The notes under the pieces are model-generated. The model saw nothing but the letters and a program-made list of their open reading frames with translations. It did not search any database and was not told the DNA's origin. Below, in pieces: positions 1 through 64,000 of a stretch of DNA of 64,000 bases. The position numbers were made by a program, and so were the translations under genes. Numbering within the stretch: the stretch's first letter is position 1; each line of letters begins with the position of its first letter. Origin of the DNA: a virus (Duplodnaviria; Heunggongvirae; Uroviricota; Caudoviricetes); the IMG/VR virus record IMGVR_UViG_3300020048_000021, positions 105,848-169,847 of that record; one strand, written 5' to 3'.

Positions 1-119
1 GTGAAAGCGGGTAACCCATCTGAGACTTTTAAAATCACACCCGACATTCAACGAGCGATTGAAGTTGTAGCCAAGGCTGAAGTAGAATACGCAAAAACAG
101 TTACATACAAGGAGAAAAA

Positions 120-374
120 ATGATTACAGTGTATACAAAAGATAATTGTCAATTTTGCGATATGGCAAAAGCATTACTAGAAAGTCGTGGCGTTGAATTC
201 ACGACAGTTAATGTTAGTGAAAAATCTGAGGCTCGTGACTATCTTATTGAGAACGGTCATCGCTCAGTGCCACAAATCTTTAGAGGCACTACGCACATTC
301 CAGGTGGATGGCAAGGCTTAGCCGGCATGACAGAAGAAGATTTTAATATTAAAGTTAAAGGAGAAGTAAAATGA
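120..374 (+). CDS. glutaredoxin (NrdC-like thiol-disulfide oxidoreductase)
   Basis: CQFC active-site motif near N-terminus, VPQIF glutaredoxin motif, 84 aa; RBS AAGGAGAAAAAATG. Confidence 0.75.
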   Translation: MITVYTKDNCQFCDMAKALLESRGVEFTTVNVSEKSEARDYLIENGHRSVPQIFRGTTHIPGGWQGLAGMTEEDFNIKVKGEVK

Positions 375-562
375 CAAAGAGCGTAGAATTTCAGGTAATA
401 CCAAAATTGCAAGCAGGTGAAACCCTAGTAGTAAATGTAGAGGTAGGCAATCTTCCTCAGAGGCTTGCAGAGGAATATGTGGCAAATTTTAAAGAAAGTT
501 TTATGAAAACTCGTGATGACGCAGATTCCGTACAGTACTTTTTTGTACCACAGCGTAATTAA
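371..562 (+). CDS. hypothetical protein
   Basis: ORF with ATGA overlap to upstream gene, same-strand operon context. Confidence 0.4.
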   Translation: MTKSVEFQVIPKLQAGETLVVNVEVGNLPQRLAEEYVANFKESFMKTRDDADSVQYFFVPQRN

Positions 563-571
563 AGGACATTA

Positions 572-838
572 ATGAACGAACAACAAACTACTAAATTTGA
601 TTTTTTTACTCCGATAGAAGTAATGTACGCACATTTTGATAATCCAGATTGTGGTCGTGATTCTTGGGATATAGCAGCGGATATCGTAAACGTATTAGTT
701 ACTAGAGAACAATTTACTTCAGACGCTGGATATTATTATCATGTGTATGAAGTAGTTAGAATGGTAATGGAATACGTAGCATCAACTCATCTTCCAATTA
801 TTGAAGCCAGCACTAAAACACAAAATAGACCATATTAA
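572..838 (+). CDS. hypothetical protein
   Basis: ORF, RBS AAGGACATTAATG. Confidence 0.4.
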   Translation: MNEQQTTKFDFFTPIEVMYAHFDNPDCGRDSWDIAADIVNVLVTREQFTSDAGYYYHVYEVVRMVMEYVASTHLPIIEASTKTQNRPY

Positions 839-846
839 GGATAATA

Positions 847-1149
847 ATGACATATAAAACAAACGAAATTTACACAATTAAAGTACTAAGTGGCGAAGAA
901 CTAATCACTAAAGTATTAGACGAAAATGTCGATACGATTACTGTAAGCGAACCATTATCGATTGCACCAAATCAGCAGGGAATGGGCTTAATCCCATCAT
1001 TGTTTTCAGCAGAAATGGACAAACCAGTGACGATAAATAAGAGTGGAATTACAATGTATGCTATTACAGCAGAACAGATTAGAGTGAAATACATTGAAGT
1101 TACTACTGGTATCTCAACACCACCAGCAAAGAAGATCGTACTAGGATAA
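847..1149 (+). CDS. hypothetical protein
   Basis: ORF, RBS AAGGATAATAATG. Confidence 0.4.
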   Translation: MTYKTNEIYTIKVLSGEELITKVLDENVDTITVSEPLSIAPNQQGMGLIPSLFSAEMDKPVTINKSGITMYAITAEQIRVKYIEVTTGISTPPAKKIVLG

Positions 1150-1153
1150 TTAT

Positions 1154-1432
1154 ATGGCAAAGTTAAGTAGAGTTGGAGATAAGAATGGCGGTGGCGGACA
1201 AATTGTTCGTGGTAGCAGCACGGTCTTCTGTAATGGAAAGCCTGTTGGATTACACGTTAGTGCTATTACTCCACACTCTCCTAAGCCAAAGAAAAAGCCA
1301 CATAATACAGCTAAAACTACAGACGGTAGTCCAACTGTATTTTGCGATGGAGTAGCGGTACTCAGAGTTGGTAGTGGTAATAGTTGTGGTCATAAAATAA
1401 TAGAAGGTAGTCCGGACGTTAACGTATCATGA
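1154..1432 (+). CDS. PAAR-repeat protein (T4 gp5.4-like spike tip)
   Basis: 92 aa, repeated motif STVFCNGKPVGL / PTVFCDGVAVLRVGS / CGHKIIEGSP typical of PAAR domains. Confidence 0.6.
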   Translation: MAKLSRVGDKNGGGGQIVRGSSTVFCNGKPVGLHVSAITPHSPKPKKKPHNTAKTTDGSPTVFCDGVAVLRVGSGNSCGHKIIEGSPDVNVS

Positions 1433-3972
1433 GTCAAAATGGAAGTTACACACCTCTTCAATTAAATGTATTGTCAGAATTAAAATCTGATAGAGGATTT
1501 GCTATTAACGCTACTGCTCAAGCATTAATGGGCGTATGGAATCCAGCAGGGTATCATCAGGGGAGTGTCAGCTCCAATACAGTGTTGAGTAAATTAACAT
1601 CTAGTATACCTAATTACTATCAATTAACAATTGTAGTTCCTATTCCTGACCCGCCACCTGATCCACCTGAACCAGTAACTAATATTTCAGTTCAAACCTA
1701 TCGTAAGTTGTTATCGTTGGGAGCAGGAATTTGCCCAGCACTAGGTAATAGTTTACCATCAACATTCAAGCCAAGTTATCCTGGATATGGAAGCTGGCAG
1801 GGTGCTACGCTAGCAAGTGATAATTATCCTCCAAAGAATTATCCCAGTAGCGGAGAATACAGTTACGTGTACACTGATTACAATCAGTATTGTTATATTA
1901 CTGGATGGCCTGGAAAAAATAGTTGGCAGAAAGACACTGATACTTATATAGCGGCATTGCCACCTAGTGTAGATGATGTAATACCCACTAGCTATGATGA
2001 ATATTTTAGCAACGGGTTTATTTCTCTGTTGGCTAGACAAGCATATTATGAATTATGGTCGGGACAGTTTAATCAGTATAATGACATTACCAGTTCATTT
2101 TCCACTACTGACAGTAACAAGTCACAAAATAATCAAGAGATATCTAGTTTGATCAATAGTCAAACAATGTCTACCAACTTTAGTAATATCAATGACTTGA
2201 CAACTAATGATGTTAGTGGTGTTAATCTAGCATTTAGATCATGGGGCACTGACTTAGTTAACAGCGGAAAAGTAATTGATTTATCAAATATATCACGATT
2301 TGGAACTCCAAGCGTGTTGTTAATCACGCTACAAAAATACAATGCTCTTACACCAGCGGTTGGTCTAGCATTACAGTATGCTGGATTAACTAGTCAAGAA
2401 TTAGCTAAGATATGTGATCCAACTTATATTCCTACACCAGATCAAGAAAAGAAAATCTATGATTCGTTTAAGCTAATATCAGGTGATGATCTATATAGTT
2501 TGAATGGCGGTATTACATTACAATTAAATTGTAGAATACCAAATCTTCGAACATTGGCAGATTTATTAGATCCATTATATTTATTTCCTAATAGTTATGG
2601 TAGCTTAACTGTACCACAGTACAGACCAGAAACATTAAGCAGCAAGATTTATTATTTAATATATACTAAAGATGCTCTTAATCCTCAAATAACTTCTATA
2701 GTTCAATCAGCATTAAGTCAGCTTATTGGAATATTACCAACTGACGTGGCTACAGCTTGTGCAGCATTTTCTACTAGCATGCAGCAAATTCAGAATATTT
2801 CACAAGGAACTATAGAAAAATTTGGAGTAGCAGTTACCAATTTAGAATTAACTAATAAAGATTTGCCGTTGATTAATCAAGCAACTGGTACTCCTGGAAG
2901 TGTTTCATCTGCTAATCAATTGTTAAACAATACAGCATTGGGTAGTGGTAATTCTGGTGTATATCGTCAGTGTGATTACTTTGGTGCTGCTAGTGGCTAT
3001 CCATATTCAGATTGGATGACAGAGATAACATCAATAATAAATTCACTACCCACTACTGCACTACAGCAAACGTATAAGAATATTTTCAATCTAAGTGTTA
3101 GTCCAACTGCCACAGTAGACGCTGACTTAACTGCTCTATTAGCAACTGCTACTGCTCAAATAACAGCAATTAAGAACAGTAATACTGGACAAGTTAATAG
3201 ATTGAATGATTTGTGGAACAAAATGGGTAATCAATTGTTTATTGAGCAAAGAGCTATCCCATATGCTATTCCAAGAACCACTGATATTACTTCTAATGTT
3301 GATAGTAATAACATCAGTAGTTTTGTAAAGAGCTTAGAGACTTATGCTCAAGACATTGGAGATGGTGAAGCAGCCAAGACATTAGAAGCCATTAGTAATA
3401 TTACTAATTTCGGTGGTCAAAGTGTAGTAGCTGCTATGCGTGAAGCAAGAAATGCTCAACAACTTAACAATGCTGGTATACCACCTAACAACGACGTTTC
3501 AAACGCAATTGACCCGTGTGCTGCCAGCGCAACAGTAGTATTAGGACCAACTGGTAGTATACAGTCAGTGACTATGACTAATCAAAGTACAGGATACAGT
3601 TTGTCGTCACCACCGCAAGTTAACATATATCCATTTGGATACGGAGGATTATTAGTTCCAGTAATAGAAAACGATGGGTCTATTAGTAGATTAATTATAG
3701 CCAATGCTGGTTTAGGATATCAGTATGCTACAGTAACTATAGATAGCCCCCCACAATGTTTGCCAACTACCATTGGTAGTGATACTGCTATTCCTGCTTA
3801 TGCAGCTACAGTTACTAACCCACAAACATTTCCGGGACCAGGACCATTTACAACCTTTAGTTATAATCCATATTTACCAGTGCCATCATTGCCATCACCG
3901 ACTTCTAGTCCCACAGTAGACCAAGCTATCGTAGATGTAATACTTTGCAACTGCGATTGTTGGAACTTGTAG
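1429..3972 (+). CDS. large S/T/N-rich protein, possible virion/adhesin-type structural protein
   Basis: 847 aa ORF translationally coupled (ATGA) to the PAAR gene; proline-rich PDPPPDPPEP linker; no recognisable catalytic motif. Confidence 0.45.
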   Translation: MSQNGSYTPLQLNVLSELKSDRGFAINATAQALMGVWNPAGYHQGSVSSNTVLSKLTSSIPNYYQLTIVVPIPDPPPDPPEPVTNISVQTYRKLLSLGAGICPALGNSLPSTFKPSYPGYGSWQGATLASDNYPPKNYPSSGEYSYVYTDYNQYCYITGWPGKNSWQKDTDTYIAALPPSVDDVIPTSYDEYFSNGFISLLARQAYYELWSGQFNQYNDITSSFSTTDSNKSQNNQEISSLINSQTMSTNFSNINDLTTNDVSGVNLAFRSWGTDLVNSGKVIDLSNISRFGTPSVLLITLQKYNALTPAVGLALQYAGLTSQELAKICDPTYIPTPDQEKKIYDSFKLISGDDLYSLNGGITLQLNCRIPNLRTLADLLDPLYLFPNSYGSLTVPQYRPETLSSKIYYLIYTKDALNPQITSIVQSALSQLIGILPTDVATACAAFSTSMQQIQNISQGTIEKFGVAVTNLELTNKDLPLINQATGTPGSVSSANQLLNNTALGSGNSGVYRQCDYFGAASGYPYSDWMTEITSIINSLPTTALQQTYKNIFNLSVSPTATVDADLTALLATATAQITAIKNSNTGQVNRLNDLWNKMGNQLFIEQRAIPYAIPRTTDITSNVDSNNISSFVKSLETYAQDIGDGEAAKTLEAISNITNFGGQSVVAAMREARNAQQLNNAGIPPNNDVSNAIDPCAASATVVLGPTGSIQSVTMTNQSTGYSLSSPPQVNIYPFGYGGLLVPVIENDGSISRLIIANAGLGYQYATVTIDSPPQCLPTTIGSDTAIPAYAATVTNPQTFPGPGPFTTFSYNPYLPVPSLPSPTSSPTVDQAIVDVILCNCDCWNL

Positions 3973-4007
3973 ATACTATCTACTTGTTATAATCAAAGGA
4001 GAATTAT

Positions 4008-4700
4008 ATGCTTAGTATAAGCAAACTAAAATCATTGACATTATGTGCGACTATCTCAATTATAGTATTACTACTTGGGACAATGTCCTTAAATAATACT
4101 GATTATTTAAAACAGTACGAAGAAAAAAAGAGTGTATTACTAGTCACAGCCGCTCCAAGTTTTATAAGTGAAATGAAACCAATTAAGTTTCCGGACTTAA
4201 CTGAATTTATTATTCAGCCTGTTGAAATTAAATCTGAATTTGTTATCAAAACAGATATTATCAAATTGACCAAACGTGATCAGATCAAGTGTATGGCTCA
4301 TAACATATACTACGAAGCAGGCGGCGAGTCTTATATGGGACAAATCGCAGTTGCTAGAGTAGTGATGAATCGCGTATTACACGGCTTTGCTGAGAATCCA
4401 TGTAAAGTGATTTATCAGACCACGAGAAAAGTAAATGTAGAAACAGAACGAGCTACTATACACTGTCAGTTCTCTTGGGTATGTCATGGAAAGCTTCAGC
4501 CTGATACTACTAGTAACAAATATAAAACAGCAGAAGAAATAGCTGAGCAAGTTATTCACGAAGATAAGTGGAATGATGAAATACCGAACAATGTATTATT
4601 CTTTCACAATAAAAGTGTTAATCCATCATGGCCATACAAAACCGCAATGGTAATCGGCAATCATGTATTTTATTCTTATGGAAAAGAAAAGAAAAATTAA
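4008..4700 (+). CDS. SleB-like cell wall hydrolase with N-terminal membrane anchor
   Basis: N-terminal TM helix; motif MAHNIYYEAGGESYMGQIAVARVVMNRV matches the SleB/CwlJ hydrolase signature. Confidence 0.6.
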   Translation: MLSISKLKSLTLCATISIIVLLLGTMSLNNTDYLKQYEEKKSVLLVTAAPSFISEMKPIKFPDLTEFIIQPVEIKSEFVIKTDIIKLTKRDQIKCMAHNIYYEAGGESYMGQIAVARVVMNRVLHGFAENPCKVIYQTTRKVNVETERATIHCQFSWVCHGKLQPDTTSNKYKTAEEIAEQVIHEDKWNDEIPNNVLFFHNKSVNPSWPYKTAMVIGNHVFYSYGKEKKN

Positions 4701-4702
4701 CA

Positions 4703-5560
4703 CTAGGTTAATTTATTATTTATTTTATCTGTTCTTGCTTTATAAATCGACTCACGACTTTCTACAGTAGCAACAAAAGGCAACAGTAATAAAGCAGGAT
4801 CATATTCTTTGGGATTTCCACTAATGGTTGTCCCAAAGTCATATGATTTTGAGTTAGCATGATGATTGTTATGATATCCTTGACCCCAGTTAGTATATGC
4901 CATTACTGTAATGTTTCTGCTATGATCATTAGTGTCAAAATTACGATATCCCCAGTTTGGAGAATGACACAGTGTATTGACAAAGCTTTCTTGATATAAT
5001 CCAATCACAGCTGGTAGCATTAATCCAAATAGCAGTACTTGCCAGCTAATTAGTCCTACGATAATATATGTACACAATATTATTACTCCATAGTTTTTTG
5101 CAAACCACACATGAGTGGGATTTCTTAATAAGTCTATTACTGAACGAGCATTGAAATAAGAATTCCAGTCCCACATCCATCCATGCCATGAATACCACGT
5201 ACCATGTACTGGACTATGAGCATCTTTTAAGGTGTCACAGTACTTATGATGACTGCCCCGATGTACTGATGCCCAGCCAAGTGGGCTTCCCTGTATTGCT
5301 AAACATGCTATATATAATAATATAGGCTCTAATCCTTTTTTTGCTATGAATGTCATATGACTTACATAACGATGTAATACAACATGAACTCCAATACCGT
5401 ATATCAATGTCCATCCAATTACAAAACTTAATACGTTAATCAATGATATTCCTATCATGACAGTATAACAAATTAATCCTAGCAATGTTACAGCATGAAT
5501 TGGATATAGTATATAAAACAGAAAATCTGTTCCGGTTTTTTCTGTAACAGTATTACTCAT
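4703..5560 (-). CDS. membrane fatty acid desaturase (delta-9 acyl-CoA/acyl-lipid desaturase family)
   Basis: Three histidine boxes HRYVSH, HRGSHHKY(x)DAHSP and HNNHH closely resembling stearoyl-CoA desaturase boxes HRLWSH/HRAHHKF/HNYHH; multiple TM segments. Confidence 0.8.
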   Translation of the reverse strand: MSNTVTEKTGTDFLFYILYPIHAVTLLGLICYTVMIGISLINVLSFVIGWTLIYGIGVHVVLHRYVSHMTFIAKKGLEPILLYIACLAIQGSPLGWASVHRGSHHKYCDTLKDAHSPVHGTWYSWHGWMWDWNSYFNARSVIDLLRNPTHVWFAKNYGVIILCTYIIVGLISWQVLLFGLMLPAVIGLYQESFVNTLCHSPNWGYRNFDTNDHSRNITVMAYTNWGQGYHNNHHANSKSYDFGTTISGNPKEYDPALLLLPFVATVESRESIYKARTDKINNKLT

Positions 5561-6141
5561 GATTGATTCCTTTTGTATTCGGCTACGTACTGATCAGTAA
5601 AATTCACGCTTCTAATACCAATCGGTAAAAAATTACTATATATTTTATCCCAAGCGTTTTTGAGACCAGTGCTTTTGCCCTGTTGAATTCTAGTAAATGC
5701 TTTATATATTGCTTTGTTATACTCGTTACATGTGATCCATAATCTATTATATGATTCGGAATCTTTAATTATAAGAGGTAATATATGATTAGCTATTAAA
5801 TTACGCTGCCTATATTCTGAAAGTACATATGTTCTAGTCAATGCCAATGCAATGTCATCTTTATACCAATTCCAACCAGAACTACATATATAATTATTAT
5901 CTTCTTCTACTATATAATAGTTTCCTATTTTAAATCTATCATGACGTAAGATATAAAATAAATTAGAGTTTTCGTTTTTATAATCTGGGTGATAATTTTT
6001 AATCAGTTCAGATTCAGTGACTTTTTGTAAACCCTTTTCTAAAAGTTTAATCACTTTTGTGTTTGATAAATTCTGTATCTGATGTATTAACATATTACGA
6101 ATATTTATATAATATAGCTGAACTATATTAATTTCGTTCAA
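5557..6141 (-). CDS. hypothetical protein
   Basis: ORF overlapping the desaturase stop by 4 nt, same-strand cassette. Confidence 0.4.
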   Translation of the reverse strand: MNEINIVQLYYINIRNMLIHQIQNLSNTKVIKLLEKGLQKVTESELIKNYHPDYKNENSNLFYILRHDRFKIGNYYIVEEDNNYICSSGWNWYKDDIALALTRTYVLSEYRQRNLIANHILPLIIKDSESYNRLWITCNEYNKAIYKAFTRIQQGKSTGLKNAWDKIYSNFLPIGIRSVNFTDQYVAEYKRNQS

Positions 6142-6721
6142 TAAGTAAATTTTTCGATTTTAAGTGAATTATTAATTCTTCCCAAGTATATGACAGTGAT
6201 CGTTTGATGCTAATACACCATCTCGGAACCTTTCCCATTGTTATGCTATGAGGAATATCAGTTCTGACCAGAGTAGAAACATTTTTAATTTCACGTTGTT
6301 CAATTTCTGTAAGATCATTGATCTTCCATGAAACATATGGAGTATTAGCCATTGTTCTCTCAACACAATTATCTTTTGACAAATCGTAATGATCTTTTGG
6401 AAAATTGTACCATACCATTTTGCTATCATCACCTCCAATTACCCAATTTATTGCCCACGGAACAGCTCCAGTGACTGTTTTGTTTATATCTATGTGTGCA
6501 TAAGGTCTTGTATTGTCGCTTGGATATCGATAAAATAATACGGCACGATATATAGGAATTTCAATTGATTCCATATAGTCTAGCCATTCAGTATTAAAAA
6601 TACTAGAATCGACCACTTGAATATTCATACTATTATTTAATTCACTTACGTCCCAAACCCAGTCTTTTCTTAGTGCATTTGACGTATCTATTTTGAGTTC
6701 ATACCAACAATTGTTATTCAT
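6128..6721 (-). CDS. hypothetical protein
   Basis: ORF in minus-strand cassette 4703-6721. Confidence 0.4.
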   Translation of the reverse strand: MNNNCWYELKIDTSNALRKDWVWDVSELNNSMNIQVVDSSIFNTEWLDYMESIEIPIYRAVLFYRYPSDNTRPYAHIDINKTVTGAVPWAINWVIGGDDSKMVWYNFPKDHYDLSKDNCVERTMANTPYVSWKINDLTEIEQREIKNVSTLVRTDIPHSITMGKVPRWCISIKRSLSYTWEELIIHLKSKNLLIERN

Positions 6722-6735
6722 AATACTATTTATGC

Positions 6736-6790
6736 TGTTGTATTTTTACAACACTAATTATTTGACAATAAATCTGCTTTCCTCTATAAT
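6736..6790 (+). promoter_or_regulatory. PeSL-type cassette: palindrome TGTTGTA-N5-TACAACA followed by sigma70 promoter (TTGACA 6762-6767, TATAAT 6785-6790, 17 bp spacer)
   Basis: exact consensus boxes and 17-bp spacer read from sequence. Confidence 0.7.
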
Positions 6791-6819
6791 GGTTGTATTG
6801 TCTAAACAAGGAAGCAAAA

Positions 6820-7038
6820 ATGTCTAAAAAATACGTAGTTATTAGCCCTGATTCAAGCTCACTGAGCTATCGTGTCTATGAATTAGACATTATCGCTGGC
6901 ACTGAAGTTTGTGTGGGTAACTGTGTTGGTAGCTTTGATACTGACGAATACGCTCAAGCGTATGCCAGCGACATGCAAATGGTTCACGACTGGGAATCTG
7001 CCAATATTCAACTTGAAGTTGGCTGTGAATTTGACTAA
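6820..7038 (+). CDS. hypothetical protein
   Basis: ATG 6820 with RBS AAGGAAGCAAAAATG (ORF-track start 6793 lies in the promoter). Confidence 0.45.
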   Translation: MSKKYVVISPDSSSLSYRVYELDIIAGTEVCVGNCVGSFDTDEYAQAYASDMQMVHDWESANIQLEVGCEFD

Positions 7039-7040
7039 AG

Positions 7041-7093
7041 TGTTGTATTTTTACAACACTTTAGTTGACAGTAATTATAGTATTTGCTATAAT
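7041..7093 (+). promoter_or_regulatory. PeSL-type cassette: palindrome TGTTGTA-N5-TACAACA + promoter TTGACA(7065-7070)-17-TATAAT(7088-7093)
   Basis: sequence read. Confidence 0.7.
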
Positions 7094-7124
7094 TCACACT
7101 TACATTGATAAACAGGAATACAAA

Positions 7125-7472
7125 ATGAACGTAAATTTGAATGAACTCATTGAGGGACTCAATCAAGCAGAAAATCTGGTTGATCAAGTTTATCATTATG
7201 CCATGGAATCTGGCAATGCTGAATTACAAAGCATTATGAATAGTGCTGGCACTGGCATCAATGATGGTCGTAATATCTTGGACAATATCAAAAAGAACAA
7301 TGAAAAGAAATTACGTAACAATGAGTTATTGCAAAAATTGCAATTAGCTCAACAACTTCTTTCTGATGTTTATTACGATGCTTGTGAAAATAAAAATTCT
7401 GAAATCGAAAGCAATATGTCGGTTGCTGATGACTGTATTAATGACTCAATTGGTATGTTGGAGACAAAATAA
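7125..7472 (+). CDS. hypothetical protein
   Basis: ATG 7125 after RBS CAGGAATACAAAATG; ORF-track start 7065 lies in the promoter so is rejected. Confidence 0.45.
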   Translation: MNVNLNELIEGLNQAENLVDQVYHYAMESGNAELQSIMNSAGTGINDGRNILDNIKKNNEKKLRNNELLQKLQLAQQLLSDVYYDACENKNSEIESNMSVADDCINDSIGMLETK

Positions 7473-7879
7473 TGGCTTATGTATCTCAAGAAATGAAAGC
7501 TAAATTAGCACCCACAATTAAAGCTGTGCTGAAAAAGTACGGCGTTAAGGGTACGATTTCGGTTCAAAATCATATGTCGTTGGTAGTCAATATCAAGTCT
7601 GGCAGCATTGATTTTATCAAGAATTATAACGATACTGTATCGAAACAACCGGGTGGATTTCGCAATGGCGGACCCGCGGAGAAATATTTACAAGTAAATC
7701 ATTACTGGTATCATGAGCATTATTCTGGCGTTGTCAAGAAGTTCTTGGGTGAGTTGATTCAGGCAATGAAGGGTCCTGATTTCTTCGATCATACTGATGC
7801 TCAAATTGATTACTTTCATGTATCACATTACTTTGATATTAATATTGGTCGTTGGAATAAACCATACGAGTTAGTATGA
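7472..7879 (+). CDS. hypothetical protein
   Basis: ORF with ATGG overlap coupling. Confidence 0.45.
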   Translation: MAYVSQEMKAKLAPTIKAVLKKYGVKGTISVQNHMSLVVNIKSGSIDFIKNYNDTVSKQPGGFRNGGPAEKYLQVNHYWYHEHYSGVVKKFLGELIQAMKGPDFFDHTDAQIDYFHVSHYFDINIGRWNKPYELV

Positions 7880-8079
7880 TCTTATTTTCTATCAATTTCT
7901 TTTTTGCCATACTCTTTACAGTATTGGCATTTGATGCTAGTAAATGGACAGGTCGGACCGGAGCTGTGATATTCTATCTAGTGATAGCTGGTATGTGCTT
8001 GTTCTCATGTGTATACTCTATCATGAATCATGATTCAGAACCAGTCAAGCCAGTAGTTAATAAGTTTTTACTTGTATGA
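7876..8079 (+). CDS. small membrane protein
   Basis: 67 aa, two hydrophobic helices. Confidence 0.4.
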   Translation: MILFSINFFFAILFTVLAFDASKWTGRTGAVIFYLVIAGMCLFSCVYSIMNHDSEPVKPVVNKFLLV

Positions 8080-8158
8080 GTTACTTTGACGTAGTTGTAG
8101 TATTAATTGGAATCGTGTTATATTTAATCTCTCGTTATATTTAAATTGGAAAATTGAA

Positions 8159-8401
8159 ATGCTTATTAAACTTACAGCAGCATTATTAACAGCATTAATA
8201 TTAGCTGCCATTCCCGGTATAATCTATGGAGTAGTCGAACTATTGCAGCATTTAGAACCGACGCCGTGGCAAGTCTTGGCGTTTGTAATTGGAATGGCAT
8301 TGGTGCCATTTGTTTCGCTAGTGACAAGTTTAATTTATAACGCTGTTCAGAGCAACTTACTTGACTTAGAAGCTCGTCGCTTTTGGAAGAAAAAATTATG
8401 A
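8159..8401 (+). CDS. small membrane protein
   Basis: 80 aa, hydrophobic helices, RBS. Confidence 0.4.
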   Translation: MLIKLTAALLTALILAAIPGIIYGVVELLQHLEPTPWQVLAFVIGMALVPFVSLVTSLIYNAVQSNLLDLEARRFWKKKL

Positions 8402-8688
8402 AACATATACATTGTGATTTAATTATAGCTTGGGCGAATGGCGCAGAAATTCAAGTTTATTTTGAACTTAAAAATACTTGGTTGGATGTTAAAACGCCAA
8501 TGTGGGATAACGATGAAGAATATAGAATTAAGCCTAAACCACCATGCGATATTGTTAGACAAATTGTCGCCGAAATCAGCGGGGCGGCCGCAGTATATGT
8601 GGTAGGGAGTGCTGTACCTCCCAATTTGCGGCTAACTTTTGACGGGAAAACCGGTAAATTAAAATCAGCAGAGGTGCTGAAATGGTAA
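8398..8688 (+). CDS. hypothetical protein, AWANGAxIQVY paralog family member 1
   Basis: motif IIAWANGAEIQVY...YRIKPKP shared with 8682-8960 and 13276-13701. Confidence 0.45.
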   Translation: MKHIHCDLIIAWANGAEIQVYFELKNTWLDVKTPMWDNDEEYRIKPKPPCDIVRQIVAEISGAAAVYVVGSAVPPNLRLTFDGKTGKLKSAEVLKW

Positions 8689-8960
8689 AGAATAAACACT
8701 ACAATGAAATTATTGCTTTCGCTGAAGGTATGACGATTCAATATTTTGATCATTATATGGATGAATGGGCAGATTGCTATGGCGCGCCTCAGTGGGGTGA
8801 ACGTACTCTATATCGTGTAAAGCCCGTGCTTAAAGAAAATCATGTTAGAATCGTTGGACTATATGAGCCTGATGGTTACGAGTGGAATTATTTGGGCCAG
8901 TTTCGTGTAATCTCTGACGGCGACACAAACAAAGTAATCAGCATAGAGGTGTTGGAATGA
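8682..8960 (+). CDS. hypothetical protein, AWANGAxIQVY paralog family member 2
   Basis: motif IIAFAEGMTIQYF...YRVKPV. Confidence 0.45.
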   Translation: MVKNKHYNEIIAFAEGMTIQYFDHYMDEWADCYGAPQWGERTLYRVKPVLKENHVRIVGLYEPDGYEWNYLGQFRVISDGDTNKVISIEVLE

Positions 8961-8995
8961 ATCAATTACGAGATATGTACATTGATAAATAAAGT

Positions 8996-9778
8996 ATGAA
9001 AAATTATCTATTTAAAAGTCTATTTCAAGTTACTGATACTAATTGGTATTTTAAAGATAGAAAAAATGAGCAGAATCTATATAATAAATATGTAGAAATG
9101 CATCAACTTAGTGTAGACAGTTATAATAAATATCTTAAAGGTGACTGGGAATTAAAATTTATACAGGGATCAGTAGAAAATATCAATGATGCTTTTAAAA
9201 AAACATTTATTGAAATCTATAAATTATGGAAACAAGGCGACACTAATATATTATATACCGATCCAGATACACTGGCTATTAATGATATGGATCCTTGGGA
9301 AATATCTGATAAGTTCATGATGTTTAATTTTACTAGTATGAAATCTCTGAGAACAAGTTGTCATTATAAAAGAAATTTTCCTTGGTACTTTAATGCCGGA
9401 GTAAGATATTTTCCAGCAAACATGACTCAACGTATCTGGGATATCGGCTTTAAAATGTACGATAACTGGGAAGAAAATTCATATAATACAGAACAGATTA
9501 TATTAAATTCAATGTTGTGGGATCAAGGTCTTACACTAGAACAAGCATTAAAACCTCAATTCGCATATCAAGCACACTGGCTTCCCAAGAAAGCATTGTT
9601 ATTAGAACAAGATATATGGAATGGTATGGATATTAATAAAGCATTTATAATTCATACTCATAGCAGCAGAGGCGTAGCAGAAAAGCTTAGTTTTATGAAA
9701 AGAATTTCAAATCGTACAGGTTTGATTAATCAAGAAACTTGTTTGAATGAAAATATTAACTTATTAATTGAAGAGTGA
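8996..9778 (+). CDS. hypothetical protein
   Basis: 260 aa ORF. Confidence 0.45.
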   Translation: MKNYLFKSLFQVTDTNWYFKDRKNEQNLYNKYVEMHQLSVDSYNKYLKGDWELKFIQGSVENINDAFKKTFIEIYKLWKQGDTNILYTDPDTLAINDMDPWEISDKFMMFNFTSMKSLRTSCHYKRNFPWYFNAGVRYFPANMTQRIWDIGFKMYDNWEENSYNTEQIILNSMLWDQGLTLEQALKPQFAYQAHWLPKKALLLEQDIWNGMDINKAFIIHTHSSRGVAEKLSFMKRISNRTGLINQETCLNENINLLIEE

Positions 9779-9785
9779 CATTATA

Positions 9786-10487
9786 ATGACTGATCGTGAA
9801 TTATTACAGCAAGCATTTAAATACCTGAAAGTTCTTAGCAGATTTTTAGGTGGGCATAGAAGTGAAAAAATGGATCAACTTATGATGGCGATTGAGATTG
9901 AGTTATCCAAGCCTGAGCAAGAGCCTGAGATTGTGCGGCGAGTAAGAAGATACACAGGTAAGCGGCGTGAATCTGTTGGCAGTCCTCATATCACTGCAAA
10001 AGAGTGTATTGCATTGGCAAACTGGATTGACTCCATACTTGCCGCACCACAAGAGCTGGCCAAACAGGAGTTTTATCCGGACTGGGACATGATAAAACCT
10101 TTTTACGAACGCATTGCGGAACTTGAGGCGCAGCTTGCACAGCCTGAGCAAGAACCTTTAATTGACGGAGACACATCAGATGGTTATCATACGTTCAATG
10201 AACTGTACGACTTTCGCAAGGCATACAACGCAGCATTGTTTAATGAATGGGCGACTAGTGGCAAGTATTCAGTACACAAGTCAAAGTGTCATTATAATGG
10301 AGAAACATGTTTTGGTGGTGGATGGTTTATCGTGATTGCACAATTACCAAATGGTCAAATTTCAAATCATTATGAGATGAAAGATTGGCAATTGTTTCAA
10401 TTGCCCGAAACCGAAAAAGCCTTGTTTGAGTATGATAACCATACTAGTGCAGATGTTTTAAAAAGATTATATTCTTTACACGATTGA
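9786..10487 (+). CDS. hypothetical protein with PEQEP repeats
   Basis: ATG 9786 after upstream stop 9776-9778; repeated PEQEPEI / AQPEQEPL segments. Confidence 0.4.
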   Translation: MTDRELLQQAFKYLKVLSRFLGGHRSEKMDQLMMAIEIELSKPEQEPEIVRRVRRYTGKRRESVGSPHITAKECIALANWIDSILAAPQELAKQEFYPDWDMIKPFYERIAELEAQLAQPEQEPLIDGDTSDGYHTFNELYDFRKAYNAALFNEWATSGKYSVHKSKCHYNGETCFGGGWFIVIAQLPNGQISNHYEMKDWQLFQLPETEKALFEYDNHTSADVLKRLYSLHD

Positions 10488-10569
10488 ATAGATATAGAAG
10501 AAAAACACTGAAAAATAGCACTTATTATATCATTTGGTAAACAAAAGATAAATAAACATAAGAAAGTGC

Positions 10570-10598
10570 TTGACAATTAACCTAACTTAATATATAAT
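10570..10598 (+). promoter_or_regulatory. sigma70-type promoter TTGACA-17-TATAAT
   Basis: TTGACA 10570-10575, TATAAT 10593-10598. Confidence 0.6.
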
Positions 10599-10604
10599 AC
10601 TAAC

Positions 10605-10808
10605 ATGAACTCGAAACTTACTCAGACAATTAATTCTTCCTCGATGCTACAACTAGCGTCAGCGGGATCATATTGGCTCGGGCATGATGCGAGTTTAGCC
10701 ACAATCGTCCCGACAATACGCCAAATTAATAATTCAGCGAATTTTATGGGCACAGTATGTGGTAATGAGTATAAGAGTATTGAGGTTTTTGAAGGGCAAG
10801 ATAGTTAG
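10605..10808 (+). CDS. hypothetical small protein
   Basis: ORF between consensus promoter and terminator. Confidence 0.4.
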   Translation: MNSKLTQTINSSSMLQLASAGSYWLGHDASLATIVPTIRQINNSANFMGTVCGNEYKSIEVFEGQDS

Positions 10809-10837
10809 AAGTATAACTTTCTAATCAATTCAAAAAA

Positions 10838-10871
10838 CCTCAGACCCAAAAGCTCTGAGGTTTTTCTTTTT
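10838..10871 (+). terminator. rho-independent terminator
   Basis: stem CCTCAGA...TCTGAGG followed by TTTTTCTTTTT. Confidence 0.7.
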
Positions 10872-11010
10872 GTAGTAAGTGGATGTAGGCAACGCGAGTC
10901 GTGTGACCACTATAAAATAAGCACTTAATGGGCGGACAGAATACATGAATGTGTGGCGATAACATACATAGTAAGACTTCTGGTATGGGTTAAACCCATA
11001 TAGAAAAGAA

Positions 11011-11394
11011 TTAGTTTCTTTTCTTATATTTACTATATTTTTTACCGTAATACCAATCGTTGATCAAATAATCATCTATATTATATTTAGATACATATTT
11101 GGTTTCTTTAAGATCATCATTTGATATCCATTTGTGATATGTTGCTGGATTTATGGCACGACCGGATTTTATTGCTGCTTTCATATCTCTAGATCGATTA
11201 TCGCTAAATTGTTTTTTAAATTCTATATCAGCTTCTAATTTATGTTTAAATGCTAAATTTCCTGCTTCTGATATGTCTTTTTGTTGATTTAAACGATGAC
11301 CTTGATTTGGTAAAGAGTTAATATAAGAAAATGAACCACCCCCACCCCCGCATTCAATCACCTTATTTATCATTTTTAAGCGCATTGTTGTCAA
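11011..11394 (-). CDS. hypothetical protein (isolated minus-strand gene)
   Basis: 127 aa ORF, GGGGG glycine run, basic C-terminus. Confidence 0.35.
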   Translation of the reverse strand: MTTMRLKMINKVIECGGGGGSFSYINSLPNQGHRLNQQKDISEAGNLAFKHKLEADIEFKKQFSDNRSRDMKAAIKSGRAINPATYHKWISNDDLKETKYVSKYNIDDYLINDWYYGKKYSKYKKRN

Positions 11395-11446
11395 AGATCG
11401 ACCACGAGTTTATCGATGTTATAGTGTGTTTAAAAATTGTAAATAT

Positions 11447-11521
11447 GCTCGGTTAGCTGAAATGGATTAGCAGCGTCTTGATAAGGCGCAGATATTGGAT
11501 CGTTACCAATACCGAGTACCA
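11447..11521 (+). tRNA. tRNA-Ile (anticodon GAU)
   Basis: hand-folded cloverleaf: acceptor GCTCGGT/ACCGAGT, D GCTG/TAGC, anticodon loop TTGATAA, T-loop ATCGTTA, CCA encoded. Confidence 0.7.
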
Positions 11522-11522
11522 A

Positions 11523-11600
11523 GCCCTGTTGGACAAATTGGCAAAGTCGTCTCTCTCAAAAGGAGAAATTCTCTCAGTTCAAATCTGAGACAGGGTACCA
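11523..11600 (+). tRNA. tRNA with anticodon CAA (Leu-type anticodon) but short variable arm
   Basis: acceptor GCCCTGT/ACAGGGT, anticodon stem TCTCT/GGAGA loop CTCAAAA, T-arm CTCAG-TTCAAAT-CTGAG, A73, CCA; variable region only 6 nt. Confidence 0.55.
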
Positions 11601-11606
11601 AATAAT

Positions 11607-11682
11607 GCGGGATTAGCTCAGTTGGTAGAGCGTCTGCTTGCCAAGCAGAAGGTCGTCGGTTCGAGCCCGATATCCCGCTCCA
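11607..11682 (+). tRNA. tRNA-Gly (GCC)
   Basis: canonical cloverleaf GCGGGAT...TTGCCAA...GGTTCGAGCC...ATCCCGC-T-CCA. Confidence 0.85.
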
Positions 11683-11754
11683 GAGTACTCTTTATTGTCT
11701 ACTGTTCATTGACGATAGGGGAAGGGAGAAAGAACAGTTCTCCCGAGAGTTTAT

Positions 11755-11830
11755 GGGCTGTGATTGAGCTGGGGTTCTTGGCTGCTTTGCAAGCAGTTAT
11801 CGTAGGGTTCGATTCCCTAACGGTCCACCA
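11755..11830 (+). tRNA. tRNA-Ala (UGC)
   Basis: acceptor GGGCTGT/ACGGTCC with G3-U70 Ala identity pair, anticodon loop TTTGCAA, T-arm TAGGG-TTCGATT-CCCTA; weak D-stem. Confidence 0.65.
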
Positions 11831-11897
11831 AATTAGTTGACATTTAATTCATCATGAGTTATAATGTGTAAATAGTAGTAGAAATAAAAAGTTTAAT

Positions 11898-11973
11898 TGC
11901 TTAGTAGCTCAGTTGGTAGAGTAGATGACTGTTAATCATTTGGTCCGTGGTTCGAGCCCACGCTAGGCAGCCA
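11898..11973 (+). tRNA. tRNA-Asn (GUU)
   Basis: acceptor TGCTTAG/CTAGGCA, anticodon loop CTGTTAA, T-arm CGTGG-TTCGAGC-CCACG, CCA. Confidence 0.8.
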
Positions 11974-12011
11974 GTTTAAGTAATAGTGTAGTTAACATAC
12001 AAAAGACAAAT

Positions 12012-12206
12012 ATGAAAACAATTCTAGTAAATAATGATGGTTTTAACACTAAAGTAGAATTACGAGAAGTTCTTAGTCCAAAAGGCTCAGTACAACTTCG
12101 TTTTCTTACTGAATGGGATGAAGCAAAACGAGATGTAGGTGATCATGTTCAATATGAAGTTGTATTGACTGCCAATCAACTCAAAAATCTGAAAGATTTA
12201 CTGTAA
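12012..12206 (+). CDS. hypothetical small protein inside tRNA cluster
   Basis: 64 aa ORF between tRNA genes. Confidence 0.35.
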   Translation: MKTILVNNDGFNTKVELREVLSPKGSVQLRFLTEWDEAKRDVGDHVQYEVVLTANQLKNLKDLL

Positions 12207-12213
12207 GGTCTGA

Positions 12214-12293
12214 TGCGGAGTAGGGGAGTCTGGTCGTCCCCGCTAGTCTCATAAGCTAGAGATCGTGTGGTTCGAATCCCACTTCCGCTTCCA
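12214..12293 (+). tRNA. tRNA with CAU anticodon (Met or Ile2), atypical T-arm
   Basis: acceptor TGCGGAG, U8-A9, D GGGG/CCCC with 11-nt loop, anticodon stem CTAGT/GCTAG loop CTCATAA; T-arm only 4 bp with 8-nt loop; 1-72 mismatch. Confidence 0.5.
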
Positions 12294-12315
12294 AAATATA
12301 TGACAAGGAGTCATT

Positions 12316-12552
12316 ATGAAAGCAGCATTGGCAATTATCGTAGCAACAGCGGCACTTAGTGGATGTGTAGTAGCTGATCCATATTATGTTCAGACTAGAC
12401 CAGTGTATGTTCAATCGGCGCCTGTTTATGTACAGCCTCCTGTGTATATACAGCCTAGACCTGTTTATGTAGTTCCATATGTTCGTTGTGGTTATGTACA
12501 ACAATGGAATAATTATTACAGAACATATCAAAGTGTAAGAGTCTGTCGTTAA
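12316..12552 (+). CDS. small lipoprotein with PVYVQ repeats
   Basis: signal peptide with lipobox LSGC; repeats RPVYVQ / APVYVQ / PVYIQ / RPVYVV; RBS AAGGAGTCATTATG. Confidence 0.55.
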   Translation: MKAALAIIVATAALSGCVVADPYYVQTRPVYVQSAPVYVQPPVYIQPRPVYVVPYVRCGYVQQWNNYYRTYQSVRVCR

Positions 12553-12562
12553 AAGTTTAATT

Positions 12563-12639
<77 letters not shown>

Positions 12640-12647
12640 TTTTTTAT

Positions 12648-12724
12648 ATCCGCGTAGCTCAATTGGATAGAGCAACAGTTTACGAAACTGTAGGTTGGGG
12701 GCTCGTATCCCTCCGTGGGTACCA
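12648..12724 (+). tRNA. tRNA-Arg (ACG)
   Basis: acceptor ATCCGCG/CGTGGGT, anticodon stem ACAGT/ACTGT loop TTACGAA, T-loop CTCGTAT (non-canonical), CCA. Confidence 0.7.
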
Positions 12725-12725
12725 A

Positions 12726-12802
12726 GTCGCCTTAACTCAACTGGATAGAGTGTCAGTCTTCGAAACTGAAAGTTGTGGGTTCAAGTCCCTCAGGCGGCAC
12801 CA
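12726..12802 (+). tRNA. tRNA-Arg (UCG)
   Basis: acceptor GTCGCCT/AGGCGGC, anticodon stem TCAGT/ACTGA loop CTTCGAA, T-loop TTCAAGT, CCA. Confidence 0.7.
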
Positions 12803-12818
12803 TTAGAGAAACCTAACT

Positions 12819-13319
12819 ATGAAAAAAATATTTCTAGACACTGAATTTACAGATTTTATTGACTGTGAGTTGATTAGTATCGGCGCAGTTGATGAATCTG
12901 GCTTTGAATTTTATGCTGAAGTTACTGACTTTAGACGAGAAGCCTGTAGTTCATTTGTTAAAGAAACGGTTATTCCATTATTGGGACAATATCCCAAATC
13001 GTATGTGAACACAAAACAACGAGTAGCTGAAGTATTTTATGAATGGTTGCAATCATATCGTCACGATGGGTGTATACTATGTGTTGACTATCATGCTGAT
13101 TGGGATTTAACCTTAGATTTACTAAGTTTAGTGCCTGATGCTGATATTAGTTTTATTCAAGGTCGAATGATATGGACTGATCTAGATCATCAGAAAATTG
13201 AACAGTATTGGGTCGATAGTCAACTACCACGACACATGGCGTTATATGATGCTCGTGCTAATCGTATAGGCTACGATGAAGAGAATGGTTACCGAGAAGA
13301 TAATGAAGAATCGTTATAA
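12819..13319 (+). CDS. DEDD-family 3'-5' exonuclease (DnaQ/oligoribonuclease-like)
   Basis: N-terminal motif FLDTEFTD (Exo I), later HxxxD-type residues; 166 aa. Confidence 0.55.
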   Translation: MKKIFLDTEFTDFIDCELISIGAVDESGFEFYAEVTDFRREACSSFVKETVIPLLGQYPKSYVNTKQRVAEVFYEWLQSYRHDGCILCVDYHADWDLTLDLLSLVPDADISFIQGRMIWTDLDHQKIEQYWVDSQLPRHMALYDARANRIGYDEENGYREDNEESL

Positions 13320-13701
13320 GAAAATATCGCCTGTTACTGCGTGGTGTATGTATGATAAGAAACAAGATACGTATATTCATCATCATATTGAAGACGGGCA
13401 TTGCGAGAATGATATTCCTACACCGAAAGAATCAATTCATTCGTCGTGGGAAAATCAAAAATGGGTAAAAGAATTCAAATGGATTCGTTCTGATTATGTA
13501 GTACAAGATGATAGAAAGCACAAGTATGCCGAATTGATACACGCATGGGCAAATGGTGCTACAATACAAGTATATTGGACCGGTAGTGGTATGACTCAAT
13601 ACGATTGGATCGATGTTGAATACCCTATTTGGAACATGGACGACTGTAAGACTCTCGAAGGCGAGAACATTACATGGCGATTTAGAATTAAACCCGAATA
13701 A
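13276..13701 (+). CDS. hypothetical protein, AWANGAxIQVY paralog family member 3
   Basis: motif LIHAWANGATIQVYW...WRFRIKPE; start uncertain (alternative ATG 13306). Confidence 0.4.
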   Translation: MKRMVTEKIMKNRYKKISPVTAWCMYDKKQDTYIHHHIEDGHCENDIPTPKESIHSSWENQKWVKEFKWIRSDYVVQDDRKHKYAELIHAWANGATIQVYWTGSGMTQYDWIDVEYPIWNMDDCKTLEGENITWRFRIKPE

Positions 13702-13720
13702 TAGAAAAAAAAGAAAATAG

Positions 13721-13948
13721 ATGTATAAAGTATATTGGACTTCAGAAGATGGAGTAGCTAGAAGTGAAGATTATTTAGAAATGGTAACAGCATTGACTGA
13801 AGCCAATCGTCTTCGTTCCGTAGGTTTTGCTTACGTTGCAATGGTAGGCGAGAATCCAAACCAAGTCGGTAAGATGGGCGTGGATAGTGTAGTAGATGGT
13901 AAATTGCCAAGTGGAGAAGAGTACACTTGGAAGATGCGAAGAATTTAA
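13721..13948 (+). CDS. hypothetical protein
   Basis: 75 aa ORF. Confidence 0.4.
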   Translation: MYKVYWTSEDGVARSEDYLEMVTALTEANRLRSVGFAYVAMVGENPNQVGKMGVDSVVDGKLPSGEEYTWKMRRI

Positions 13949-13981
13949 ATTTTCCATGATCTCTTTAATATAAATAATTTT

Positions 13982-14662
13982 ATGAAATCAATATTATTAT
14001 ATTCTTTGCCAAGAGCAAAAAGCACTGCTGTTTTATATTCATGTAAGAGTAAATTTAAATTAAATGAACCATTTGGGCTTACTAATATATATAAACATAT
14101 AACTTCTAATGAGTCGTGGATAAAACGAGCTGAGCTTAATAGTAAATTTGTTGATTCCGGACAATGGGACGAATTACTAGATCAGATGAATAGTGACAAT
14201 ACGGTAACGAAAATCGTTAGCACTGATATTTATAATTTTAATCCAGCAAGATCATGGTTTGAATATTCAATTGAGAATCAAACTCATGACATTTTTATTA
14301 TTGAAAGAGAAAATAGAGAAGAGACGTTAATATCATATATTATTGCCAGACATTTTGGATGGCATAAATCTACAGAAGTAGAGCCGTATGAATTTAAAGC
14401 AGACAATAATTTATTACCGTTTTTAAATTCAATGATAGATAGTTATCTTAGATTTTATCCTAAGAAGGGTAAAATAATAACACTTAATAATTTACCAGAA
14501 AGTCATTTTGATAAAACATTAAATCATACAGTTGATCAAGAATCATTATCTAAATATAGATATTTTAAAAATTTAGATGAATTTAGAGTTCATATTAAAT
14601 ATATTCTTGATTATTATAAAGATGAGTGGGATTTCAAAATAAGAAATTTAGATCAATCATAG
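13982..14662 (+). CDS. hypothetical protein (possible sulfotransferase-like fold)
   Basis: N-terminal LYSLPRAKSTAV resembles the PAPS-binding 5'-PSB loop; weak. Confidence 0.35.
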   Translation: MKSILLYSLPRAKSTAVLYSCKSKFKLNEPFGLTNIYKHITSNESWIKRAELNSKFVDSGQWDELLDQMNSDNTVTKIVSTDIYNFNPARSWFEYSIENQTHDIFIIERENREETLISYIIARHFGWHKSTEVEPYEFKADNNLLPFLNSMIDSYLRFYPKKGKIITLNNLPESHFDKTLNHTVDQESLSKYRYFKNLDEFRVHIKYILDYYKDEWDFKIRNLDQS

Positions 14663-14703
14663 TTACAAATTGACAATGTTCAATTTAAACAAAAATTTTT
14701 TAT

Positions 14704-14779
14704 CTCCGTGTGGCGTAATCTGGTAGCGTAGTCGGTCTGGAGCCGAGCGGTCCAAGTTCAAATCTTGGCATGGAGACCA
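14704..14779 (+). tRNA. tRNA-like gene, anticodon loop TCTGGAG (UGG reading, C at position 33)
   Basis: 76 nt, acceptor CTCCGTG/CATGGAG, D GCGT/GCGT via G-U pairs, T-arm CCAAG-TTCAAAT-CTTGG, CCA; anticodon stem has outer mismatch. Confidence 0.5.
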
Positions 14780-14784
14780 TTTTT

Positions 14785-14862
14785 GCAGGGTGAGCTAGTT
14801 TGGTAATTCAGCGACGGTTTGAAGAACCGTAGAACCCAGTTCGATTCTGGGACCCTGTACCA
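14785..14862 (+). tRNA. tRNA-Phe (GAA)
   Basis: acceptor GCAGGGT/ACCCTGT, anticodon stem ACGGT/ACCGT loop TTGAAGA, T-arm CCCAG-TTCGATT-CTGGG, CCA. Confidence 0.75.
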
Positions 14863-14871
14863 AAGTTTTAT

Positions 14872-14947
14872 GGGTAAGTAGTTCAATTGGCAGAATAGCG
14901 GTCTCCAAAACCGTTGGTTGTAGGTTCGAGTCCTACCTTGCCCGCCA
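14872..14947 (+). tRNA. tRNA-Trp (CCA)
   Basis: acceptor GGGTAAG/CTTGCCC, anticodon loop CTCCAAA, T-arm GTAGG-TTCGAGT-CCTAC, CCA. Confidence 0.8.
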
Positions 14948-14956
14948 AATAGCAAT

Positions 14957-15031
14957 GCTGATATAGCGTAGTGGTAGCGCACTCCCTTGGTAAGGGAGAG
15001 GTCATGAGTTCAATCCTCATTATCAGCACCA
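14957..15031 (+). tRNA. tRNA-Thr (GGU)
   Basis: acceptor GCTGATA/TATCAGC, anticodon stem CTCCC/GGGAG loop TTGGTAA, T-arm ATGAG-TTCAATC-CTCAT, CCA. Confidence 0.85.
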
Positions 15032-15060
15032 ATGAGTAACACAATTTAAAGGAGACGTAA

Positions 15061-15276
15061 ATGAGTATCAAGGATATGGTTGCTGGAAAAACTGTAAAGT
15101 TTGTCAAGTACCAACGTAGTGAACTGTGGTATGTGACTGAGTGCGGATTTGAATTTCCTGTTCCTCTAGATGAAACAGGTGACGCTGCATTTCTTGATAC
15201 TGATAAGGCTATGATGTTTATGAGATGGATTCGCAAGTACATGGAATTTCTAGAAACAGCAAAGCAAGAAAGTTAA
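15061..15276 (+). CDS. hypothetical small protein inside tRNA cluster
   Basis: 71 aa ORF with RBS AAGGAGACGTAAATG. Confidence 0.45.
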   Translation: MSIKDMVAGKTVKFVKYQRSELWYVTECGFEFPVPLDETGDAAFLDTDKAMMFMRWIRKYMEFLETAKQES

Positions 15277-15282
15277 TTTAAT

Positions 15283-15367
15283 GCCCCGATGGTGGAATCG
15301 GCAGACACGCTGGTCTTAGAAGCCAGTACCGAAAGGTGTGAGAGTTCAAGTCTCTCTTGGGGCACCA
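15283..15367 (+). tRNA. tRNA-Leu (UAG), type II
   Basis: acceptor GCCCCGA/TTGGGGC, anticodon stem CTGGT/GCCAG loop CTTAGAA, long variable arm, T-arm GAGAG-TTCAAGT-CTCTC, CCA. Confidence 0.75.
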
Positions 15368-15374
15368 AATATTT

Positions 15375-15449
15375 AGATGATTAGAGCAGCGGTAGCTCAT
15401 CGCCTCGACATGGCGCAGGTCATTGGTTCAAATCCAATATCATCTACCA
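15375..15449 (+). tRNA. tRNA, probable Val (GAC), C at position 33
   Basis: acceptor AGATGAT/ATCATCT perfect, D GAGC/GCTC, anticodon loop TCGACAT with 27-43 mismatch, T-arm ATTGG-TTCAAAT-CCAAT, CCA. Confidence 0.55.
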
Positions 15450-15456
15450 AAACAAT

Positions 15457-15549
15457 GGGTAGTAATGCAGCGGGGTTGGTCCTGCGACTGGCCTTGAAAA
15501 CCAGGTTCTCTGTAATGGGGATGGGGTTCGACTCCTCTGCTACCCGCCA
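15457..15549 (+). tRNA. tRNA-Ser (UGA), type II
   Basis: acceptor GGGTAGT/GCTACCC, anticodon loop CTTGAAA, variable arm stem TCTC/GGGA, T-loop TTCGACT, CCA; 93 nt. Confidence 0.65.
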
Positions 15550-15630
15550 ATTTTTTTAGGAGCAATTATGTTTAAATTTACAGAAAGATACTTTTTCCGA
15601 ATGCGTTAGGTTACGCAAAAGGAGAAAGAC

Positions 15631-15948
15631 ATGAGTAGAACATATCGTTTTAAGCACGACGAGTACATGATACAAGATGAACTTTATAAATGGGTAAAAG
15701 TAGAAAATAATCGATACGCTTATAATAAAGTTAAATTAGATTCAAAGAGTAAAGAAGGTCAACGTAAAATTGCAGTTACTCGCTCAGGAAAGCATATTAT
15801 GCAACACAATGGGCCAAGTTGGTTTAGACGTGAATTTTCACAAGTTCCATATCGAAGACGTGCAAAAAGATTGATTCATCAATATATTCGTGGTGAAATA
15901 GAAGATGTATTGTTAGAATCCAAACCACACAGAGAGTATTGGTATTAA
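15631..15948 (+). CDS. hypothetical basic protein
   Basis: 105 aa ORF, RBS AAAGGAGAAAGACATG, followed by terminator. Confidence 0.5.
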   Translation: MSRTYRFKHDEYMIQDELYKWVKVENNRYAYNKVKLDSKSKEGQRKIAVTRSGKHIMQHNGPSWFRREFSQVPYRRRAKRLIHQYIRGEIEDVLLESKPHREYWY

Positions 15949-15951
15949 AAT

Positions 15952-15977
15952 ATCACGCCTTTGGGCGTGATATTTTA
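15952..15977 (+). terminator. rho-independent terminator
   Basis: stem ATCACGCC/GGCGTGAT with TTTG loop then ATTTTA. Confidence 0.65.
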
Positions 15978-15999
15978 TGAACATTAAAGAGAAAATAAA

Positions 16000-16365
16000 A
16001 TGAGAAATTATAATTCAAAGATAGAAGATATGGTAGGAAAAGTATTTACTTCAGTTACATCAGATCATGACACTATGGTATTCAAAAATGACACAGAATC
16101 GTTTACATTTTTTCATAGTCAAAGTTGCTGTGAGAATGTAGAGATCAATGACATTGTTGGTGATTTATCTGACTTGGTCGGAACTCCATTATTAATGGCA
16201 GAAGAAGTATCGGGTAGTGGTCCAGATTCAGAAGATTCGTGGACGTCACGTACTTGGACATTCTATAAATTTGCCACTATTCACGGATACGTAGATGTAC
16301 GCTGGCTGGGTGAGTCAAATGGCTACTATAGCGAGAGTGTCGATTTAGATCATCAAATGTTGTAA
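16000..16365 (+). CDS. hypothetical protein
   Basis: 121 aa ORF, RBS. Confidence 0.45.
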   Translation: MRNYNSKIEDMVGKVFTSVTSDHDTMVFKNDTESFTFFHSQSCCENVEINDIVGDLSDLVGTPLLMAEEVSGSGPDSEDSWTSRTWTFYKFATIHGYVDVRWLGESNGYYSESVDLDHQML

Positions 16366-16411
16366 AAATACAACACTATTATTTGACGATAATTCGGTTT
16401 TAGTGTATAAT
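16358..16411 (+). promoter_or_regulatory. PeSL cassette: palindrome + promoter TTGACG(16383-16388)-17-TATAAT(16406-16411) with conserved leader ATACACATACACTAGAGAAAAGGA
   Basis: sequence read; leader repeated at 16710, 17285, 63977. Confidence 0.7.
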
Positions 16412-16441
16412 ATACACATACACTAGAGAAAAGGATAGAAA

Positions 16442-16654
16442 ATGAGCGAATTAACAGCGTGTTCTAAAGAGGCAAAAGCCGTAGTAGAATTCGAGAATCG
16501 TATTAAATATATGATTATTATGAGCAATGGCTATCATGATCGGTTAAGTGCCATTCGCTGGATCGCTAAACGAGAAGGCGCTGTTAAAAACCCAGAATCT
16601 CTGTGTCTTTTGTTGGGTCTCCCACGCGATTACTTTGCCGGTGATTTTTTCTAA
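16442..16654 (+). CDS. hypothetical protein
   Basis: 70 aa ORF downstream of PeSL with RBS AAAAGGATAGAAAATG. Confidence 0.45.
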   Translation: MSELTACSKEAKAVVEFENRIKYMIIMSNGYHDRLSAIRWIAKREGAVKNPESLCLLLGLPRDYFAGDFF

Positions 16655-16709
16655 TGTTGTAAAAATACAACACTATTTGATTGACAGTAAATCCTGTTTA
16701 CTGTACAAT
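16655..16709 (+). promoter_or_regulatory. PeSL cassette: palindrome + promoter TTGACA(16681-16686)-17-TACAAT(16704-16709)
   Basis: sequence read. Confidence 0.7.
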
Positions 16710-16739
16710 ACACACATACACTAGAGAAAAGGAAGTACA

Positions 16740-17009
16740 ATGTCTAAAAAGAATGTCGCAGTTGTTCGTATGAAAACCCACGGGTCGCACGGCGGAACTG
16801 ATGTCAATTTCTTTGTCACTAAGAATTCTCAGATTAACATTCACGAGTATGCACACCCAAGTCATAGACGAAATGACGAGTCGCTACGCTATATTTGTGT
16901 AGATGATGGTCGTCATGGCAACGGTGGGTGGCTATTTGAAACAGATCGAGACTATAAACTCGCTGACGTATTAAAAGTGTTTGAAGATGCTTTCAACAGT
17001 TTGGACTAA
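16740..17009 (+). CDS. hypothetical protein
   Basis: 89 aa ORF after conserved leader AAAAGGAAGTACAATG. Confidence 0.45.
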   Translation: MSKKNVAVVRMKTHGSHGGTDVNFFVTKNSQINIHEYAHPSHRRNDESLRYICVDDGRHGNGGWLFETDRDYKLADVLKVFEDAFNSLD

Positions 17010-17010
17010 T

Positions 17011-17229
17011 ATGAAAATTACAATTGACGTTGAGGAAATTGCTCGATTGGCAGAAAAACATCAAGAAATTAGTTATAATTTCGATGTTCCGTTTATGGAT
17101 GCTTTACGAGAATTACATCCAGAGTTGTGGGAGCCAGTTGACAGAATTATGACTGAGCAGTTGAAAAACAAATACAAGTGGCAGCGAGTTGGGAATGTAA
17201 TGTTTATCGATCATACTCAATCAGAATAA
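17011..17229 (+). CDS. hypothetical protein
   Basis: ATG 17011 immediately after upstream TAA; ORF-track start 16981 overlaps upstream gene. Confidence 0.4.
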   Translation: MKITIDVEEIARLAEKHQEISYNFDVPFMDALRELHPELWEPVDRIMTEQLKNKYKWQRVGNVMFIDHTQSE

Positions 17230-17283
17230 TGTTGTAACAATACAACAAAATAACTTGACAGTAAATCGATATTCCTGTATAAT
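17230..17283 (+). promoter_or_regulatory. PeSL cassette: palindrome TGTTGTA-N4-TACAACA + promoter TTGACA(17255-17260)-17-TATAAT(17278-17283)
   Basis: sequence read. Confidence 0.7.
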
Positions 17284-17314
17284 ATACACATACACTAGAG
17301 AAAAGGAAGTAAAC

Positions 17315-17506
17315 ATGAATTTACTAAATCAAATGGAACAGGCTGAAGAAAAATTTTGTGATAAATTAGATGCCGAAGGTCCCGTTGTTATTCACGGCAT
17401 GAAGTTTGATCGTAGTTTGATCATGCGAGTAATGGCAGAAAATTATTATTCCGATGCTCTTGACGCTTATATGATTTCACTCGGAATCGATATTGATGGC
17501 GAATAA
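17315..17506 (+). CDS. hypothetical acidic protein
   Basis: ATG 17315 after leader AAAAGGAAGTAAACATG; ORF-track start lies in promoter. Confidence 0.45.
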   Translation: MNLLNQMEQAEEKFCDKLDAEGPVVIHGMKFDRSLIMRVMAENYYSDALDAYMISLGIDIDGE

Positions 17507-17507
17507 T

Positions 17508-17735
17508 ATGAGCATCGACAAAGTTATCGAAATTGTCGAACAGGCAGCAATTTATTCCCCAGTAACGGGCGAGTCAATTCGTATCGACTATTGGGATACT
17601 CCAGATGAGGATCCACAAGAAATGTTTTATGGGACTGGCGAAGAATCAGGCGAAGAATATGGAATTCGTTTTGATGAAGTCGATCTAGAATTAGATTTGT
17701 TTTACAAATTAGTTTTAATTAATCCTAAGGATTAA
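17508..17735 (+). CDS. hypothetical acidic protein
   Basis: 75 aa ORF, acidic DE-rich. Confidence 0.4.
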   Translation: MSIDKVIEIVEQAAIYSPVTGESIRIDYWDTPDEDPQEMFYGTGEESGEEYGIRFDEVDLELDLFYKLVLINPKD

Positions 17736-17753
17736 TCAGAAAAAGGAAAAGCA

Positions 17754-17945
17754 ATGACCGTAACCGTGGCTAAAATGAACAACAAGATTGTTGAAGTTCT
17801 TAGAGTAGCGGAAACAGTTGGCTTCTCTGACGAACGTGGTTGGGTCTGTATTTGCTATCATGTAGGCGATGTTAATAGCAACGCCGTTAAGTGGGTAAAA
17901 ATAGACAAAAATCATTTTTCTTGGATAAGAGAATTTAATTTTTAA
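17754..17945 (+). CDS. hypothetical protein
   Basis: 63 aa, RBS AAAAGGAAAAGCAATG. Confidence 0.4.
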   Translation: MTVTVAKMNNKIVEVLRVAETVGFSDERGWVCICYHVGDVNSNAVKWVKIDKNHFSWIREFNF

Positions 17946-17961
17946 AAGTAGTTAAATTCTC

Positions 17962-17990
17962 TTGACAATAAATCAGTAGTACGCTATAAT
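17962..17990 (+). promoter_or_regulatory. sigma70-type promoter TTGACAATAAATC-17-TATAAT driving the third tRNA/structured-RNA cluster
   Basis: TTGACA 17962-17967, TATAAT 17985-17990. Confidence 0.65.
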
Positions 17991-18029
17991 AGAAGTTCAG
18001 TAAGTAAATCGTTCTTTAAAAATCAGACG

Positions 18030-18110
18030 CAATATTGAAGTACTCTTAAACATTGGTCTTGGTCGTTACCAGCCTAAGGCGAAAACGGCGACGAGAGTAT
18101 TTCAATATTG
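18030..18110 (+). repeat. inverted-repeat hairpin element (arms CAATATTGAAGTACT / AGTATTTCAATATTG) enclosing about 50 nt
   Basis: arms read from sequence, 14 of 15 complementary. Confidence 0.6.
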
Positions 18111-18184
18111 TGTTAATCACAATAGTAGTACGTTGACTCTATGATACTGGGAAGTATCGACCTGCTGGGAAGCACTTCTGAGAG

Positions 18185-18268
18185 TCATCATTATGAAGTA
18201 CATTTGCACTCCTTTTCTCAAAGATCCGATTGGCGCATAATCAGAGCGAGTGTACTTCATTATGATGA
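18185..18268 (+). repeat. inverted-repeat hairpin element (arms TCATCATTATGAAGTACAT / GTGTACTTCATTATGATGA) enclosing about 47 nt
   Basis: 19-nt arms with one mismatch and one G-U pair. Confidence 0.6.
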
Positions 18269-18281
18269 TTAATAGTACAAT

Positions 18282-18356
18282 ACAGCTATCGTCTATCGGT
18301 TAGGACGCTAGGTTTTCATCCTAGTAAGCGGGGTTCGATTCCCCGTAGCTGTACCA
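18282..18356 (+). tRNA. tRNA-Glu (UUC)
   Basis: acceptor ACAGCTA/TAGCTGT, D GTCT/GGAC, anticodon stem CTAGG/CCTAG loop TTTTCAT, T-arm CGGGG-TTCGATT-CCCCG, CCA. Confidence 0.8.
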
Positions 18357-18451
18357 ATAATAGTACATTTTAGGCTGATGACGGCAATCGTCAGAAGGTC
18401 TGTATTTTACCATCATGATTCGAGTATCTTGCCGGAGAAACAAATTGTGAT

Positions 18452-18522
18452 GAAGCATTCGTATAGCCGGAAGTACGCCGTCAATTGAGACGGAAACGTG
18501 GGTTCGACTCCTACATGCTTGT
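18452..18522 (+). pseudogene. aberrant tRNA-like element (6-nt or 8-nt anticodon loop, 1-72 G-G mismatch, no CCA)
   Basis: acceptor GAAGCAT/ATGCTTG, D GTAT/GTAC with AGCCGGAA loop, T-arm GTGGG-TTCGACT-CCTAC; anticodon region CCGTC-AATTGA-GACGG; flanked by long-range pairing AGGCTGATGACG (18375) with CGTCAGCCT (18528). Confidence 0.45.
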
Positions 18523-18554
18523 TACGTAAACGTCAGCCTAAAGTGTATTATAAT

Positions 18555-18629
18555 GCTGCATTCGACTTCTGGTGAGGTCATCACCCTTTCAAGGTGACCA
18601 GACGGGATCGTAACCCGTATGCAGTACCA
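18555..18629 (+). tRNA. tRNA-Glu (UUC), second copy with non-canonical T-loop ATCGTAA
   Basis: acceptor GCTGCAT/ATGCAGT, D GACT/GGTC loop TCTGGTGA, anticodon stem TCACC/GGTGA loop CTTTCAA, T-arm ACGGG-ATCGTAA-CCCGT, CCA. Confidence 0.65.
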
Positions 18630-18638
18630 AGTTTCAAT

Positions 18639-18715
18639 GGTGTAGATAGCTTAATTGGTAAAGCCCCGGATTGTGAAGCCGGCGGATGCGGATTCAAATT
18701 CCGTTCTACACCCCA
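18639..18715 (+). tRNA. tRNA-His (GUG) with encoded G-1
   Basis: extra 5' G pairing with discriminator C73, acceptor GTGTAGA/TCTACAC, anticodon loop TTGTGAA, T-arm GCGGA-TTCAAAT-TCCGT, CCA. Confidence 0.75.
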
Positions 18716-18900
18716 AAGTACATAAGATAGCGACCAGTAAGGCACGTGACTGAAAAATCGCCGTAAAGTCGAGGTGGGGCCGGTAGATAACCTCGTGAAA
18801 CACCGGCCAGAAATTTAGTAACCATAGTCGGCATGTGTTCCCACCGTGCATCAACCGACTTAAAATAAAGCTAGGACGCATGCTGTCGTTAACGGTGGGG
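18716..18900 (+). ncRNA. structured non-coding region with nested and interleaved helices (candidate ncRNA)
   Basis: GAGGT(18764)/ACCTC(18790) interleaved with GGCCGGT(18772)/ACCGGCC(18810), giving pseudoknot topology; long-range CCCACCGT(18851)/ACGGTGGG(18888); no ORF. Confidence 0.35.
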
Positions 18901-18998
18901 CCATATTGAAGTACATTACATACACAATCGGGTAGACATGACAGTATTGCTTGAGATACAGCAGTGTAACATCATGGTAGTGTATTTCAATATGGTAA
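18901..18998 (+). repeat. inverted-repeat hairpin element (CCATATTGAAGTACA / TGTATTTCAATATGG) enclosing about 62 nt
   Basis: 15-bp stem with one G-U wobble. Confidence 0.6.
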
Positions 18999-19166
18999 TC
19001 ACATAATGGTGAGACAGGAGACAAGGTGAGATTAACTTCTCAGTGAGCGTATCTCTCTATCCAACGCAGATAGGTCGGTTGAGTTCGATTCTCAGCAGTG
19101 ATTACTATATTGAAACACATTTGCGGGTATTCTGAAAGGACTAGTCCCTAACAATGTGACGACCAA

Positions 19167-19346
19167 GTGTATTTCAATATGGTATCGCTACTTAGTTGCA
19201 ATGGTCACACGCCCTTGACTGAGTAGAATGTTACCATATTGAAGTACATTGATGCCTGACTGAAACGGGCATATAGAGTAACTGGCACTAAGAGAGGTTC
19301 GATTCCTCTGACTCTTATTTCAGATCAGTGTATTTCAATATGGTAA
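19167..19346 (+). repeat. three alternating copies of the 19-nt repeat (R 19167-19184, R' 19231-19249, R 19327-19346) enclosing a T-arm-like hairpin AGAGG-TTCGATT-CCTCT
   Basis: sequence read; the central R' can pair with either flanking R. Confidence 0.6.
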
Positions 19347-19391
19347 TTGACTAATTTATGAATAACTACATATATACAATGTGAAATTTAT

Positions 19392-19399
19392 TATAAATA
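19392..19399 (+). promoter_or_regulatory. T4-type late promoter-like box TATAAATA upstream of lipoprotein gene
   Basis: exact TATAAATA about 31 nt upstream of ATG 19431. Confidence 0.35.
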
Positions 19400-19430
19400 C
19401 ATGGCAGGTCTTTCATAAAGGAAAATAATC

Positions 19431-19544
19431 ATGAAGAAAATAGCAGCAGTTTTAGCAATCGTATTGTTGAGCGCATTGGGTTTATCAGCTTGTGACAACA
19501 AGGGAATAACAGCACCAACGTACAACAGCAACACAGCTAACTAA
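19431..19544 (+). CDS. small lipoprotein (37 aa)
   Basis: MKKIAAVLAIVLLSALGLSACDNKG..., lipobox LSAC, RBS AAGGAAAATAATCATG; below ORF-track length cutoff. Confidence 0.55.
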   Translation: MKKIAAVLAIVLLSALGLSACDNKGITAPTYNSNTAN

Positions 19545-19562
19545 GTTTTTGTTTACATTGTA

Positions 19563-19588
19563 GTATAACTTGAGGGAACATTGTTCCC
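19563..19588 (+). terminator. rho-independent terminator
   Basis: GAGGGAAC-ATT-GTTCCCTC hairpin followed by ATTTTATT. Confidence 0.65.
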
Positions 19589-19641
19589 TCATTTTATTAG
19601 ACACTAGCTTAGTATTTAAAATAATACAAGGAACAAAGTAA

Positions 19642-21033
19642 TTGGCTAATTTAATTTTATGGAACTGTCTCAATGTAGATCATGCATCGATTCGACCTGC
19701 TGGGCCACATCAATTGGCTCATTGGTTACAATTGAACGGTTATACCGTTAAAGTTATAGATTTTTGTCACTCAATGAGTACCGATAATCTGGTCAATATT
19801 ACATTAAAGCATATTGATCTTAATACAATCGGAATAGGAGTTAGTACTACATTTTGGAATAATACCAATAATATTGATCCTAAATCTTTATCAGTAACAA
19901 TGGAACCAGAATGGGTAATAAATGCTAGAGATAGATTAAGTCATTTAAATGTAAAATGGATATTGGGCGGAGCTAATAGTACAAATGTATTCAGTTACGA
20001 TTGGAAAATATTACATGGTCACGCAGAAGATTCATTATTACAATTTATGGATGAACATTCGTCTAAAATTAGCGTAAGACCTCAATTTGATATTAAAAAT
20101 CTAGAAAATTGTTTTTACGATGATTTAGCTATACAAAGTACAGAAGTATTACCAATAGAATTAAGTAGAGGATGTCAGTTCAAATGTAAATTTTGTCGAT
20201 ATCCATTATTGGGAAAGAAAAAGAATACATATATACGAAATTATAAACTTATAGAAACTGAGTTTGTTGAAAATTATGAACGTTATGGAATCACAAAGTA
20301 TTTTTTCTTAGATGATACCGTAAATGAAAGTATTGAAAAGATAGAGGCGTTGGCCGAAATGGCACAACGATTGCCATTCAAACTTAATTGGTTTGGATAT
20401 AATAGATTAGACTTGATAGGCACACGACCATCTACTATTGAGTTATTGAAACATAGTGGATTAAAAAGTGCTTTTTTTGGAATAGAAAGCTTTCATTCTA
20501 AGGCCAGCAAGATTGTGGGCAAAGGATGGAATGGAGTTCATGGTAAAGAATTTTTATTAGAGTTACGTCAGAAATGGGGTAATGACATAAGTTTTCATCT
20601 GGCGTTTATAGCTGGACTTACTGGCGAAACATCTGAAAATTTAGATGATACTCAACGTTGGTGTATAGATAATAATATTGCTAGTTGGAGATTTTCTGGA
20701 TTGCATATTAGCAAAAGTGAAAATCTTGTTTGGAAAAGTGAATTCGATTTAAATCACGGATTATATGGGTATAAATTTCCATACGATGATAAACCAGAAT
20801 TCTGGACTAATAGTTTATGGACTTCTCAGTCTGCGGCTAGTAAAGCAATTCAATTACTAAAAGATTCACAGAAACATATTAAGCCAGCAGTTTGGTTATT
20901 GGGCGAGTTATCGTCATTGGGATATGATTTAGATCATTTAATGAGTAAGTACAAACATGAACTTGACTGGGACGATATTAAAAATCGTAATAAGATATTT
21001 GTTGAAAAATACGTAACAACTCAATTGAAATAA
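19642..21033 (+). CDS. radical SAM enzyme with N-terminal B12-binding-like domain
   Basis: CxxxCxxC motif in GCQFKCKFCRY; N-terminal Rossmann-like segment typical of class B radical SAM; TTG start with RBS AAGGAACAAAGTAATTG. Confidence 0.65.
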   Translation: MANLILWNCLNVDHASIRPAGPHQLAHWLQLNGYTVKVIDFCHSMSTDNLVNITLKHIDLNTIGIGVSTTFWNNTNNIDPKSLSVTMEPEWVINARDRLSHLNVKWILGGANSTNVFSYDWKILHGHAEDSLLQFMDEHSSKISVRPQFDIKNLENCFYDDLAIQSTEVLPIELSRGCQFKCKFCRYPLLGKKKNTYIRNYKLIETEFVENYERYGITKYFFLDDTVNESIEKIEALAEMAQRLPFKLNWFGYNRLDLIGTRPSTIELLKHSGLKSAFFGIESFHSKASKIVGKGWNGVHGKEFLLELRQKWGNDISFHLAFIAGLTGETSENLDDTQRWCIDNNIASWRFSGLHISKSENLVWKSEFDLNHGLYGYKFPYDDKPEFWTNSLWTSQSAASKAIQLLKDSQKHIKPAVWLLGELSSLGYDLDHLMSKYKHELDWDDIKNRNKIFVEKYVTTQLK

Positions 21034-21041
21034 ATATTATT

Positions 21042-21614
21042 ATGAAAAATATACTATGGTGTCCAATAGATTTGCCCAAGTGTCCGGTTATTCCTAAATT
21101 ACAGCCATCTGTAAAGTGGCACTTTTGGGAATTTGCAAAACTTATTGATAGTCATGAAAATCCTTACGCTATTACTGACTTTACTAAAGAAATAAAAACA
21201 GAATATCCTGAATTAGTAGAATGGTTTAAATTATTTCCGTATACTAGTATACGTAATATTAAATTGAATCATCAACTTACAGCAGTTAAAGCTCATATTG
21301 ACTTTACAAAGCCCGATTTAGATCCTAAGTTACATAAAAACAACGTTGAAAATGAACCATGTGGTTACAGAATTCTTCTTAGTGGTTCGAGAAATAACAA
21401 ACTATATGTAGTTCATAACGGAGAAAAGATATACTGTGAAATGCCAGATGATACCGATACGTATGTGTTAGGTCATACTTGTACATTACACGGAGTAGAT
21501 GATGATATTGATCGATGGACTCTATTCACTCATTTTGAAATAGATTCAGAAAACCATAAATCATTGTTAAATACGTCTTTACAAAAATATTCTAATTATG
21601 CTATAATTCGTTAA
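21042..21614 (+). CDS. hypothetical protein, possible cupin/2OG-Fe(II) oxygenase-like partner of the radical SAM gene
   Basis: 190 aa, HxD (AHIDF) and downstream His plus Asp-rich VDDDID segment; 8-nt gap to upstream gene. Confidence 0.35.
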   Translation: MKNILWCPIDLPKCPVIPKLQPSVKWHFWEFAKLIDSHENPYAITDFTKEIKTEYPELVEWFKLFPYTSIRNIKLNHQLTAVKAHIDFTKPDLDPKLHKNNVENEPCGYRILLSGSRNNKLYVVHNGEKIYCEMPDDTDTYVLGHTCTLHGVDDDIDRWTLFTHFEIDSENHKSLLNTSLQKYSNYAIIR

Positions 21615-21642
21615 GTTTTATTGAATTTGGATAACAATGTAG

Positions 21643-21671
21643 TTGACAGTAAATCATAATTCAGTTATAAT
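21643..21671 (+). promoter_or_regulatory. sigma70-type promoter TTGACAGTAAATC-17-TATAAT upstream of tRNA-Asp
   Basis: TTGACA 21643-21648, TATAAT 21666-21671. Confidence 0.65.
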
Positions 21672-21688
21672 AGATTTATAAAGAATTT

Positions 21689-21764
21689 GGATTGGTAGTT
21701 CAATGGTTAGAGCACCGCCCTGTCACGGCGGAAGTTGCGAGTTCGAGTCTCGTCCAGTCCGCCA
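21689..21764 (+). tRNA. tRNA-Asp (GUC)
   Basis: acceptor GGATTGG/CCAGTCC, anticodon stem CCGCC/GGCGG loop CTGTCAC, T-arm GCGAG-TTCGAGT-CTCGT, G73, CCA. Confidence 0.8.
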
Positions 21765-22005
21765 AGTTTTGTTGTAAGTAGATGTTGAGAAAGCAAAGCC
21801 TCGAAAACTTTGTGAAAGGGTTCTCTCCGCGATGAGGCTAAACTAGAAACCCCGTTATCGACTAAATCTATGTACCTCTAACCCAGCCGGCCTAGTATAA
21901 ATGGGTAAAATGGTTCCAAATGAAGGAGGTGGAACGTTACAACAAATTCATTTTATTAAGACACTGTTACAAGACAGTAAATACATATTCATATAAGGAA
22001 TTACA

Positions 22006-22203
22006 ATGTCAGACACTATTAAATTAATCAATGATCAGATCGAAGCATGGCAAACTGAAGATACAAAGTTTATCTCTGGAAATTCGTCTGCTGGTACTCG
22101 CTCACGTAAAGCGTTGGGTGAACTATCTAAATTGATTAAGATTCGTCGTAATGAAATTACTGCAGAAAAAAACGCTCGTAAAGAAGCTAAAGCAGCAAAG
22201 TAA
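22006..22203 (+). CDS. hypothetical small basic protein
   Basis: 65 aa, lysine/arginine-rich C-terminus, RBS AAGGAATTACAATG. Confidence 0.45.
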   Translation: MSDTIKLINDQIEAWQTEDTKFISGNSSAGTRSRKALGELSKLIKIRRNEITAEKNARKEAKAAK

Positions 22204-22209
22204 AGTTTT

Positions 22210-22295
22210 GGAGTAGAAGCATCAATGGTGATGCAGTGGACTGTAAATCCGCCGCCCTTCGGGCACGACTGGTTCGATCCCAGTATACTCCACCA
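22210..22295 (+). tRNA. tRNA-Tyr (GUA), type II
   Basis: acceptor GGAGTAG/ATACTCC (one mismatch), D GCAT/ATGC, anticodon loop CTGTAAA, variable arm GCCC-TTCG-GGGC, T-arm ACTGG-TTCGATC-CCAGT, CCA. Confidence 0.7.
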
Positions 22296-22390
22296 TAATT
22301 CGCCCGTAATGGATTAGCCTAACTCGCCACTTTCTCTCATAGGAAATTGGAAGTGACTCAAGGAGTAAGGCACAGATTAATTTTTAAAAT

Positions 22391-22485
22391 GCTAGATAGC
22401 ACTGGTGTGCGGCTGAATCTTATAAGTTCGGGAGAGTGGTCAGATGGGCTGCAACGGATAGGTTCGAATCCTATATCTAGTACCA
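22391..22485 (+). tRNA. 95-nt tRNA-like gene with Sec-like architecture, anticodon apparently UAU
   Basis: 8-bp acceptor GCTAGATA/TATCTAGT, D-stem GCAC/GTGC with 4-nt loop, GGCTGAA motif, 6-bp anticodon stem CTGAAT/GTTCGG loop CTTATAA, about 26-nt variable region, 4-bp T-stem TAGG/CCTA loop TTCGAAT, CCA. Confidence 0.45.
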
Positions 22486-22491
22486 AACAAC

Positions 22492-22569
22492 GGTGGGATG
22501 GCCGAGTGACCAAAGGCAAGTGACTGCAAATCTCTACAATCGTCGGTTTGAATCCGACTCCCACTTCCA
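22492..22569 (+). tRNA. tRNA-Cys (GCA)
   Basis: acceptor GGTGGGA/TCCCACT, anticodon loop CTGCAAA (stem with one U-U mismatch), T-arm GTCGG-TTTGAAT-CCGAC, CCA. Confidence 0.65.
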
Positions 22570-22578
22570 ATAAATTAC

Positions 22579-22607
22579 TTGACATTAAATCAAGTTTGCG
22601 CTATAAT
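22579..22607 (+). promoter_or_regulatory. sigma70-type promoter TTGACATTAAATC-17-TATAAT
   Basis: TTGACA 22579-22584, TATAAT 22602-22607. Confidence 0.65.
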
Positions 22608-22748
22608 GTTTTATCAATAGGAGAAGTACAATGAAGTCTAAGATGACCGTACCCAAACGTAACCCCTTCGTTTGTTTGGTACTAAAAAAGACAGGGGCAG
22701 GTAGTCATCGTAAGTCTAACAAGGCTACGAGAAAGCAAGACAAGCAAC

Positions 22749-22822
22749 GGGGGTATAGCTCAATGGTAGAGCATCCGGCTTTTAACCGGTCGACCACGGA
22801 TCGTTACCGTGTGCCCCCACCA
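22749..22822 (+). tRNA. tRNA-Lys (UUU)
   Basis: acceptor GGGGGTA/TGCCCCC, D GCTC/GAGC, anticodon loop CTTTTAA, T-arm CACGG-ATCGTTA-CCGTG (non-canonical T-loop), CCA. Confidence 0.75.
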
Positions 22823-22825
22823 ATG

Positions 22826-22939
22826 TTATCATATTGAAATACATTCAAAGGCTATGTACAAGCCCAGTGGTGGATTCATAGCATCGTGCCAACGATGTTC
22901 ACAGGTTCGATTCCTGTAGAGTGTATTTCAATATGATAA
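22826..22939 (+). repeat. inverted-repeat hairpin element (TTATCATATTGAAATACA / TGTATTTCAATATGATAA) enclosing a 77-nt tRNA-like insert
   Basis: 18-bp stem with a U-G wobble; insert has hairpins GCTATG...CATAGC, CATCGT-GCCA-ACGATG and T-arm ACAGG-TTCGATT-CCTGT; sits exactly between tRNA-Lys and the next tRNA. Confidence 0.6.
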
Positions 22940-22940
22940 T

Positions 22941-23017
22941 GGTGATGTAGCTCAGTTGGTTAGAGCAGGTGCTTCATACGCACAAGGTCAGTGGTTCGAA
23001 TCCACTCTTCACTACCA
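22941..23017 (+). tRNA. tRNA with CAU anticodon (Met or Ile2)
   Basis: acceptor GGTGATG/CTTCACT (one mismatch), D GCTC/GAGC, anticodon loop TTCATAC, T-arm AGTGG-TTCGAAT-CCACT, CCA. Confidence 0.7.
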
Positions 23018-23027
23018 GAAGTTCAGT

Positions 23028-23104
23028 TGGGATATCGCCTAGTTGGTCTAAGGCACTGGTCTTTGAAATCAGTATCGTTGGTTCGAATCCAACTATCCCT
23101 GCCA
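23028..23104 (+). tRNA. tRNA-Gln (UUG)
   Basis: acceptor TGGGATA/TATCCCT (1-72 mismatch), D GCCT/AGGC, anticodon stem CTGGT/ATCAG loop CTTTGAA, T-arm GTTGG-TTCGAAT-CCAAC, CCA. Confidence 0.7.
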
Positions 23105-23124
23105 AAATATAAAAGGAAAATAAA

Positions 23125-23673
23125 ATGAATACTTGGATTACATCTGATCTTCATTTTAGTCACGCGAACATTATGAAATTTTGCCCAGAATCACGGGCAC
23201 GATTTGTGTATGACGGCGTAGACTATATGAACGAAACGATGATTAAAGAATGGAATGAACTGATTGACCCAAATGACTTGACGTATATACTGGGCGATTT
23301 TGCGTTTTGTAACGCTCAAAAAGCAACCGAGATTGCTCGTAGACTAAATGGCACTAAGATTTTGGTAGAAGGAAATCATGATCGTAAATCACTAAACGAT
23401 CCTACATTTCGTAAATGTTTTAAAGAAGTTCACAAATATCTAGATATCAATTATAATGGTACTAAGATTGTGATGCTTCATTATCCAATTGCCGAATGGG
23501 ATCAGATGCATCGTGGAAGTGTTCATTTTCACGGTCATCTTCACGGTAACGTTAGCGGAATGGAAAAGTATCGTTGTCGTGATATGGGAATGGATGCAAC
23601 GGGTCGTATTGCCATTAGCATGGAAGAAGCTATTACAGACGCATTGACTGGTGAAATTAAAAGTCATCACTAG
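23125..23673 (+). CDS. calcineurin-like metallophosphoesterase
   Basis: N-terminal DLHFSH, GDFAF, GNHD motifs of the metallophosphatase fold. Confidence 0.65.
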   Translation: MNTWITSDLHFSHANIMKFCPESRARFVYDGVDYMNETMIKEWNELIDPNDLTYILGDFAFCNAQKATEIARRLNGTKILVEGNHDRKSLNDPTFRKCFKEVHKYLDINYNGTKIVMLHYPIAEWDQMHRGSVHFHGHLHGNVSGMEKYRCRDMGMDATGRIAISMEEAITDALTGEIKSHH

Positions 23674-23728
23674 ACATTAATTAATAATTCTGTTATAATT
23701 AACTCTTTTACACATACTGAGAAAAGAA

Positions 23729-24106
23729 ATGGGCTTTGTAATTAAACTTGATAAACTAGAATGGATAGAATCCATTAGAGCGGCTATTCGTGCAGAAGGG
23801 TGGACTGGTACTTCTGGTTGTAAAGAGTGGGCCAAAAAGACCTATGATGCCACTCTGAATTACAATTGCTATGGTAATATGTCTAGCATTAAGTTTAAGA
23901 CAGAAGAGATATGTCAGAAATTTGCTAAAGTATATGAAATTCCATACTTGACCAATGTACAGAAATTACAGGAAGATCACATGTACAAATTGTTGATGAG
24001 TGTGACTGAACTGTTAGAACGACCATCCTCGAATAGTATTGAGATTATTAAATCTGATATACTCAGTGCCATTAACAATATTAAAGCAACCTACGGAGTT
24101 AAATAA
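23729..24106 (+). CDS. hypothetical protein
   Basis: 125 aa ORF. Confidence 0.4.
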   Translation: MGFVIKLDKLEWIESIRAAIRAEGWTGTSGCKEWAKKTYDATLNYNCYGNMSSIKFKTEEICQKFAKVYEIPYLTNVQKLQEDHMYKLLMSVTELLERPSSNSIEIIKSDILSAINNIKATYGVK

Positions 24107-25014
24107 TGAATTCGTTAGAATTAAAAACCTTCGTTGAAGAAAATCCAAAATTGGTTTCTAAGAAGGTAGCAGGAGATGGAATCTACGTACTGAAATACAA
24201 ACGTCGAGTATTCTATGACAAATTGTGGAATGAATTTCTAGAAGAATGTCGTGGTACTATTGTCGATGAAGATTTTAATGTCGTTGCTCGTCCTTTTACA
24301 AAGATATATAATTTTCGAATCGAAGATAAGTCTCCTGTTTTGTCAGATGATACACTTGTTACCGCTTATCGCAAGGTAAATGGTTTCATGGTCGCAGTGA
24401 CTTGGTACAATGATGACATCTTGGTGTCTACCACTGGGTCTACTGATTCGCCCTATGTTGATATGGCACGTGAAATGATGGTGAAAGAACAGCCATGGGT
24501 CAACTGGGTATCTGCTATCAGCATGAATCAGGGTTACACCATGATGTTTGAGTGTGTACATCCCGACGATCCACACATTATCCCAGAACAAACAGGAATG
24601 TATTTTCTGGGTTGGCGTGAGAACACATGGGACTCTAAGGTCGAGGGATTTGGCGGAACAATTCAAGATCACTGGCAAAAGTATGCGGTGAGTTTCTTGC
24701 GTTGTAAGTGCGCTGAATCTTTTCAGACTTCTATCGATGAACTGGTAGAAATGTCTAAGACTGTTAAGCACGAGGGTTTCGTTTTCTATACAAAAGATGA
24801 AGTGTCGGCAAAGATCAAGTCGCCGTACTATTTGATCAAGAAGTTTGTAGCTCGTAACCCACGTACTGACAAGTTGATGAGAGCAGATATCAAACAATCA
24901 ATAGATGAAGAATACTATCCATTGATTGATCATATTCAAGCAAACATTGTTGAGTATACTGCCCTAGACGAGCAAGCTCGATTGTCATGGGTTCGTGAAT
25001 TTTTGGAGCGATAG
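24106..25014 (+). CDS. rnlA: RNA ligase 1 (T4 gp63 / RnlA-like)
   Basis: segment ECRGTIVDEDFNVVARPFTKIYNF aligns with T4 Rnl1 [28 protein letters not shown]; adjacent to other RNA-repair genes. Confidence 0.65.
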   Translation: MNSLELKTFVEENPKLVSKKVAGDGIYVLKYKRRVFYDKLWNEFLEECRGTIVDEDFNVVARPFTKIYNFRIEDKSPVLSDDTLVTAYRKVNGFMVAVTWYNDDILVSTTGSTDSPYVDMAREMMVKEQPWVNWVSAISMNQGYTMMFECVHPDDPHIIPEQTGMYFLGWRENTWDSKVEGFGGTIQDHWQKYAVSFLRCKCAESFQTSIDELVEMSKTVKHEGFVFYTKDEVSAKIKSPYYLIKKFVARNPRTDKLMRADIKQSIDEEYYPLIDHIQANIVEYTALDEQARLSWVREFLER

Positions 25015-25254
25015 ATGAAAAAGAATAAGGCTAATATCGAACATCAAATTCAATTAAAAAAGGATGAGATCATTAAATATGAAGAGGTAATTAAAAATTA
25101 TCCCCCAGATCGTATGAAAAAATACGGTCAGCCCTATCTTCAACAGTTACATAATGATCTTCAGATTCTACACAATGAATTAGAAGATCGAGAAGGTCGA
25201 CGTGAGATTAAAACAAAATTAGACTATAGTAGAATCGGATTGAACAATATATGA
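25015..25254 (+). CDS. hypothetical protein
   Basis: 79 aa, coiled-coil-like. Confidence 0.4.
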   Translation: MKKNKANIEHQIQLKKDEIIKYEEVIKNYPPDRMKKYGQPYLQQLHNDLQILHNELEDREGRREIKTKLDYSRIGLNNI

Positions 25255-25937
25255 AAATAAAAAGTAACTTTAAAGATTACTATGATCATGTAGCTCATGT
25301 ATACGGTGGAGGAGACCCCAAATTCGTATACGCTCGTTTACCTATTCAGTCAGAACGTTGTACATTAGAACTTAATGACAATCAAATGACTGAACTACGA
25401 ATGAATAGATTGTATAATCATGACTTTGATCATCAATATAACTATCAATATAAGTATTTGGTTATTGCTGGTCGTCGTTATCTCACGGCTTGTAAATGGG
25501 CAAAGAACGAATTGATGCCAATTGATTACAAGTTATGGACAGAAAAGAATTTTCCAGAAGAATATGAACATGCTCGTAATGGACGTAGTTTTTGGTCCCG
25601 TCGCATTAACTATGAAACAGAACTCGGAGGAGAATTCCCAGTTTTAACTGAGATTGCTCATATGATCAATGCTCCGGTATATTCCGTAAATATGGTAAAT
25701 CACAATGTTGGTAGAAACAAAAATCTAATTACAATCGATAGCAATATACCAGTATTAGCTAATTATGAAATACCTACTATCATTACAGCAGAACAATTGT
25801 ATCAAGATTTGTCTTACTACGTATCAAACAAGATGCACACTTCTCCTGATTTGGTAGTCAATGACAATCAAACTAACAAAGAAAAAATTGCTGGACATGG
25901 TTTCGATGTTAAGCAAAGTTTTAGACATAGGAAATAA
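25251..25937 (+). CDS. hypothetical protein
   Basis: 228 aa ORF, ATGA coupling. Confidence 0.45.
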   Translation: MKIKSNFKDYYDHVAHVYGGGDPKFVYARLPIQSERCTLELNDNQMTELRMNRLYNHDFDHQYNYQYKYLVIAGRRYLTACKWAKNELMPIDYKLWTEKNFPEEYEHARNGRSFWSRRINYETELGGEFPVLTEIAHMINAPVYSVNMVNHNVGRNKNLITIDSNIPVLANYEIPTIITAEQLYQDLSYYVSNKMHTSPDLVVNDNQTNKEKIAGHGFDVKQSFRHRK

Positions 25938-25938
25938 T

Positions 25939-26184
25939 ATGAACGAAGAAGATTTAGAATATCGCTTGAGAAAACGTGCTGAGATTCGTAGACAAATACT
26001 GACTCGCAAGAGTGTCATGGAAAATACTCCGGATCGAATAGCGGATCTACTTGAAGAAGCGGCTGCTGAACTTAATCGCTTAAAGATAGAGATCGAACGA
26101 CTTGGTAATCCGACTGATGAAGTTAAACGTTTGACTGAAGAAGTTGAACGATTAAATAACCTTCCAGGTCCAGCCTTTGCATAG
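25939..26184 (+). CDS. hypothetical coiled-coil protein
   Basis: ATG 25939 two nt after upstream TAA. Confidence 0.4.
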   Translation: MNEEDLEYRLRKRAEIRRQILTRKSVMENTPDRIADLLEEAAAELNRLKIEIERLGNPTDEVKRLTEEVERLNNLPGPAFA

Positions 26185-26209
26185 ATAAATACATGACAAA
26201 GGAACTATC

Positions 26210-26551
26210 ATGGAATCAAACTTTCTAAGAAAATATTCAGACATCATCACTGAGATGGAAAATTCAGTAGACGAAGGAATCTTTAGATCAACTAAAGTGT
26301 TTAATAACAAGAAAGGAGAATTGGAACCAGTTGGCGTTGCAACCAAAACTCTTCCGTATTGTAAAAAAATAGTAGCAATGTTGGGCAAATATGGAATTGA
26401 TAGTCAAGTTGAACAAGTAGGTCATGAATTGAATTCACGATACGTAGTTCAATTGGCTAATCCACAAGAAATACAGACCGTAACTGAGTTATTCAATGCC
26501 GGTAAAATCAAGGGATTTGAATTAACTGATGTATGGCCCTCAATGTATTAA
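26210..26551 (+). CDS. hypothetical protein
   Basis: 113 aa ORF. Confidence 0.4.
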   Translation: MESNFLRKYSDIITEMENSVDEGIFRSTKVFNNKKGELEPVGVATKTLPYCKKIVAMLGKYGIDSQVEQVGHELNSRYVVQLANPQEIQTVTELFNAGKIKGFELTDVWPSMY

Positions 26552-26573
26552 CATTTAATTTTGGACAAGTAGT

Positions 26574-27350
26574 ATGAAATTCTTAGTGCAGTTTAATTTA
26601 ATTCATGAAATGGGTCTTGCTCAAGTTCGTGAAGCTATTAGTTCTTACCCACATCAATACGTAAGCGTCATTCCATTCTCTAACGAGATTATCTCTGATG
26701 AGTCGGTTGAAGGCACTGACTATCTTGCTTATGGTAGTACATTGTTTATCAAACTTGGACACGAACGTGGATGGCAGGGTGTTTATTTTGACTATGAGAA
26801 TTTCAATTACGAAACCGCAGTTAAACATCGCACAGATATGCTCAATAATGAAGTTATACTGTCTGCAATCGACGTAATTCCGTTTCTTGAAGAATCTAAA
26901 ACAGATACGTGGTTCATTCGTCCTTCGCTTGATTTAAAGCATTTTAACGGTCAAGTTATCGACAGAGTAGAGTGTATTACATGGCTGAAAGACGCTATGC
27001 AATGTGCTTCTAGTGGGTCATATCAGATATCCGAGGACTTAAAGATTGTATTGGCACAACCAAAAAATATCCAAGCCGAATGGCGATGGTTCATTGTCAA
27101 TGGAAAAGTAGTATCTGGCGCAATGTATCGCTGTCGTGGTCAATTAGTTAAGATTCGTGAGCTAGACAAAGAAGTAATCGACGAAGCACAGAAATTGGCT
27201 GATGGATGGTTACCACATCGTAATTGCGTTATGGATACTGCATTGGTAGATGATAAGTTATCGGTGATTGAGTTCAATTGCATAAACGGTAGCGGATTTT
27301 ATGGACATGATGTTAAAATTATTTTCAAAGAATTGTACGAAAACGCTTGA
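26574..27350 (+). CDS. hypothetical protein (possible ATP-grasp-like fold)
   Basis: 258 aa; weak resemblance only. Confidence 0.3.
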   Translation: MKFLVQFNLIHEMGLAQVREAISSYPHQYVSVIPFSNEIISDESVEGTDYLAYGSTLFIKLGHERGWQGVYFDYENFNYETAVKHRTDMLNNEVILSAIDVIPFLEESKTDTWFIRPSLDLKHFNGQVIDRVECITWLKDAMQCASSGSYQISEDLKIVLAQPKNIQAEWRWFIVNGKVVSGAMYRCRGQLVKIRELDKEVIDEAQKLADGWLPHRNCVMDTALVDDKLSVIEFNCINGSGFYGHDVKIIFKELYENA

Positions 27351-27375
27351 CTTTTATTTCAACGTCATGTATAAT
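27347..27375 (+). promoter_or_regulatory. sigma70-type promoter TTGACT-17-TATAAT upstream of tRNA-Ser
   Basis: TTGACT 27347-27352, TATAAT 27370-27375. Confidence 0.6.
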
Positions 27376-27400
27376 AGTTAAATAGTAGAGTAAGTAATAC

Positions 27401-27488
27401 GGGTAGTTGCCTGAGTGGTTAAAGGAGCAGTTTGCTAAACTGTCGTCCCGAAAGGGGCGCATAGGTTCGAATCCTATACTACCCGCCA
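27401..27488 (+). tRNA. tRNA-Ser (GCU), type II
   Basis: acceptor GGGTAGT/ACTACCC, anticodon stem GCAGT/ACTGT loop TTGCTAA, variable arm GTCCC-GAAA-GGGGC, T-arm ATAGG-TTCGAAT-CCTAT, G73, CCA. Confidence 0.75.
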
Positions 27489-27505
27489 CTAATTTGTAGT
27501 ACACC

Positions 27506-27579
27506 GCAGGATTGGCATATTGGTTGTGTCCTAGCCTTCCAAGCTAGTCAAAGGAGTTCGATTCTCCTATCCTGCTCCA
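27506..27579 (+). tRNA. tRNA-Gly (UCC)
   Basis: acceptor GCAGGAT/ATCCTGC, anticodon stem CTAGC/GCTAG loop CTTCCAA, T-arm AGGAG-TTCGATT-CTCCT, CCA. Confidence 0.75.
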
Positions 27580-27596
27580 ATTTTTATAGGAAGTGC

Positions 27597-27854
27597 ATGG
27601 CTGTAATAACTGAGGATCGTTTAAAACAATTAATGATTGAGGCTGGTGGATCCATTGATGAGAAATCGTGGGCAATTGCTAGAAAGTTTGCCAGTTTAGT
27701 ATTACAAGATAATGCAAGTCTAAATCCGACAGTTAAAAATTTAACAGAAGATGAAATACTAGAATTATGGGATTGGAATAGTGGTGAAATTTTAGCCACT
27801 GACATTTTAGATTTTGCCAATGCTCATTGGCGAGTTTTATCAGGACGTATTTAG
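27597..27854 (+). CDS. hypothetical protein
   Basis: 85 aa ORF. Confidence 0.4.
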   Translation: MAVITEDRLKQLMIEAGGSIDEKSWAIARKFASLVLQDNASLNPTVKNLTEDEILELWDWNSGEILATDILDFANAHWRVLSGRI

Positions 27855-27863
27855 GAGAAGTAA

Positions 27864-28073
27864 ATGGCACAACGTAATCAAGTTAAAGATCCAAACAAAA
27901 CCAAAACTGGTAAACCCAAGTTAGGTGGATTAACAGTAAGTCAACTCACTACTATGGTTGAAAAAGAAGGTAAGAAGAAAATTAAGGCAAAAATTCTTAA
28001 TCGTATTCGTATTGTAACTAGTCGTAAAGGCTATGTAGCACCAGTTATTGTAGTAGAACCTACAGTAGTATAA
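27864..28073 (+). CDS. hypothetical basic protein
   Basis: 69 aa, lysine-rich, RBS AGGAGAAGTAAATG. Confidence 0.45.
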   Translation: MAQRNQVKDPNKTKTGKPKLGGLTVSQLTTMVEKEGKKKIKAKILNRIRIVTSRKGYVAPVIVVEPTVV

Positions 28074-28084
28074 ATAGTATCAAT

Positions 28085-28160
28085 GCCCGGTTAGCTCAGT
28101 TGGTAGAGCAGCTCACTTGTAATGAGAAGGTCGAGGGTTCGACTCCTTTACTGGGCACCA
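28085..28160 (+). tRNA. tRNA-Thr (UGU)
   Basis: acceptor GCCCGGT/ACTGGGC, D GCTC/GAGC, anticodon loop CTTGTAA, T-arm GAGGG-TTCGACT-CCTTT, CCA. Confidence 0.75.
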
Positions 28161-28164
28161 AATA

Positions 28165-29316
28165 TCAAAGCTTGAATAACTTCAAGTGTTCGTGAATACG
28201 GTTCAATGGTTCATCCCAATCGCCAATAGTTGGCTGTCTAAAAATACGACACGATGGATACCACGGACTGTCTTCACGATGTAGTAACCATCTCCAACAA
28301 TTTCCGAATTGATTCAACGGTAGTAACAATGGTTGACCCATTGCACCAGTTAAATGTGCAACAGCAGTATCAATCGATACGACTACATCTAAATTATGAA
28401 TCAATCCCGCAGTATCATTCCAATTTGTAATCGAAAGTGGATACGTGTTTAATCCTAGTTCAATTAATTTATCAGATTGTTCTTGATCGCAGTCAGCTTG
28501 TAAGCTTATCCATTCATAGTTTGGATTACGTTTAACTAATTCAAGCATCTTTTCAAATGGAATAGACTTGTGTTGATTGATCCAACTGTCACGACGACCA
28601 GACCAACAAAACCCAACTCTAAGTTTAGTTTTGGTACCTAATTTTGTTTGCCAATTCTGAATTGATTGTGGGCCAGCACTGATGTATTTTATTTCAGTTG
28701 GAAGATTCTCATACGTAATTTTTAGTACGCCGGGAATACTCATCATTGAAATCCAGTAATCAAATTCTGGTAATATTTCTTCATAAGAGTATACTTGTAT
28801 TGAATCTTTGAACGACATTTTAAACAGTACTTTAAGCACACTTTCACATTGAATAATGACATCTGTGCCTAATAATTTTAATTGTGTAATGAATCGAGAG
28901 AATTGAATATTGTCACCATGACCCTGTTCACACACAATAAGCAATCGTTTATTGTTTAAATCTTCTCCTGACCATCGTGGTTGTTCAAATCGTGGACTTA
29001 ATCCATTCAAGTGTTCGAATTGCCAACGCTTTTCGTATTGCTCCCATCCACGAGTTAAGTCTCCTGATAGTAAATAAGCAACTGCTAAATTGAATTGAGC
29101 TATGCTGTCAGTTGGATCAATGTCAATGGCACATTGCAAGAATCTGATTGCTCTTTCTGGATGTCCCATTTCTCTAATCACATTACCGTAATTGGTATAT
29201 GCAGAACCTAAGTCAGGAAATTGAGCAAATGCTTGGGCATATAAATCAATTGCATCTTTTGGTCGTGAAGTGGCTCTAAAATGAGCGGCTTGTTCAAATA
29301 GTTCTATTAATGTCAT
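28165..29316 (-). CDS. TPR-repeat protein fused to glycosyltransferase family 9 (heptosyltransferase-like) domain
   Basis: N-terminal TPR-like helices; C-terminal EQGHGDNIQFSRF and DTAVAHLTGAMGQPLLLPL resemble GT9 motifs. Confidence 0.55.
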   Translation of the reverse strand: MTLIELFEQAAHFRATSRPKDAIDLYAQAFAQFPDLGSAYTNYGNVIREMGHPERAIRFLQCAIDIDPTDSIAQFNLAVAYLLSGDLTRGWEQYEKRWQFEHLNGLSPRFEQPRWSGEDLNNKRLLIVCEQGHGDNIQFSRFITQLKLLGTDVIIQCESVLKVLFKMSFKDSIQVYSYEEILPEFDYWISMMSIPGVLKITYENLPTEIKYISAGPQSIQNWQTKLGTKTKLRVGFCWSGRRDSWINQHKSIPFEKMLELVKRNPNYEWISLQADCDQEQSDKLIELGLNTYPLSITNWNDTAGLIHNLDVVVSIDTAVAHLTGAMGQPLLLPLNQFGNCWRWLLHREDSPWYPSCRIFRQPTIGDWDEPLNRIHEHLKLFKL

Positions 29317-29671
29317 GCTAATATTTACTATTATTTCATTCGTTAATTATTTTTATCAGTTTGTCCGAATTTCATTGACTTTATAACAGTTATAAAGTAT
29401 AATAGTTTTATTGATTGAGAAGCAATTCTTAAATCAATCGTGAAGTAAAAGGTAGACGAGGGTAGGCACACAAGTCTCTTGAAAAGACTCATCCTAAGCT
29501 TAGCGTCATGTGTCATGATCTGGATCGCTGATCCACCAAATTGTTTATTGTTGATCATGAATATATGAACCACTGTTTATTGTACTTTGAGCATTGTATT
29601 ATGTTTATTGTCCGGTCTATTACTTGACCTTTTGCCACGTTAAATTTACCAATCACCCAAAGAGAGAAAAT

Positions 29672-30250
29672 ATGAATATTACCCTACGTAAAGCATCAGC
29701 ACTACAAAATCGTATCAACGAAACAATCGCTGATATCAGAATGAACCCATACGTAACTCTGAATGAGTTTCAAGATCCATCGACAATGTTACTTAACGCA
29801 AAAACTACATTGTTTGAAAACGATACTCGTCGTCAACGACTGTTATTGACCATGTATACCATTCGTAGTTTAGTAGCAGCAGCTAATTCTGCTTCGGGCG
29901 TAGACTTAAAGCTGGCAACCGCTGCGTACATCGACAAACGAATTGTACAATTAAACGAGTTGGCTGTATTACAACCACAAGAACCACTAAGTGTCATTGA
30001 GGGTCAGCTTGCTAAGCTCAAAGCTCAAGATACGACTAAGAATCAGCGTAGTATGTACGGTTATGATGACGGTGGAGTAAAGACTTCTGTTATTGAGAAT
30101 GAGCAAATCAAAAGATTTAAACAGGAAATTTTGAATTTGAAAAAGCAAAAGCAAGGCATCAATGATGAAGTTCTTGCACTGAATATCAAAACCGAGATTC
30201 CATTGAGTGAAGAATCGGTGGGTATTTTAACAGAAGAAGGTTTGCTATAA
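29672..30250 (+). CDS. hypothetical protein
   Basis: ATG 29672 after RBS AGAGAGAAAATATG; ORF-track start 29594 is upstream of the RBS. Confidence 0.4.
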   Translation: MNITLRKASALQNRINETIADIRMNPYVTLNEFQDPSTMLLNAKTTLFENDTRRQRLLLTMYTIRSLVAAANSASGVDLKLATAAYIDKRIVQLNELAVLQPQEPLSVIEGQLAKLKAQDTTKNQRSMYGYDDGGVKTSVIENEQIKRFKQEILNLKKQKQGINDEVLALNIKTEIPLSEESVGILTEEGLL

Positions 30251-30257
30251 ATAGATA

Positions 30258-30806
30258 ATGACGCCCGATAACATAAATTCAACATTAATTCAGATTGTAG
30301 ACTCGATTGATGTTGAATCTATTGTAGAATGCTTTCAATCTATGAAAGATATTATTCAATTCACTGAGTCTGGTCACAAGGGCAGTCAATCCGGACTTCA
30401 ATATTTATCAGAAGAAGATCCACATACTAGCGCCGTAGGTCGAGGCAAGGGTCGAGATCATGAATACACATCATTAAATCCCTTATTTGTAGGAACCATT
30501 TTCGAAACCATCATTAATAAATATAAGTTCACACGAACCAGATTAATGTGGGTTAATCATATGTCGTGCTATAGTATGCATAGAGATCCTAGTCCACGAG
30601 TACATATTCCTCTTATCACCAACGAACAATGTTATTTTATATTCAAACATGGATTAATACAGCATTTTCCAGTAGGTTATGTGTATTATACTGACACCAG
30701 ACACGATCATACATTTGCAAACTGTTCAGAAGAAAGACGATTACATTTAGTTGGCGCAGTTGATGATAATTGGATAACTGATAGATTGACAATAAATAAG
30801 AATTAA
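30258..30806 (+). CDS. hypothetical protein, possible cupin/2OG-Fe(II) oxygenase-like
   Basis: MHRDPSPRVH and HDH segments. Confidence 0.3.
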   Translation: MTPDNINSTLIQIVDSIDVESIVECFQSMKDIIQFTESGHKGSQSGLQYLSEEDPHTSAVGRGKGRDHEYTSLNPLFVGTIFETIINKYKFTRTRLMWVNHMSCYSMHRDPSPRVHIPLITNEQCYFIFKHGLIQHFPVGYVYYTDTRHDHTFANCSEERRLHLVGAVDDNWITDRLTINKN

Positions 30807-30814
30807 GTTATAAT
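30786..30814 (+). promoter_or_regulatory. sigma70-type promoter TTGACAATAAATA-17-TATAAT upstream of tRNA cluster, overlapping the end of the previous gene
   Basis: TTGACA 30786-30791, TATAAT 30809-30814. Confidence 0.6.
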
Positions 30815-30833
30815 AGTTTTATAGTAAAGAAAT

Positions 30834-30909
30834 GCTCCTCTAGCTCATCGGTTAGAGCAGGAAACTCATAATTTCTTGGTACCGTGTTCGATTCACGGGG
30901 GGAGTACCA
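30834..30909 (+). tRNA. tRNA with CAU anticodon (Met or Ile2)
   Basis: acceptor GCTCCTC/GGGGAGT, D GCTC/GAGC, anticodon stem GGAAA/TTTCT loop CTCATAA, T-arm CCGTG-TTCGATT-CACGG, CCA. Confidence 0.7.
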
Positions 30910-30914
30910 AATAT

Positions 30915-30989
30915 TCGCGCGTAGTTCAACGGATAGAACAGGGGATTTCTACTCCTCTGATGTGGGTTCGATTCCTGCCGCGCGAACCA
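30915..30989 (+). tRNA. tRNA-Arg (UCU)
   Basis: acceptor TCGCGCG/CGCGCGA, D GTTC/GAAC, anticodon loop TTTCTAC, T-loop TTCGATT, CCA. Confidence 0.7.
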
Positions 30990-31013
30990 GAATTCGTAGT
31001 AAATAGAAATAAT

Positions 31014-31098
31014 GCGAGAGTGGTGGAATTGGTATACACAAGGCGCTTAAAACGCCTCGCCGTAAGGATTATGGGTTCAAGTCCCGTCTCTCGTACCA
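31014..31098 (+). tRNA. tRNA-Leu (UAA), type II
   Basis: acceptor GCGAGAG/CTCTCGT, D GTG/CAC with GAATTGGTATA loop, anticodon stem AGGCG/CGCCT loop CTTAAAA, long variable arm, T-loop TTCAAGT, CCA. Confidence 0.75.
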
Positions 31099-31099
31099 T

Positions 31100-31175
31100 G
31101 GATCGTTAGCTCAGCGGTAGCAGCGGCGCCTTTACACGGCGTAGGTCGTAGGTTCGATCCCTACACGATCCACCA
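31100..31175 (+). tRNA. tRNA-Val (UAC)
   Basis: acceptor GGATCGT/ACGATCC, anticodon stem GCGCC/GGCGT loop TTTACAC, T-arm GTAGG-TTCGATC-CCTAC, CCA. Confidence 0.75.
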
Positions 31176-31196
31176 GATTTAGTTAAAAGGAGATTT

Positions 31197-31451
31197 ATGA
31201 AACGAGAACTAATTAATATTTATGAGCGAGTATTGGCCACATCAGCCCGAGTTAGAGAAATCAAAGAAGTTCGAGCGGCTGCCATTGAGATTGGACATTA
31301 CGAACTTAATCAGTATAAAAAACACGACACACCCGCTCAAATGGTAGACAAAGAAATTGAAGCTGGCGTGATTGGTCGAGATTACCTAATGAAAGCTATA
31401 TCAAAAACCAATAAGAGAAATAAGGATTACAACAAAACTAAACGAAGGTAG
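31197..31451 (+). CDS. hypothetical protein
   Basis: 84 aa, RBS AAAGGAGATTTATG. Confidence 0.45.
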   Translation: MKRELINIYERVLATSARVREIKEVRAAAIEIGHYELNQYKKHDTPAQMVDKEIEAGVIGRDYLMKAISKTNKRNKDYNKTKRR

Positions 31452-31457
31452 TTAATC

Positions 31458-31952
31458 ATGTATAAGAAACAAATCAACACAGATGACGTAGTAAAATTTC
31501 TAGAAACTTGCGATGACACGACTAAAGTGTACATCGGTTGTGACTCAGAACGATTTCAAATAAATTCAGTCTGGTATGCAGACTATATTACCGCGGTTGT
31601 GGTACATATTAATGGAAATCAAGGATGTAAGATTTTTGGCGCAGTTGATCGTGAACGAGATTATGAACAAAATGTCAACAAGCCTCGTCATCGTCTTATG
31701 TCGGAAGTTTATCGTGTGGCGGATTTGTATCTTAGATTAAGTGAAGTTGTAGCTCACGATATTGAAGTTCATTTGGACTTAAATCCAAGTGAAATCCATA
31801 ATAGTTCTATTGTGGTTAATGAGGCAGTTGGTTATATTAAGGGAATGTGTGGAGTGGTTCCTTTCGTTAAACCAGAGGCTTTTGCTGCTAGTTATGCTGC
31901 TGATCGATACAAGTCTTTGACAGAATATCAGCGTCATATGACTGGAACGTAA
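31458..31952 (+). CDS. hypothetical protein
   Basis: 164 aa ORF. Confidence 0.45.
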   Translation: MYKKQINTDDVVKFLETCDDTTKVYIGCDSERFQINSVWYADYITAVVVHINGNQGCKIFGAVDRERDYEQNVNKPRHRLMSEVYRVADLYLRLSEVVAHDIEVHLDLNPSEIHNSSIVVNEAVGYIKGMCGVVPFVKPEAFAASYAADRYKSLTEYQRHMTGT

Positions 31953-32057
31953 TGTTGTAAAAAAACAACACTTTTGCCCCCTTAGTCTTTAGAGACTTTG
32001 GGGGTTTTTTATTGCTCCGAAAATGCTTGACATTAAATCAAAAACAGTCTATAATGT
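31953..32057 (+). promoter_or_regulatory. PeSL-like cassette: palindrome TGTTGTA-N5-ACAACA, rho-independent terminator (31977-32010) and promoter TTGACA(32029-32034)-17-TATAAT(32052-32057)
   Basis: CCCCC...GGGGG hairpin followed by TTTTTT; exact promoter boxes. Confidence 0.65.
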
Positions 32058-32085
32058 ATCATAAACTGAAAAAACGGAAGAAAAG

Positions 32086-32355
32086 ATGATTACAGCAGAA
32101 AAATTAGAGCAGTTGCAGAATATCAATGCCGATCAAATGACTAACTTAATGTCTGATTGTGGGTATGATGTTACTTCTGAGCCGTATCTCAACACTTATT
32201 TCGAGGGTGTTACTACTTCTACTGAGAATAAAGTTAACTTCATTTATCAGGGCATGTATTACGATATTCATGTTACACACGCTATTCAGTACGCTCATTT
32301 GATCGTGTCGTTCGATTTGGTGACTGGCAAAACTTCAGTAGACTACTCAGCTTAA
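32086..32355 (+). CDS. hypothetical protein
   Basis: 89 aa, RBS AACGGAAGAAAAGATG. Confidence 0.4.
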   Translation: MITAEKLEQLQNINADQMTNLMSDCGYDVTSEPYLNTYFEGVTTSTENKVNFIYQGMYYDIHVTHAIQYAHLIVSFDLVTGKTSVDYSA

Positions 32356-32368
32356 AAAGGAAAAAATT

Positions 32369-33238
32369 ATGATCACGGTACGCGGCTTTGAAGATAAATT
32401 CTGGACATTTCCCGGTGGGGAACGTTCAGTCAAATTAACCCCGAATGAAAAACAAATTGCTACACAACGAGTTTTTGATGCCACGCCCGCTGGCGAATGG
32501 CCTGTATTTGAAATGCGTATGGACTTTCGTGGTTCAGACGATTTAGTGGATATGATGCTGGCAGTAAACGCTCTACGCAATGCGTATGGGCATGAAATTG
32601 AGTTAACATTGAATGTGCCATATTTCCCATTCTCTCGTCAAGATCGTGTGATGACTGGTGGAGAGTCGTTTGGACTTCAAGTGGTTGCTGATATGATTAA
32701 ACTGTGCAATTTCAAACGTGTTACTACGCTTGATATTCACAGTGATGTAGCTCGCGCAATGTTCCCAGCAGGCGTGTTTGGGAATGTATCGCAAGACACA
32801 GTGTGGGCTACTCGCATCAAAGACTTGACACACTTGGCAGAGTTGGAACTCAACGGAAAAACCGTTATTGTATCGCCTGATGCCGGCGCACTCAAGAAAA
32901 TTTACAAAGTAGCCGCTGCTACAGGATTGCCAGTAGTAGAGGCTAAAAAGATTCGTGACGTTGCCACAGGGCACATTGTCAAGACTGAAATTGATGGCTC
33001 ACAACTTAGTGAGTTTGAACAAGTAGTTATCGTTGACGATATTTGTGACGGTGGACGTACATTCGTAGAACTTGGTAAAGTCATTCGTGATAGCGGGTTT
33101 CGGGGTAGATTAGTACTGTGTGTAACTCACGGTATTTTCTCGAAAGGTCTGGATGTGTTTACTGAGTACTTTGATGAAATTCACACAGTAAACAATATCG
33201 GTGGGGTTGATCTGGTCGCATTTAATAGTGTAAAGTAG
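32369..33238 (+). CDS. ribose-phosphate pyrophosphokinase (PRPP synthetase)-like enzyme; candidate ADP-ribose pyrophosphate synthetase (Adps) of NARP1
   Basis: PRPP-synthetase/PRTase-type architecture including VVIVDDICDGGRTF PRPP-binding loop; directly upstream of NAMPT-like gene. Confidence 0.6.
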   Translation: MITVRGFEDKFWTFPGGERSVKLTPNEKQIATQRVFDATPAGEWPVFEMRMDFRGSDDLVDMMLAVNALRNAYGHEIELTLNVPYFPFSRQDRVMTGGESFGLQVVADMIKLCNFKRVTTLDIHSDVARAMFPAGVFGNVSQDTVWATRIKDLTHLAELELNGKTVIVSPDAGALKKIYKVAAATGLPVVEAKKIRDVATGHIVKTEIDGSQLSEFEQVVIVDDICDGGRTFVELGKVIRDSGFRGRLVLCVTHGIFSKGLDVFTEYFDEIHTVNNIGGVDLVAFNSVK

Positions 33239-33267
33239 TTGACAATAAATCAGTATTTTGATATAAT
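33239..33267 (+). promoter_or_regulatory. sigma70-type promoter TTGACAATAAATC-17-TATAAT in front of the NAMPT-like gene
   Basis: TTGACA 33239-33244, TATAAT 33262-33267. Confidence 0.6.
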
Positions 33268-33298
33268 ATTTACATAGACTAAAGAAAAGGAAAAGAAA

Positions 33299-34798
33299 AT
33301 GAAAATTACAGCACTCACTTCAATGGACTCGTACAAACTGGGTCACGGGGAAATGTACCCCGAAGGCACTACTAAAGTTTACTCAAACTTTACTCCACGT
33401 TCGCTCAAGCATTTGAACATGCCTGATCACTGGAAAGCAGATAACAAAATTGTTTGGTTTGGATTGCAAGGTTTTCTGCACGAACTCAACACAGTTTGGA
33501 AAGAGACATTTTTCGATTTACCCGAAGATGAAATTTGTGACGAGTTTCTTGAATTCGTAGCACCATTTGTCGGGCCCAACGGTTTCAATATTGAACGTAT
33601 TCGTGAATTACATCGTATTGGATACTTGCCACTTGAAATCAAATCTCTGCCAGAAGGATCACGAGTGCCGATTGGTGTGCCAGTATTGACGGTTACTAAC
33701 ACTGTAGCATCAGCATTTTGGTTGCCTAACTTTCTTGAAACATGGCTCTCTGCTGAGTTGTGGAAATCATCGACTTCTGCCACAATGGCACGAGTATATC
33801 GTAAAATTATCGACTCATACGCTGATGCTACAGGCGGCAGCAAAGAGTTTGTCGTATGGCAAGGTCATGACTTCTCAATGCGTGGCATGTCCGGTATTGC
33901 CGATGGTGCAAAATCGGGTGCTGGTCATTTGTTGAGTTTTCTTGGAACTGACGTACTATCAGCAGTCAAGTATGTCAACGACTACTACCATGGTAAATCA
34001 ACCTTTGTTGGTGGTTCGGTGCCTGCTAGTGAGCATAGCGTAATGAGTTCTTCTAGCCGTGATGCTGAGTTGGATACATATCGCTACATCTTGAGCAAAT
34101 ACCCAAGTGGTGTTGTCTCACTTGTATCAGATACATACGACTTTTTCCAAGTGATCACAACATACGCCACGATTCTCAAAGATGATATTCTGAATCGTAC
34201 TCCTGACTCACTTGGCTTGGCTAAAGTTGTGTTTCGTCCTGATTCGGGTGATCCAGTCAAGATTATCACTGGCGATCCAGAGGCACCAGCGGGTTCACCT
34301 GAACATAAAGGTGCTGTTGAATGTTTGTGGGAAATCTTTGGTGGCACAGTAAACAATAAAGGGTACAAAACTCTGAATCAACGTGTTGGTCTTATCTACG
34401 GAGATTCGATTACCATTGAGCGTTGCAAAGATATCCTGTTTATGTTGGCCGCTAAAGGATTCGCAAGTGACAACATTGTATTTGGTATCGGTTCGTACAC
34501 GTATCAGTTTGCTACTCGTGACTCGCTTGGGTTTGCTATGAAAGCTACTCATCGTGTTACTAACGGCGAAGGTGTTGCTATCTTTAAGGATCCTAAGACT
34601 GATTCTGGTACTAAGAAATCTGCTCGTGGCTTACTGTGTGTACATCGTAGCCCACTCTCAGGTGACTATGTATTAGTTGATGGTGTCACAGTAGAAGCCG
34701 AACGTTGTGGTGAGTTGAAGACTGTGTTTCTTGACGGTCAGATTCTTGTTGACGAGACATTTGAAACTATTCGTAAAAGGTTGACAGATAATGCTTAA
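33299..34798 (+). CDS. nicotinamide phosphoribosyltransferase family protein (NadV/NAMPT-like; candidate Namat of NARP1)
   Basis: 499 aa with N-terminal TSMDSYKLGH-type NAMPT motif and overall NAPRTase/NAMPT family length and layout. Confidence 0.7.
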   Translation: MKITALTSMDSYKLGHGEMYPEGTTKVYSNFTPRSLKHLNMPDHWKADNKIVWFGLQGFLHELNTVWKETFFDLPEDEICDEFLEFVAPFVGPNGFNIERIRELHRIGYLPLEIKSLPEGSRVPIGVPVLTVTNTVASAFWLPNFLETWLSAELWKSSTSATMARVYRKIIDSYADATGGSKEFVVWQGHDFSMRGMSGIADGAKSGAGHLLSFLGTDVLSAVKYVNDYYHGKSTFVGGSVPASEHSVMSSSSRDAELDTYRYILSKYPSGVVSLVSDTYDFFQVITTYATILKDDILNRTPDSLGLAKVVFRPDSGDPVKIITGDPEAPAGSPEHKGAVECLWEIFGGTVNNKGYKTLNQRVGLIYGDSITIERCKDILFMLAAKGFASDNIVFGIGSYTYQFATRDSLGFAMKATHRVTNGEGVAIFKDPKTDSGTKKSARGLLCVHRSPLSGDYVLVDGVTVEAERCGELKTVFLDGQILVDETFETIRKRLTDNA

Positions 34799-34976
34799 AG
34801 CACTACTATCATTTATAGCATTATTTTGGGTATTTTATTATGGTATTATCGGACTCAGGTTTGTTACCAAAAAGCAAGCATGGGAGTGGACTAAAGTTTT
34901 AACAATTAGCGCAGTATGTTCTGCATTATCCATCGTAGTATTAACAACTTTCGTTATTTTATTCTAAGGAAATTAT

Positions 34977-35774
34977 ATGAAACAAATTTTTAAATTAGCA
35001 ATCGTAGCAGGTCTAATCGCAACCACAGTTGGTTGTACCCGTATTGAAACCGGCGAAGTCGGTGTACGAGTTGGCTTTGATAAACAGGTAAAACCAGGTG
35101 AATTGATGCCAGGTTCATTCAATCAAACCTTAATCGGTGATGTACTTACATTTCCTATCCGTGATGTGTCAGTTAAGATTGATAACATGACTCCCTTGGC
35201 TCAAGACAACAGCACCATGAAAGACATGGATGTCACTGTTATCTACAACATCACTCCCGCACAGGTTAGTGAATTGTATGTGAGCAAGAACCGTAGCTTC
35301 CACGTTGTCCACAACGGCGATACTTATTTGATGTACAACTACATATTCAATGCCGCACGAAATGCTGCCTACAAAGCTGCTCGTAAGTATGACGCATTGA
35401 CCATGAACGACAGTCGTGCCCAAATGGAACAGGACATGAAAGAAATCATTGCCAAGACATTGGCTGATGAAAATCTTGCGGGATCAATTACCGTGAGTCA
35501 AGTTCTTATTCGTGCCCTTACACCGGCGGATTCTGTTGTGGCAAGTGCCAACGAATTGGTTCGCTCCAAGAATGAATTGCTGCAAAAAGAAGTTGAAGTT
35601 AAGACCGCCGAAGCAGAATCTCGTCGTATGGCAGCACTTACCAACCAAAGCTCAGCCAGCATTGCTTACATGAACGCTCAGGCTGCGTTGAACATCTCTG
35701 AAGGTGTTAAGAACGGCAAAGTCCAGACTATTATTGTTCCAAGCAATATGACTGGTTTGATGATTGGAAAATAA
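34977..35774 (+). CDS. SPFH/band-7-like lipoprotein
   Basis: signal peptide with lipobox VGC, then TGEVGVRVGF... pattern typical of SPFH domains. Confidence 0.45.
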   Translation: MKQIFKLAIVAGLIATTVGCTRIETGEVGVRVGFDKQVKPGELMPGSFNQTLIGDVLTFPIRDVSVKIDNMTPLAQDNSTMKDMDVTVIYNITPAQVSELYVSKNRSFHVVHNGDTYLMYNYIFNAARNAAYKAARKYDALTMNDSRAQMEQDMKEIIAKTLADENLAGSITVSQVLIRALTPADSVVASANELVRSKNELLQKEVEVKTAEAESRRMAALTNQSSASIAYMNAQAALNISEGVKNGKVQTIIVPSNMTGLMIGK

Positions 35775-35775
35775 A

Positions 35776-36375
35776 ATGGAAGAAATAATTGCGCTATCAA
35801 TTATCGCAATTCTTCTCATTGTTACCATCATCGGTGCTATTCTACTGCGAAGACGTTTTGTTCGCAGTAGAGAGAAGAAATTAACTCAAATAAAAGAGCA
35901 ATGGGAACAAGCTGAATCTCAAGAACGGCAGCGTTTTAAAAAACAGACCGAGTTATTGGCTCAGGCTCGTTCAGAAGAAGAAATACAGTTACGAGATCGT
36001 GCCGAACGACTGCGTATTAAAGGAATGCAAAATGTAACTCCAACATATCCAAATCTTGGTAATGCTGGAGCACAGAGATATGACACTAAGACTGGTACTA
36101 TCCAAACTGTGGTTTATGATAATAAAACTAACGACACTCAATGGAGAACGATTGGTGGCAGCGGTGGGACTACATCAGCGCAACCTGTTACTAATTCCAG
36201 TACCGATTTGTTTACAGGAATGGCTATAGGGAGTTTGGTAAATAGTCTTTTCAGTACACCATCATATTCAAGACCTAGTTCAGATGATAGTGATAGTCAA
36301 AAGTCGGTATCTAGTAGTTCTAGTTCTAGTAGTTGGAGTGATAGCTCAGACAGTGGTCCTAGTTCGGATTGGTAG
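35776..36375 (+). CDS. membrane-anchored protein with serine-rich C-terminus
   Basis: ATG 35776 after upstream TAA; N-terminal TM helix; SSSSSSSSWSDSSDSGPSSDW tail. Confidence 0.45.
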   Translation: MEEIIALSIIAILLIVTIIGAILLRRRFVRSREKKLTQIKEQWEQAESQERQRFKKQTELLAQARSEEEIQLRDRAERLRIKGMQNVTPTYPNLGNAGAQRYDTKTGTIQTVVYDNKTNDTQWRTIGGSGGTTSAQPVTNSSTDLFTGMAIGSLVNSLFSTPSYSRPSSDDSDSQKSVSSSSSSSSWSDSSDSGPSSDW

Positions 36376-36400
36376 TATAAAACAAATACAGGAAAATAAA

Positions 36401-36631
36401 ATGGATAATACAATTAGAGAATCAAAATATAAAGTTGGTGACATTGTTAATATTTTATATTACAAAGATATGACTGAGAAAGTACTATCCCCTGATTCCT
36501 TTACAATAACAGAGGTAGTATATGATCTTAATAAACATACTAGTGATACTCATATGTATGTTGCTAAAAACGACCACGAATTCGGATTTTGGTTTGAATC
36601 GGAGCTAGTTCTTTGTAATCAAGGAGAATAA
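36401..36631 (+). CDS. hypothetical protein
   Basis: ATG 36401 with RBS CAGGAAAATAAAATG; ORF-track start overlaps upstream gene. Confidence 0.4.
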   Translation: MDNTIRESKYKVGDIVNILYYKDMTEKVLSPDSFTITEVVYDLNKHTSDTHMYVAKNDHEFGFWFESELVLCNQGE

Positions 36632-36632
36632 A

Positions 36633-36824
36633 ATGAACAATAAAATTTCAGTGCAGTACAATGGACAGTTAGTGGGTTCAATTGATACAAACTCAACAAT
36701 GACTACTCAAGAAATTGAGAATATGGCTATTCAGCATTTGAGTATTGCTGATCAGCTAAATGGTTTATCAGCTACTAGATTTATTCACGTACCTGAAAAA
36801 CTTATCAATGTAATTGGAGCATAA
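36633..36824 (+). CDS. hypothetical protein
   Basis: 63 aa ORF, RBS. Confidence 0.4.
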   Translation: MNNKISVQYNGQLVGSIDTNSTMTTQEIENMAIQHLSIADQLNGLSATRFIHVPEKLINVIGA

Positions 36825-36825
36825 A

Positions 36826-36978
36826 ATGGAAACACAACAGCTATTAAACGAAGGTATTCTCAGATTTGGAATTGAATCACGAGATGTCTCAGTGGATGGA
36901 CACTGGGTGGGTGTAATTTGGAATGAAGTATGGCGACTCGCCGGAATTATTGTCGATGGAGAAACTAATGACAACACG
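36826..36978 (+). CDS. hypothetical small protein (50 aa)
   Basis: ATG 36826 after upstream TAA; below ORF-track cutoff. Confidence 0.3.
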
Positions 36979-37411
36979 TAGAGGATTTTTACAAACAATG
37001 GGGGCAGTATTCGGGTCAACAGTGCTGCCAGCAGGGGCAGTCGCGTCTGTAGCGTCAGCAGCACCCGTAGCAGAAGTAGCGGTTGGAGTAATGGCAGCGG
37101 CCGCAGTTGTTCGACAGTTCAAAACATCAATGGTACTTGACCCACAAACACTTGAGCCAAAAATTGCTGTTTCCGTTACAGAAAATGGAGAGAGACACGC
37201 TCTAGCTGGTTGTACATATTTAAATGAGGTCAAGATTGATGGCAAAACCCCATTGGAATTTATCGATAATTCAACACCTGAGAAACGTCAAGAATCACAA
37301 AATCTATTAGATGTGGTTGTTATTCGTGAGCAACTTGAACGTCAGGGTTTACCGCCATTGACCGACTTTGAGGCCGCGCTGCTCATGGCACGAGAAGGAG
37401 AAACAGCATGA
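36968..37411 (+). CDS. exported protein with twin-arginine (Tat) signal peptide
   Basis: N-terminus MTTRRGFLQTMGAVFGSTVLPAGAVASVASAAP fits the S/T-RRxFLK Tat motif with AxA-like cleavage region. Confidence 0.5.
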   Translation: MTTRRGFLQTMGAVFGSTVLPAGAVASVASAAPVAEVAVGVMAAAAVVRQFKTSMVLDPQTLEPKIAVSVTENGERHALAGCTYLNEVKIDGKTPLEFIDNSTPEKRQESQNLLDVVVIREQLERQGLPPLTDFEAALLMAREGETA

Positions 37412-37878
37412 GTCAATATAAATTCTTTTGGAGTGGACCATTCAGTCAATGGTTCAAGAGTTCATTCGTTATTGATGGAAAAACATTCAATACGTGTGAA
37501 CAGTGGATGATGTGGAACAAAGCTATGTTATTTCAAGATACTGAAATTGCAGATGCTATTCTTGCAACGTCTGATTCTAAAAAACAAAAAGCATTGGGTC
37601 GTCAAGTTAAAAACTTTGTAGATTCAGTTTGGATGAACGTCGCATATGACATCGTTGTCCGAGGCAATCGTGCCAAGTTTGAACAGAATCCAGAACTATA
37701 TAGCGAATTAGAAAAGACCAAAGGTCTGACTCTAGTTGAAGCTAGCCCACTTGACAAACGATGGGGAATTGGAATGGCTGAAGATGAAGAAGGAGTCGAA
37801 GACTCTGCAAATTGGAAAGGTGAGAATTTGCTAGGTAAAGCAATTACTCAAGTTCGTATGGACATGTTTCAAAGTTAA
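37408..37878 (+). CDS. NADAR (YbiA-like) domain protein
   Basis: FFWSGPFSQWF... CEQWMM... VVRGNRAKFEQNPEL... LVEASPLDKRWGIG matches conserved NADAR/DUF1768 blocks. Confidence 0.65.
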   Translation: MSQYKFFWSGPFSQWFKSSFVIDGKTFNTCEQWMMWNKAMLFQDTEIADAILATSDSKKQKALGRQVKNFVDSVWMNVAYDIVVRGNRAKFEQNPELYSELEKTKGLTLVEASPLDKRWGIGMAEDEEGVEDSANWKGENLLGKAITQVRMDMFQS

Positions 37879-38447
37879 TGAACTACGAAGCTATTTGGAA
37901 AAAGTGGTCTGAACGCTTTGGGTGGCAGCCGTTAGAGATTAAATTCACTAACAATTGGCGTGATTGTGTTCACATTCAAGACGTGACTCTAACTGATAAT
38001 AAGATATGGTATATGTCATTTATGTCTGAAGATGGCAAAGCCAGTAGCAGTTATCGATTAAGTCTTCAAAGTTCTCGACTTGAATGTACTTTAACCGAAT
38101 ATGAAGTAGAATGGAGATTACGTAATTTATTCATGCAATTTGAGACTCTTGATCGTGCCAATTTAGTATCTCATGTTGCGAAATCATACAGTGAGTATCA
38201 CTATAAAATTCAAGAATACTATAGTGATAAAGTGGATTTTCATAGATTAGTAAGTGCCGGCAGCAGAGTAGCACACGTTAGTAGACGAGGTCGTGGCAAT
38301 GTGTTTTTCAAGAATAACATCTTGTTGTATGTGGGTAAAAACAAGTATGATGCTGGTATTATTGTTGGTCAAAAACATGATAAATTTGGTATCTTCACGT
38401 TGGACGATAAACATACATGGAAAGATTACGGGATTAGAATGATATGA
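37878..38447 (+). CDS. hypothetical protein
   Basis: 189 aa, ATGA coupling. Confidence 0.4.
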   Translation: MNYEAIWKKWSERFGWQPLEIKFTNNWRDCVHIQDVTLTDNKIWYMSFMSEDGKASSSYRLSLQSSRLECTLTEYEVEWRLRNLFMQFETLDRANLVSHVAKSYSEYHYKIQEYYSDKVDFHRLVSAGSRVAHVSRRGRGNVFFKNNILLYVGKNKYDAGIIVGQKHDKFGIFTLDDKHTWKDYGIRMI

Positions 38448-38833
38448 AAGTTACAAAAATTTTAGTTAGTGAAATAGGTCGTCCAAACCCTAATGGCAGA
38501 GTATATACTGCTACTGAAATTCAACGAGCAATCAACGAAATTAAAAATAAGATTGACGGTAGAAAATTACTAGGGGAAATCGGTGTCGCTTTATATGGTC
38601 ACGTTAATCTTGATCAAGTATCACACATAATTGACAGACTGTGGATCGAAAATTATAAACTTTATGCCGATGCTACATTACTAGATACGCCAAGAGGTCT
38701 AGTGGCACAACATCTATTTTCTCAAGTATCACCAAGTGTCAAATTTGGAATTAGAGGAACTGGAATAATCAATGAATCTTTTTTGGTGTCAGACTTGACA
38801 ATAATTGCAATAGATGTTATACTGAAAGCATAA
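38444..38833 (+). CDS. hypothetical protein
   Basis: 129 aa, ATGA coupling. Confidence 0.4.
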   Translation: MKVTKILVSEIGRPNPNGRVYTATEIQRAINEIKNKIDGRKLLGEIGVALYGHVNLDQVSHIIDRLWIENYKLYADATLLDTPRGLVAQHLFSQVSPSVKFGIRGTGIINESFLVSDLTIIAIDVILKA

Positions 38834-38847
38834 ACTTAATATAGAAG

Positions 38848-39144
38848 ATGAAAATGAAAACATATACTATGAAACAAATTGTAATTTTTTTAAATTATAC
38901 TCAGTTGGCGGGTGACGAACGAATTAAATTTGCAGAAACGTTGTCAGACGAAGAAGCCAAGGAATTATTTCAGTTTGTGTTAGACTATATGATTCATATT
39001 ACTGTGTCTCGATTTGTAAATCCACAAGTAAATGAAGTCAGTGAAGTTGAAGAAACTGATAGTCTTTCAGATTTATTTAAAGATGAACTTGATAATTATC
39101 CTGAAGCAAACGAAATTATCAACAAAATAAAGAACATGAAGTAA
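38848..39144 (+). CDS. hypothetical acidic protein
   Basis: 98 aa ORF. Confidence 0.4.
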   Translation: MKMKTYTMKQIVIFLNYTQLAGDERIKFAETLSDEEAKELFQFVLDYMIHITVSRFVNPQVNEVSEVEETDSLSDLFKDELDNYPEANEIINKIKNMK

Positions 39145-39162
39145 ATTAGAAAAGGAAATAGT

Positions 39163-39525
39163 ATGAACGAACAGACTAGAATTAAACAACTAATTGAACA
39201 GTGTGAACAAGATACTCAGTATCTTGTTCAGGATCTTTCCAGTGATAGCTTTCTATACAGACTTGTCGAATTAACTATTGAAGATTGTGTTAATAAGATT
39301 GAGAATTTAAAAGATATTACTAATGATGCTTTAAAAACCAATAATTTTCAATGGAATACTTACAAAGAAACATTGAATCTTGTTGTTAAGGTGATAAAAA
39401 GAACAACTACTACTGATGAAGAATTACAGAAATATCGTTCAAAGATTATCGATGATGAAGGATATTGTCTAGTATGTGGCGAAACGTGGAATAGTGATTG
39501 CGGTTGTGCTTTGGAGTTAAAATAA
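39163..39525 (+). CDS. hypothetical protein with C-terminal Cys cluster
   Basis: CLVCGETWNSDCGC motif, 120 aa. Confidence 0.4.
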   Translation: MNEQTRIKQLIEQCEQDTQYLVQDLSSDSFLYRLVELTIEDCVNKIENLKDITNDALKTNNFQWNTYKETLNLVVKVIKRTTTTDEELQKYRSKIIDDEGYCLVCGETWNSDCGCALELK

Positions 39526-39983
39526 TGAATATTGTAAAAGGTAATTTATTAACGTTAGCAGTTAACGGTAAGTTTGATGTTATTGTACAGGGCTGTAATT
39601 GCTTTTGTGCAATGGGTGGTGGTATTGCTCGTGAAATTGCTGAACGTTTTCCAGAAGCTGTACTAGAAGATAATAAAACTACCAAAGGTGACTACAACAA
39701 ATTAGGTAATTACACACAAGTCGAAATTGACGATACGTTTATCCTGATTAACGCTTACACTCAATATGCATTGAGTAATGGAAATGATGTATTTGAATAC
39801 GATGCTTTCAAATTGATTCTACAGAAATTAGCACGAGAATACCCAACCGCTCGTTTTGGTTTTCCATTAATTGGCATGGGTTTGGCTAATGGAAATAAGA
39901 CTCGTATCATGGGAATGTTGGCTGAATTTTCAGAGAAAATTGCTGAGTTTGGTGGGACGTTCACACTCGTAGAATTTGAATAA
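39525..39983 (+). CDS. macro domain protein (ADP-ribose binding / deacylase family)
   Basis: GNLL...DVIVQGCNCFCAMGGGIAREI matches the macro domain signature (compare E. coli YmdB VNAAN...GGGGVDGAI); TAATG overlap. Confidence 0.65.
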   Translation: MNIVKGNLLTLAVNGKFDVIVQGCNCFCAMGGGIAREIAERFPEAVLEDNKTTKGDYNKLGNYTQVEIDDTFILINAYTQYALSNGNDVFEYDAFKLILQKLAREYPTARFGFPLIGMGLANGNKTRIMGMLAEFSEKIAEFGGTFTLVEFE

Positions 39984-39986
39984 AAG

Positions 39987-40041
39987 TGTTGTTTTTATAC
40001 AACAGTCATAAGTTGACAATAAATCGATAATCGATTATAAT
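39987..40041 (+). promoter_or_regulatory. PeSL cassette: palindrome TGTTGT-N-ACAACA + promoter TTGACA(40013-40018)-17-TATAAT(40036-40041); ATG only 6 nt downstream
   Basis: sequence read. Confidence 0.65.
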
Positions 40042-40047
40042 GTAGTT

Positions 40048-40266
40048 ATGATGAATTCAATACTTAAATGGTCAGCAACGCTTCTCACGATTCTGGGAGC
40101 GTTAGCTATTACTTATGGGCTGGACCCGCTCAATATCTACTTGCTAAATGTAGCTAGTATTCTATGGATTATTTGGGCACTAAGAATAGGTGAGCGTTCT
40201 ATTATCGTTGTAAATGCGGCAATGCTAGTAATTTACGGCTATGGTCTGATTATCAGACTGTTGTAA
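40048..40266 (+). CDS. small membrane protein (two TM helices), probably leaderless mRNA
   Basis: ATGATG begins 7 nt after the -10 box; hydrophobic 72 aa. Confidence 0.4.
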   Translation: MMNSILKWSATLLTILGALAITYGLDPLNIYLLNVASILWIIWALRIGERSIIVVNAAMLVIYGYGLIIRLL

Positions 40267-40311
40267 AAATACAACAAATCTATTGACAATAAATCAAAAA
40301 TCGTCTATAAT
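40259..40311 (+). promoter_or_regulatory. PeSL cassette: palindrome + promoter TTGACA(40283-40288)-17-TATAAT(40306-40311); ATG 7 nt downstream
   Basis: sequence read. Confidence 0.65.
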
Positions 40312-40317
40312 AGTTAC

Positions 40318-40638
40318 ATGATGACAAAACGCAAACGCCGTAACGACTGTACCCATCTAATCTACGTGATTAATAACACTGTCACGGGCGATCAATACGT
40401 GGGTCTAACTGTCAAGAATGTAGGCGGTGTTCAAAAAACTCTCAAGCGTCGCATTCAAAAACACGTTCAACGTGCTTTGGCAGAAGACAAAGGCTGGGCA
40501 TTATCTGAGTCGATTCGTAAACACGGCTCTGAGGCATTTACTTATGGTTTGCTTGAATCTGTACGTGGTCGTTTAGCTGCTCATTCTCGTGAGCGTGAAT
40601 TGATCAATACTTATCAGCCTACTTTGAACACATTTTAA
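40318..40638 (+). CDS. GIY-YIG domain nuclease (small homing-endonuclease-like)
   Basis: LIYVINNTVTGDQYVGLT motif. Confidence 0.55.
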   Translation: MMTKRKRRNDCTHLIYVINNTVTGDQYVGLTVKNVGGVQKTLKRRIQKHVQRALAEDKGWALSESIRKHGSEAFTYGLLESVRGRLAAHSRERELINTYQPTLNTF

Positions 40639-40647
40639 GGGTATACA

Positions 40648-40869
40648 ATGAACGAGCTGATTGAACGACTTGCCGAACAAGCTACTATAAAAGAAGAATA
40701 TTATCCTGCTGGTTGTAACGGATATCCTGAGTATCGTTACGACTTTGATAAAGAAAAGTTCGCCCGATTGATTGCGGCAGAGTGTGCCAGTATCTGTTAC
40801 GACGAAGATTTTGTCTCAGGCAGCGGATATGCTCGGGAAATTACAAAACGGTTTGGAGTTGAAGAATGA
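40648..40869 (+). CDS. MNExIxxLA...GVEE paralog family protein
   Basis: MNELIERLAEQ... ends KRFGVEE; GAATGA stop-start overlap with next paralog. Confidence 0.5.
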   Translation: MNELIERLAEQATIKEEYYPAGCNGYPEYRYDFDKEKFARLIAAECASICYDEDFVSGSGYAREITKRFGVEE

Positions 40870-41084
40870 ACGACAAAATTAAGGAACTAGCCGAAAAGTG
40901 TGGTTCTTGGGATCATTGTGATTGTGGTAACATTCGATTTGATTGGGAAGAATTCTATGAGTTGATTGTCAAAGAATCTGTCAAGGCACTGTGGACTGAG
41001 GATTGTCATGTAAGTGATCTGGCAATTATCGATTTTAACGAAAAGAAACGTAAAATTTTTAAACATATGGGAGTCACAGAATGA
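40866..41084 (+). CDS. MNExIxxLA...GVEE paralog family protein
   Basis: MNDKIKELAEKCG... ends KHMGVTE. Confidence 0.5.
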   Translation: MNDKIKELAEKCGSWDHCDCGNIRFDWEEFYELIVKESVKALWTEDCHVSDLAIIDFNEKKRKIFKHMGVTE

Positions 41085-41518
41085 TTTGTATGAAATGTGG
41101 ATATAATGATAATAGCTATCATACTTTTTATTCTCATGCTTGTTTTAAAAAACTGCAGCGTGAATTCAATCAACGCTTAATTGATAAACATAACGAAAAG
41201 GAAAGTAAAATGATTAGCGCAAAAATCGCAAGAGAAATCACTGATTCCAATAACACAGTAATGAATGATCGTTTAGAACGAATCGGCAAAATGATTGAGC
41301 ATGAAGCCAAAAACGGCAAGAGTGAATTATTACTTGATGCAGCTACGGATGTAGACTCTTTCTTTGAAGTCAATAGCGAATCCTTTAACTATACTTCTGA
41401 TCAAATGTTGCTTAAAGGGCAACTTGAGAAAATTGGATATAAAGTAGCAATCACCGGCGGACACGTACGGGGAACTCAAACGTCTGTCACAACTTACTAC
41501 ATTGTAGTACGGTGGTAA
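41081..41518 (+). CDS. hypothetical protein
   Basis: 145 aa, ATGA coupling. Confidence 0.4.
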   Translation: MICMKCGYNDNSYHTFYSHACFKKLQREFNQRLIDKHNEKESKMISAKIAREITDSNNTVMNDRLERIGKMIEHEAKNGKSELLLDAATDVDSFFEVNSESFNYTSDQMLLKGQLEKIGYKVAITGGHVRGTQTSVTTYYIVVRW

Positions 41519-41570
41519 ATCAATCATGATTAACAATAAAGTTAACTGACCCAACAGAAAAGGAATCAAA

Positions 41571-41747
41571 ATGACAGAACGTGAAGAAATTCAAACATAC
41601 TACAGCGGAGTGTCAGAGGGCATTTGCAAGTACGCACATTGGAAAGACGGCGTACAGTATGTGGGCACTACTGGTAAAACCTTGAAACAGGCACTTGAAG
41701 ACCTTAAAGCCGAACGTAAGTATCAATTGGCAGGAGCATTCAATTGA
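41571..41747 (+). CDS. hypothetical small protein (58 aa)
   Basis: RBS AAAAGGAATCAAAATG; below ORF-track cutoff. Confidence 0.35.
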   Translation: MTEREEIQTYYSGVSEGICKYAHWKDGVQYVGTTGKTLKQALEDLKAERKYQLAGAFN

Positions 41748-41804
41748 AATATATTGTAACTATCAGATAGTTACTATGATGGTTAATTAAATTAAGGAAA
41801 TATT

Positions 41805-42836
41805 ATGAGAAAGATGGCAACAATTCGTCGTATTGACGAACTAAACCCTATTGAGGGTGCTGATAAAATTGAAGTGGCTACCGTTGGTGGATGGAAAGTC
41901 GTGTGTCAGAAAGGATTGTATGTAGTTGGCGATCTAGCGGTATATTGTGAGATTGATAGTTTCATTCCCACTGCCATTGCTCCATTCCTGACTCGCGACG
42001 GGCATTACCCCAAGACGTATGAAGGTATTGAAGGTGAACGTCTTCGCACTATCAAGTTGCGTGGGCAAATCTCTCAAGGATTGTTACTGCCCTTGAGTGT
42101 TCTTGCTGTTAATACTTCTTCAGGTGATTATCTTGGTGACTGGGAACAGTTTGAGAATGAAGATGTAAGTGAGAATCTTGGCATCGTCAAATACGAACCG
42201 CCAATGTCAGCACAACTTGCTGGTGTCGCTCGTGGTAATTTCCCAAGTCAGATTCCAAAGACTGATCAAGAACGTTGTCAGAATCTGAAGCGTGAGATTT
42301 CTCAAGCTGGTGATACTACGTTCGAGGTTACTGAAAAGTTAGACGGTTCATCAATGACTGTATATCTGATTGATGGTGTCTTTGGTGTATGTTCACGCAA
42401 TCTTGATCTGAAAGAAAGTGAAGGAAATACTTTTTGGAAAGTTGCTCGTGAGTTGGATCTTGAAACTAAGATGCGGACTATGGGTGATAACTTTGCTATT
42501 CAAGGTGAACTAATTGGCGAAGGAATTCAAAAGAATATCTACGAAATCAAAGGTCATAAATTCATGGTATTCGATATCTATGATATTGTCGTGGGTGATT
42601 ATATGATTCCAGACATGGTTCGTACTATCTGCAAAATGCAGAACTTGAACCACTGTCCTGTTATTCTGCCTCACGGTTCAGTAAATCATACTATCGATGA
42701 ACTGCTTGAATTAGCAGAAGGAAAGTCTGAGCTGAATGTCAAGACTGAGCGTGAAGGTTTAGTATTCAAGGCAGTGAATGGTAGTTTTACATTCAAGGCT
42801 ATCTCAAATAAATTCTTATTAAAGCACGGGGATTAA
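41805..42836 (+). CDS. ATP-dependent RNA ligase (KxDG nucleotidyltransferase superfamily, Rnl2-like)
   Basis: motif I EKLDGSSMTVY; N-terminal OB-like region; RBS AAGGAAATATTATG. Confidence 0.55.
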   Translation: MRKMATIRRIDELNPIEGADKIEVATVGGWKVVCQKGLYVVGDLAVYCEIDSFIPTAIAPFLTRDGHYPKTYEGIEGERLRTIKLRGQISQGLLLPLSVLAVNTSSGDYLGDWEQFENEDVSENLGIVKYEPPMSAQLAGVARGNFPSQIPKTDQERCQNLKREISQAGDTTFEVTEKLDGSSMTVYLIDGVFGVCSRNLDLKESEGNTFWKVARELDLETKMRTMGDNFAIQGELIGEGIQKNIYEIKGHKFMVFDIYDIVVGDYMIPDMVRTICKMQNLNHCPVILPHGSVNHTIDELLELAEGKSELNVKTEREGLVFKAVNGSFTFKAISNKFLLKHGD

Positions 42837-42837
42837 A

Positions 42838-43002
42838 ATGAACGAAGCAACTTATACCATGATTAGAAAAAAATTCGATAAGTCGATGATGAAGATTGGC
42901 TGGATTGAAGATCGTAAAACAAGACACGCACTTGAATCACTACAAATTCAAATGAATGAAATTTTGCTTAAACATTTTGAAAGTAATAGAGGCGAAGAAT
43001 GA
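42838..43002 (+). CDS. hypothetical small protein (54 aa)
   Basis: ATG 2 nt after upstream TAA; first of four coupled small ORFs. Confidence 0.35.
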   Translation: MNEATYTMIRKKFDKSMMKIGWIEDRKTRHALESLQIQMNEILLKHFESNRGEE

Positions 43003-43169
43003 TTATATTTAAAAAAGAATATGATGATGAATCTCTCTATGATTTGGACAGAGATGTTTCAGAAGCAATTGATAGCGATTTCAATCCCAAGTTGGAAGCA
43101 ATTTCAACAGATGAACATGGTTTTCGATTGGGTAAATTCACAATAACTATTGAATGGAGTGAAGAATGA
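42999..43169 (+). CDS. hypothetical small acidic protein (56 aa)
   Basis: ATGA coupling. Confidence 0.35.
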   Translation: MIIFKKEYDDESLYDLDRDVSEAIDSDFNPKLEAISTDEHGFRLGKFTITIEWSEE

Positions 43170-43339
43170 ACTGGATACTAATTATTTTTGTGTGGGGCAC
43201 TGGTATGCAATCGGCGCCTGCATTGACTAGCATAGCTGTAGATACAGAGGCAGCGTGTCAATCAGCAGGCGTAAAATCCGTGCAAGACCTATCTACAAAA
43301 TATCATGTAGTTAAATTTTCTTGCTCAAAGAAGAATTAA
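43166..43339 (+). CDS. hypothetical small protein with N-terminal hydrophobic helix (57 aa)
   Basis: ATGA coupling. Confidence 0.35.
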   Translation: MNWILIIFVWGTGMQSAPALTSIAVDTEAACQSAGVKSVQDLSTKYHVVKFSCSKKN

Positions 43340-43510
43340 ATGACACGTAAAATTATACACATTGATGTTAGTAAAATGTCAGAAAAAGAAATTTGTGAAG
43401 CTATTGGCAGAAAATATATTCCTTGGTACAAAGACCTTGTATTTTGGTCGATTATTCTCTTGACTTTAAGTCAATCTTATGCTATAATTACTTTTATGAA
43501 AGGAATTTAA
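43340..43510 (+). CDS. hypothetical small protein (56 aa)
   Basis: TAAATG coupling; contains an internal promoter. Confidence 0.3.
   Translation: MTRKIIHIDVSKMSEKEICEAIGRKYIPWYKDLVFWSIILLTLSQSYAIITFMKGI
43460..43488 (+). promoter_or_regulatory. sigma70-type promoter TTGACT-17-TATAAT upstream of the kinase gene
   Basis: TTGACT 43460-43465, TATAAT 43483-43488. Confidence 0.55.
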
Positions 43511-43511
43511 A

Positions 43512-43943
43512 ATGAGACTAATCTTGATTCGTGGATTGCCGGGAAGTGGCAAGTCTACTCTTGCTCTTCAATTGATGTCATCAAATGGATTAACTTGCGC
43601 TCAACATTTTGAAGCAGATCAATATTTTATGGAAGATGGCGAATATAATTTCAACGTCGACCATTTACATTTGGCTCATAAATGGTGTCAAGATAAGACT
43701 CGTGATGCACTACAAGCTAACTGCGATGTGATCGTGTCTAACACATTCACAACCGCAAAAGAACTAAAATCGTATTTTAAAATTGCAGCAGAATACGATA
43801 TAGTACCTCAAGTAATTCTATGTCAGGGTTCTTGGGAAAGTGTACATAATGTACCAACTGAGGTTTTAGTCAAAATGAAAAATCGTTTTGATTATGATAT
43901 CACACGTTTATTTGAAACGTTAATTAACGATAAAGGAAAATAA
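43512..43943 (+). CDS. P-loop polynucleotide 5'-kinase-like protein (kinase domain only)
   Basis: LILIRGLPGSGKSTLA Walker A resembling T4 Pnk ILTIGCPGSGKSTWA; only 143 aa, no phosphatase domain. Confidence 0.55.
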   Translation: MRLILIRGLPGSGKSTLALQLMSSNGLTCAQHFEADQYFMEDGEYNFNVDHLHLAHKWCQDKTRDALQANCDVIVSNTFTTAKELKSYFKIAAEYDIVPQVILCQGSWESVHNVPTEVLVKMKNRFDYDITRLFETLINDKGK

Positions 43944-43950
43944 GTAAATC

Positions 43951-44439
43951 ATGAACAAGCATTATTATTTCGCATACGGAATGAATACTAATATCGGGGG
44001 GATGAAGTCAAGATGTCCCGCTGCTATCAGTATTGGTTCCTCTATGTTGGCAAATTACGAGTTTCGTTTTGCCTGTCACGCAGATGTAGTACCAAAATTA
44101 GGAGCCAAAACGGTTGGAGTATTATGGGAATTAACTGATAAATGTCTAGCTAGTCTAGATCGTTTAGAAAGCTATCCTGTATACTATGATCGTGTAATTG
44201 TTCCTATTATACACAGAGATCGTGTATATAACGGTTGGGTATACGTTATGCAACCGGGACATCCAAAAAGCCCTCCAGGAAATGGATATTGGGATTGCTT
44301 AATGGAAGGCTACAAAGAACACGATGTTAGTCGGCGTCAATTACATATTGCGCTGAATAATAGTCGTGATAGTATTAGAACCGGTGCCTATTCTCATGAT
44401 TGGCACGATTATCATGTTGATCAATACGTTACACATTAA
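43951..44439 (+). CDS. gamma-glutamyl cyclotransferase-like (AIG2/GGCT fold) protein
   Basis: N-terminal YFAYGMNTN resembles the YGSxL GGCT motif. Confidence 0.4.
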   Translation: MNKHYYFAYGMNTNIGGMKSRCPAAISIGSSMLANYEFRFACHADVVPKLGAKTVGVLWELTDKCLASLDRLESYPVYYDRVIVPIIHRDRVYNGWVYVMQPGHPKSPPGNGYWDCLMEGYKEHDVSRRQLHIALNNSRDSIRTGAYSHDWHDYHVDQYVTH

Positions 44440-44448
44440 GGATTTAAA

Positions 44449-44850
44449 ATGATTAATTACAAAGATTTTCCAGTGGTATCAATGGATGAATACGAGGGTA
44501 TTGTAATCGATGCTCATCAAAACAAAGATGGTTATACTCCTAGTATTCACTTTGTCAAACAATTTTGGAATCCAGACGCCAAGAAAAAAAGTAAGCGTAG
44601 AGCAGAGGGTTTTGTCATGGTTACTTATATGACATGCAAAACTCTAGAAGAATTACACGCTAAAATTAGTATGATGATCGAAATTGGGTTTTTCAATAAT
44701 ACCCAAGTGTCGGCATACGGTAATTTATGGAACGAATCTGACGAAATTGTGTCTCAAATTGACTGGCAGAAAATCGGTGATAACATTGAATGGGAAGAAG
44801 AAGATATTACCGATTCTATTCTCAACCGTGTAAGTAGAACATTACACTAG
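44449..44850 (+). CDS. hypothetical protein
   Basis: 133 aa ORF. Confidence 0.4.
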   Translation: MINYKDFPVVSMDEYEGIVIDAHQNKDGYTPSIHFVKQFWNPDAKKKSKRRAEGFVMVTYMTCKTLEELHAKISMMIEIGFFNNTQVSAYGNLWNESDEIVSQIDWQKIGDNIEWEEEDITDSILNRVSRTLH

Positions 44851-44854
44851 AATG

Positions 44855-45115
44855 TTATTTTACACTGTCAAAAATCTTTTTCTGATCTTCGTACCATTGA
44901 ATCCAGCTATCTAACTTAATGCTACATTCGTTATATTGACCGTAATTTTGTGTTACGGTCAATAGAACATCACTCAACTTATCAGTCTTTTTGACATCTA
45001 GCAATTCAGGACATTTTTCTTTTAAAATAGCAGGAACATCAGGGAAATTTCGTTTCACTGGCGTAACACATCCGCTGAGCGATAATATAACGAGTATTAG
45101 TATTAACGTTTTCAT
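44855..45115 (-). CDS. outer-membrane spanin (Rz1-like lipoprotein)
   Basis: signal peptide with lipobox LSGC, 86 aa, 4-nt overlap with the i-spanin gene. Confidence 0.55.
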   Translation of the reverse strand: MKTLILILVILSLSGCVTPVKRNFPDVPAILKEKCPELLDVKKTDKLSDVLLTVTQNYGQYNECSIKLDSWIQWYEDQKKIFDSVK

Positions 45116-45549
45116 TTCTTCACTCCTGAATGTGCAGCTTGATTAAGTATTTCAATAGCTTCTGGATCTATCTTACAAGTTCTGTCTAGTTTATCAGCAT
45201 CTTTATTGATACGAGTTTGATTAACGTATTGTATTTCTTTTACTACTTTAACTCGATCTACATATACAGTTTCAATTTTGCCATTAGCTTCGGCTGCAGC
45301 TTTCTCTGCTTTAGCAACTTTAATTTCAAGTTCAGCAACTCTTGCTTTCCATTTGGCTTCATTAACGATGCCACCTTCCATCCAAACTGAAAATATCATT
45401 ACTACTATACTAATGATACGAATAATTTCTACGTTGGTTGAAATAAACGGTATCATTTTAAGAACATAACAAGCTCCAAATGCAATCACACTGGCTAATA
45501 GTAACAAGTGATACACGAAATCAGGAATAAACGACAGTAGCCACATCAT
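45112..45549 (-). CDS. inner-membrane spanin (Rz-like)
   Basis: N-terminal TM helices then coiled coil AKWKARVAELEIKVAKAEKAAAEANGKIE. Confidence 0.55.
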   Translation of the reverse strand: MMWLLSFIPDFVYHLLLLASVIAFGACYVLKMIPFISTNVEIIRIISIVVMIFSVWMEGGIVNEAKWKARVAELEIKVAKAEKAAAEANGKIETVYVDRVKVVKEIQYVNQTRINKDADKLDRTCKIDPEAIEILNQAAHSGVKK

Positions 45550-45551
45550 GA

Positions 45552-46181
45552 TTAAGCTCCAAGTACGCGCATTGCGTGTTGATAATTATGAGTTCGTTCT
45601 TCTAGACCATTTTCTCCGCCATTGATAGCACGAGTGAGTCCGAGTACGTCTCCTACGTCGGCAAATCGATTTAATCGTTTATCTTCCCAAAACCAACAAG
45701 CACTTTGTACCGCTCCTTCAAATGTAGCTAGATAATCTGGCAGTTGTTCTACTGGAGTTTCTATACTTTCGGCAAAACGTGTATAATTATCTTTGCCAGT
45801 TAGCTGTATAAGACCTTTTCCAGCATATCGCCATCCATCTCCACTTGCTTCATTGCCATTTCCCATACGATCAGCATATGCTCTGTTTGCAATTTTCTCT
45901 TGATTGTGTGCATATTGATCTGCCATGTCTGGAGTGAATCTACTTGGCCATACTCGACATAATGAAGCAGCAGTGTAATTCAAATTCTCTCTAAGTGCAG
46001 TGAAATTTGCACTTTCGTGAGCGCATTGAGATAGAAAAGCGGCAACTCGTAATACGGTATTGATTTCGTAATCAGGTAATATAAGTGTTAGCGCAGTATA
46101 CCATTCAGTAACAAAAGAGTTACCCGGTATAATTTGTGCTAATTGTGATTCTGTAAAATTAAATGTAAATGATTGACTCAT
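45552..46181 (-). CDS. endolysin, glycoside hydrolase family 19 (chitinase-like lysozyme)
   Basis: CAHESANF... GKGLIQLTGKDNY matches GH19 catalytic blocks. Confidence 0.65.
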   Translation of the reverse strand: MSQSFTFNFTESQLAQIIPGNSFVTEWYTALTLILPDYEINTVLRVAAFLSQCAHESANFTALRENLNYTAASLCRVWPSRFTPDMADQYAHNQEKIANRAYADRMGNGNEASGDGWRYAGKGLIQLTGKDNYTRFAESIETPVEQLPDYLATFEGAVQSACWFWEDKRLNRFADVGDVLGLTRAINGGENGLEERTHNYQHAMRVLGA

Positions 46182-46195
46182 AATAGTTTTTTCCT

Positions 46196-46543
46196 TTATT
46201 TTTTAGGTACAAGATATCCGAATTCTGCTTCTGCTCGTCGTGTTGCTGGACCCGTAATTCCATCGGCTATAATTTTGGCACCTGCTGATATCAATTCCAA
46301 TTGACGTTTTTTCACAACTGAGTCAAATCCATATGGAGTAGGTGTTAACGATTTAGTAGGTACTACGGTTCCTTCATATTTTTTATGAATTGTTATGACT
46401 CGACATGTTTGTTTCGCAACTTCATTAACATCTAATACGACCTGCCCGTTTTTATCTTTGATATCAGTGCAAATTTGTTTGGTTTCTGCTGCATAAACAG
46501 AAGACGATGCTACAATCAATGTAATTAATGCAAGTTTTTTCAT
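46196..46543 (-). CDS. secreted protein with putative peptidoglycan-binding C-terminal domain
   Basis: signal peptide MKKLALITLIVASSSVYA; C-terminal LELISAGAKIIADGITGPATRRAEAEFGYL resembles PG_binding_1 repeats. Confidence 0.45.
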   Translation of the reverse strand: MKKLALITLIVASSSVYAAETKQICTDIKDKNGQVVLDVNEVAKQTCRVITIHKKYEGTVVPTKSLTPTPYGFDSVVKKRQLELISAGAKIIADGITGPATRRAEAEFGYLVPKK

Positions 46544-46553
46544 AATTTAATCC

Positions 46554-47003
46554 TTAAAGTGGTCTATCAACTTGATGCGGTGGCCCTGATCTCGGAGCGT
46601 ACATAGTTCTAGTGGGCGATACTTGTTGAGGCTGGTTGCTAACTTGTGCATTTCCCTGTCCCGGCGGAATGTAAGTAGTTCCGGAACCTTGACCAAATCC
46701 TTCCAATCCACTAATTTCTGCGCCCGCTATTTTTTCTTTAGTTCTACCATAAGCGGCTATACCCAATACCGCACCCATTGCTAGATGAAATAATCCAGCA
46801 CCCTGTAGTGTTAGTGGTTGCCATTGACTGGTCACTTGGCCATCAGCATATGCTTGTAATAAACTCCACAGAATAGGAAATCCTACAAAATCCATGATAC
46901 AAACCAACATATACATCCAGCCCATCATTGGTCGCCATTTGGAATTCATCCAATTTTCTTTTTTTCTTTCGCTATCAATCATTGTGTCATTTGACATTTT
47001 CAA
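46554..47003 (-). CDS. membrane protein, candidate holin
   Basis: hydrophobic helices with WRPMMGW motif and G/P-rich tail; heads the minus-strand lysis cassette. Confidence 0.4.
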   Translation of the reverse strand: MKMSNDTMIDSERKKENWMNSKWRPMMGWMYMLVCIMDFVGFPILWSLLQAYADGQVTSQWQPLTLQGAGLFHLAMGAVLGIAAYGRTKEKIAGAEISGLEGFGQGSGTTYIPPGQGNAQVSNQPQQVSPTRTMYAPRSGPPHQVDRPL

Positions 47004-47071
47004 ACCATTTTAAATATATAGATATTTATCCATTTTTAATTATTATATCTAGATATATTATACCTAAATAG

Positions 47072-47100
47072 TTGACATTAATGTGATATTAACGTATAAT
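47072..47100 (+). promoter_or_regulatory. sigma70-type promoter TTGACATTAATGT-17-TATAAT
   Basis: TTGACA 47072-47077, TATAAT 47095-47100. Confidence 0.6.
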
Positions 47101-47121
47101 CATATAAACAAGGACGAAATC

Positions 47122-47424
47122 ATGAGCACCGAAGAAGATAAGTTCAAGCATAGTCGAAGAATTTTGAAAGATGACAATGCTATATCCAAACAACTAAAGA
47201 TTGCAAAATCTAATAGTGCTATGGGTAAGATGATTGATGAGCCACATCGAATGGCAAAGCATCATGCCATGAATTGTGGTAATTCAAATTGTTTAATGTG
47301 TGGAAATCCTCGTAAGATATTCAACGAAAAGACCATGCAAGAACAACGTATGGAACAAGATATGGATACTATTAGAGATCGTCATAGTAATGGTACTGTA
47401 ATTATTAACGAAGACGACAAATAA
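47122..47424 (+). CDS. hypothetical protein with Cys-rich motif
   Basis: ATG 47122 after RBS CAAGGACGAAATCATG; CGNSNCLMCGNPRK. Confidence 0.45.
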   Translation: MSTEEDKFKHSRRILKDDNAISKQLKIAKSNSAMGKMIDEPHRMAKHHAMNCGNSNCLMCGNPRKIFNEKTMQEQRMEQDMDTIRDRHSNGTVIINEDDK

Positions 47425-47425
47425 A

Positions 47426-47599
47426 ATGGCCCTAATCGCAATCTTAATATTTTTTATATTAGTTATAACAAATTGTGTGTTTTTTGGTCTAGTAAAGATT
47501 GCAGTAGTATTTGCTATTCTTGCTGTACTTGGTGTAATAGCGATATTCGTAGCAATATTAGTTGGTATCATAACATTAGCAATTAAACTCTCGGAGTAA
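47426..47599 (+). CDS. small membrane protein (57 aa)
   Basis: MALIAILIFFILVIT... two TM helices; below ORF-track cutoff. Confidence 0.35.
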   Translation: MALIAILIFFILVITNCVFFGLVKIAVVFAILAVLGVIAIFVAILVGIITLAIKLSE

Positions 47600-47603
47600 T
47601 AAA

Positions 47604-47885
47604 ATGGACAAAATTTTGTCAGAAAGTGAAGTACTAGAAATGTTACGTGAATCAGTTTGTGAAGTAACATTCAAAAAAGTAGATGGCGAACTTAGAGTTA
47701 TGCCGTGTACGTTAAAATCAGATGTGTTGCCAGCAAAACCAGTTTTGTCAGAAAATGAAATTGTCAAAACTCGTACAAAAGCTCCAGGAGTTATCTCTGT
47801 ATGGAGTATGGATCGAAAAGAATGGCGTAGCTTTCGATTAGCAAACATTGTTAGCGTAGTTAAGCTACCAGACTCGGTAGTATAA
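47604..47885 (+). CDS. hypothetical protein
   Basis: 93 aa, RBS. Confidence 0.4.
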   Translation: MDKILSESEVLEMLRESVCEVTFKKVDGELRVMPCTLKSDVLPAKPVLSENEIVKTRTKAPGVISVWSMDRKEWRSFRLANIVSVVKLPDSVV

Positions 47886-48018
47886 GCTCATCTGAGTAGT
47901 ACAAATTTTAAGATAGTGATTATATCATATAAATATACGTTCATTATACCAAAAAATTTGTATAGTAAGTCATTATAGTATATAATGACATTGTTTTATA
48001 ACCTTAAGGAAAATATAA

Positions 48019-49173
48019 ATGCAATTTAATAAAACTTTAGTCGCATCAGCAGTACTCGCAATGGGCACAACTGTAGCGCAAGCAGCAGATTCGTCTGTAA
48101 CGCTTTACGGTGTTATCGACGCTGGATTTCAAGTATCTACTCAGAGTTTGGCCAATGGCTATTCAACGAGCAACGTAGGTATTGCCAGTGGTGTTCAACA
48201 AGGAAACCGATTTGGTATCAAAGGATCGGAAGATTTGGGAAATGGTCTACGTGCCACATTCACTCTTGAGTCTGGATTCAATCTTGGAAATGGCGCAAGT
48301 CAACAAGGTGGAACACTTTTCGGACGTCAATCATGGGTTGGGTTAGAAAGTGACAAATTGGGCTACGCTCGTTTGGGTAAACAATATAACTTTGCCACTG
48401 ACTACGTTGGTGCTATTGATCCATTCTTGTTAGGCTTCGGTCAAGCTAACATTGGTGCTACATTCGGTGCTGCCAACACTACACGTTACAACAACATGAT
48501 CAAATATCAATCACCAACATACTCAGGATTCACTGCTGGTGTCGGTTATTCATTTGCTAGTGGTCTAAGCACAGTCTACGCCGATAATGGTGCTGTAGCT
48601 GCTGCAAACACTTACAATTATGCTACAAACAACAACACTCGTGTACTGACAGTTGGCGGAAAATACGCAAGCGGTCCATTAACAGTGGTTGCTTCGTATG
48701 ACGTAATGTATGGTGCTGACAACGTAGTTGGTTCTAATGCCGCTAATCCAAAACAATGGATCTTCGGTGGAGCGTATGACTTCACAGTTGTAAAAGTTGC
48801 AGCCGCATATAGCCAAACCCGAAATGGTTGGATTAATGGTCAAGCTAGTGTAGACCCAACATTCAGTACTAATGCTTATGGTGGTGGTGCAGGTGGTGTA
48901 TTGTTCGACACTAACTTTGGTGCTAACAGCTACATGTTAGGTGCTACTGTTCCAGTAACAGGCGCTCAAAAAGTATTTGCATCATATCAGTATGCTACTC
49001 CAATTACAACATTGGCTAATGCTACTAACTTGAGCATCTACTCTGTTGGTTATCAATATGACTTCTCTAAGCGTACAAATGCGTATGCCTATGTTAGTCA
49101 GGCTCAGAACTATGCCTTCTTAGACGGTGCTAAAAGCACAGTTTATGGTGTAGGTTTACGTCACCAGTTTTAA
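48019..49173 (+). CDS. Gram-negative general porin (Porin_4 / Neisseria-Burkholderia type)
   Basis: signal peptide MQFNKTLVASAVLAMGTTVAQA, mature start ADSSVTLYGVIDAGF, alternating beta-strand pattern, C-terminal RHQF. Confidence 0.7.
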   Translation: MQFNKTLVASAVLAMGTTVAQAADSSVTLYGVIDAGFQVSTQSLANGYSTSNVGIASGVQQGNRFGIKGSEDLGNGLRATFTLESGFNLGNGASQQGGTLFGRQSWVGLESDKLGYARLGKQYNFATDYVGAIDPFLLGFGQANIGATFGAANTTRYNNMIKYQSPTYSGFTAGVGYSFASGLSTVYADNGAVAAANTYNYATNNNTRVLTVGGKYASGPLTVVASYDVMYGADNVVGSNAANPKQWIFGGAYDFTVVKVAAAYSQTRNGWINGQASVDPTFSTNAYGGGAGGVLFDTNFGANSYMLGATVPVTGAQKVFASYQYATPITTLANATNLSIYSVGYQYDFSKRTNAYAYVSQAQNYAFLDGAKSTVYGVGLRHQF

Positions 49174-49187
49174 TCCAAGGGATAACA

Positions 49188-49736
49188 ATGAAAGCATTAT
49201 TAGCAATCATGTTATCCTTCGTAACCCTCTGGTCGGCCGCTTTTGCGGTTGAGGGTTACGTAACGGATGGTAGTGGTCAAATTGTCAAGACAGGCTCCGG
49301 ACTGTGTCTTCACACTGGATCATTCACAGCAGCAAATGCAGTAGAAAATTGTGATTTGGTAGTTAAAGCTAAGTCAAAGCCAGTAGTATTGAGTTCAGAC
49401 GTACTGTTTGAGTTTGATAGTGCAGTCATTACCACTAAAGGTAAAGTAGCATTAGATCAATTATCAAAACAAATCAAAACAACTGATACTCTAGCTATCG
49501 TGGGTCATGCTGATCGTATTGGAACTGCTGTGTACAATCAACAACTGAGTTCACGTCGTGCTGATGCAGTTGCTATGTACTTAGATAGCAAAGTCAAAGC
49601 ATTGTATGTAACCACAGGAGTTGGCAGTACACAACCAACCGAAGATACTAAACTATGCAATGGCTTGAAGAATCAAGCAAAATTGATCAAGTGTTTATCA
49701 CCTGATCGACGGGTAGTAATTAGTTTTAGTAAATAA
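49188..49736 (+). CDS. OmpA-family protein (OmpA C-terminal peptidoglycan-binding domain)
   Basis: signal peptide; VLFEFDSAVI... AIVGHADRIGTAVYNQQLSSRRADAVAMYL matches the OmpA_C consensus. Confidence 0.65.
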   Translation: MKALLAIMLSFVTLWSAAFAVEGYVTDGSGQIVKTGSGLCLHTGSFTAANAVENCDLVVKAKSKPVVLSSDVLFEFDSAVITTKGKVALDQLSKQIKTTDTLAIVGHADRIGTAVYNQQLSSRRADAVAMYLDSKVKALYVTTGVGSTQPTEDTKLCNGLKNQAKLIKCLSPDRRVVISFSK

Positions 49737-49737
49737 T

Positions 49738-49763
49738 AAAATGCCTCTTCGGAGGCATTTTTA
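49738..49763 (+). terminator. rho-independent terminator
   Basis: ATGCCTC-TTCG-GAGGCAT followed by TTTTTA. Confidence 0.7.
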
Positions 49764-49814
49764 CTTGTAACATAACTGTAATACCATTGAATAGAATAGC
49801 AGATAAATATTTTT

Positions 49815-50603
49815 ATGAACAAAACATACCGTACTATATGTATTTCAGATATTCATCTCGGCACTCGTGATTGTAAAGCAGCTAAGCTAAATAATTTTCT
49901 CAAACACAATACTTGCGAAACATTATATCTCGTGGGTGACATCATTGATGCTTGGAAAATCCAACAGAATAAATGGCAATGGAAGCAAAGTCATAGTAAT
50001 GTAATTCGTAGAATATTAGGACATGCTAAGCGAGACACAAGAGTAGTTTATGTTGCTGGTAATCATGACGAATTTCTAAGACCATTAATGTCATATAAAA
50101 TTGGATTTGGAGATATCGAAATAGTAAACCAAGCAGAACATGTCGGAATAGACGGCAAACGTTACTTGGTCACTCACGGCGATTTATTCGATGGAATCAC
50201 AAGATTAGCACCGTGGATTAGTTTTTTAGGAGATAAAGCGTATGATTGTGTACTTAATTTCAATAGCAAATTTAATTGGATTCGTCACCGTATGGGTTTT
50301 GGTTATTGGAGTCTTAGCCAATATCTTAAACGCCGTGTCAAAAAAGCAGTAGATTTTATTTTCAAATTTGAAAATAATTTAGCAGCGTATTGTAAGAAAC
50401 GTGAATTTGACGGAGTAATTTGCGGTCATATACATCATGCTGAGATCAAAGATATAGACGGTATCACTTACATGAATGATGGTGACTGGGTAGAAAGTTG
50501 CACCGCATTAGTCGAACATCATGACGGGCGTTGGGAAATAATAACTTGGACTCAGGAGATCGATAATGTGGATACTACTACTGATAGCGATACACATCAG
50601 TGA
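49815..50603 (+). CDS. calcineurin-like metallophosphoesterase (LpxH-like layout)
   Basis: DIHLG, GDIIDAW, GNHDEF, HGD, GHIHH motifs; layout resembles UDP-2,3-diacylglucosamine hydrolase. Confidence 0.6.
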   Translation: MNKTYRTICISDIHLGTRDCKAAKLNNFLKHNTCETLYLVGDIIDAWKIQQNKWQWKQSHSNVIRRILGHAKRDTRVVYVAGNHDEFLRPLMSYKIGFGDIEIVNQAEHVGIDGKRYLVTHGDLFDGITRLAPWISFLGDKAYDCVLNFNSKFNWIRHRMGFGYWSLSQYLKRRVKKAVDFIFKFENNLAAYCKKREFDGVICGHIHHAEIKDIDGITYMNDGDWVESCTALVEHHDGRWEIITWTQEIDNVDTTTDSDTHQ

Positions 50604-50720
50604 TTCCAAAGATATACCTGCTAGAGTACAAATTCCATTTGAAAATCAAGCAGCATGTGAGTATGCAAAAGCCAATATGTCGTATTGGATAAAATTCGAG
50701 TCATTTAAAATAGAAGCAAT

Positions 50721-51728
50721 ATGTCAACCAAAAAAATCTTAATAGTAACTGATAATTTACCAAATCAAATTAACGGTGTAGTCACCACATTCAAAAATAT
50801 TGCATCATATGCAGAAAAAGATGGATATGAATTATGTCACATAAATCCTACTTTCTTTCATTATATAGATGCCCCTAGATATCCAGAAGTTAAGTTATCA
50901 TGGCCGTGGGGTATTGCTAAGTTGATCAGAGATCATAATCCCGATTACATACACATTGCCACCGAGGGTCCATTAGGTATTGCTGCTAGTAATTATTGTT
51001 GGAGAAATAATCTTCGTTACAATACTAGCTATCATACGAAATTTCCAGAGTTTTTGAAAAAGATTTACAATATTCCGGAATCTTTAACTTATCGATATGT
51101 TCGATGGTTTCATAAACACAGTGGTAAAGTATTGACCACTACTCAGACTATGGTTAATGAATTAAAAGCAAATGGTTTTATTGGTAAAATTTATGGATGG
51201 ACAAGAGGCGTAGATAAGACAGTGTTCATTGATGGTTTGCGAAATGAAGATATCAAAAATCAATCTATATTACTCAGTGTTGGTCGAGTTAGTAAAGAGA
51301 AAAATCTAGATGCCTTTTGTCAATTGGATATTCCAAATACGATTAAAATAATTGTCGGAGATGGGCCGTATCGAAAAGAATTAGAAATTAAATACCCAAA
51401 TGTAAAATTCGTTGGAGTTAAAACTGGCACAGAACTCGCTAGATATTATGCCAATGCTGACGTTTTTGTTTTTCCGAGTCGAGTAGATACATTTGGAATC
51501 GTCATGATTGAATCTATTAGTATGGGAACACCAGTGGCAGCTTATCCAGTGCCTGGACCGATTGACATCATTGAGAATAATGTAACCGGTATATTGAATG
51601 ATGATCTAGAATTTGCAGTGAAAGAATGTTTGCAATTGAGCAGAGGACAAGTCAAGAAAAATAGTAATAAATGGACTTGGGAAAATTGTTGGGAAATATT
51701 TAGAGACAATCTAGTTACATCAAAATAA
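50721..51728 (+). CDS. glycosyltransferase family 4 (group 1 GT)
   Basis: GRVSKEKNLD... and VFVFPSRVDTFGIVMIESISMGTPVAAY match the GT4 C-terminal EX7E-type block. Confidence 0.65.
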   Translation: MSTKKILIVTDNLPNQINGVVTTFKNIASYAEKDGYELCHINPTFFHYIDAPRYPEVKLSWPWGIAKLIRDHNPDYIHIATEGPLGIAASNYCWRNNLRYNTSYHTKFPEFLKKIYNIPESLTYRYVRWFHKHSGKVLTTTQTMVNELKANGFIGKIYGWTRGVDKTVFIDGLRNEDIKNQSILLSVGRVSKEKNLDAFCQLDIPNTIKIIVGDGPYRKELEIKYPNVKFVGVKTGTELARYYANADVFVFPSRVDTFGIVMIESISMGTPVAAYPVPGPIDIIENNVTGILNDDLEFAVKECLQLSRGQVKKNSNKWTWENCWEIFRDNLVTSK

Positions 51729-51875
51729 TTCATTTATCCACATTAGATTGACATTATAATAGCATATGTTATATACTAGTATACATACACGAATCGTGTA
51801 TTCTAACTTAAAGAAAATTAAAAATGAAATCAGTTCTTACACTTTTGACTATGATCATTAGGCATATTTAATAAA

Positions 51876-52292
51876 ATGAGCTACTTAAATACTCGTGGTA
51901 TTACCATTGACTTTGAAGAATGGATTGTTAAACGTAGAGAAGAAAAAGAAGAGTATAATTGGAGCGTAGATAATTGGGTTAGAGACATACATGGTTTGTA
52001 TTATCTTGATAGAAAATGTAATCTTTCTGGTTTCATGATCGGTCCCGTAGTTACATATCGAGGTAGTTTCTGTAACGCAATTACACGTAAGATTGAATCT
52101 CTTGATGAGTTTATTCTTCATTGTGAAGAAGAATTTGCAGAAAAGCATATATTTCTATACGATCTACACTACAATGTAGGTATGCCAACGTATACCAAAG
52201 AACTAGATCCTACAACATTTGAGCCAGTATATTTAGATCGACCAATAGAACATGAAATTTGTGGCTGGCGTATAAGATACGGCGAAATATAG
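51876..52292 (+). CDS. hypothetical protein
   Basis: 138 aa ORF. Confidence 0.4.
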   Translation: MSYLNTRGITIDFEEWIVKRREEKEEYNWSVDNWVRDIHGLYYLDRKCNLSGFMIGPVVTYRGSFCNAITRKIESLDEFILHCEEEFAEKHIFLYDLHYNVGMPTYTKELDPTTFEPVYLDRPIEHEICGWRIRYGEI

Positions 52293-52345
52293 TGTTGTAT
52301 TTTTACAACACTATAGTTGACAGTAAATCCATAGTATAGTATACT
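52293..52345 (+). promoter_or_regulatory. PeSL cassette: palindrome TGTTGTA-N5-TACAACA + promoter TTGACA(52317-52322)-17-TATACT(52340-52345)
   Basis: sequence read. Confidence 0.65.
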
Positions 52346-52375
52346 ATAAGTGTAAGATAAGAAAAGGAATTAAAT

Positions 52376-52819
52376 ATGAAAAAAGGCGAAATGCTTGACA
52401 GGATGTTAGTTATTGCTACTAATGCTCACTCTGGTCAATTTGATCGTGGGGGTGCTCCATATATTCTTCATCCTCTTAGAGTTATGTCGTTTTTAAAAAC
52501 CTCTGATGAAGAATTACAATGTATTGCTTTGGGACATGATGTTATCGAAGACACCGATGTTACCTATAAGGATTTAGCTGATAGTGGAATCTCTGAACGT
52601 GTTATTATCGGCATTCGTGCTTTGACTAAAGTTCCGGGAGAAACTCTTGATGAATACAAAGCACGAGTTTTTGCCAATATTGATGCCATGCAAGTTAAAC
52701 TTTGTGACTTACGGCACAATACGGATATTCGCCGCTTAAAGGGCGTTACAGAAAAAGATATTGCCCGTATGGCAAAATATCATACTTTTTATTTAGAAAT
52801 TCAAGCACGTTTAGATTGA
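52376..52819 (+). CDS. HD-domain protein of the RelA/SpoT hydrolase type (candidate (p)ppGpp hydrolase)
   Basis: ATNAHSGQFDRGGAPYILHPLRV and IALGHDVIEDTD match the SpoT-type HD hydrolase motif; 147 aa. Confidence 0.55.
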   Translation: MKKGEMLDRMLVIATNAHSGQFDRGGAPYILHPLRVMSFLKTSDEELQCIALGHDVIEDTDVTYKDLADSGISERVIIGIRALTKVPGETLDEYKARVFANIDAMQVKLCDLRHNTDIRRLKGVTEKDIARMAKYHTFYLEIQARLD

Positions 52820-52844
52820 CAGTAAATCAGAATTCTGATACAAT
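52816..52844 (+). promoter_or_regulatory. sigma70-type promoter TTGACAGTAAATC-17-TACAAT upstream of rIIA
   Basis: TTGACA 52816-52821, TACAAT 52839-52844. Confidence 0.6.
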
Positions 52845-52877
52845 TACACTTACACTGACACACAACAAGAGATTTTA

Positions 52878-55079
52878 ATGATTCTTAATAATACCCCAAA
52901 ACACGAAGCAGTTCTTAGCAATGTTGGCGAAATCGGTGAATTCCGAATTCGTAATAGTGCTAAGGCATTCTCGATTCTATCTAGTGGCTTATATGCCAAT
53001 AAAATTCGTGCCATTATTCGTGAATTATCATGTAATGCTGTAGACAGTCATGTGGCGGCTGATTGTCCTGATACGCCATTCGATGTTCATCTGCCTACTA
53101 GTTTAGAACCGTGGTTTTCTATTCGTGATTATGGAACTGGCTTATCTCACGATCAAGTTACACGAATTTACACTACATATTTTGAATCGACCAAAACTGG
53201 ATCAAACGATTTTATCGGAGCATTGGGTCTTGGCTCAAAATCCCCATTCTCTTATACTGACAACTTTACTGTTGCTGCCGTACAAAATGGAGTTCGTGGA
53301 ATTTATTCTGCCTTTATTAACGCTGATGGTGTTCCCAGTATTGCTCTTATGTCTACAGAAACATCAGATCAACCAAATGGCGTTGAGATCAAATTTTCTG
53401 TAAATTCTTCATATGATTATTCAAAGTTTCGTGAAGAAGCCCAAAATGTTTATCTTCATTTCAAATTACGTCCAGTTTTTAATATTGATTTAAAGATCAA
53501 CACTCATGAATATAGCTCGCGAGATATTATTACTGGAGTTCATGAGTACAAGAATCGAACTGTTACTACTGCCATTATGGGTAATATTGCTTATCCAATT
53601 GACGTTCCAAACTCTAGAACTGCGTTAGGGGATTTATCACAACTGCTAAATTCCAATCTTGAAATGCACTTTGATATTGGTGAATTAGACTTTCAGGCAA
53701 GTCGTGAGGGCTTGTCGTATGTTCCACAAACCATTGAGGCTATCAAGAATAAGCTAGCAAAGATCAACTCGGCTCTTACTAAGCGACTGACAACAGAAAT
53801 GGATTTGATCGAAAATCTATGGGATCGTGCCCATATGTTGAGCAAGAAAATGGAACGAAATTTATGGCGCGAAGCAGTAGTAAAATACATTGCTGATACC
53901 AAATTTCCTTTGCTTAAAGCATCCGGTGGATATGGAAATTATTCGGTTTTTGATCTGTTGAGTTTGGAATTACAATCTAAGTATAACATTGTAATTCGTT
54001 CATTTACTGTATCTAGTACTACTGGTAATAAGATAACGTGTTCTATTAATCACGAACGTTCTGTTCGTATTATTGACCCGAAAAATCCGACCGCTCTTCA
54101 TCAACAGGGTTGGCAAATTCCGTCTTCGCCCAGTGTTAGCTTTATCGTTAATGATACAAAAAAGGGAGCGACTGAGCGTTCTAAATTTCATTATCGTTCA
54201 ACCAAAACCAATCACTCAACAGAGACAATTTATGTTATTGAGCCATTTGATCGTAGTAAGAAAATTGAAGTAGATGAATTTTTTAAATTTTTGAAAAATC
54301 CTCCTCGTGTTGTATTGGTCAGCACTTTGTTACAAAAAGAACGTAAGTCAGTAAACAAAGATGTAACCATTATGAGTTTACAACGGCGAGATCCTCGCGG
54401 CTATAATAGTAATAGCAGTGATTTAGTATGGCGAGATGCAGGCAAAAGCGATAGTTTTTGTACAACCACTACTCACTACTACTTACCATTGAATGGATTC
54501 ATTATGACTTCCAAATATGAATGGATTCAATCTGCCAGTGAGTTGGGTAGTATCTTACGAAACATTGAATTCGGTGATTTAAATAAAATTAACGTTTATG
54601 GTGTTCGTAAGGGTGATATTAAGTTTATTGAATCACAGACAAATTGGGTCAATTTAGAAGATCATATTGTTGCCACACTTGTTAAGTTTCGTAGCAATAT
54701 TATTGATACAATGATGTCCAAATCTCTTGACTATTTTGTCTTTGGGAAGTATAATAAGAATACAGCATCAATTTTAAATCAAGTCACTGATTCAACCGGT
54801 AAATACTCAGCATTGATTAATAAGATTAAGCAATTGAATACTATTCCAATGTCTAGTGAAAGTTGTATTAAGCAGTTAGTAAGTGGATATGATAAAGATA
54901 CAATGTCATTGATCACTTCAAGTATTACTAAATTACACTCTGAGTGTAAGGAATGCTACAATCATTATCCATTGTTATCTATGTTGGAACATTCCATTAA
55001 TCAGTTTAGTTTTGATAGCAGTAAATTTGCAGACTACATTAATTTAATTGATAGTAAATCTAATAAAAAGGAAATTTAA
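52878..55079 (+). CDS. rIIA: rIIA protein (membrane-integrity protector)
   Basis: AKAFSILSSGLYANKIRAIIRELSCNAVDSH and NDFIGALGLGSKSPFSYTDNFTVAA align with T4 rIIA; 733 aa. Confidence 0.8.
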   Translation: MILNNTPKHEAVLSNVGEIGEFRIRNSAKAFSILSSGLYANKIRAIIRELSCNAVDSHVAADCPDTPFDVHLPTSLEPWFSIRDYGTGLSHDQVTRIYTTYFESTKTGSNDFIGALGLGSKSPFSYTDNFTVAAVQNGVRGIYSAFINADGVPSIALMSTETSDQPNGVEIKFSVNSSYDYSKFREEAQNVYLHFKLRPVFNIDLKINTHEYSSRDIITGVHEYKNRTVTTAIMGNIAYPIDVPNSRTALGDLSQLLNSNLEMHFDIGELDFQASREGLSYVPQTIEAIKNKLAKINSALTKRLTTEMDLIENLWDRAHMLSKKMERNLWREAVVKYIADTKFPLLKASGGYGNYSVFDLLSLELQSKYNIVIRSFTVSSTTGNKITCSINHERSVRIIDPKNPTALHQQGWQIPSSPSVSFIVNDTKKGATERSKFHYRSTKTNHSTETIYVIEPFDRSKKIEVDEFFKFLKNPPRVVLVSTLLQKERKSVNKDVTIMSLQRRDPRGYNSNSSDLVWRDAGKSDSFCTTTTHYYLPLNGFIMTSKYEWIQSASELGSILRNIEFGDLNKINVYGVRKGDIKFIESQTNWVNLEDHIVATLVKFRSNIIDTMMSKSLDYFVFGKYNKNTASILNQVTDSTGKYSALINKIKQLNTIPMSSESCIKQLVSGYDKDTMSLITSSITKLHSECKECYNHYPLLSMLEHSINQFSFDSSKFADYINLIDSKSNKKEI

Positions 55080-55080
55080 A

Positions 55081-55896
55081 ATGTCTTATCCGTATATTGT
55101 ACAAGGTAATAACATCGTAGTGGTCATTGACAATCAGCCACATACGATTTCTAAAACACACATCACTTATCAAAAAGTGCTGGATGCCATTAAGGCAAAT
55201 GATTGGGATGCAGTTAAAGACGTAATCGAACCAAAGAAAGTAGTTCTGAATTACGGTCAAGGTAACGTTGAAATTCAAGGCGAAACTTTGTTTTGGCGTG
55301 GAACTGAAATGCACAATTCACTCACCACTAGAATGATTTCTATGTTGCAAGAGGGTTTCCCAATTGAACCTTTGGTATTGTTCATGGAAAATCTTATGAG
55401 CAATCCAAGCAAGCGTGCAGTTGATGAACTGTATGGTTTCTTGGAACACAATGTTCTTCCGATTACACCCGATGGTCATTTCTTGGCTTACAAGAAAGTC
55501 CGTGAAGACTATATGGACGTTCATAGCGGAACTTTCAATAACTCAGTCGGTAAGATTTGTGAAATGGAACGTAATCAAGTTGACGATGACAAAGATCGTA
55601 CTTGTTCGACTGGATTGCACTTTTGCTCACAAGAGTATTTGTCTAGCTTTGGTGGTCAACATACGATGATTCTCAAGATCAATCCTCGTGACGTTGTTAG
55701 TATTCCTAGTGATTACAACAACAGCAAGGGTCGTACTTGTCGCTACGAAGTTATCGACGAATTGGCAGTGGATCCAAGTGATGCATTTACTCGTTCGATT
55801 CAAAATTCTGCTAATGGTTCTGATCTTTACGAAGATGAAGACGATTGGATCGATGATGACGAAGACGAGTTCGATACGTCTAAAGGCTGGAATTAA
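55081..55896 (+). CDS. rIIB: rIIB protein
   Basis: ATG 55081; LENLMSNPSKRAVDELYGFL... CSTGLHFCSQEYL... INPRDVVSIPSDYNNSKGRTCRYEVIDEL align with T4 rIIB. Confidence 0.8.
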   Translation: MSYPYIVQGNNIVVVIDNQPHTISKTHITYQKVLDAIKANDWDAVKDVIEPKKVVLNYGQGNVEIQGETLFWRGTEMHNSLTTRMISMLQEGFPIEPLVLFMENLMSNPSKRAVDELYGFLEHNVLPITPDGHFLAYKKVREDYMDVHSGTFNNSVGKICEMERNQVDDDKDRTCSTGLHFCSQEYLSSFGGQHTMILKINPRDVVSIPSDYNNSKGRTCRYEVIDELAVDPSDAFTRSIQNSANGSDLYEDEDDWIDDDEDEFDTSKGWN

Positions 55897-55902
55897 TCAA
55901 TC

Positions 55903-56382
55903 ATGATCGAGATTCAAGCACCTAATAGTGATGAACATATCGATCATGTTCTGCCAAGAATCTTTTTGGCAGGGTCAATCGAAATGGGTGTAGCTGAAAA
56001 TTGGCAAACTCGTGTTACTAAAGATTTGGCTGATTATGACGTGGTGCTATTGAATCCTCGTCGTGATGATTGGGATTCGTCGTGGAAACAATCTATCGAC
56101 GATCCTCAGTTTAATGAACAGGTTTCATGGGAACTGAACGGGTTAGAATCTGCCAGCTTCATTATCTTTTATTTTGATCCTAGTACTAAGTCACCAATTA
56201 CATTAATGGAATTGGGTTTGGAAGCTAGTTCACATGGACACTTAGTAGTATGTTGCCCAGAAGGTTTTTGGCGTAAGGGTAATGTAGAAATGGTATGTGA
56301 TCGATATGCTATTCCATTGTACGATAACTACGATGAGATGATCACTCACGTTAAAGATTATCTTGGCTTGTATGTATGTTAA
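55903..56382 (+). CDS. nucleoside 2-deoxyribosyltransferase-like protein
   Basis: IFLAGSIEMG ... VVLLNPRRDDWD resembles NDT-family blocks. Confidence 0.45.
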   Translation: MIEIQAPNSDEHIDHVLPRIFLAGSIEMGVAENWQTRVTKDLADYDVVLLNPRRDDWDSSWKQSIDDPQFNEQVSWELNGLESASFIIFYFDPSTKSPITLMELGLEASSHGHLVVCCPEGFWRKGNVEMVCDRYAIPLYDNYDEMITHVKDYLGLYVC

Positions 56383-56477
56383 TGTTGGAATAAATTATGA
56401 ACGACGTATTTTTGATTATGATTTTAATTATTTGTATTCTGTTTCTTGTCATCTCATCAAAGTAGGAAAGTAAAATA

Positions 56478-56987
56478 ATGAAACACACAGTTGAATACGA
56501 GTTGATTAATCGTTTCTATGGAGATCGGGTCGCCCGGCGTAGCCAAGTTCCATTGATCAATCATATCAACGAAGGATTAGTTGTTCTCTCTGTTATTGGT
56601 GCCACAGATGCGGTCAAACGAGCATTTTGTATTCATCCTTTGTTACAAGCAGACGAAGATTTACAAGAGAACTATTATATTGCTTCCTTGATTGACCCTC
56701 ATGTGTTAATGTTGGCCATGGAGTATCGTAGTGTGGCAAATGAGTATTTGAGCAACAAAGTAAACACAGAGCAAGAGATTCGGTTAAGCCCATTGAAGGA
56801 AGTCAATCAAATGTTGATTGCCGACAAGGTACAAAACTACAAAGACTTTTTAACATATCACTATGATACTCACGAACTCAGTGCTGAGTTACTTGTATAC
56901 TTTGCAAGATGGTTTAAGAAACTGGATATTGACGATGCGACATATCTTGATCTCTGCAAAGCAATTGACGAAAGGAAAGTAAAATGA
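56478..56987 (+). CDS. hypothetical protein
   Basis: 169 aa ORF. Confidence 0.4.
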   Translation: MKHTVEYELINRFYGDRVARRSQVPLINHINEGLVVLSVIGATDAVKRAFCIHPLLQADEDLQENYYIASLIDPHVLMLAMEYRSVANEYLSNKVNTEQEIRLSPLKEVNQMLIADKVQNYKDFLTYHYDTHELSAELLVYFARWFKKLDIDDATYLDLCKAIDERKVK

Positions 56988-57223
56988 ACAAGATGAATGA
57001 CGCACTTGGCAATGAAATCGTAATCGGTCAACGGTACGGATATTCTACATCGAGTACCGTAGTGATCGGCCGCGCTGTTCGGTTGACTACTTTAAAGGTC
57101 ACCATAGAAAATGAAAAGACTCGTCATTTCTTATACGGCGAAGAAACTGTGAGAGATTGGGTCGGTAATGCAAAGACTGTATCAGTTTTCTCATGGCACC
57201 TATTTCCAATAAAGGACGTGTAA
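56984..57223 (+). CDS. hypothetical protein
   Basis: 79 aa, ATGA coupling. Confidence 0.4.
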   Translation: MNKMNDALGNEIVIGQRYGYSTSSTVVIGRAVRLTTLKVTIENEKTRHFLYGEETVRDWVGNAKTVSVFSWHLFPIKDV

Positions 57224-57435
57224 TGTTAAAAGATCGTAGAATATTAGTAGAGAAAGAACTTAACAAGACAAGAGCAGACGCAGCTATTGTGTACATGGAC
57301 ATGATGCGTAGTGAGATAACAAACTACGACGGCTTTCGGCTCGATGAGACGTATCAAGACCTCAAAGAACGCATTACGGATTTGACCATTGACCTAAGCG
57401 TGATCAATAGTCTGATCGAACAGGGACACGAATAA
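57223..57435 (+). CDS. hypothetical protein
   Basis: ATG 57223 overlapping upstream TAA by 1 nt. Confidence 0.35.
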   Translation: MLKDRRILVEKELNKTRADAAIVYMDMMRSEITNYDGFRLDETYQDLKERITDLTIDLSVINSLIEQGHE

Positions 57436-57680
57436 TGTTCTCAGTCGTAGTTGATGATAAGGTGGAGGACATTCGTTATAAACGTCACACTGAATATTCA
57501 TATCTTGTTTACTTAGGAGACAGATACATTGGACAAGTGTTTCGTCCCGATAAAGGATGGGATTTAGTGTCCACTAATTCGCCAGACATTGCCATGTCGC
57601 TAGGCGCAATGTCTGGATTCAGAACAAGACATAATGCGACAGAAATGTTGCTGAGATTGAATCAAATAGGCGGTAGATAA
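57435..57680 (+). CDS. hypothetical protein
   Basis: 81 aa, TAATG coupling. Confidence 0.4.
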   Translation: MFSVVVDDKVEDIRYKRHTEYSYLVYLGDRYIGQVFRPDKGWDLVSTNSPDIAMSLGAMSGFRTRHNATEMLLRLNQIGGR

Positions 57681-57928
57681 TGGACTGGGATAAAGAACCT
57701 AAACTAAAAGAATTTGCAGAGGCATTCGCTGACTATCTCAACGATGTAGGCTGTATGGACAATCCAGATGGTTGGATGGGTTCACACAAAATTGTATCCC
57801 GAATCAATATCCTATGCGAAGATTCGGATGAAGATATTGAGTATGAAGTATGCGGACTAGAATATGATCAGCTAATGGGCTGTGGTTGCCCCGCAGATAT
57901 TACAATTAAAATACGGAAAGTAAAATAA
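57680..57928 (+). CDS. hypothetical acidic protein
   Basis: 82 aa, TAATG coupling. Confidence 0.4.
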   Translation: MDWDKEPKLKEFAEAFADYLNDVGCMDNPDGWMGSHKIVSRINILCEDSDEDIEYEVCGLEYDQLMGCGCPADITIKIRKVK

Positions 57929-57960
57929 AAGAAATTAATTTAAAATCAATAAATAGTAAT

Positions 57961-58668
57961 ATGAGAACAGTAGAAGAAATTTCTAAAATTAAATCTAGAA
58001 TGACTGATCCGTATGCTATTCAAGATTTTTTGTCTATTGACGAAATAAATCATCTAATTGATTTATTTGAATCTCAAGAAATCGAACCAAATAAAGTATA
58101 TAAAAATACAGGTCCGATAACTCTAGATATTAAATTTCATTTAACTGATTCAGTAATATCTAAAATTATCGATAAACTAGTTAAAGAAATTGGACCATTT
58201 GAAATAACTGCTGGATTTTTCTTTACAACAAATTATCCACATATTATACATAATGATGATACATTTGAATTACCGAGCACCGTATATAAGGGAATAACTA
58301 TACCATTAAAAACGTATGGATCGAATAATATACCCAAACTTTGTTTTTTCGATCAATGTTACTTTCATGGTCCCGCTAAATTTTTTAATGAGGATAGTAA
58401 TATTCCAACATACTACAACAAGCAAATATATGAGTACTCGGACGTAGACGGAATTCAGAATGAAATGCTTATTGATGAATCCACAAGAGTTAAACATTTA
58501 ACACATTTAAAAACAATGTGGTTAAAGGGCTTAACACTGTGGGGAACATTAGATTGGAAACCCACCAGTGCATTAATTTTCGATAGTGTGAAATTACATT
58601 GCGCCAGCGATTTTAGAACTCAAGGAATTGAGCGTAAATTAGGTATAAGTATTTTTACAAAATTATAA
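57961..58668 (+). CDS. hypothetical protein
   Basis: 235 aa ORF in the local AT-rich stretch. Confidence 0.4.
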   Translation: MRTVEEISKIKSRMTDPYAIQDFLSIDEINHLIDLFESQEIEPNKVYKNTGPITLDIKFHLTDSVISKIIDKLVKEIGPFEITAGFFFTTNYPHIIHNDDTFELPSTVYKGITIPLKTYGSNNIPKLCFFDQCYFHGPAKFFNEDSNIPTYYNKQIYEYSDVDGIQNEMLIDESTRVKHLTHLKTMWLKGLTLWGTLDWKPTSALIFDSVKLHCASDFRTQGIERKLGISIFTKL

Positions 58669-58749
58669 GTTACTATCTCAGATAGTATCAAGTTTCAAAG
58701 TTGAAGTATATTAATATTGAACTTCAATGAAGCGAAAAATTATTTTAAG

Positions 58750-59442
58750 TCAATGAGTGTGTGCTAAACTTGCAATTACTTTTGATACATTAGATGTTGT
58801 AAACGGAACATTAATAATTAAGTGTTGACTATTATCAACCCAGCTAATAGTACGATGTGTCATACGTGTATTAACATAGTATACTTGACCCATTTGTATG
58901 TTCATTTTTCTATCATCCATTAACCAATCATACTGTAATGGCCCACAATTGTTTAAGAATACTATTAAACGAAAACATTCTCGTGGCATACTAGGATGAT
59001 CTCGATGAGGAACAAAGTATCCTCCTATATTAGATTGTACGATGAATGTTCGACCCAACGGTGACCACGAATTTAAAAATGAATGTAAACTAGTACACGC
59101 TCTATACACATCAGTTGGCTCGGTAAATTCTGTCTCACTTACTCTTCGACCAGCCTCGTAACTGGCTTGTGCGTTACTAGGAGAATCAATGTGAGTTTTC
59201 CCGGGAAGATTGGTAAGAGTTAACGCTCGTCTATTATTATGACGATCGGTACGAGGCAAATAATCTACCCAATCATTATTAAATTGACTTATTTCATTCA
59301 TATATTGACCAGTATTAATCCATATATTCAATGGTTCAAATGATCCGAGACTGAGTAACGAGAGTTCATTTGACAATGTTTCATTGTCAACATTTCCCGT
59401 ATACTCAGCAGATCGTCCACTTATTCCTGGTGGTACTTTCAT
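58750..59442 (-). CDS. hypothetical protein, possible cupin/2OG-Fe(II) oxygenase-like
   Basis: VPHRDH (HxD) and downstream MTHRT His. Confidence 0.3.
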   Translation of the reverse strand: MKVPPGISGRSAEYTGNVDNETLSNELSLLSLGSFEPLNIWINTGQYMNEISQFNNDWVDYLPRTDRHNNRRALTLTNLPGKTHIDSPSNAQASYEAGRRVSETEFTEPTDVYRACTSLHSFLNSWSPLGRTFIVQSNIGGYFVPHRDHPSMPRECFRLIVFLNNCGPLQYDWLMDDRKMNIQMGQVYYVNTRMTHRTISWVDNSQHLIINVPFTTSNVSKVIASLAHTH

Positions 59443-60092
59443 ATGTAACTTACCATTGAGTTTATGTCAGATCTTTTTATTCTAGTAGGGATGTCTCTGA
59501 TAGAGGAATGATGATTAGCAAGATCAAACCCCATTTCAACATTGTCATTATAAACTTTCATAGTTTGGCTTATATCATGACTAGTAGCATATCCAAATCC
59601 CATACTAACTATCGCAGTTGACTTAGGCTTGTTTAATCTATCAGCTATTTCTCGACCACCGATACATCCGCAAAATCCTGTATTAACACCTAGTTCTTCT
59701 GCTTGACACATGGCCATTGTAGCACTAATAATACAATCGTTATTAGTTCGTAAGAACTCGTTTTCATTATAATCGTTAACTGCCTGATCAAATTGTTTTG
59801 CTAGCCAAATCATTACAACAGGCGCCAGTACTTGTCCATTATATCTTCGTAGTCCTTCTCCTGGTTTATCTCGTACTTTATCCAAACACGAAGTATTGTC
59901 CCAATACAACCATTGTTTAAATTCTTTGCCGGTAGGACTATCTGTAAGTACAACTATTTCAAAATCATAGTTACCTTGTTTACTTGGCGCCAAATATGCA
60001 CACTCAATTATGGTTTTGATTTTTTCATCTTCGAGTGATCGGTCTTGCCACCATTTGGTTGTGTAACGATTTCTTAAATGATCTAATAACAT
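59439..60092 (-). CDS. hypothetical protein (possible nitroreductase-like fold)
   Basis: 217 aa, 4-nt overlap with downstream minus-strand gene; weak resemblance only. Confidence 0.3.
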   Translation of the reverse strand: MLLDHLRNRYTTKWWQDRSLEDEKIKTIIECAYLAPSKQGNYDFEIVVLTDSPTGKEFKQWLYWDNTSCLDKVRDKPGEGLRRYNGQVLAPVVMIWLAKQFDQAVNDYNENEFLRTNNDCIISATMAMCQAEELGVNTGFCGCIGGREIADRLNKPKSTAIVSMGFGYATSHDISQTMKVYNDNVEMGFDLANHHSSIRDIPTRIKRSDINSMVSYI

Positions 60093-60159
60093 ATTTATCC
60101 TAATAATATATATTTATCGTGTTATTCTATCATAACAAAAATATGTTTGTCCTAATTTA

Positions 60160-60188
60160 TTGACAAAATTCATTTAATATTATATAAT
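60160..60188 (+). promoter_or_regulatory. sigma70-type promoter TTGACA-17-TATAAT
   Basis: TTGACA 60160-60165, TATAAT 60183-60188. Confidence 0.55.
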
Positions 60189-60229
60189 ATTAAATCAAGT
60201 GATATTACAATTAAAATACGGAAAATAAA

Positions 60230-60499
60230 ATGATTATTAAAGATGCTACGCCTCATCAACAAGCATTGGCTGATTTACTAAACAAAAAACTTGACGAATA
60301 TTATATTGAATATGGGTCAGAACATGTTGCTGATAAATTCTTAGAATTTATTATGACTCATGATGAGCATACTCAGAAACAAATGAAGGCGGTATCATTA
60401 ATGACAATTCAGCAATTGGCAAATAATATTGGCACTCTTGAAGTTCAGCAAGAAGCACAAGAGAGCATAACAAGAATTTTAAAGAAACATTTGCCATGA
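60230..60499 (+). CDS. hypothetical protein
   Basis: 89 aa, RBS ACGGAAAATAAAATG. Confidence 0.4.
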   Translation: MIIKDATPHQQALADLLNKKLDEYYIEYGSEHVADKFLEFIMTHDEHTQKQMKAVSLMTIQQLANNIGTLEVQQEAQESITRILKKHLP

Positions 60500-61023
60500 A
60501 CAAAGAATTGATTAAAGAACTTGCTACGCTATCTGAAATGAATCCAAAAGTAGTAAGTTTAATCTTAGCCACTTGGGCACCTTTACCAGAAGCTAATCTT
60601 ATCTTGTCTAAGTTAATGATTAACGATATTCAATCTCGTCTAGATGCTGATGATGATACATGGTCAGACATGGATACATATCATTATGGCTTTAAACAGT
60701 TGCTACTTGAATGCGCTCGTGGACGTGCGGCTGGTGTATTAGATGCACGACAAATCAAAAAGATTATTGATGATTGTTGGTCATATCCGTATGTTGGATA
60801 TGATCTAATTCAATATGTAATCAAGTCAAAACTGTTTGATGGTGAAGTCGCAGGTGATGAGTTAACCGCTATCATTAAGAAAGCAATGGAAGCTAATCCC
60901 AAGGCTGTAGCAGAGCTTAAACAGGGCAAAGACAAGGCAATTGGTGCATTGGTTGGTGCTGTTATGAAACAACAAAAGGCAAGCCCACAAGAAGTACAGG
61001 CTATTATTAGATCGTTACTATAG
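60496..61023 (+). CDS. GatB/YqeY-domain protein
   Basis: C-terminal AMEANPKAVAELKQGKDKAIGALVGAVMKQQKASPQEVQAIIRSLL matches the YqeY/GatB C-terminal consensus. Confidence 0.5.
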   Translation: MNKELIKELATLSEMNPKVVSLILATWAPLPEANLILSKLMINDIQSRLDADDDTWSDMDTYHYGFKQLLLECARGRAAGVLDARQIKKIIDDCWSYPYVGYDLIQYVIKSKLFDGEVAGDELTAIIKKAMEANPKAVAELKQGKDKAIGALVGAVMKQQKASPQEVQAIIRSLL

Positions 61024-61032
61024 GAATAAATC

Positions 61033-61266
61033 ATGAACGAACGAATCAAAGAACTTGCAGTACAGGCTGGTTTACCGACATATATCACACGAGAGATCGG
61101 TCCAACAATAATTCAAAAGTTTGCCAAATTATTGATCAATGAATGTACCGAACAGATTAGATTAAAAGGTACAGACTGGATGGATTTTGCTCCCAGTCAA
61201 CATGGAATTCGCCCAGAGTATGTGGCAATGGCCCAACACATCAACGAGCATTTCGGAGTTGAATAG
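61033..61266 (+). CDS. MNERIKEL...HFGVE paralog family protein
   Basis: MNERIKELAVQAG... ends EHFGVE. Confidence 0.5.
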   Translation: MNERIKELAVQAGLPTYITREIGPTIIQKFAKLLINECTEQIRLKGTDWMDFAPSQHGIRPEYVAMAQHINEHFGVE

Positions 61267-61503
61267 ATGAAGAAAATTGAATTTACCAAAGAATTGATTA
61301 AAGAAATACAAGATTCTTTTCCTGAAGATGAGAAGCCTACAGTAGAGCAAGTAATTATAACGTTGGCAACTAAAGAATATATCGACAATCATTTAGATCA
61401 TTATAAAAATGATCAGTATTATATGATAGATATACAAGCAGAGCTTGCTAATTTTATTGAAGGATTATTTGATGAAATTATTAAACAAGGAGAAGTAAAA
61501 TGA
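61267..61503 (+). CDS. hypothetical acidic protein
   Basis: 78 aa, coupled. Confidence 0.4.
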   Translation: MKKIEFTKELIKEIQDSFPEDEKPTVEQVIITLATKEYIDNHLDHYKNDQYYMIDIQAELANFIEGLFDEIIKQGEVK

Positions 61504-61874
61504 ATCCATTTAAGGATCAAGAGCAATTTATGAAAGCGTGTGACCAATCAGTTGGTGACTTTAACGAAGCACAGTATAAACTATATTGTGATTTGATTGA
61601 CGAAGAATACAACGATGAATTCAAACATGCGTTGGCTACTAATGATCGAGTAGAGCAGTTAGACGCTCTAATTGACATTCTAGTGGTCACGATTGGTGCT
61701 ATCCATAGCGGTGGGTTTGATGCAGAAGGTGCTTGGAATGAAGTAATGAAAACAAACTTCGCCAAAATCGATCTCGATACAGGTAAAGTACGTAAGCGTG
61801 AAGACGGGAAAGTTTTAAAACCGGATGGTTGGGTCGCACCTAACTTGACACCATTCTTAAAGAAGACGGACTGA
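61500..61874 (+). CDS. MazG-like nucleotide pyrophosphohydrolase
   Basis: EExxE/DxxD pattern in DLIDEEYNDEFKHALATNDRVEQLDALIDILVV. Confidence 0.5.
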   Translation: MNPFKDQEQFMKACDQSVGDFNEAQYKLYCDLIDEEYNDEFKHALATNDRVEQLDALIDILVVTIGAIHSGGFDAEGAWNEVMKTNFAKIDLDTGKVRKREDGKVLKPDGWVAPNLTPFLKKTD

Positions 61875-62065
61875 TGAACGAACGAATCAAAGATTTCTTT
61901 CTACTCGTGTTGGTTCACGGGCTGATTCTGCCAGTATTCTGGTTGATTGTTTGGTACAGTGCCCTACACGAACGAGTCAAGGAGATGTACTATCGTTTGT
62001 TTGGTATTCCTTATTACAAAGGCCGAGACAAGTTTATTGACTATGTTAGAAGGACAGACCGATGA
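61874..62065 (+). CDS. small membrane protein starting MNERIKDF
   Basis: 63 aa, shares N-terminal nucleotide/peptide motif with the MNERI paralogs, then TM helix. Confidence 0.4.
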   Translation: MNERIKDFFLLVLVHGLILPVFWLIVWYSALHERVKEMYYRLFGIPYYKGRDKFIDYVRRTDR

Positions 62066-62256
62066 ACGAACGAATTAGAGAACTTTTAGAACAATCTGGT
62101 GTAAAATATGTCACTATGCCTAAAGACACGGTGTACGAAAAGTTCGCTGAGTTGATTGTTAGAGCGTGTGCGGGTGTTTGTCTTGAACAACGTCAATATC
62201 AACCCAAAGAGGTATATGCTAAGGCAGTGTTATCACATTTCGGAGTTGAAGAATGA
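62062..62256 (+). CDS. MNERIKEL...HFGVEE paralog family protein
   Basis: MNERIRELLEQSGV... ends SHFGVEE; GATGA coupling. Confidence 0.5.
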   Translation: MNERIRELLEQSGVKYVTMPKDTVYEKFAELIVRACAGVCLEQRQYQPKEVYAKAVLSHFGVEE

Positions 62257-62579
62257 ACGAACGAATTAGAGAACTATTGAAACAGAGTACCAATCCTCCC
62301 TGGGATGGTGAGCAGGGTCCAATGAACGAATTTAATCTGGAACGGTTCGCCGAGTTGATTGTGAAAGAAATGTGTGACATGATGGAACAAGCAGAGGATG
62401 ATTCGTATCATTGCTTTGAGCCAAGTGAAAGACCCATGGATTACATTCGATTCCTTTATGATTGGCGTACAAGATTTGAAAAACATTTCGGAGTTGAAGA
62501 ACAGACCATCTCTCAGAAAATGGCAGATGCCGGATATACTCGCAGACCACGTGGTTGGACAAAGGAAGATTCAGAATGA
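62253..62579 (+). CDS. MNERIKEL...HFGVEE paralog family protein (extended C-terminus)
   Basis: MNERIRELLKQS... internal KHFGVEEQ. Confidence 0.5.
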   Translation: MNERIRELLKQSTNPPWDGEQGPMNEFNLERFAELIVKEMCDMMEQAEDDSYHCFEPSERPMDYIRFLYDWRTRFEKHFGVEEQTISQKMADAGYTRRPRGWTKEDSE

Positions 62580-62788
62580 AAGAACGTTGGTATAAATTCT
62601 GGTTGCACGTCAATAATGAGATTGGTTCTTTAATTTTTCTTGTAATATTACTATACGCTGATATATTGGATATGATTGAGACAAAATGCAAGAACTTTCT
62701 ACATCGTATGAAAATAAAAAAAATACATAAAGAGAATCCCGAAATTATAGAACTAACAAAATTAGCAGGCATTAAACAACCTGACTAA
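62576..62788 (+). CDS. small membrane protein
   Basis: ATG 62576 in GAATGA overlap; hydrophobic segment. Confidence 0.35.
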   Translation: MKERWYKFWLHVNNEIGSLIFLVILLYADILDMIETKCKNFLHRMKIKKIHKENPEIIELTKLAGIKQPD

Positions 62789-62878
62789 ATACTTTCACTG
62801 CGTTAAACAATGCGTAGTCCTTAACAGAATTAAAACTATGGGCACTTATTCTGTGTGCCGTTACAAATGGAGAAGTAA

Positions 62879-63886
62879 ATGATGTACTCAAACAAGCTAG
62901 CAGTAGCAATCAAAACTAATGGGCAAGTCCTTCGTGAGTATGGGGATAAAGTCTATGTCAAATTCAATTCCGAATATTCAATTCTAATCAAAAATCTACA
63001 CACCACACGAGCAGTAGTCAACGTGTTCATCGACGGAGTAAATCAAACTCCAAGCGGTCTTGTAATCGATGCTGGTCGTGAGTGTGACTTTGAACGTAGT
63101 CTACTTAATGGAAGTTTAACTGCTGGCAACAAATTCAAATTTATTGAACGTACTGCTGGTATTGAGCAGCATCGTGGCGTACAACTCGAAGATGGATTGG
63201 TAAAAATTGAATATCAATTTGAAGCCGCTATGCAATATCGCACAACCACTAATACATTTTTGGTACACGATCATTACTACAATGGTCTCAAAGTTGGCAC
63301 AAGCAATCACCCACTGAATGTAGATAAAAGTTGGTTATCTGCCAGTGGGTCGTCTGTCAATGCTTACAACTCTAGTATAGCGACATCTCATTCTAGTTTT
63401 CGTGGAATGAGTGGGGGTGGGGGTGGTCAACCTACTGGAGGAATGGGTGGGGGTGGGGGTCCTGCACCTGAGGGAGTTTACAACGTAGGTGGTATCGCTC
63501 GTAGTGCTGATGTGAGCAAGAATGGTCAGTTTACTGGTGCGGTAGCAAGTGCGGCTGTCAATCAATACTGTAAGGACAACGGCATCAATTCATTCACAGG
63601 CGAGGTGCACGAGGGCTGTGCTACTATGGACTTGTACAACGATACTGGCATCACGGTAAGCGGCAGCAAGAGTACCCAGAAGTTCGCTACGACCACAATG
63701 GGCACTATGGATCCAGACAAATTCTCGATGGTCATTAAATTGTTGGGCGAGACGCCAGATAACAAGCCTGTACTTAAGCCTGTTACTGTAAAATCAAAAC
63801 CTAAATGCGTTACTTGTGGAACTCAAAATAAAGCAACTGCTCATTTTTGTACTAAGTGTGGGACAGCATTAGAAATCTTCGCTTAA
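62879..63886 (+). CDS. hypothetical protein with Gly-rich linker and C-terminal zinc ribbon
   Basis: GMSGGGGGQPTGGMGGGGGP and CVTCGTQNKATAHFCTKCGT. Confidence 0.45.
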   Translation: MMYSNKLAVAIKTNGQVLREYGDKVYVKFNSEYSILIKNLHTTRAVVNVFIDGVNQTPSGLVIDAGRECDFERSLLNGSLTAGNKFKFIERTAGIEQHRGVQLEDGLVKIEYQFEAAMQYRTTTNTFLVHDHYYNGLKVGTSNHPLNVDKSWLSASGSSVNAYNSSIATSHSSFRGMSGGGGGQPTGGMGGGGGPAPEGVYNVGGIARSADVSKNGQFTGAVASAAVNQYCKDNGINSFTGEVHEGCATMDLYNDTGITVSGSKSTQKFATTTMGTMDPDKFSMVIKLLGETPDNKPVLKPVTVKSKPKCVTCGTQNKATAHFCTKCGTALEIFA

Positions 63887-63911
63887 ACTGCTCAAAAAGT
63901 AAGCAAAAAGG

Positions 63912-63976
63912 TGTTGTAGAAATACAACACTTTTTTACGGCAAAATATTGACAATAAATCCATATTCCTGTATAAT
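63912..63976 (+). promoter_or_regulatory. PeSL cassette: palindrome TGTTGTA-N4-TACAACA followed by T-run, then promoter TTGACA(63948-63953)-17-TATAAT(63971-63976) and conserved leader
   Basis: sequence read; leader ATACACATACACTAGAGAAAAGGA identical to copies at 16412, 16710 and 17285. Confidence 0.7.
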
Positions 63977-64000
63977 ATACACATACACTAGAGAAAAGGA

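Follow-up and report, generated by a model that had tools for sequence, protein, structure and literature searches.

A NADAR protein and a stand-alone macrodomain protein near the NARP1 genes of a large uncultured phage

In the stretch of 64,000 nucleotides analysed here (hereafter the window), genes for a NADAR protein and for a stand-alone macrodomain protein follow the two genes of the NAD+ salvage pathway NARP1, Adps and Namat. Judging from sequence comparisons and gene neighbourhoods, it is rather probable that both proteins release free ADP-ribose, from which NARP1 would rebuild NAD+. The macrodomain protein would strip the 1''-phosphate off ADPR-1''P, a compound presumably made by RES-type NADases and not usable by NARP1, leaving ADP-ribose; the NADAR protein would cleave N-glycosidic ADP-ribosyl linkages and likewise set ADP-ribose free, such that the two would supply the one substrate needed by Adps and Namat. 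The substrate class demonstrated for the NADAR superfamily is guanine-ADP-ribose in DNA, made by DarT1; guanine-ADPr is hydrolysed by several NADAR subfamilies (PMC11125620, PMC11543638), and DarT1 is neutralised by phage NADARs outside the T4 type (PMC11825919). The locus adds a new case to counter-defence modules that have already been described.

Organization of the region

The window represents an early accessory region, rich in tRNAs, of a large uncultured phage; among contigs with the same NADAR protein, the longest measures about 170 kb. The window contains 16 perfect sigma-70-type sites (TTGACA-17-TATAAT; 0.08 expected), all situated on the + strand, on which the genes and sites between 32027 and 40041 described below are likewise found. 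One of these early promoters (32027..32055) lies upstream of orf89 and Adps, another (33239..33267) in the gap between Adps and Namat, and a third (40013..40041) opens the next transcription unit past the macrodomain gene, while a promoter-like site with 11/12 positions and a TG extension (38795..38823) precedes the orf98-orf120-macrodomain genes. The NARP1, NADAR and macrodomain genes are thus predicted to be driven by strong sigma-70-type early promoters. Both ORFs in which a NADAR and a macrodomain protein had been recognised are present on the + strand at the coordinates given earlier, starting 2.6 kb (NADAR) and 4.7 kb (macrodomain) after the stop codon of Namat.

The NARP1 pair (32369-34798) consists of Adps, the PRPP-synthetase-like ADPR-pyrophosphate synthetase (289 aa, 32369..33238; phrog_619, 1.9e-70), and Namat, the Nampt-like nicotinamide ADPR-transferase (499 aa, 33299..34798), which are neighbours with the promoter-containing gap of 60 bp between them. 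Adps exhibits weak matches to Pribosyltran_N and Pribosyltran (28-29 bits, compared with 100 bits for a true Prs) and 29% identity to the Adps of SPbetaL1 (E 5e-15). Namat shares 47.9% identity with its characterised SPbetaL1 counterpart across 98% of the length, and in the alignment of the two the catalytic R306 is retained. In the helix of the selectivity clamp (residues according to PMC12774641), Y and F are found at the positions of SPbetaL1 F392 and Y396, both being aromatic, and the loop position R40 is occupied by Lys, a variant described in the same publication. On the basis of the homology to SPbetaL1 and of the clamp residues, the pair, which the sequence-only reading had taken for a PRPP-synthetase and a NAMPT, is identified as NARP1. 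According to the reactions known from the literature, Adps, identified here by homology, would convert ADP-ribose into ADPR-PP, and Namat would combine ADPR-PP with nicotinamide, such that NAD+ is rebuilt once a NADase defence of the host has been triggered.

The NADAR protein

The NADAR protein (156 aa, 37408..37878) matches Pfam PF08719 with 157.9 bits (cut-off 35.1, E 3.3e-46) and the YbiA-type model TIGR02464 with 147.4 bits (cut-off 73.7); among PDB sequences it matches 8BAU (4.7e-14) and YbiA (2B3W, 5.6e-7). Its AF2 model (pLDDT 96.4) has, in a Foldseek search, 8BAU (TM 0.83) and YbiA (TM 0.80) as sole significant matches. The residues E31, K38, E111, D116 and W119 correspond to E43, K50, E125, D130 and W133 of PnNADAR (residue roles in PMC11543638) and are invariant across 36 homologues, whereas the position of PnNADAR R93 (A79 in the window) is not conserved. 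The residue at the position of PnNADAR E125 sorts the NADAR types: the YbiA type has Glu, the DarT1-linked type Asp and the T4 type His. From sequence and predicted structure, the protein is accordingly classified as a YbiA-subfamily type with the full catalytic set and a predicted N-glycosidic ADP-ribosyl hydrolase; the original call as a YbiA-like NADAR holds, and the proposed check of structure and catalytic Glu found all five residues in place.

Despite the similarity in fold and in the E/K/E/D/W active-site set to E. coli YbiA and to the Phytophthora NADAR 8BAU, the window protein differs from them in being phage-encoded and stand-alone and in having Ala79 for R93 of PnNADAR; its gene context is NAD salvage as opposed to riboflavin synthesis or the SOS response.

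The main alternative to a supply of ADP-ribose for NARP1 is a dual kit against DarT as in T4, which would shield phage DNA replication: an AdfN-like NADAR would de-modify guanine (DarT1) and an AdfM/Tk.4-like macrodomain thymine (DarT2), the proximity to NARP1 merely reflecting a shared early accessory region. We regard this as possible, though not probable; such a reversal of DNA ADP-ribosylation may also coexist with the supply of NARP1, because both reactions release ADPR. Concerning the NADAR part, T4 gp30.3 (AdfN) counters DarTG1, and AdfN proteins (T4 gp30.3, NADARs of Bas32 and Bas60; PMC11825919) are also orphan phage NADARs that are expressed early, as is predicted from the promoters in the window. 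They share a Glu and a Lys seven residues apart (E31/K38 in the window, E36/K43 in T4). The window protein is about 38% identical to the NADARs of Vequintavirus-type E. coli phages, the phage group to which the active AdfN of Bas60 belongs (PMC11825919). T4 gp30.3 itself, however, is probably not an orthologue and exhibits a remote profile similarity only (BLASTP not significant; hhalign probability 72%, E 3e-5), T4-type NADARs possess His in place of the YbiA-type Glu (E111), and YbiA, the prototype of the subfamily, gave cells no protection from DarT1 (PMC11125620). Many relatives of the window NADAR are embedded in NAD-salvage operons, a context unreported for AdfN.

The macrodomain protein

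The start of the macrodomain gene (39525..39983, 152 aa) was placed at the ATG at 39525 and not at the TTG at 39498: homologues begin with MNIVKG, and a GGAG box as well as a TAATG overlap with the ORF upstream further back this choice. With Pfam Macro (PF01661), the protein reaches 18.8 bits, which falls short of the required 22, only residues 21-61 being matched, so that the family assignment cannot rest on Pfam. It is matched by phrog_335 at 9e-39, and the fold assignment from the AF2 model (pLDDT 87) is unambiguous in the Foldseek search, which yielded 143 PDB matches at E<=0.001 with Poa1p, DarG and TARG1 at the top, nearly all of the best 50 being macrodomains. Poa1p is both the best fold match and the best PDB sequence match (3.7e-4; 4.9e-6 with a profile). 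Among 40 homologues, N25, G31-G33 and I116-G117-x-G119 are conserved, and the loop P114-I-G-x-G-L-A-x-G123 is kept. The earlier identification of a stand-alone macro protein is thereby supported, including the Gly-rich ADPR-binding loop after strand 2, which had been singled out for checking, and a second G-x-G loop. For both proteins, the relation to ADP-ribose that had been claimed is borne out by their domains and by active sites that look intact, as far as can be judged from sequence and predicted structure.

The DarG and TARG1 macrodomains share their fold subclass (Foldseek TM 0.64-0.71) with the window protein, as well as the ADP-ribose-binding loops; their catalytic Lys (K80 in DarG, K84 in TARG1), however, is replaced by a Gln that is invariant in the family of the window protein (Q80). 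The Asp of TARG1 is likewise absent from the window protein, which has Ala instead. A DarG antitoxin macrodomain was ruled out by the exchange of K80 for Q80, by the score with the NCBIfam DarG profile (18.6 bits, cut-off 250) and by the length of only 152 aa; the protein contains no DarT-binding C-terminal domain and has no DarT partner. At the positions of Poa1p His23 and Ser30, which are mutated in PDB 6LFS and 6LFT, the window protein has Q22 and A29, while His is found at the first of these in Thalassa gp184, in T4 Tk.4, in L006 (one of the nearest relatives) and in 5/40 close homologues.

Two characterised phage proteins are related to the window protein. Adpp, an ADPR-1''P phosphatase, is the third enzyme of the extended pathway NARP1-AP of Vibrio phage Gary (Osterman et al., bioRxiv 10.64898/2026.01.28.702374), for which the conversion of ADPR-1P to ADPR was demonstrated and which is required against aRES. 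Its orthologue gp184 of Thalassa, a phage of the same genus as Gary with an Adps-macrodomain-Namat operon (gp183-184-185), shows full-length homology to the window protein (BLASTP E 3e-17; hhalign 99% over 142 columns), although the identity amounts to only 28%. T4 Tk.4 (AdfM; bioRxiv 10.1101/2025.11.20.689424) is as near to the window protein as the Adpp orthologue: it belongs to the same PHROG, is of comparable length and 33% identical (E 2e-17), and shares the motifs CNCF..MG.G, NKLG, Y(T/G)Q and IG.G; in T4-like phages, tblastn matches likewise fall on genes annotated as tk.4. By sequence, the window protein, Adpp and Tk.4/AdfM are assigned to a single family of Poa1p-like macrodomains.

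Despite the general similarity to NARP1-AP, which also combines Adps/Namat with a Poa1p-like stand-alone macrodomain, there are differences. The macrodomain gene is situated between Adps and Namat in NARP1-AP; in the window it lies 4.7 kb and 11 genes downstream of Namat, outside the distance of at most two genes from the Adps/Namat pair that serves as the operational definition of NARP1-AP in the Adpp paper. In addition, it has Gln at the position of Poa1p His23, and unlike in NARP1-AP its closest relatives mostly reside in NARP2-type loci (NMNAT-Nudix ... macrodomain-Nampt) without Adps, where the need for an ADPR-1P phosphatase is not obvious. In the nearest relatives, the order is Adps-Namat-macrodomain with a spacer of 0.5 to 1.2 kb; in two of them (L004 and L005, with 93% nucleotide identity across NARP1), the macrodomain gene lies 0.5 kb past Namat as the third gene.

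For the neighbourhood analysis, loci were dereplicated at 90% identity into lineages, and genes within 10 kb were counted. Nampt/Namat was present in 51/60 macrodomain-centred lineages, and within 700 bp in 33/60. Before dereplication, Nampt/Namat was found near the macrodomain gene in 64/80 loci, and NADAR in none of these 80.

These counts bear also on the macrodomain half of the anti-DarT reading. In its favour, T4 Tk.4/AdfM counters DarTG2 (bioRxiv 10.1101/2025.11.20.689424) and is a third identical to the window protein, and four loci (L177, L128, L137, L147) pair NADAR and macrodomain but have no NAD gene up to 10 kb away. On the other hand, the family carries an invariant Gln at the catalytic Lys80 of DarG, AdfM is known by its phenotype, and a tight wedging of the gene into NAD-salvage operons is not predicted by DNA repair. 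T4 has no NARP locus, with tk.4 adjoining tk, whereas a link to NAD salvage is seen for the window gene and the majority of its relatives. The best-supported role of the family beside NARP1, as suggested by homology and gene context, is the dephosphorylation of ADPR-1''P feeding NARP1; the clearing of cyclic ADPR signals or the removal of ADP-ribose from proteins is less well supported. For the macrodomain protein, the earlier proposal of a reversal of ADP-ribosylation or a clearing of ADPR-derived signals is modified in favour of ADPR-1''P dephosphorylation; the family also includes the anti-DarTG2 protein Tk.4/AdfM.

The variable cassette and the neighbourhood of NADAR genes

Between Namat and the macrodomain gene, a variable cassette of 4.74 kb (34777..39515; delimited by blastn breakpoints and junction alignments) has been placed in the window. 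The same slot measures 0.5 kb in L004/L005 and 1.2 kb in L006, and blastn did not find the NADAR cassette in these three nearest relatives; the arrangement of the window recurs on three metagenome contigs. The cassette begins with orf58 (34791..34967), coding for a small membrane protein, and the gene of an SPFH/Band_7 lipoprotein-like protein (34977..35774; Pfam Band_7 1.5e-20), a pair that is also found in L059 and L011. Five ORFs follow (35764..37411), namely orf203/199 (TM segment, Ser/Asp-rich tail), three small ORFs and orf162/147, which had no matches in Pfam, PHROG, NCBIfam or PADLOC and no homologues in the fetched loci. The NADAR gene overlaps with orf162 (ATGA) and, by a TAATG, with the translationally coupled orf189 (37878..38447), which is not a conserved NADAR neighbour in the fetched loci. 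The short orf129 (38444..38833) resembles part of a head-maturation protease (phrog_207, 5.8e-17; Pfam Peptidase_S77 18.9 bits, below the cut-off), and orf98 and orf120 (38848..39525) complete the series, the stop codon of orf120 overlapping the start codon of the macrodomain gene.

It is conceivable, but in our view unlikely, that NADAR is an unrelated passenger that arrived with the SPFH gene in a mosaic cassette, its placement between Namat and the macrodomain gene being incidental. Besides the absence of the cassette from the nearest relatives, no ADP-ribose link was found for the nine other cassette genes, that of the SPFH protein included, nor a conserved association with NADAR. An SPFH gene (1-2 kb upstream of NADAR also in L169/L170 and L100) or a Zn-ribbon gene accompanies the closest homologues of NADAR, NAD genes being nearby in only 2/7 of those with 59-71% identity, and in Vibrio phage phiKT1024 NADAR adjoins nrdD/G. 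Against an incidental placement stands the enrichment of NARP genes at NADAR-centred loci: Nampt/Namat was found within 10 kb in 24/61 lineages, Adps in 17/61 and the macrodomain gene in 13/61, compared with 7/61 for Nampt/Namat and 1/61 for Adps in control lineages centred on RNA ligase, where NADAR occurred in 0/61 (Fisher p = 7e-4 for Nampt/Namat and 5e-5 for Adps; the lineages are not phylogenetically independent, so that p is indicative only). NADAR is situated between Adps and Namat in eight lineages, and 15 distinct gene orders occur across the 26 linked lineages (locus L088 was checked with Pfam). Among the 13 NADAR loci of IMG/VR with the best scores, ten are linked to NARP; in the isolate Stenotrophomonas phage RAS14, NADAR is found between NadM and Nampt, and NADAR beside NadV/NadM was reported independently by Iyer et al. 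2022. Related NADARs thus occur in NARP1/NARP2 loci far oftener than the control gene.

A role in tRNA repair, in which the macrodomain protein would clear ADPR-1''P downstream of Tpt1/KptA (as yeast Poa1p, its best structural match) and NADAR would process RNA-repair by-products, both serving the nearby RNA ligases (24106-25014 and 41805-42836), is very improbable: although the window also encodes an AAA_33 kinase, a calcineurin-like phosphoesterase and 32 tRNAs, and Iyer et al. discuss the link, KptA/Tpt1, 2H phosphoesterase and sirtuin were not found among the scanned ORFs (most of those with at least 90 aa), RNA ligase lies near the macrodomain gene in 12/80 loci as opposed to 64/80 for Nampt/Namat, and a macrodomain gene is nearby in only 4/61 RNA-ligase-centred lineages.

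Possible implications for NAD+ restoration

Concerning the wider NAD+/ADP-ribose island that had been suggested, the functional tie is supported by conserved neighbourhoods enriched over the control and by recent literature; the locus is not a single compact unit, since NADAR resides in a mosaic cassette absent from the nearest relatives and a link to NARP was found for only about 40% of the NADARs related to it. An accessory enzyme inserted in NARP1 that makes ADPR is also described for mycobacteriophages, namely the RyR-domain glycosidase RyDEP (bioRxiv 10.64898/2026.05.28.727677). The proposed logic, an accessory hydrolase yielding linear ADPR, is the same, but its fold is unrelated, and it cuts the O-glycosidic ribose-ribose bonds of 2'cADPR/3'cADPR, whereas NADARs cut N-glycosidic bonds. 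If the macrodomain and NADAR proteins yield ADP-ribose as proposed here, they would enable the phage to reverse a wider range of attacks by the host on NAD+.

The NAD+ reconstitution locus

NAD+ depletion and ADP-ribosylation rank with the most common means by which bacteria fight phages. The most economical reading of the locus, and the one towards which we lean, if only by a little, is that the macro and NADAR proteins serve as accessory components of a NAD+ reconstitution locus that is expressed early: the macro protein would act as an ADPR-1''P phosphatase of the Adpp type and the NADAR as an N-glycosidic ADP-ribosyl hydrolase, such that both would deliver ADPR to be consumed by Adps and Namat, the enzyme pair with which phages rebuild NAD+ in the pathway NARP1.

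The neighbouring genes at window 32369-33238 and 33299-34798 had previously been taken for a PRPP-synthetase/NAMPT pair, an assignment that has to be replaced, since housekeeping enzymes of these two kinds are not what they encode. The product of the second gene shares 47.9% identity over 98% of the length with Namat of Bacillus phage SPbetaL1, a characterised NARP1 enzyme, retains the catalytic Arg, and possesses aromatic residues at both clamp-helix positions, which set ADPR-PP specificity (PMC12774641). The product of the first is similar to Adps of SPbetaL1 (29% identity, E 5e-15) and yields only weak PRPP-synthetase domain scores, whereas a true phage Prs yields strong ones. From the Namat identity, the clamp and Arg residues, the likeness to Adps, and these weak scores, the pair is therefore identified as NARP1. 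A Poa1p-like macro protein, named Adpp, is found in 15% of NARP1 operons, where it converts ADPR-1''P, the product of aRES NADases, to ADPR and thus keeps NARP1 working; Vibrio phage Gary, with its operon Adps-Adpp-Namat, provides the prototype (Osterman et al., bioRxiv 10.64898/2026.01.28.702374).

The window belongs to a large phage and its genes run on the + strand. The motif TTGACA-N17-TATAAT occurs in 16 perfect copies (0.08 expected), every one of them on the + strand, e.g., at 6762, 7065, 10570, 17255, 21643, 30786, 32027, 33239, 40013, 40283, and 63948; the sites at 32027, 33239, 40013, and 40283 lie in or beside the NARP1/macro region. Most of the 16 share the extended motif TTGACA[AGT]TAAATC, and they have the appearance of one family of strong early promoters of the phage. 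Clusters totalling 32 tRNA genes, with small ORFs between them, extend from 11447 to 31175; they include a 71-nt 'tRNA-???' (18452-18522) with an anticodon call of 2 nt and a tRNA-Ile(tat) of 95 nt (22391-22485). A contig of 169,847 bp encodes a protein identical to the NADAR of the window, and in our reading the window is an early accessory part of the genome of an uncultured phage, 170 kb or more in size. Megablast of its 32-42 kb segment against 50,697 deposited phage records gave no match, and an annotated close relative is therefore absent from these records.

Identity of the NADAR and macro proteins

The NADAR (37408-37878) and the stand-alone macro protein (39525-39983) proposed in the sequence-only reading both proved to be real, and the structure predictions and active-site comparisons suggested there bear them out. 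Concerning the NADAR, profile, PDB-sequence, and structure matches agree: the bit scores reach 157.9 for Pfam NADAR (cut-off 35.1) and 147.4 for TIGR02464 (cut-off 73.7), its sequence matches both solved NADAR structures, and the predicted model (pLDDT 96.4) has as its sole significant PDB neighbours PnNADAR (8BAU, TM 0.83) and YbiA (TM 0.80). The ADPR-binding residues described for PnNADAR by Schuller et al. (PMC11543638), E43, K50, E125, D130, and W133, align with E31, K38, E111, D116, and W119 of the window protein, all of which are unchanged across 36 homologues. At position 111, Glu is the mark of the YbiA subfamily, whereas NADARs linked to DarT1 possess Asp and T4-type phage NADARs His. 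The window NADAR also matches the PADLOC candidate-defence model PDC-M42C (E 1.7e-42), and candidate defence loci of bacteria therefore also include NADARs of its type.

The macro protein falls short of the Pfam cut-off (18.8 vs 22 bits); it is recognised by its match to phrog_335 (9e-39) and by the macrodomain fold of its model (pLDDT 87), for which 143 PDB matches at E<=0.001 were found, with Poa1p at the top, followed by DarG and TARG1, and with nearly all of the top 50 fold matches being macrodomains. The ADPR-binding Asn25, the Gly-rich loop G31-G33, and the loop P-x-I-G-x-G-L-A-x-G are kept in 40 homologues. The invariant Gln80 aligns with the catalytic Lys of DarG, and with this Lys missing, DarG-type chemistry was rejected.

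The main rival explanation, distinctly less probable than our reading but a serious one, is that the two proteins form a T4-like pair that undoes DNA modification by DarT1 and DarT2. DarTG1 is countered by the NADAR gp30.3 of T4 (AdfN) and likewise by the divergent NADARs of Bas32 and Bas60 (PMC11825919), and DarTG2 by the T4 macrodomain Tk.4 (AdfM) (bioRxiv 10.1101/2025.11.20.689424); joint carriage of Macro and NADAR genes in large phages was reported by Iyer et al. (2022). For the comparison of the macro protein, Vibrio phage Thalassa, which belongs to the genus of Gary and possesses the same three-gene operon (Adps-macro-Namat, gp183-gp185), served as stand-in for Gary. The window protein matches Thalassa gp184 (E 3e-17; hhalign probability 99% over 142 columns) as well as it matches Tk.4 (33% identity, 2e-17), being roughly equally distant from both, Tk.4 and gp184 match each other (6e-20), and Gln occupies the position of the DarG Lys80 in all three (L173 4423-4890 for Tk.4, L166 3498-3971 for gp184). 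One family therefore holds both published functions, such that the choice between an Adpp and an AdfM role is not settled by sequence alone, and gene context does help. For the NADAR, a T4-type AdfN label was dropped, since a direct alignment to T4 AdfN gave no significant match and the relation is remote; NADARs of the Vequintavirus type, the group from which the active AdfN of Bas60 comes, share about 38% identity with it. Macrodomains are known, from those of viruses, to be promiscuous at the C1'' position, and for this reason the AdfN/AdfM explanation is compatible with that of NAD+ reconstitution.

The cassette between Namat and macro

The three nearest relatives of the window locus, namely the pair L004/L005 (93% nucleotide identity across NARP1) and L006, are arranged as Adps-Namat-macro, with a slot of 0.5 to 1.2 kb in front of macro that contains ORFs for small membrane proteins or other unrelated ORFs: two small membrane proteins in L005 (9482-9992), and three other ORFs of 59, 118, and 219 aa in L006 (8816-9999). 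The slot of the window is filled by an 11-gene cassette (34777-39515), which has no counterpart in any of the three. Its left breakpoint falls in the final ~25 codons of Namat, its right one ~8 nt ahead of the macro ATG; inspection of these junctions for repeats and mobile-element hallmarks revealed none.

Between Namat and the end of macro, orf162-NADAR-orf189-orf129 form a chain of overlapping start and stop codons, and a second overlapping chain, orf98-orf120-macro, follows a promoter-like site (11 of 12 positions). For orf189, orf98, orf120, orf162, and orf203, neither a credible match in Pfam, PHROGs, NCBIfam, PADLOC, and PDB sequences nor a homologue among about 250 fetched loci was found, and nothing in these searches or loci supports their membership in the system. 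Although orf189 is coupled to the NADAR gene in translation, the pairing is not conserved. Both orf203 and a 111-aa ORF of L005 encode a TM segment and a tail rich in Ser/Asp. The product of orf129 (38444-38833, 129 aa) resembles the middle part of a head-maturation protease (phrog_207, 5.8e-17), and its gene lies in an early-gene cassette distant from all structural genes in the window.

Gene neighbourhoods in related loci

Among 80 loci centred on NADAR homologues of 48-55% identity, Nampt/Namat is found in 35, Adps in 25, and macro in 24; after dereplication (61 lineages), the respective numbers are 24, 17, and 13. As a control, loci centred on the RNA ligase of the window, a gene 7 kb downstream of Namat, were examined, of which 61 lineages possess Nampt/Namat in seven cases, Adps in one, macro in four, and a NADAR in none. 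For this difference, Fisher's test yields p values of 7e-4 (Nampt/Namat) and 5e-5 (Adps), which are indicative only since the lineages are related. The 26 linked NADAR lineages exhibit 15 gene orders, with the genes always on the same strand; one of the loci (L088) was confirmed with Pfam, and 10 of the 13 best-scoring NADAR loci are linked. In eight dereplicated lineages the NADAR is situated between Adps and Namat (five times Adps-macro-NADAR-Namat, twice Adps-NADAR-Namat, once Adps-NADAR-macro-Namat).

The linkage is not obligatory. Seven metagenomic homologues are closer to the window NADAR (59-71% identity): an NMNAT-Nudix/Nampt pair is found 2.5-4 kb away from two of them, one has macro 0.7 kb away and no NAD genes nearby, one adjoins an SPFH gene, as does the NADAR of the window, and the other three lack NAD-salvage genes within 8-10 kb. 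As regards isolates, the NADAR of Stenotrophomonas phage RAS14 is located between NadM and Nampt, whereas that of Vibrio phage phiKT1024 lacks such flanks. That the window NADAR is a mere passenger of its cassette is unlikely in our estimation. In five of the seven closest metagenomic contexts (L167, L169, L171, L176, L178), the NADAR is followed at a distance of ~0.1-0.8 kb by the gene for a protein of 250-310 aa with a C-terminal Zn_Ribbon_1 domain, and a similar protein is present in the window at 62879-63886, 25 kb from the NADAR.

In loci centred on the macro family, a Nampt-family gene occurs within 10 kb in 64 of 80 IMG/VR loci, or, dereplicated at 90%, in 51 of 60 lineages (within 700 bp in 33), and a NADAR in none of the 80. 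Outside the three closest relatives, the neighbouring genes are a true Nampt and an NMNAT-Nudix without Adps, i.e., NARP2-type loci, and the macro gene is mostly wedged between the two (L055 8475-11930; most of L007-L083). NARP2-type operons outnumber NARP1 as the setting of the macro family, and this NARP2-type context is left unaddressed in the Adpp paper (bioRxiv 10.64898/2026.01.28.702374). An ADPR-1''P phosphatase in such loci is only explained if ADPR is recycled further via Nudix, Prs, and Nampt.

Other genes of the window

The window also contains an RNA-repair-like set (24106-25014, 41805-42836, 43512-43943, 49815-50603, 12819-13319), consisting of a T4 Rnl1-like ligase, a second RNA ligase with a PHA02142 OB domain, an AAA_33 kinase, a calcineurin-like phosphoesterase, and an Rv2179c-like 3'-5' exoribonuclease; that macro and NADAR clear by-products of RNA repair is nevertheless very improbable, being weakened by the finding of no KptA/Tpt1, ART (Alt/Mod-like), sirtuin, Nudix, or NMNAT in a scan of most window ORFs of at least 90 aa (the window showing 64 kb of a genome that measures 170 kb or more). 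The same lack of an ART weakens the idea that the enzymes regulate ARTs of the phage itself.

At 48019-49736, the window encodes a porin of the Gram-negative type (Porin_4, E 4e-44) and, behind it, an OmpA-family protein; in a related contig of 371 kb, the same pair immediately precedes the NMNAT-Nudix/Nampt genes (L171 492-2286). A Nuc_deoxyri_tr2 (PF15891) protein is encoded at 55903-56382 (117 bits), and in L177 a homologue (15995-16483) lies 5.5 kb from the NADAR. Further auxiliary genes in or near the tRNA region (19642-21033, 26574-27350, 59439-60092, 60496-61023, 61500-61874) comprise those for a radical SAM enzyme, an R2K-clade ATP-grasp, a nitroreductase, a GatB/YqeY-domain protein, and a MazG-like PRA-PH pyrophosphohydrolase.

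Implications for NAD+ reconstitution in phages

The YbiA-type NADAR might constitute a third kind of feeder enzyme for NAD+ reconstitution in phages, beside Adpp and RyDEP, the accessory ADPR-making glycosidase of mycobacteriophage NARP1, a proposal to which we assign a low probability. Such a NADAR would free ADP-ribose from N-glycosidically linked products of host immunity, candidate substrates being the Thoeris signals His-ADPR and N7-cADPR, canonical cADPR, and base-linked ADPR on nucleic acids; the signal or lesion would be destroyed and then recycled to NAD+ via Adps/Namat or, in NARP2-type loci, via Nudix, Prs, and Nampt. The position between Adps and Namat in eight lineages supports this proposal, and the small-molecule N-ribosidase activity of YbiA-type NADARs (given by the NCBIfam name of TIGR02464 and by Iyer et al., 2022) fits it; the literature searched contains no experiment that connects a NADAR with NARP1 or with Thoeris signals.

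All components of the locus belong to known kinds, and the neighbourhood of NADAR and NadV is already noted by Iyer et al. (2022), according to whom phage NADARs sometimes adjoin NadV and NadM; NARP1, NARP2, and NARP3 with their accessory enzymes were first described as late as 2024-2026. The window locus represents an environmental phage lineage joining NARP1, a Poa1p-like macro, and a NADAR, in which the slot between Namat and macro is a swap site for accessory cassettes. The NADAR counts and their control identify phage NADARs of the window type as recurrent members of NAD-salvage operons.
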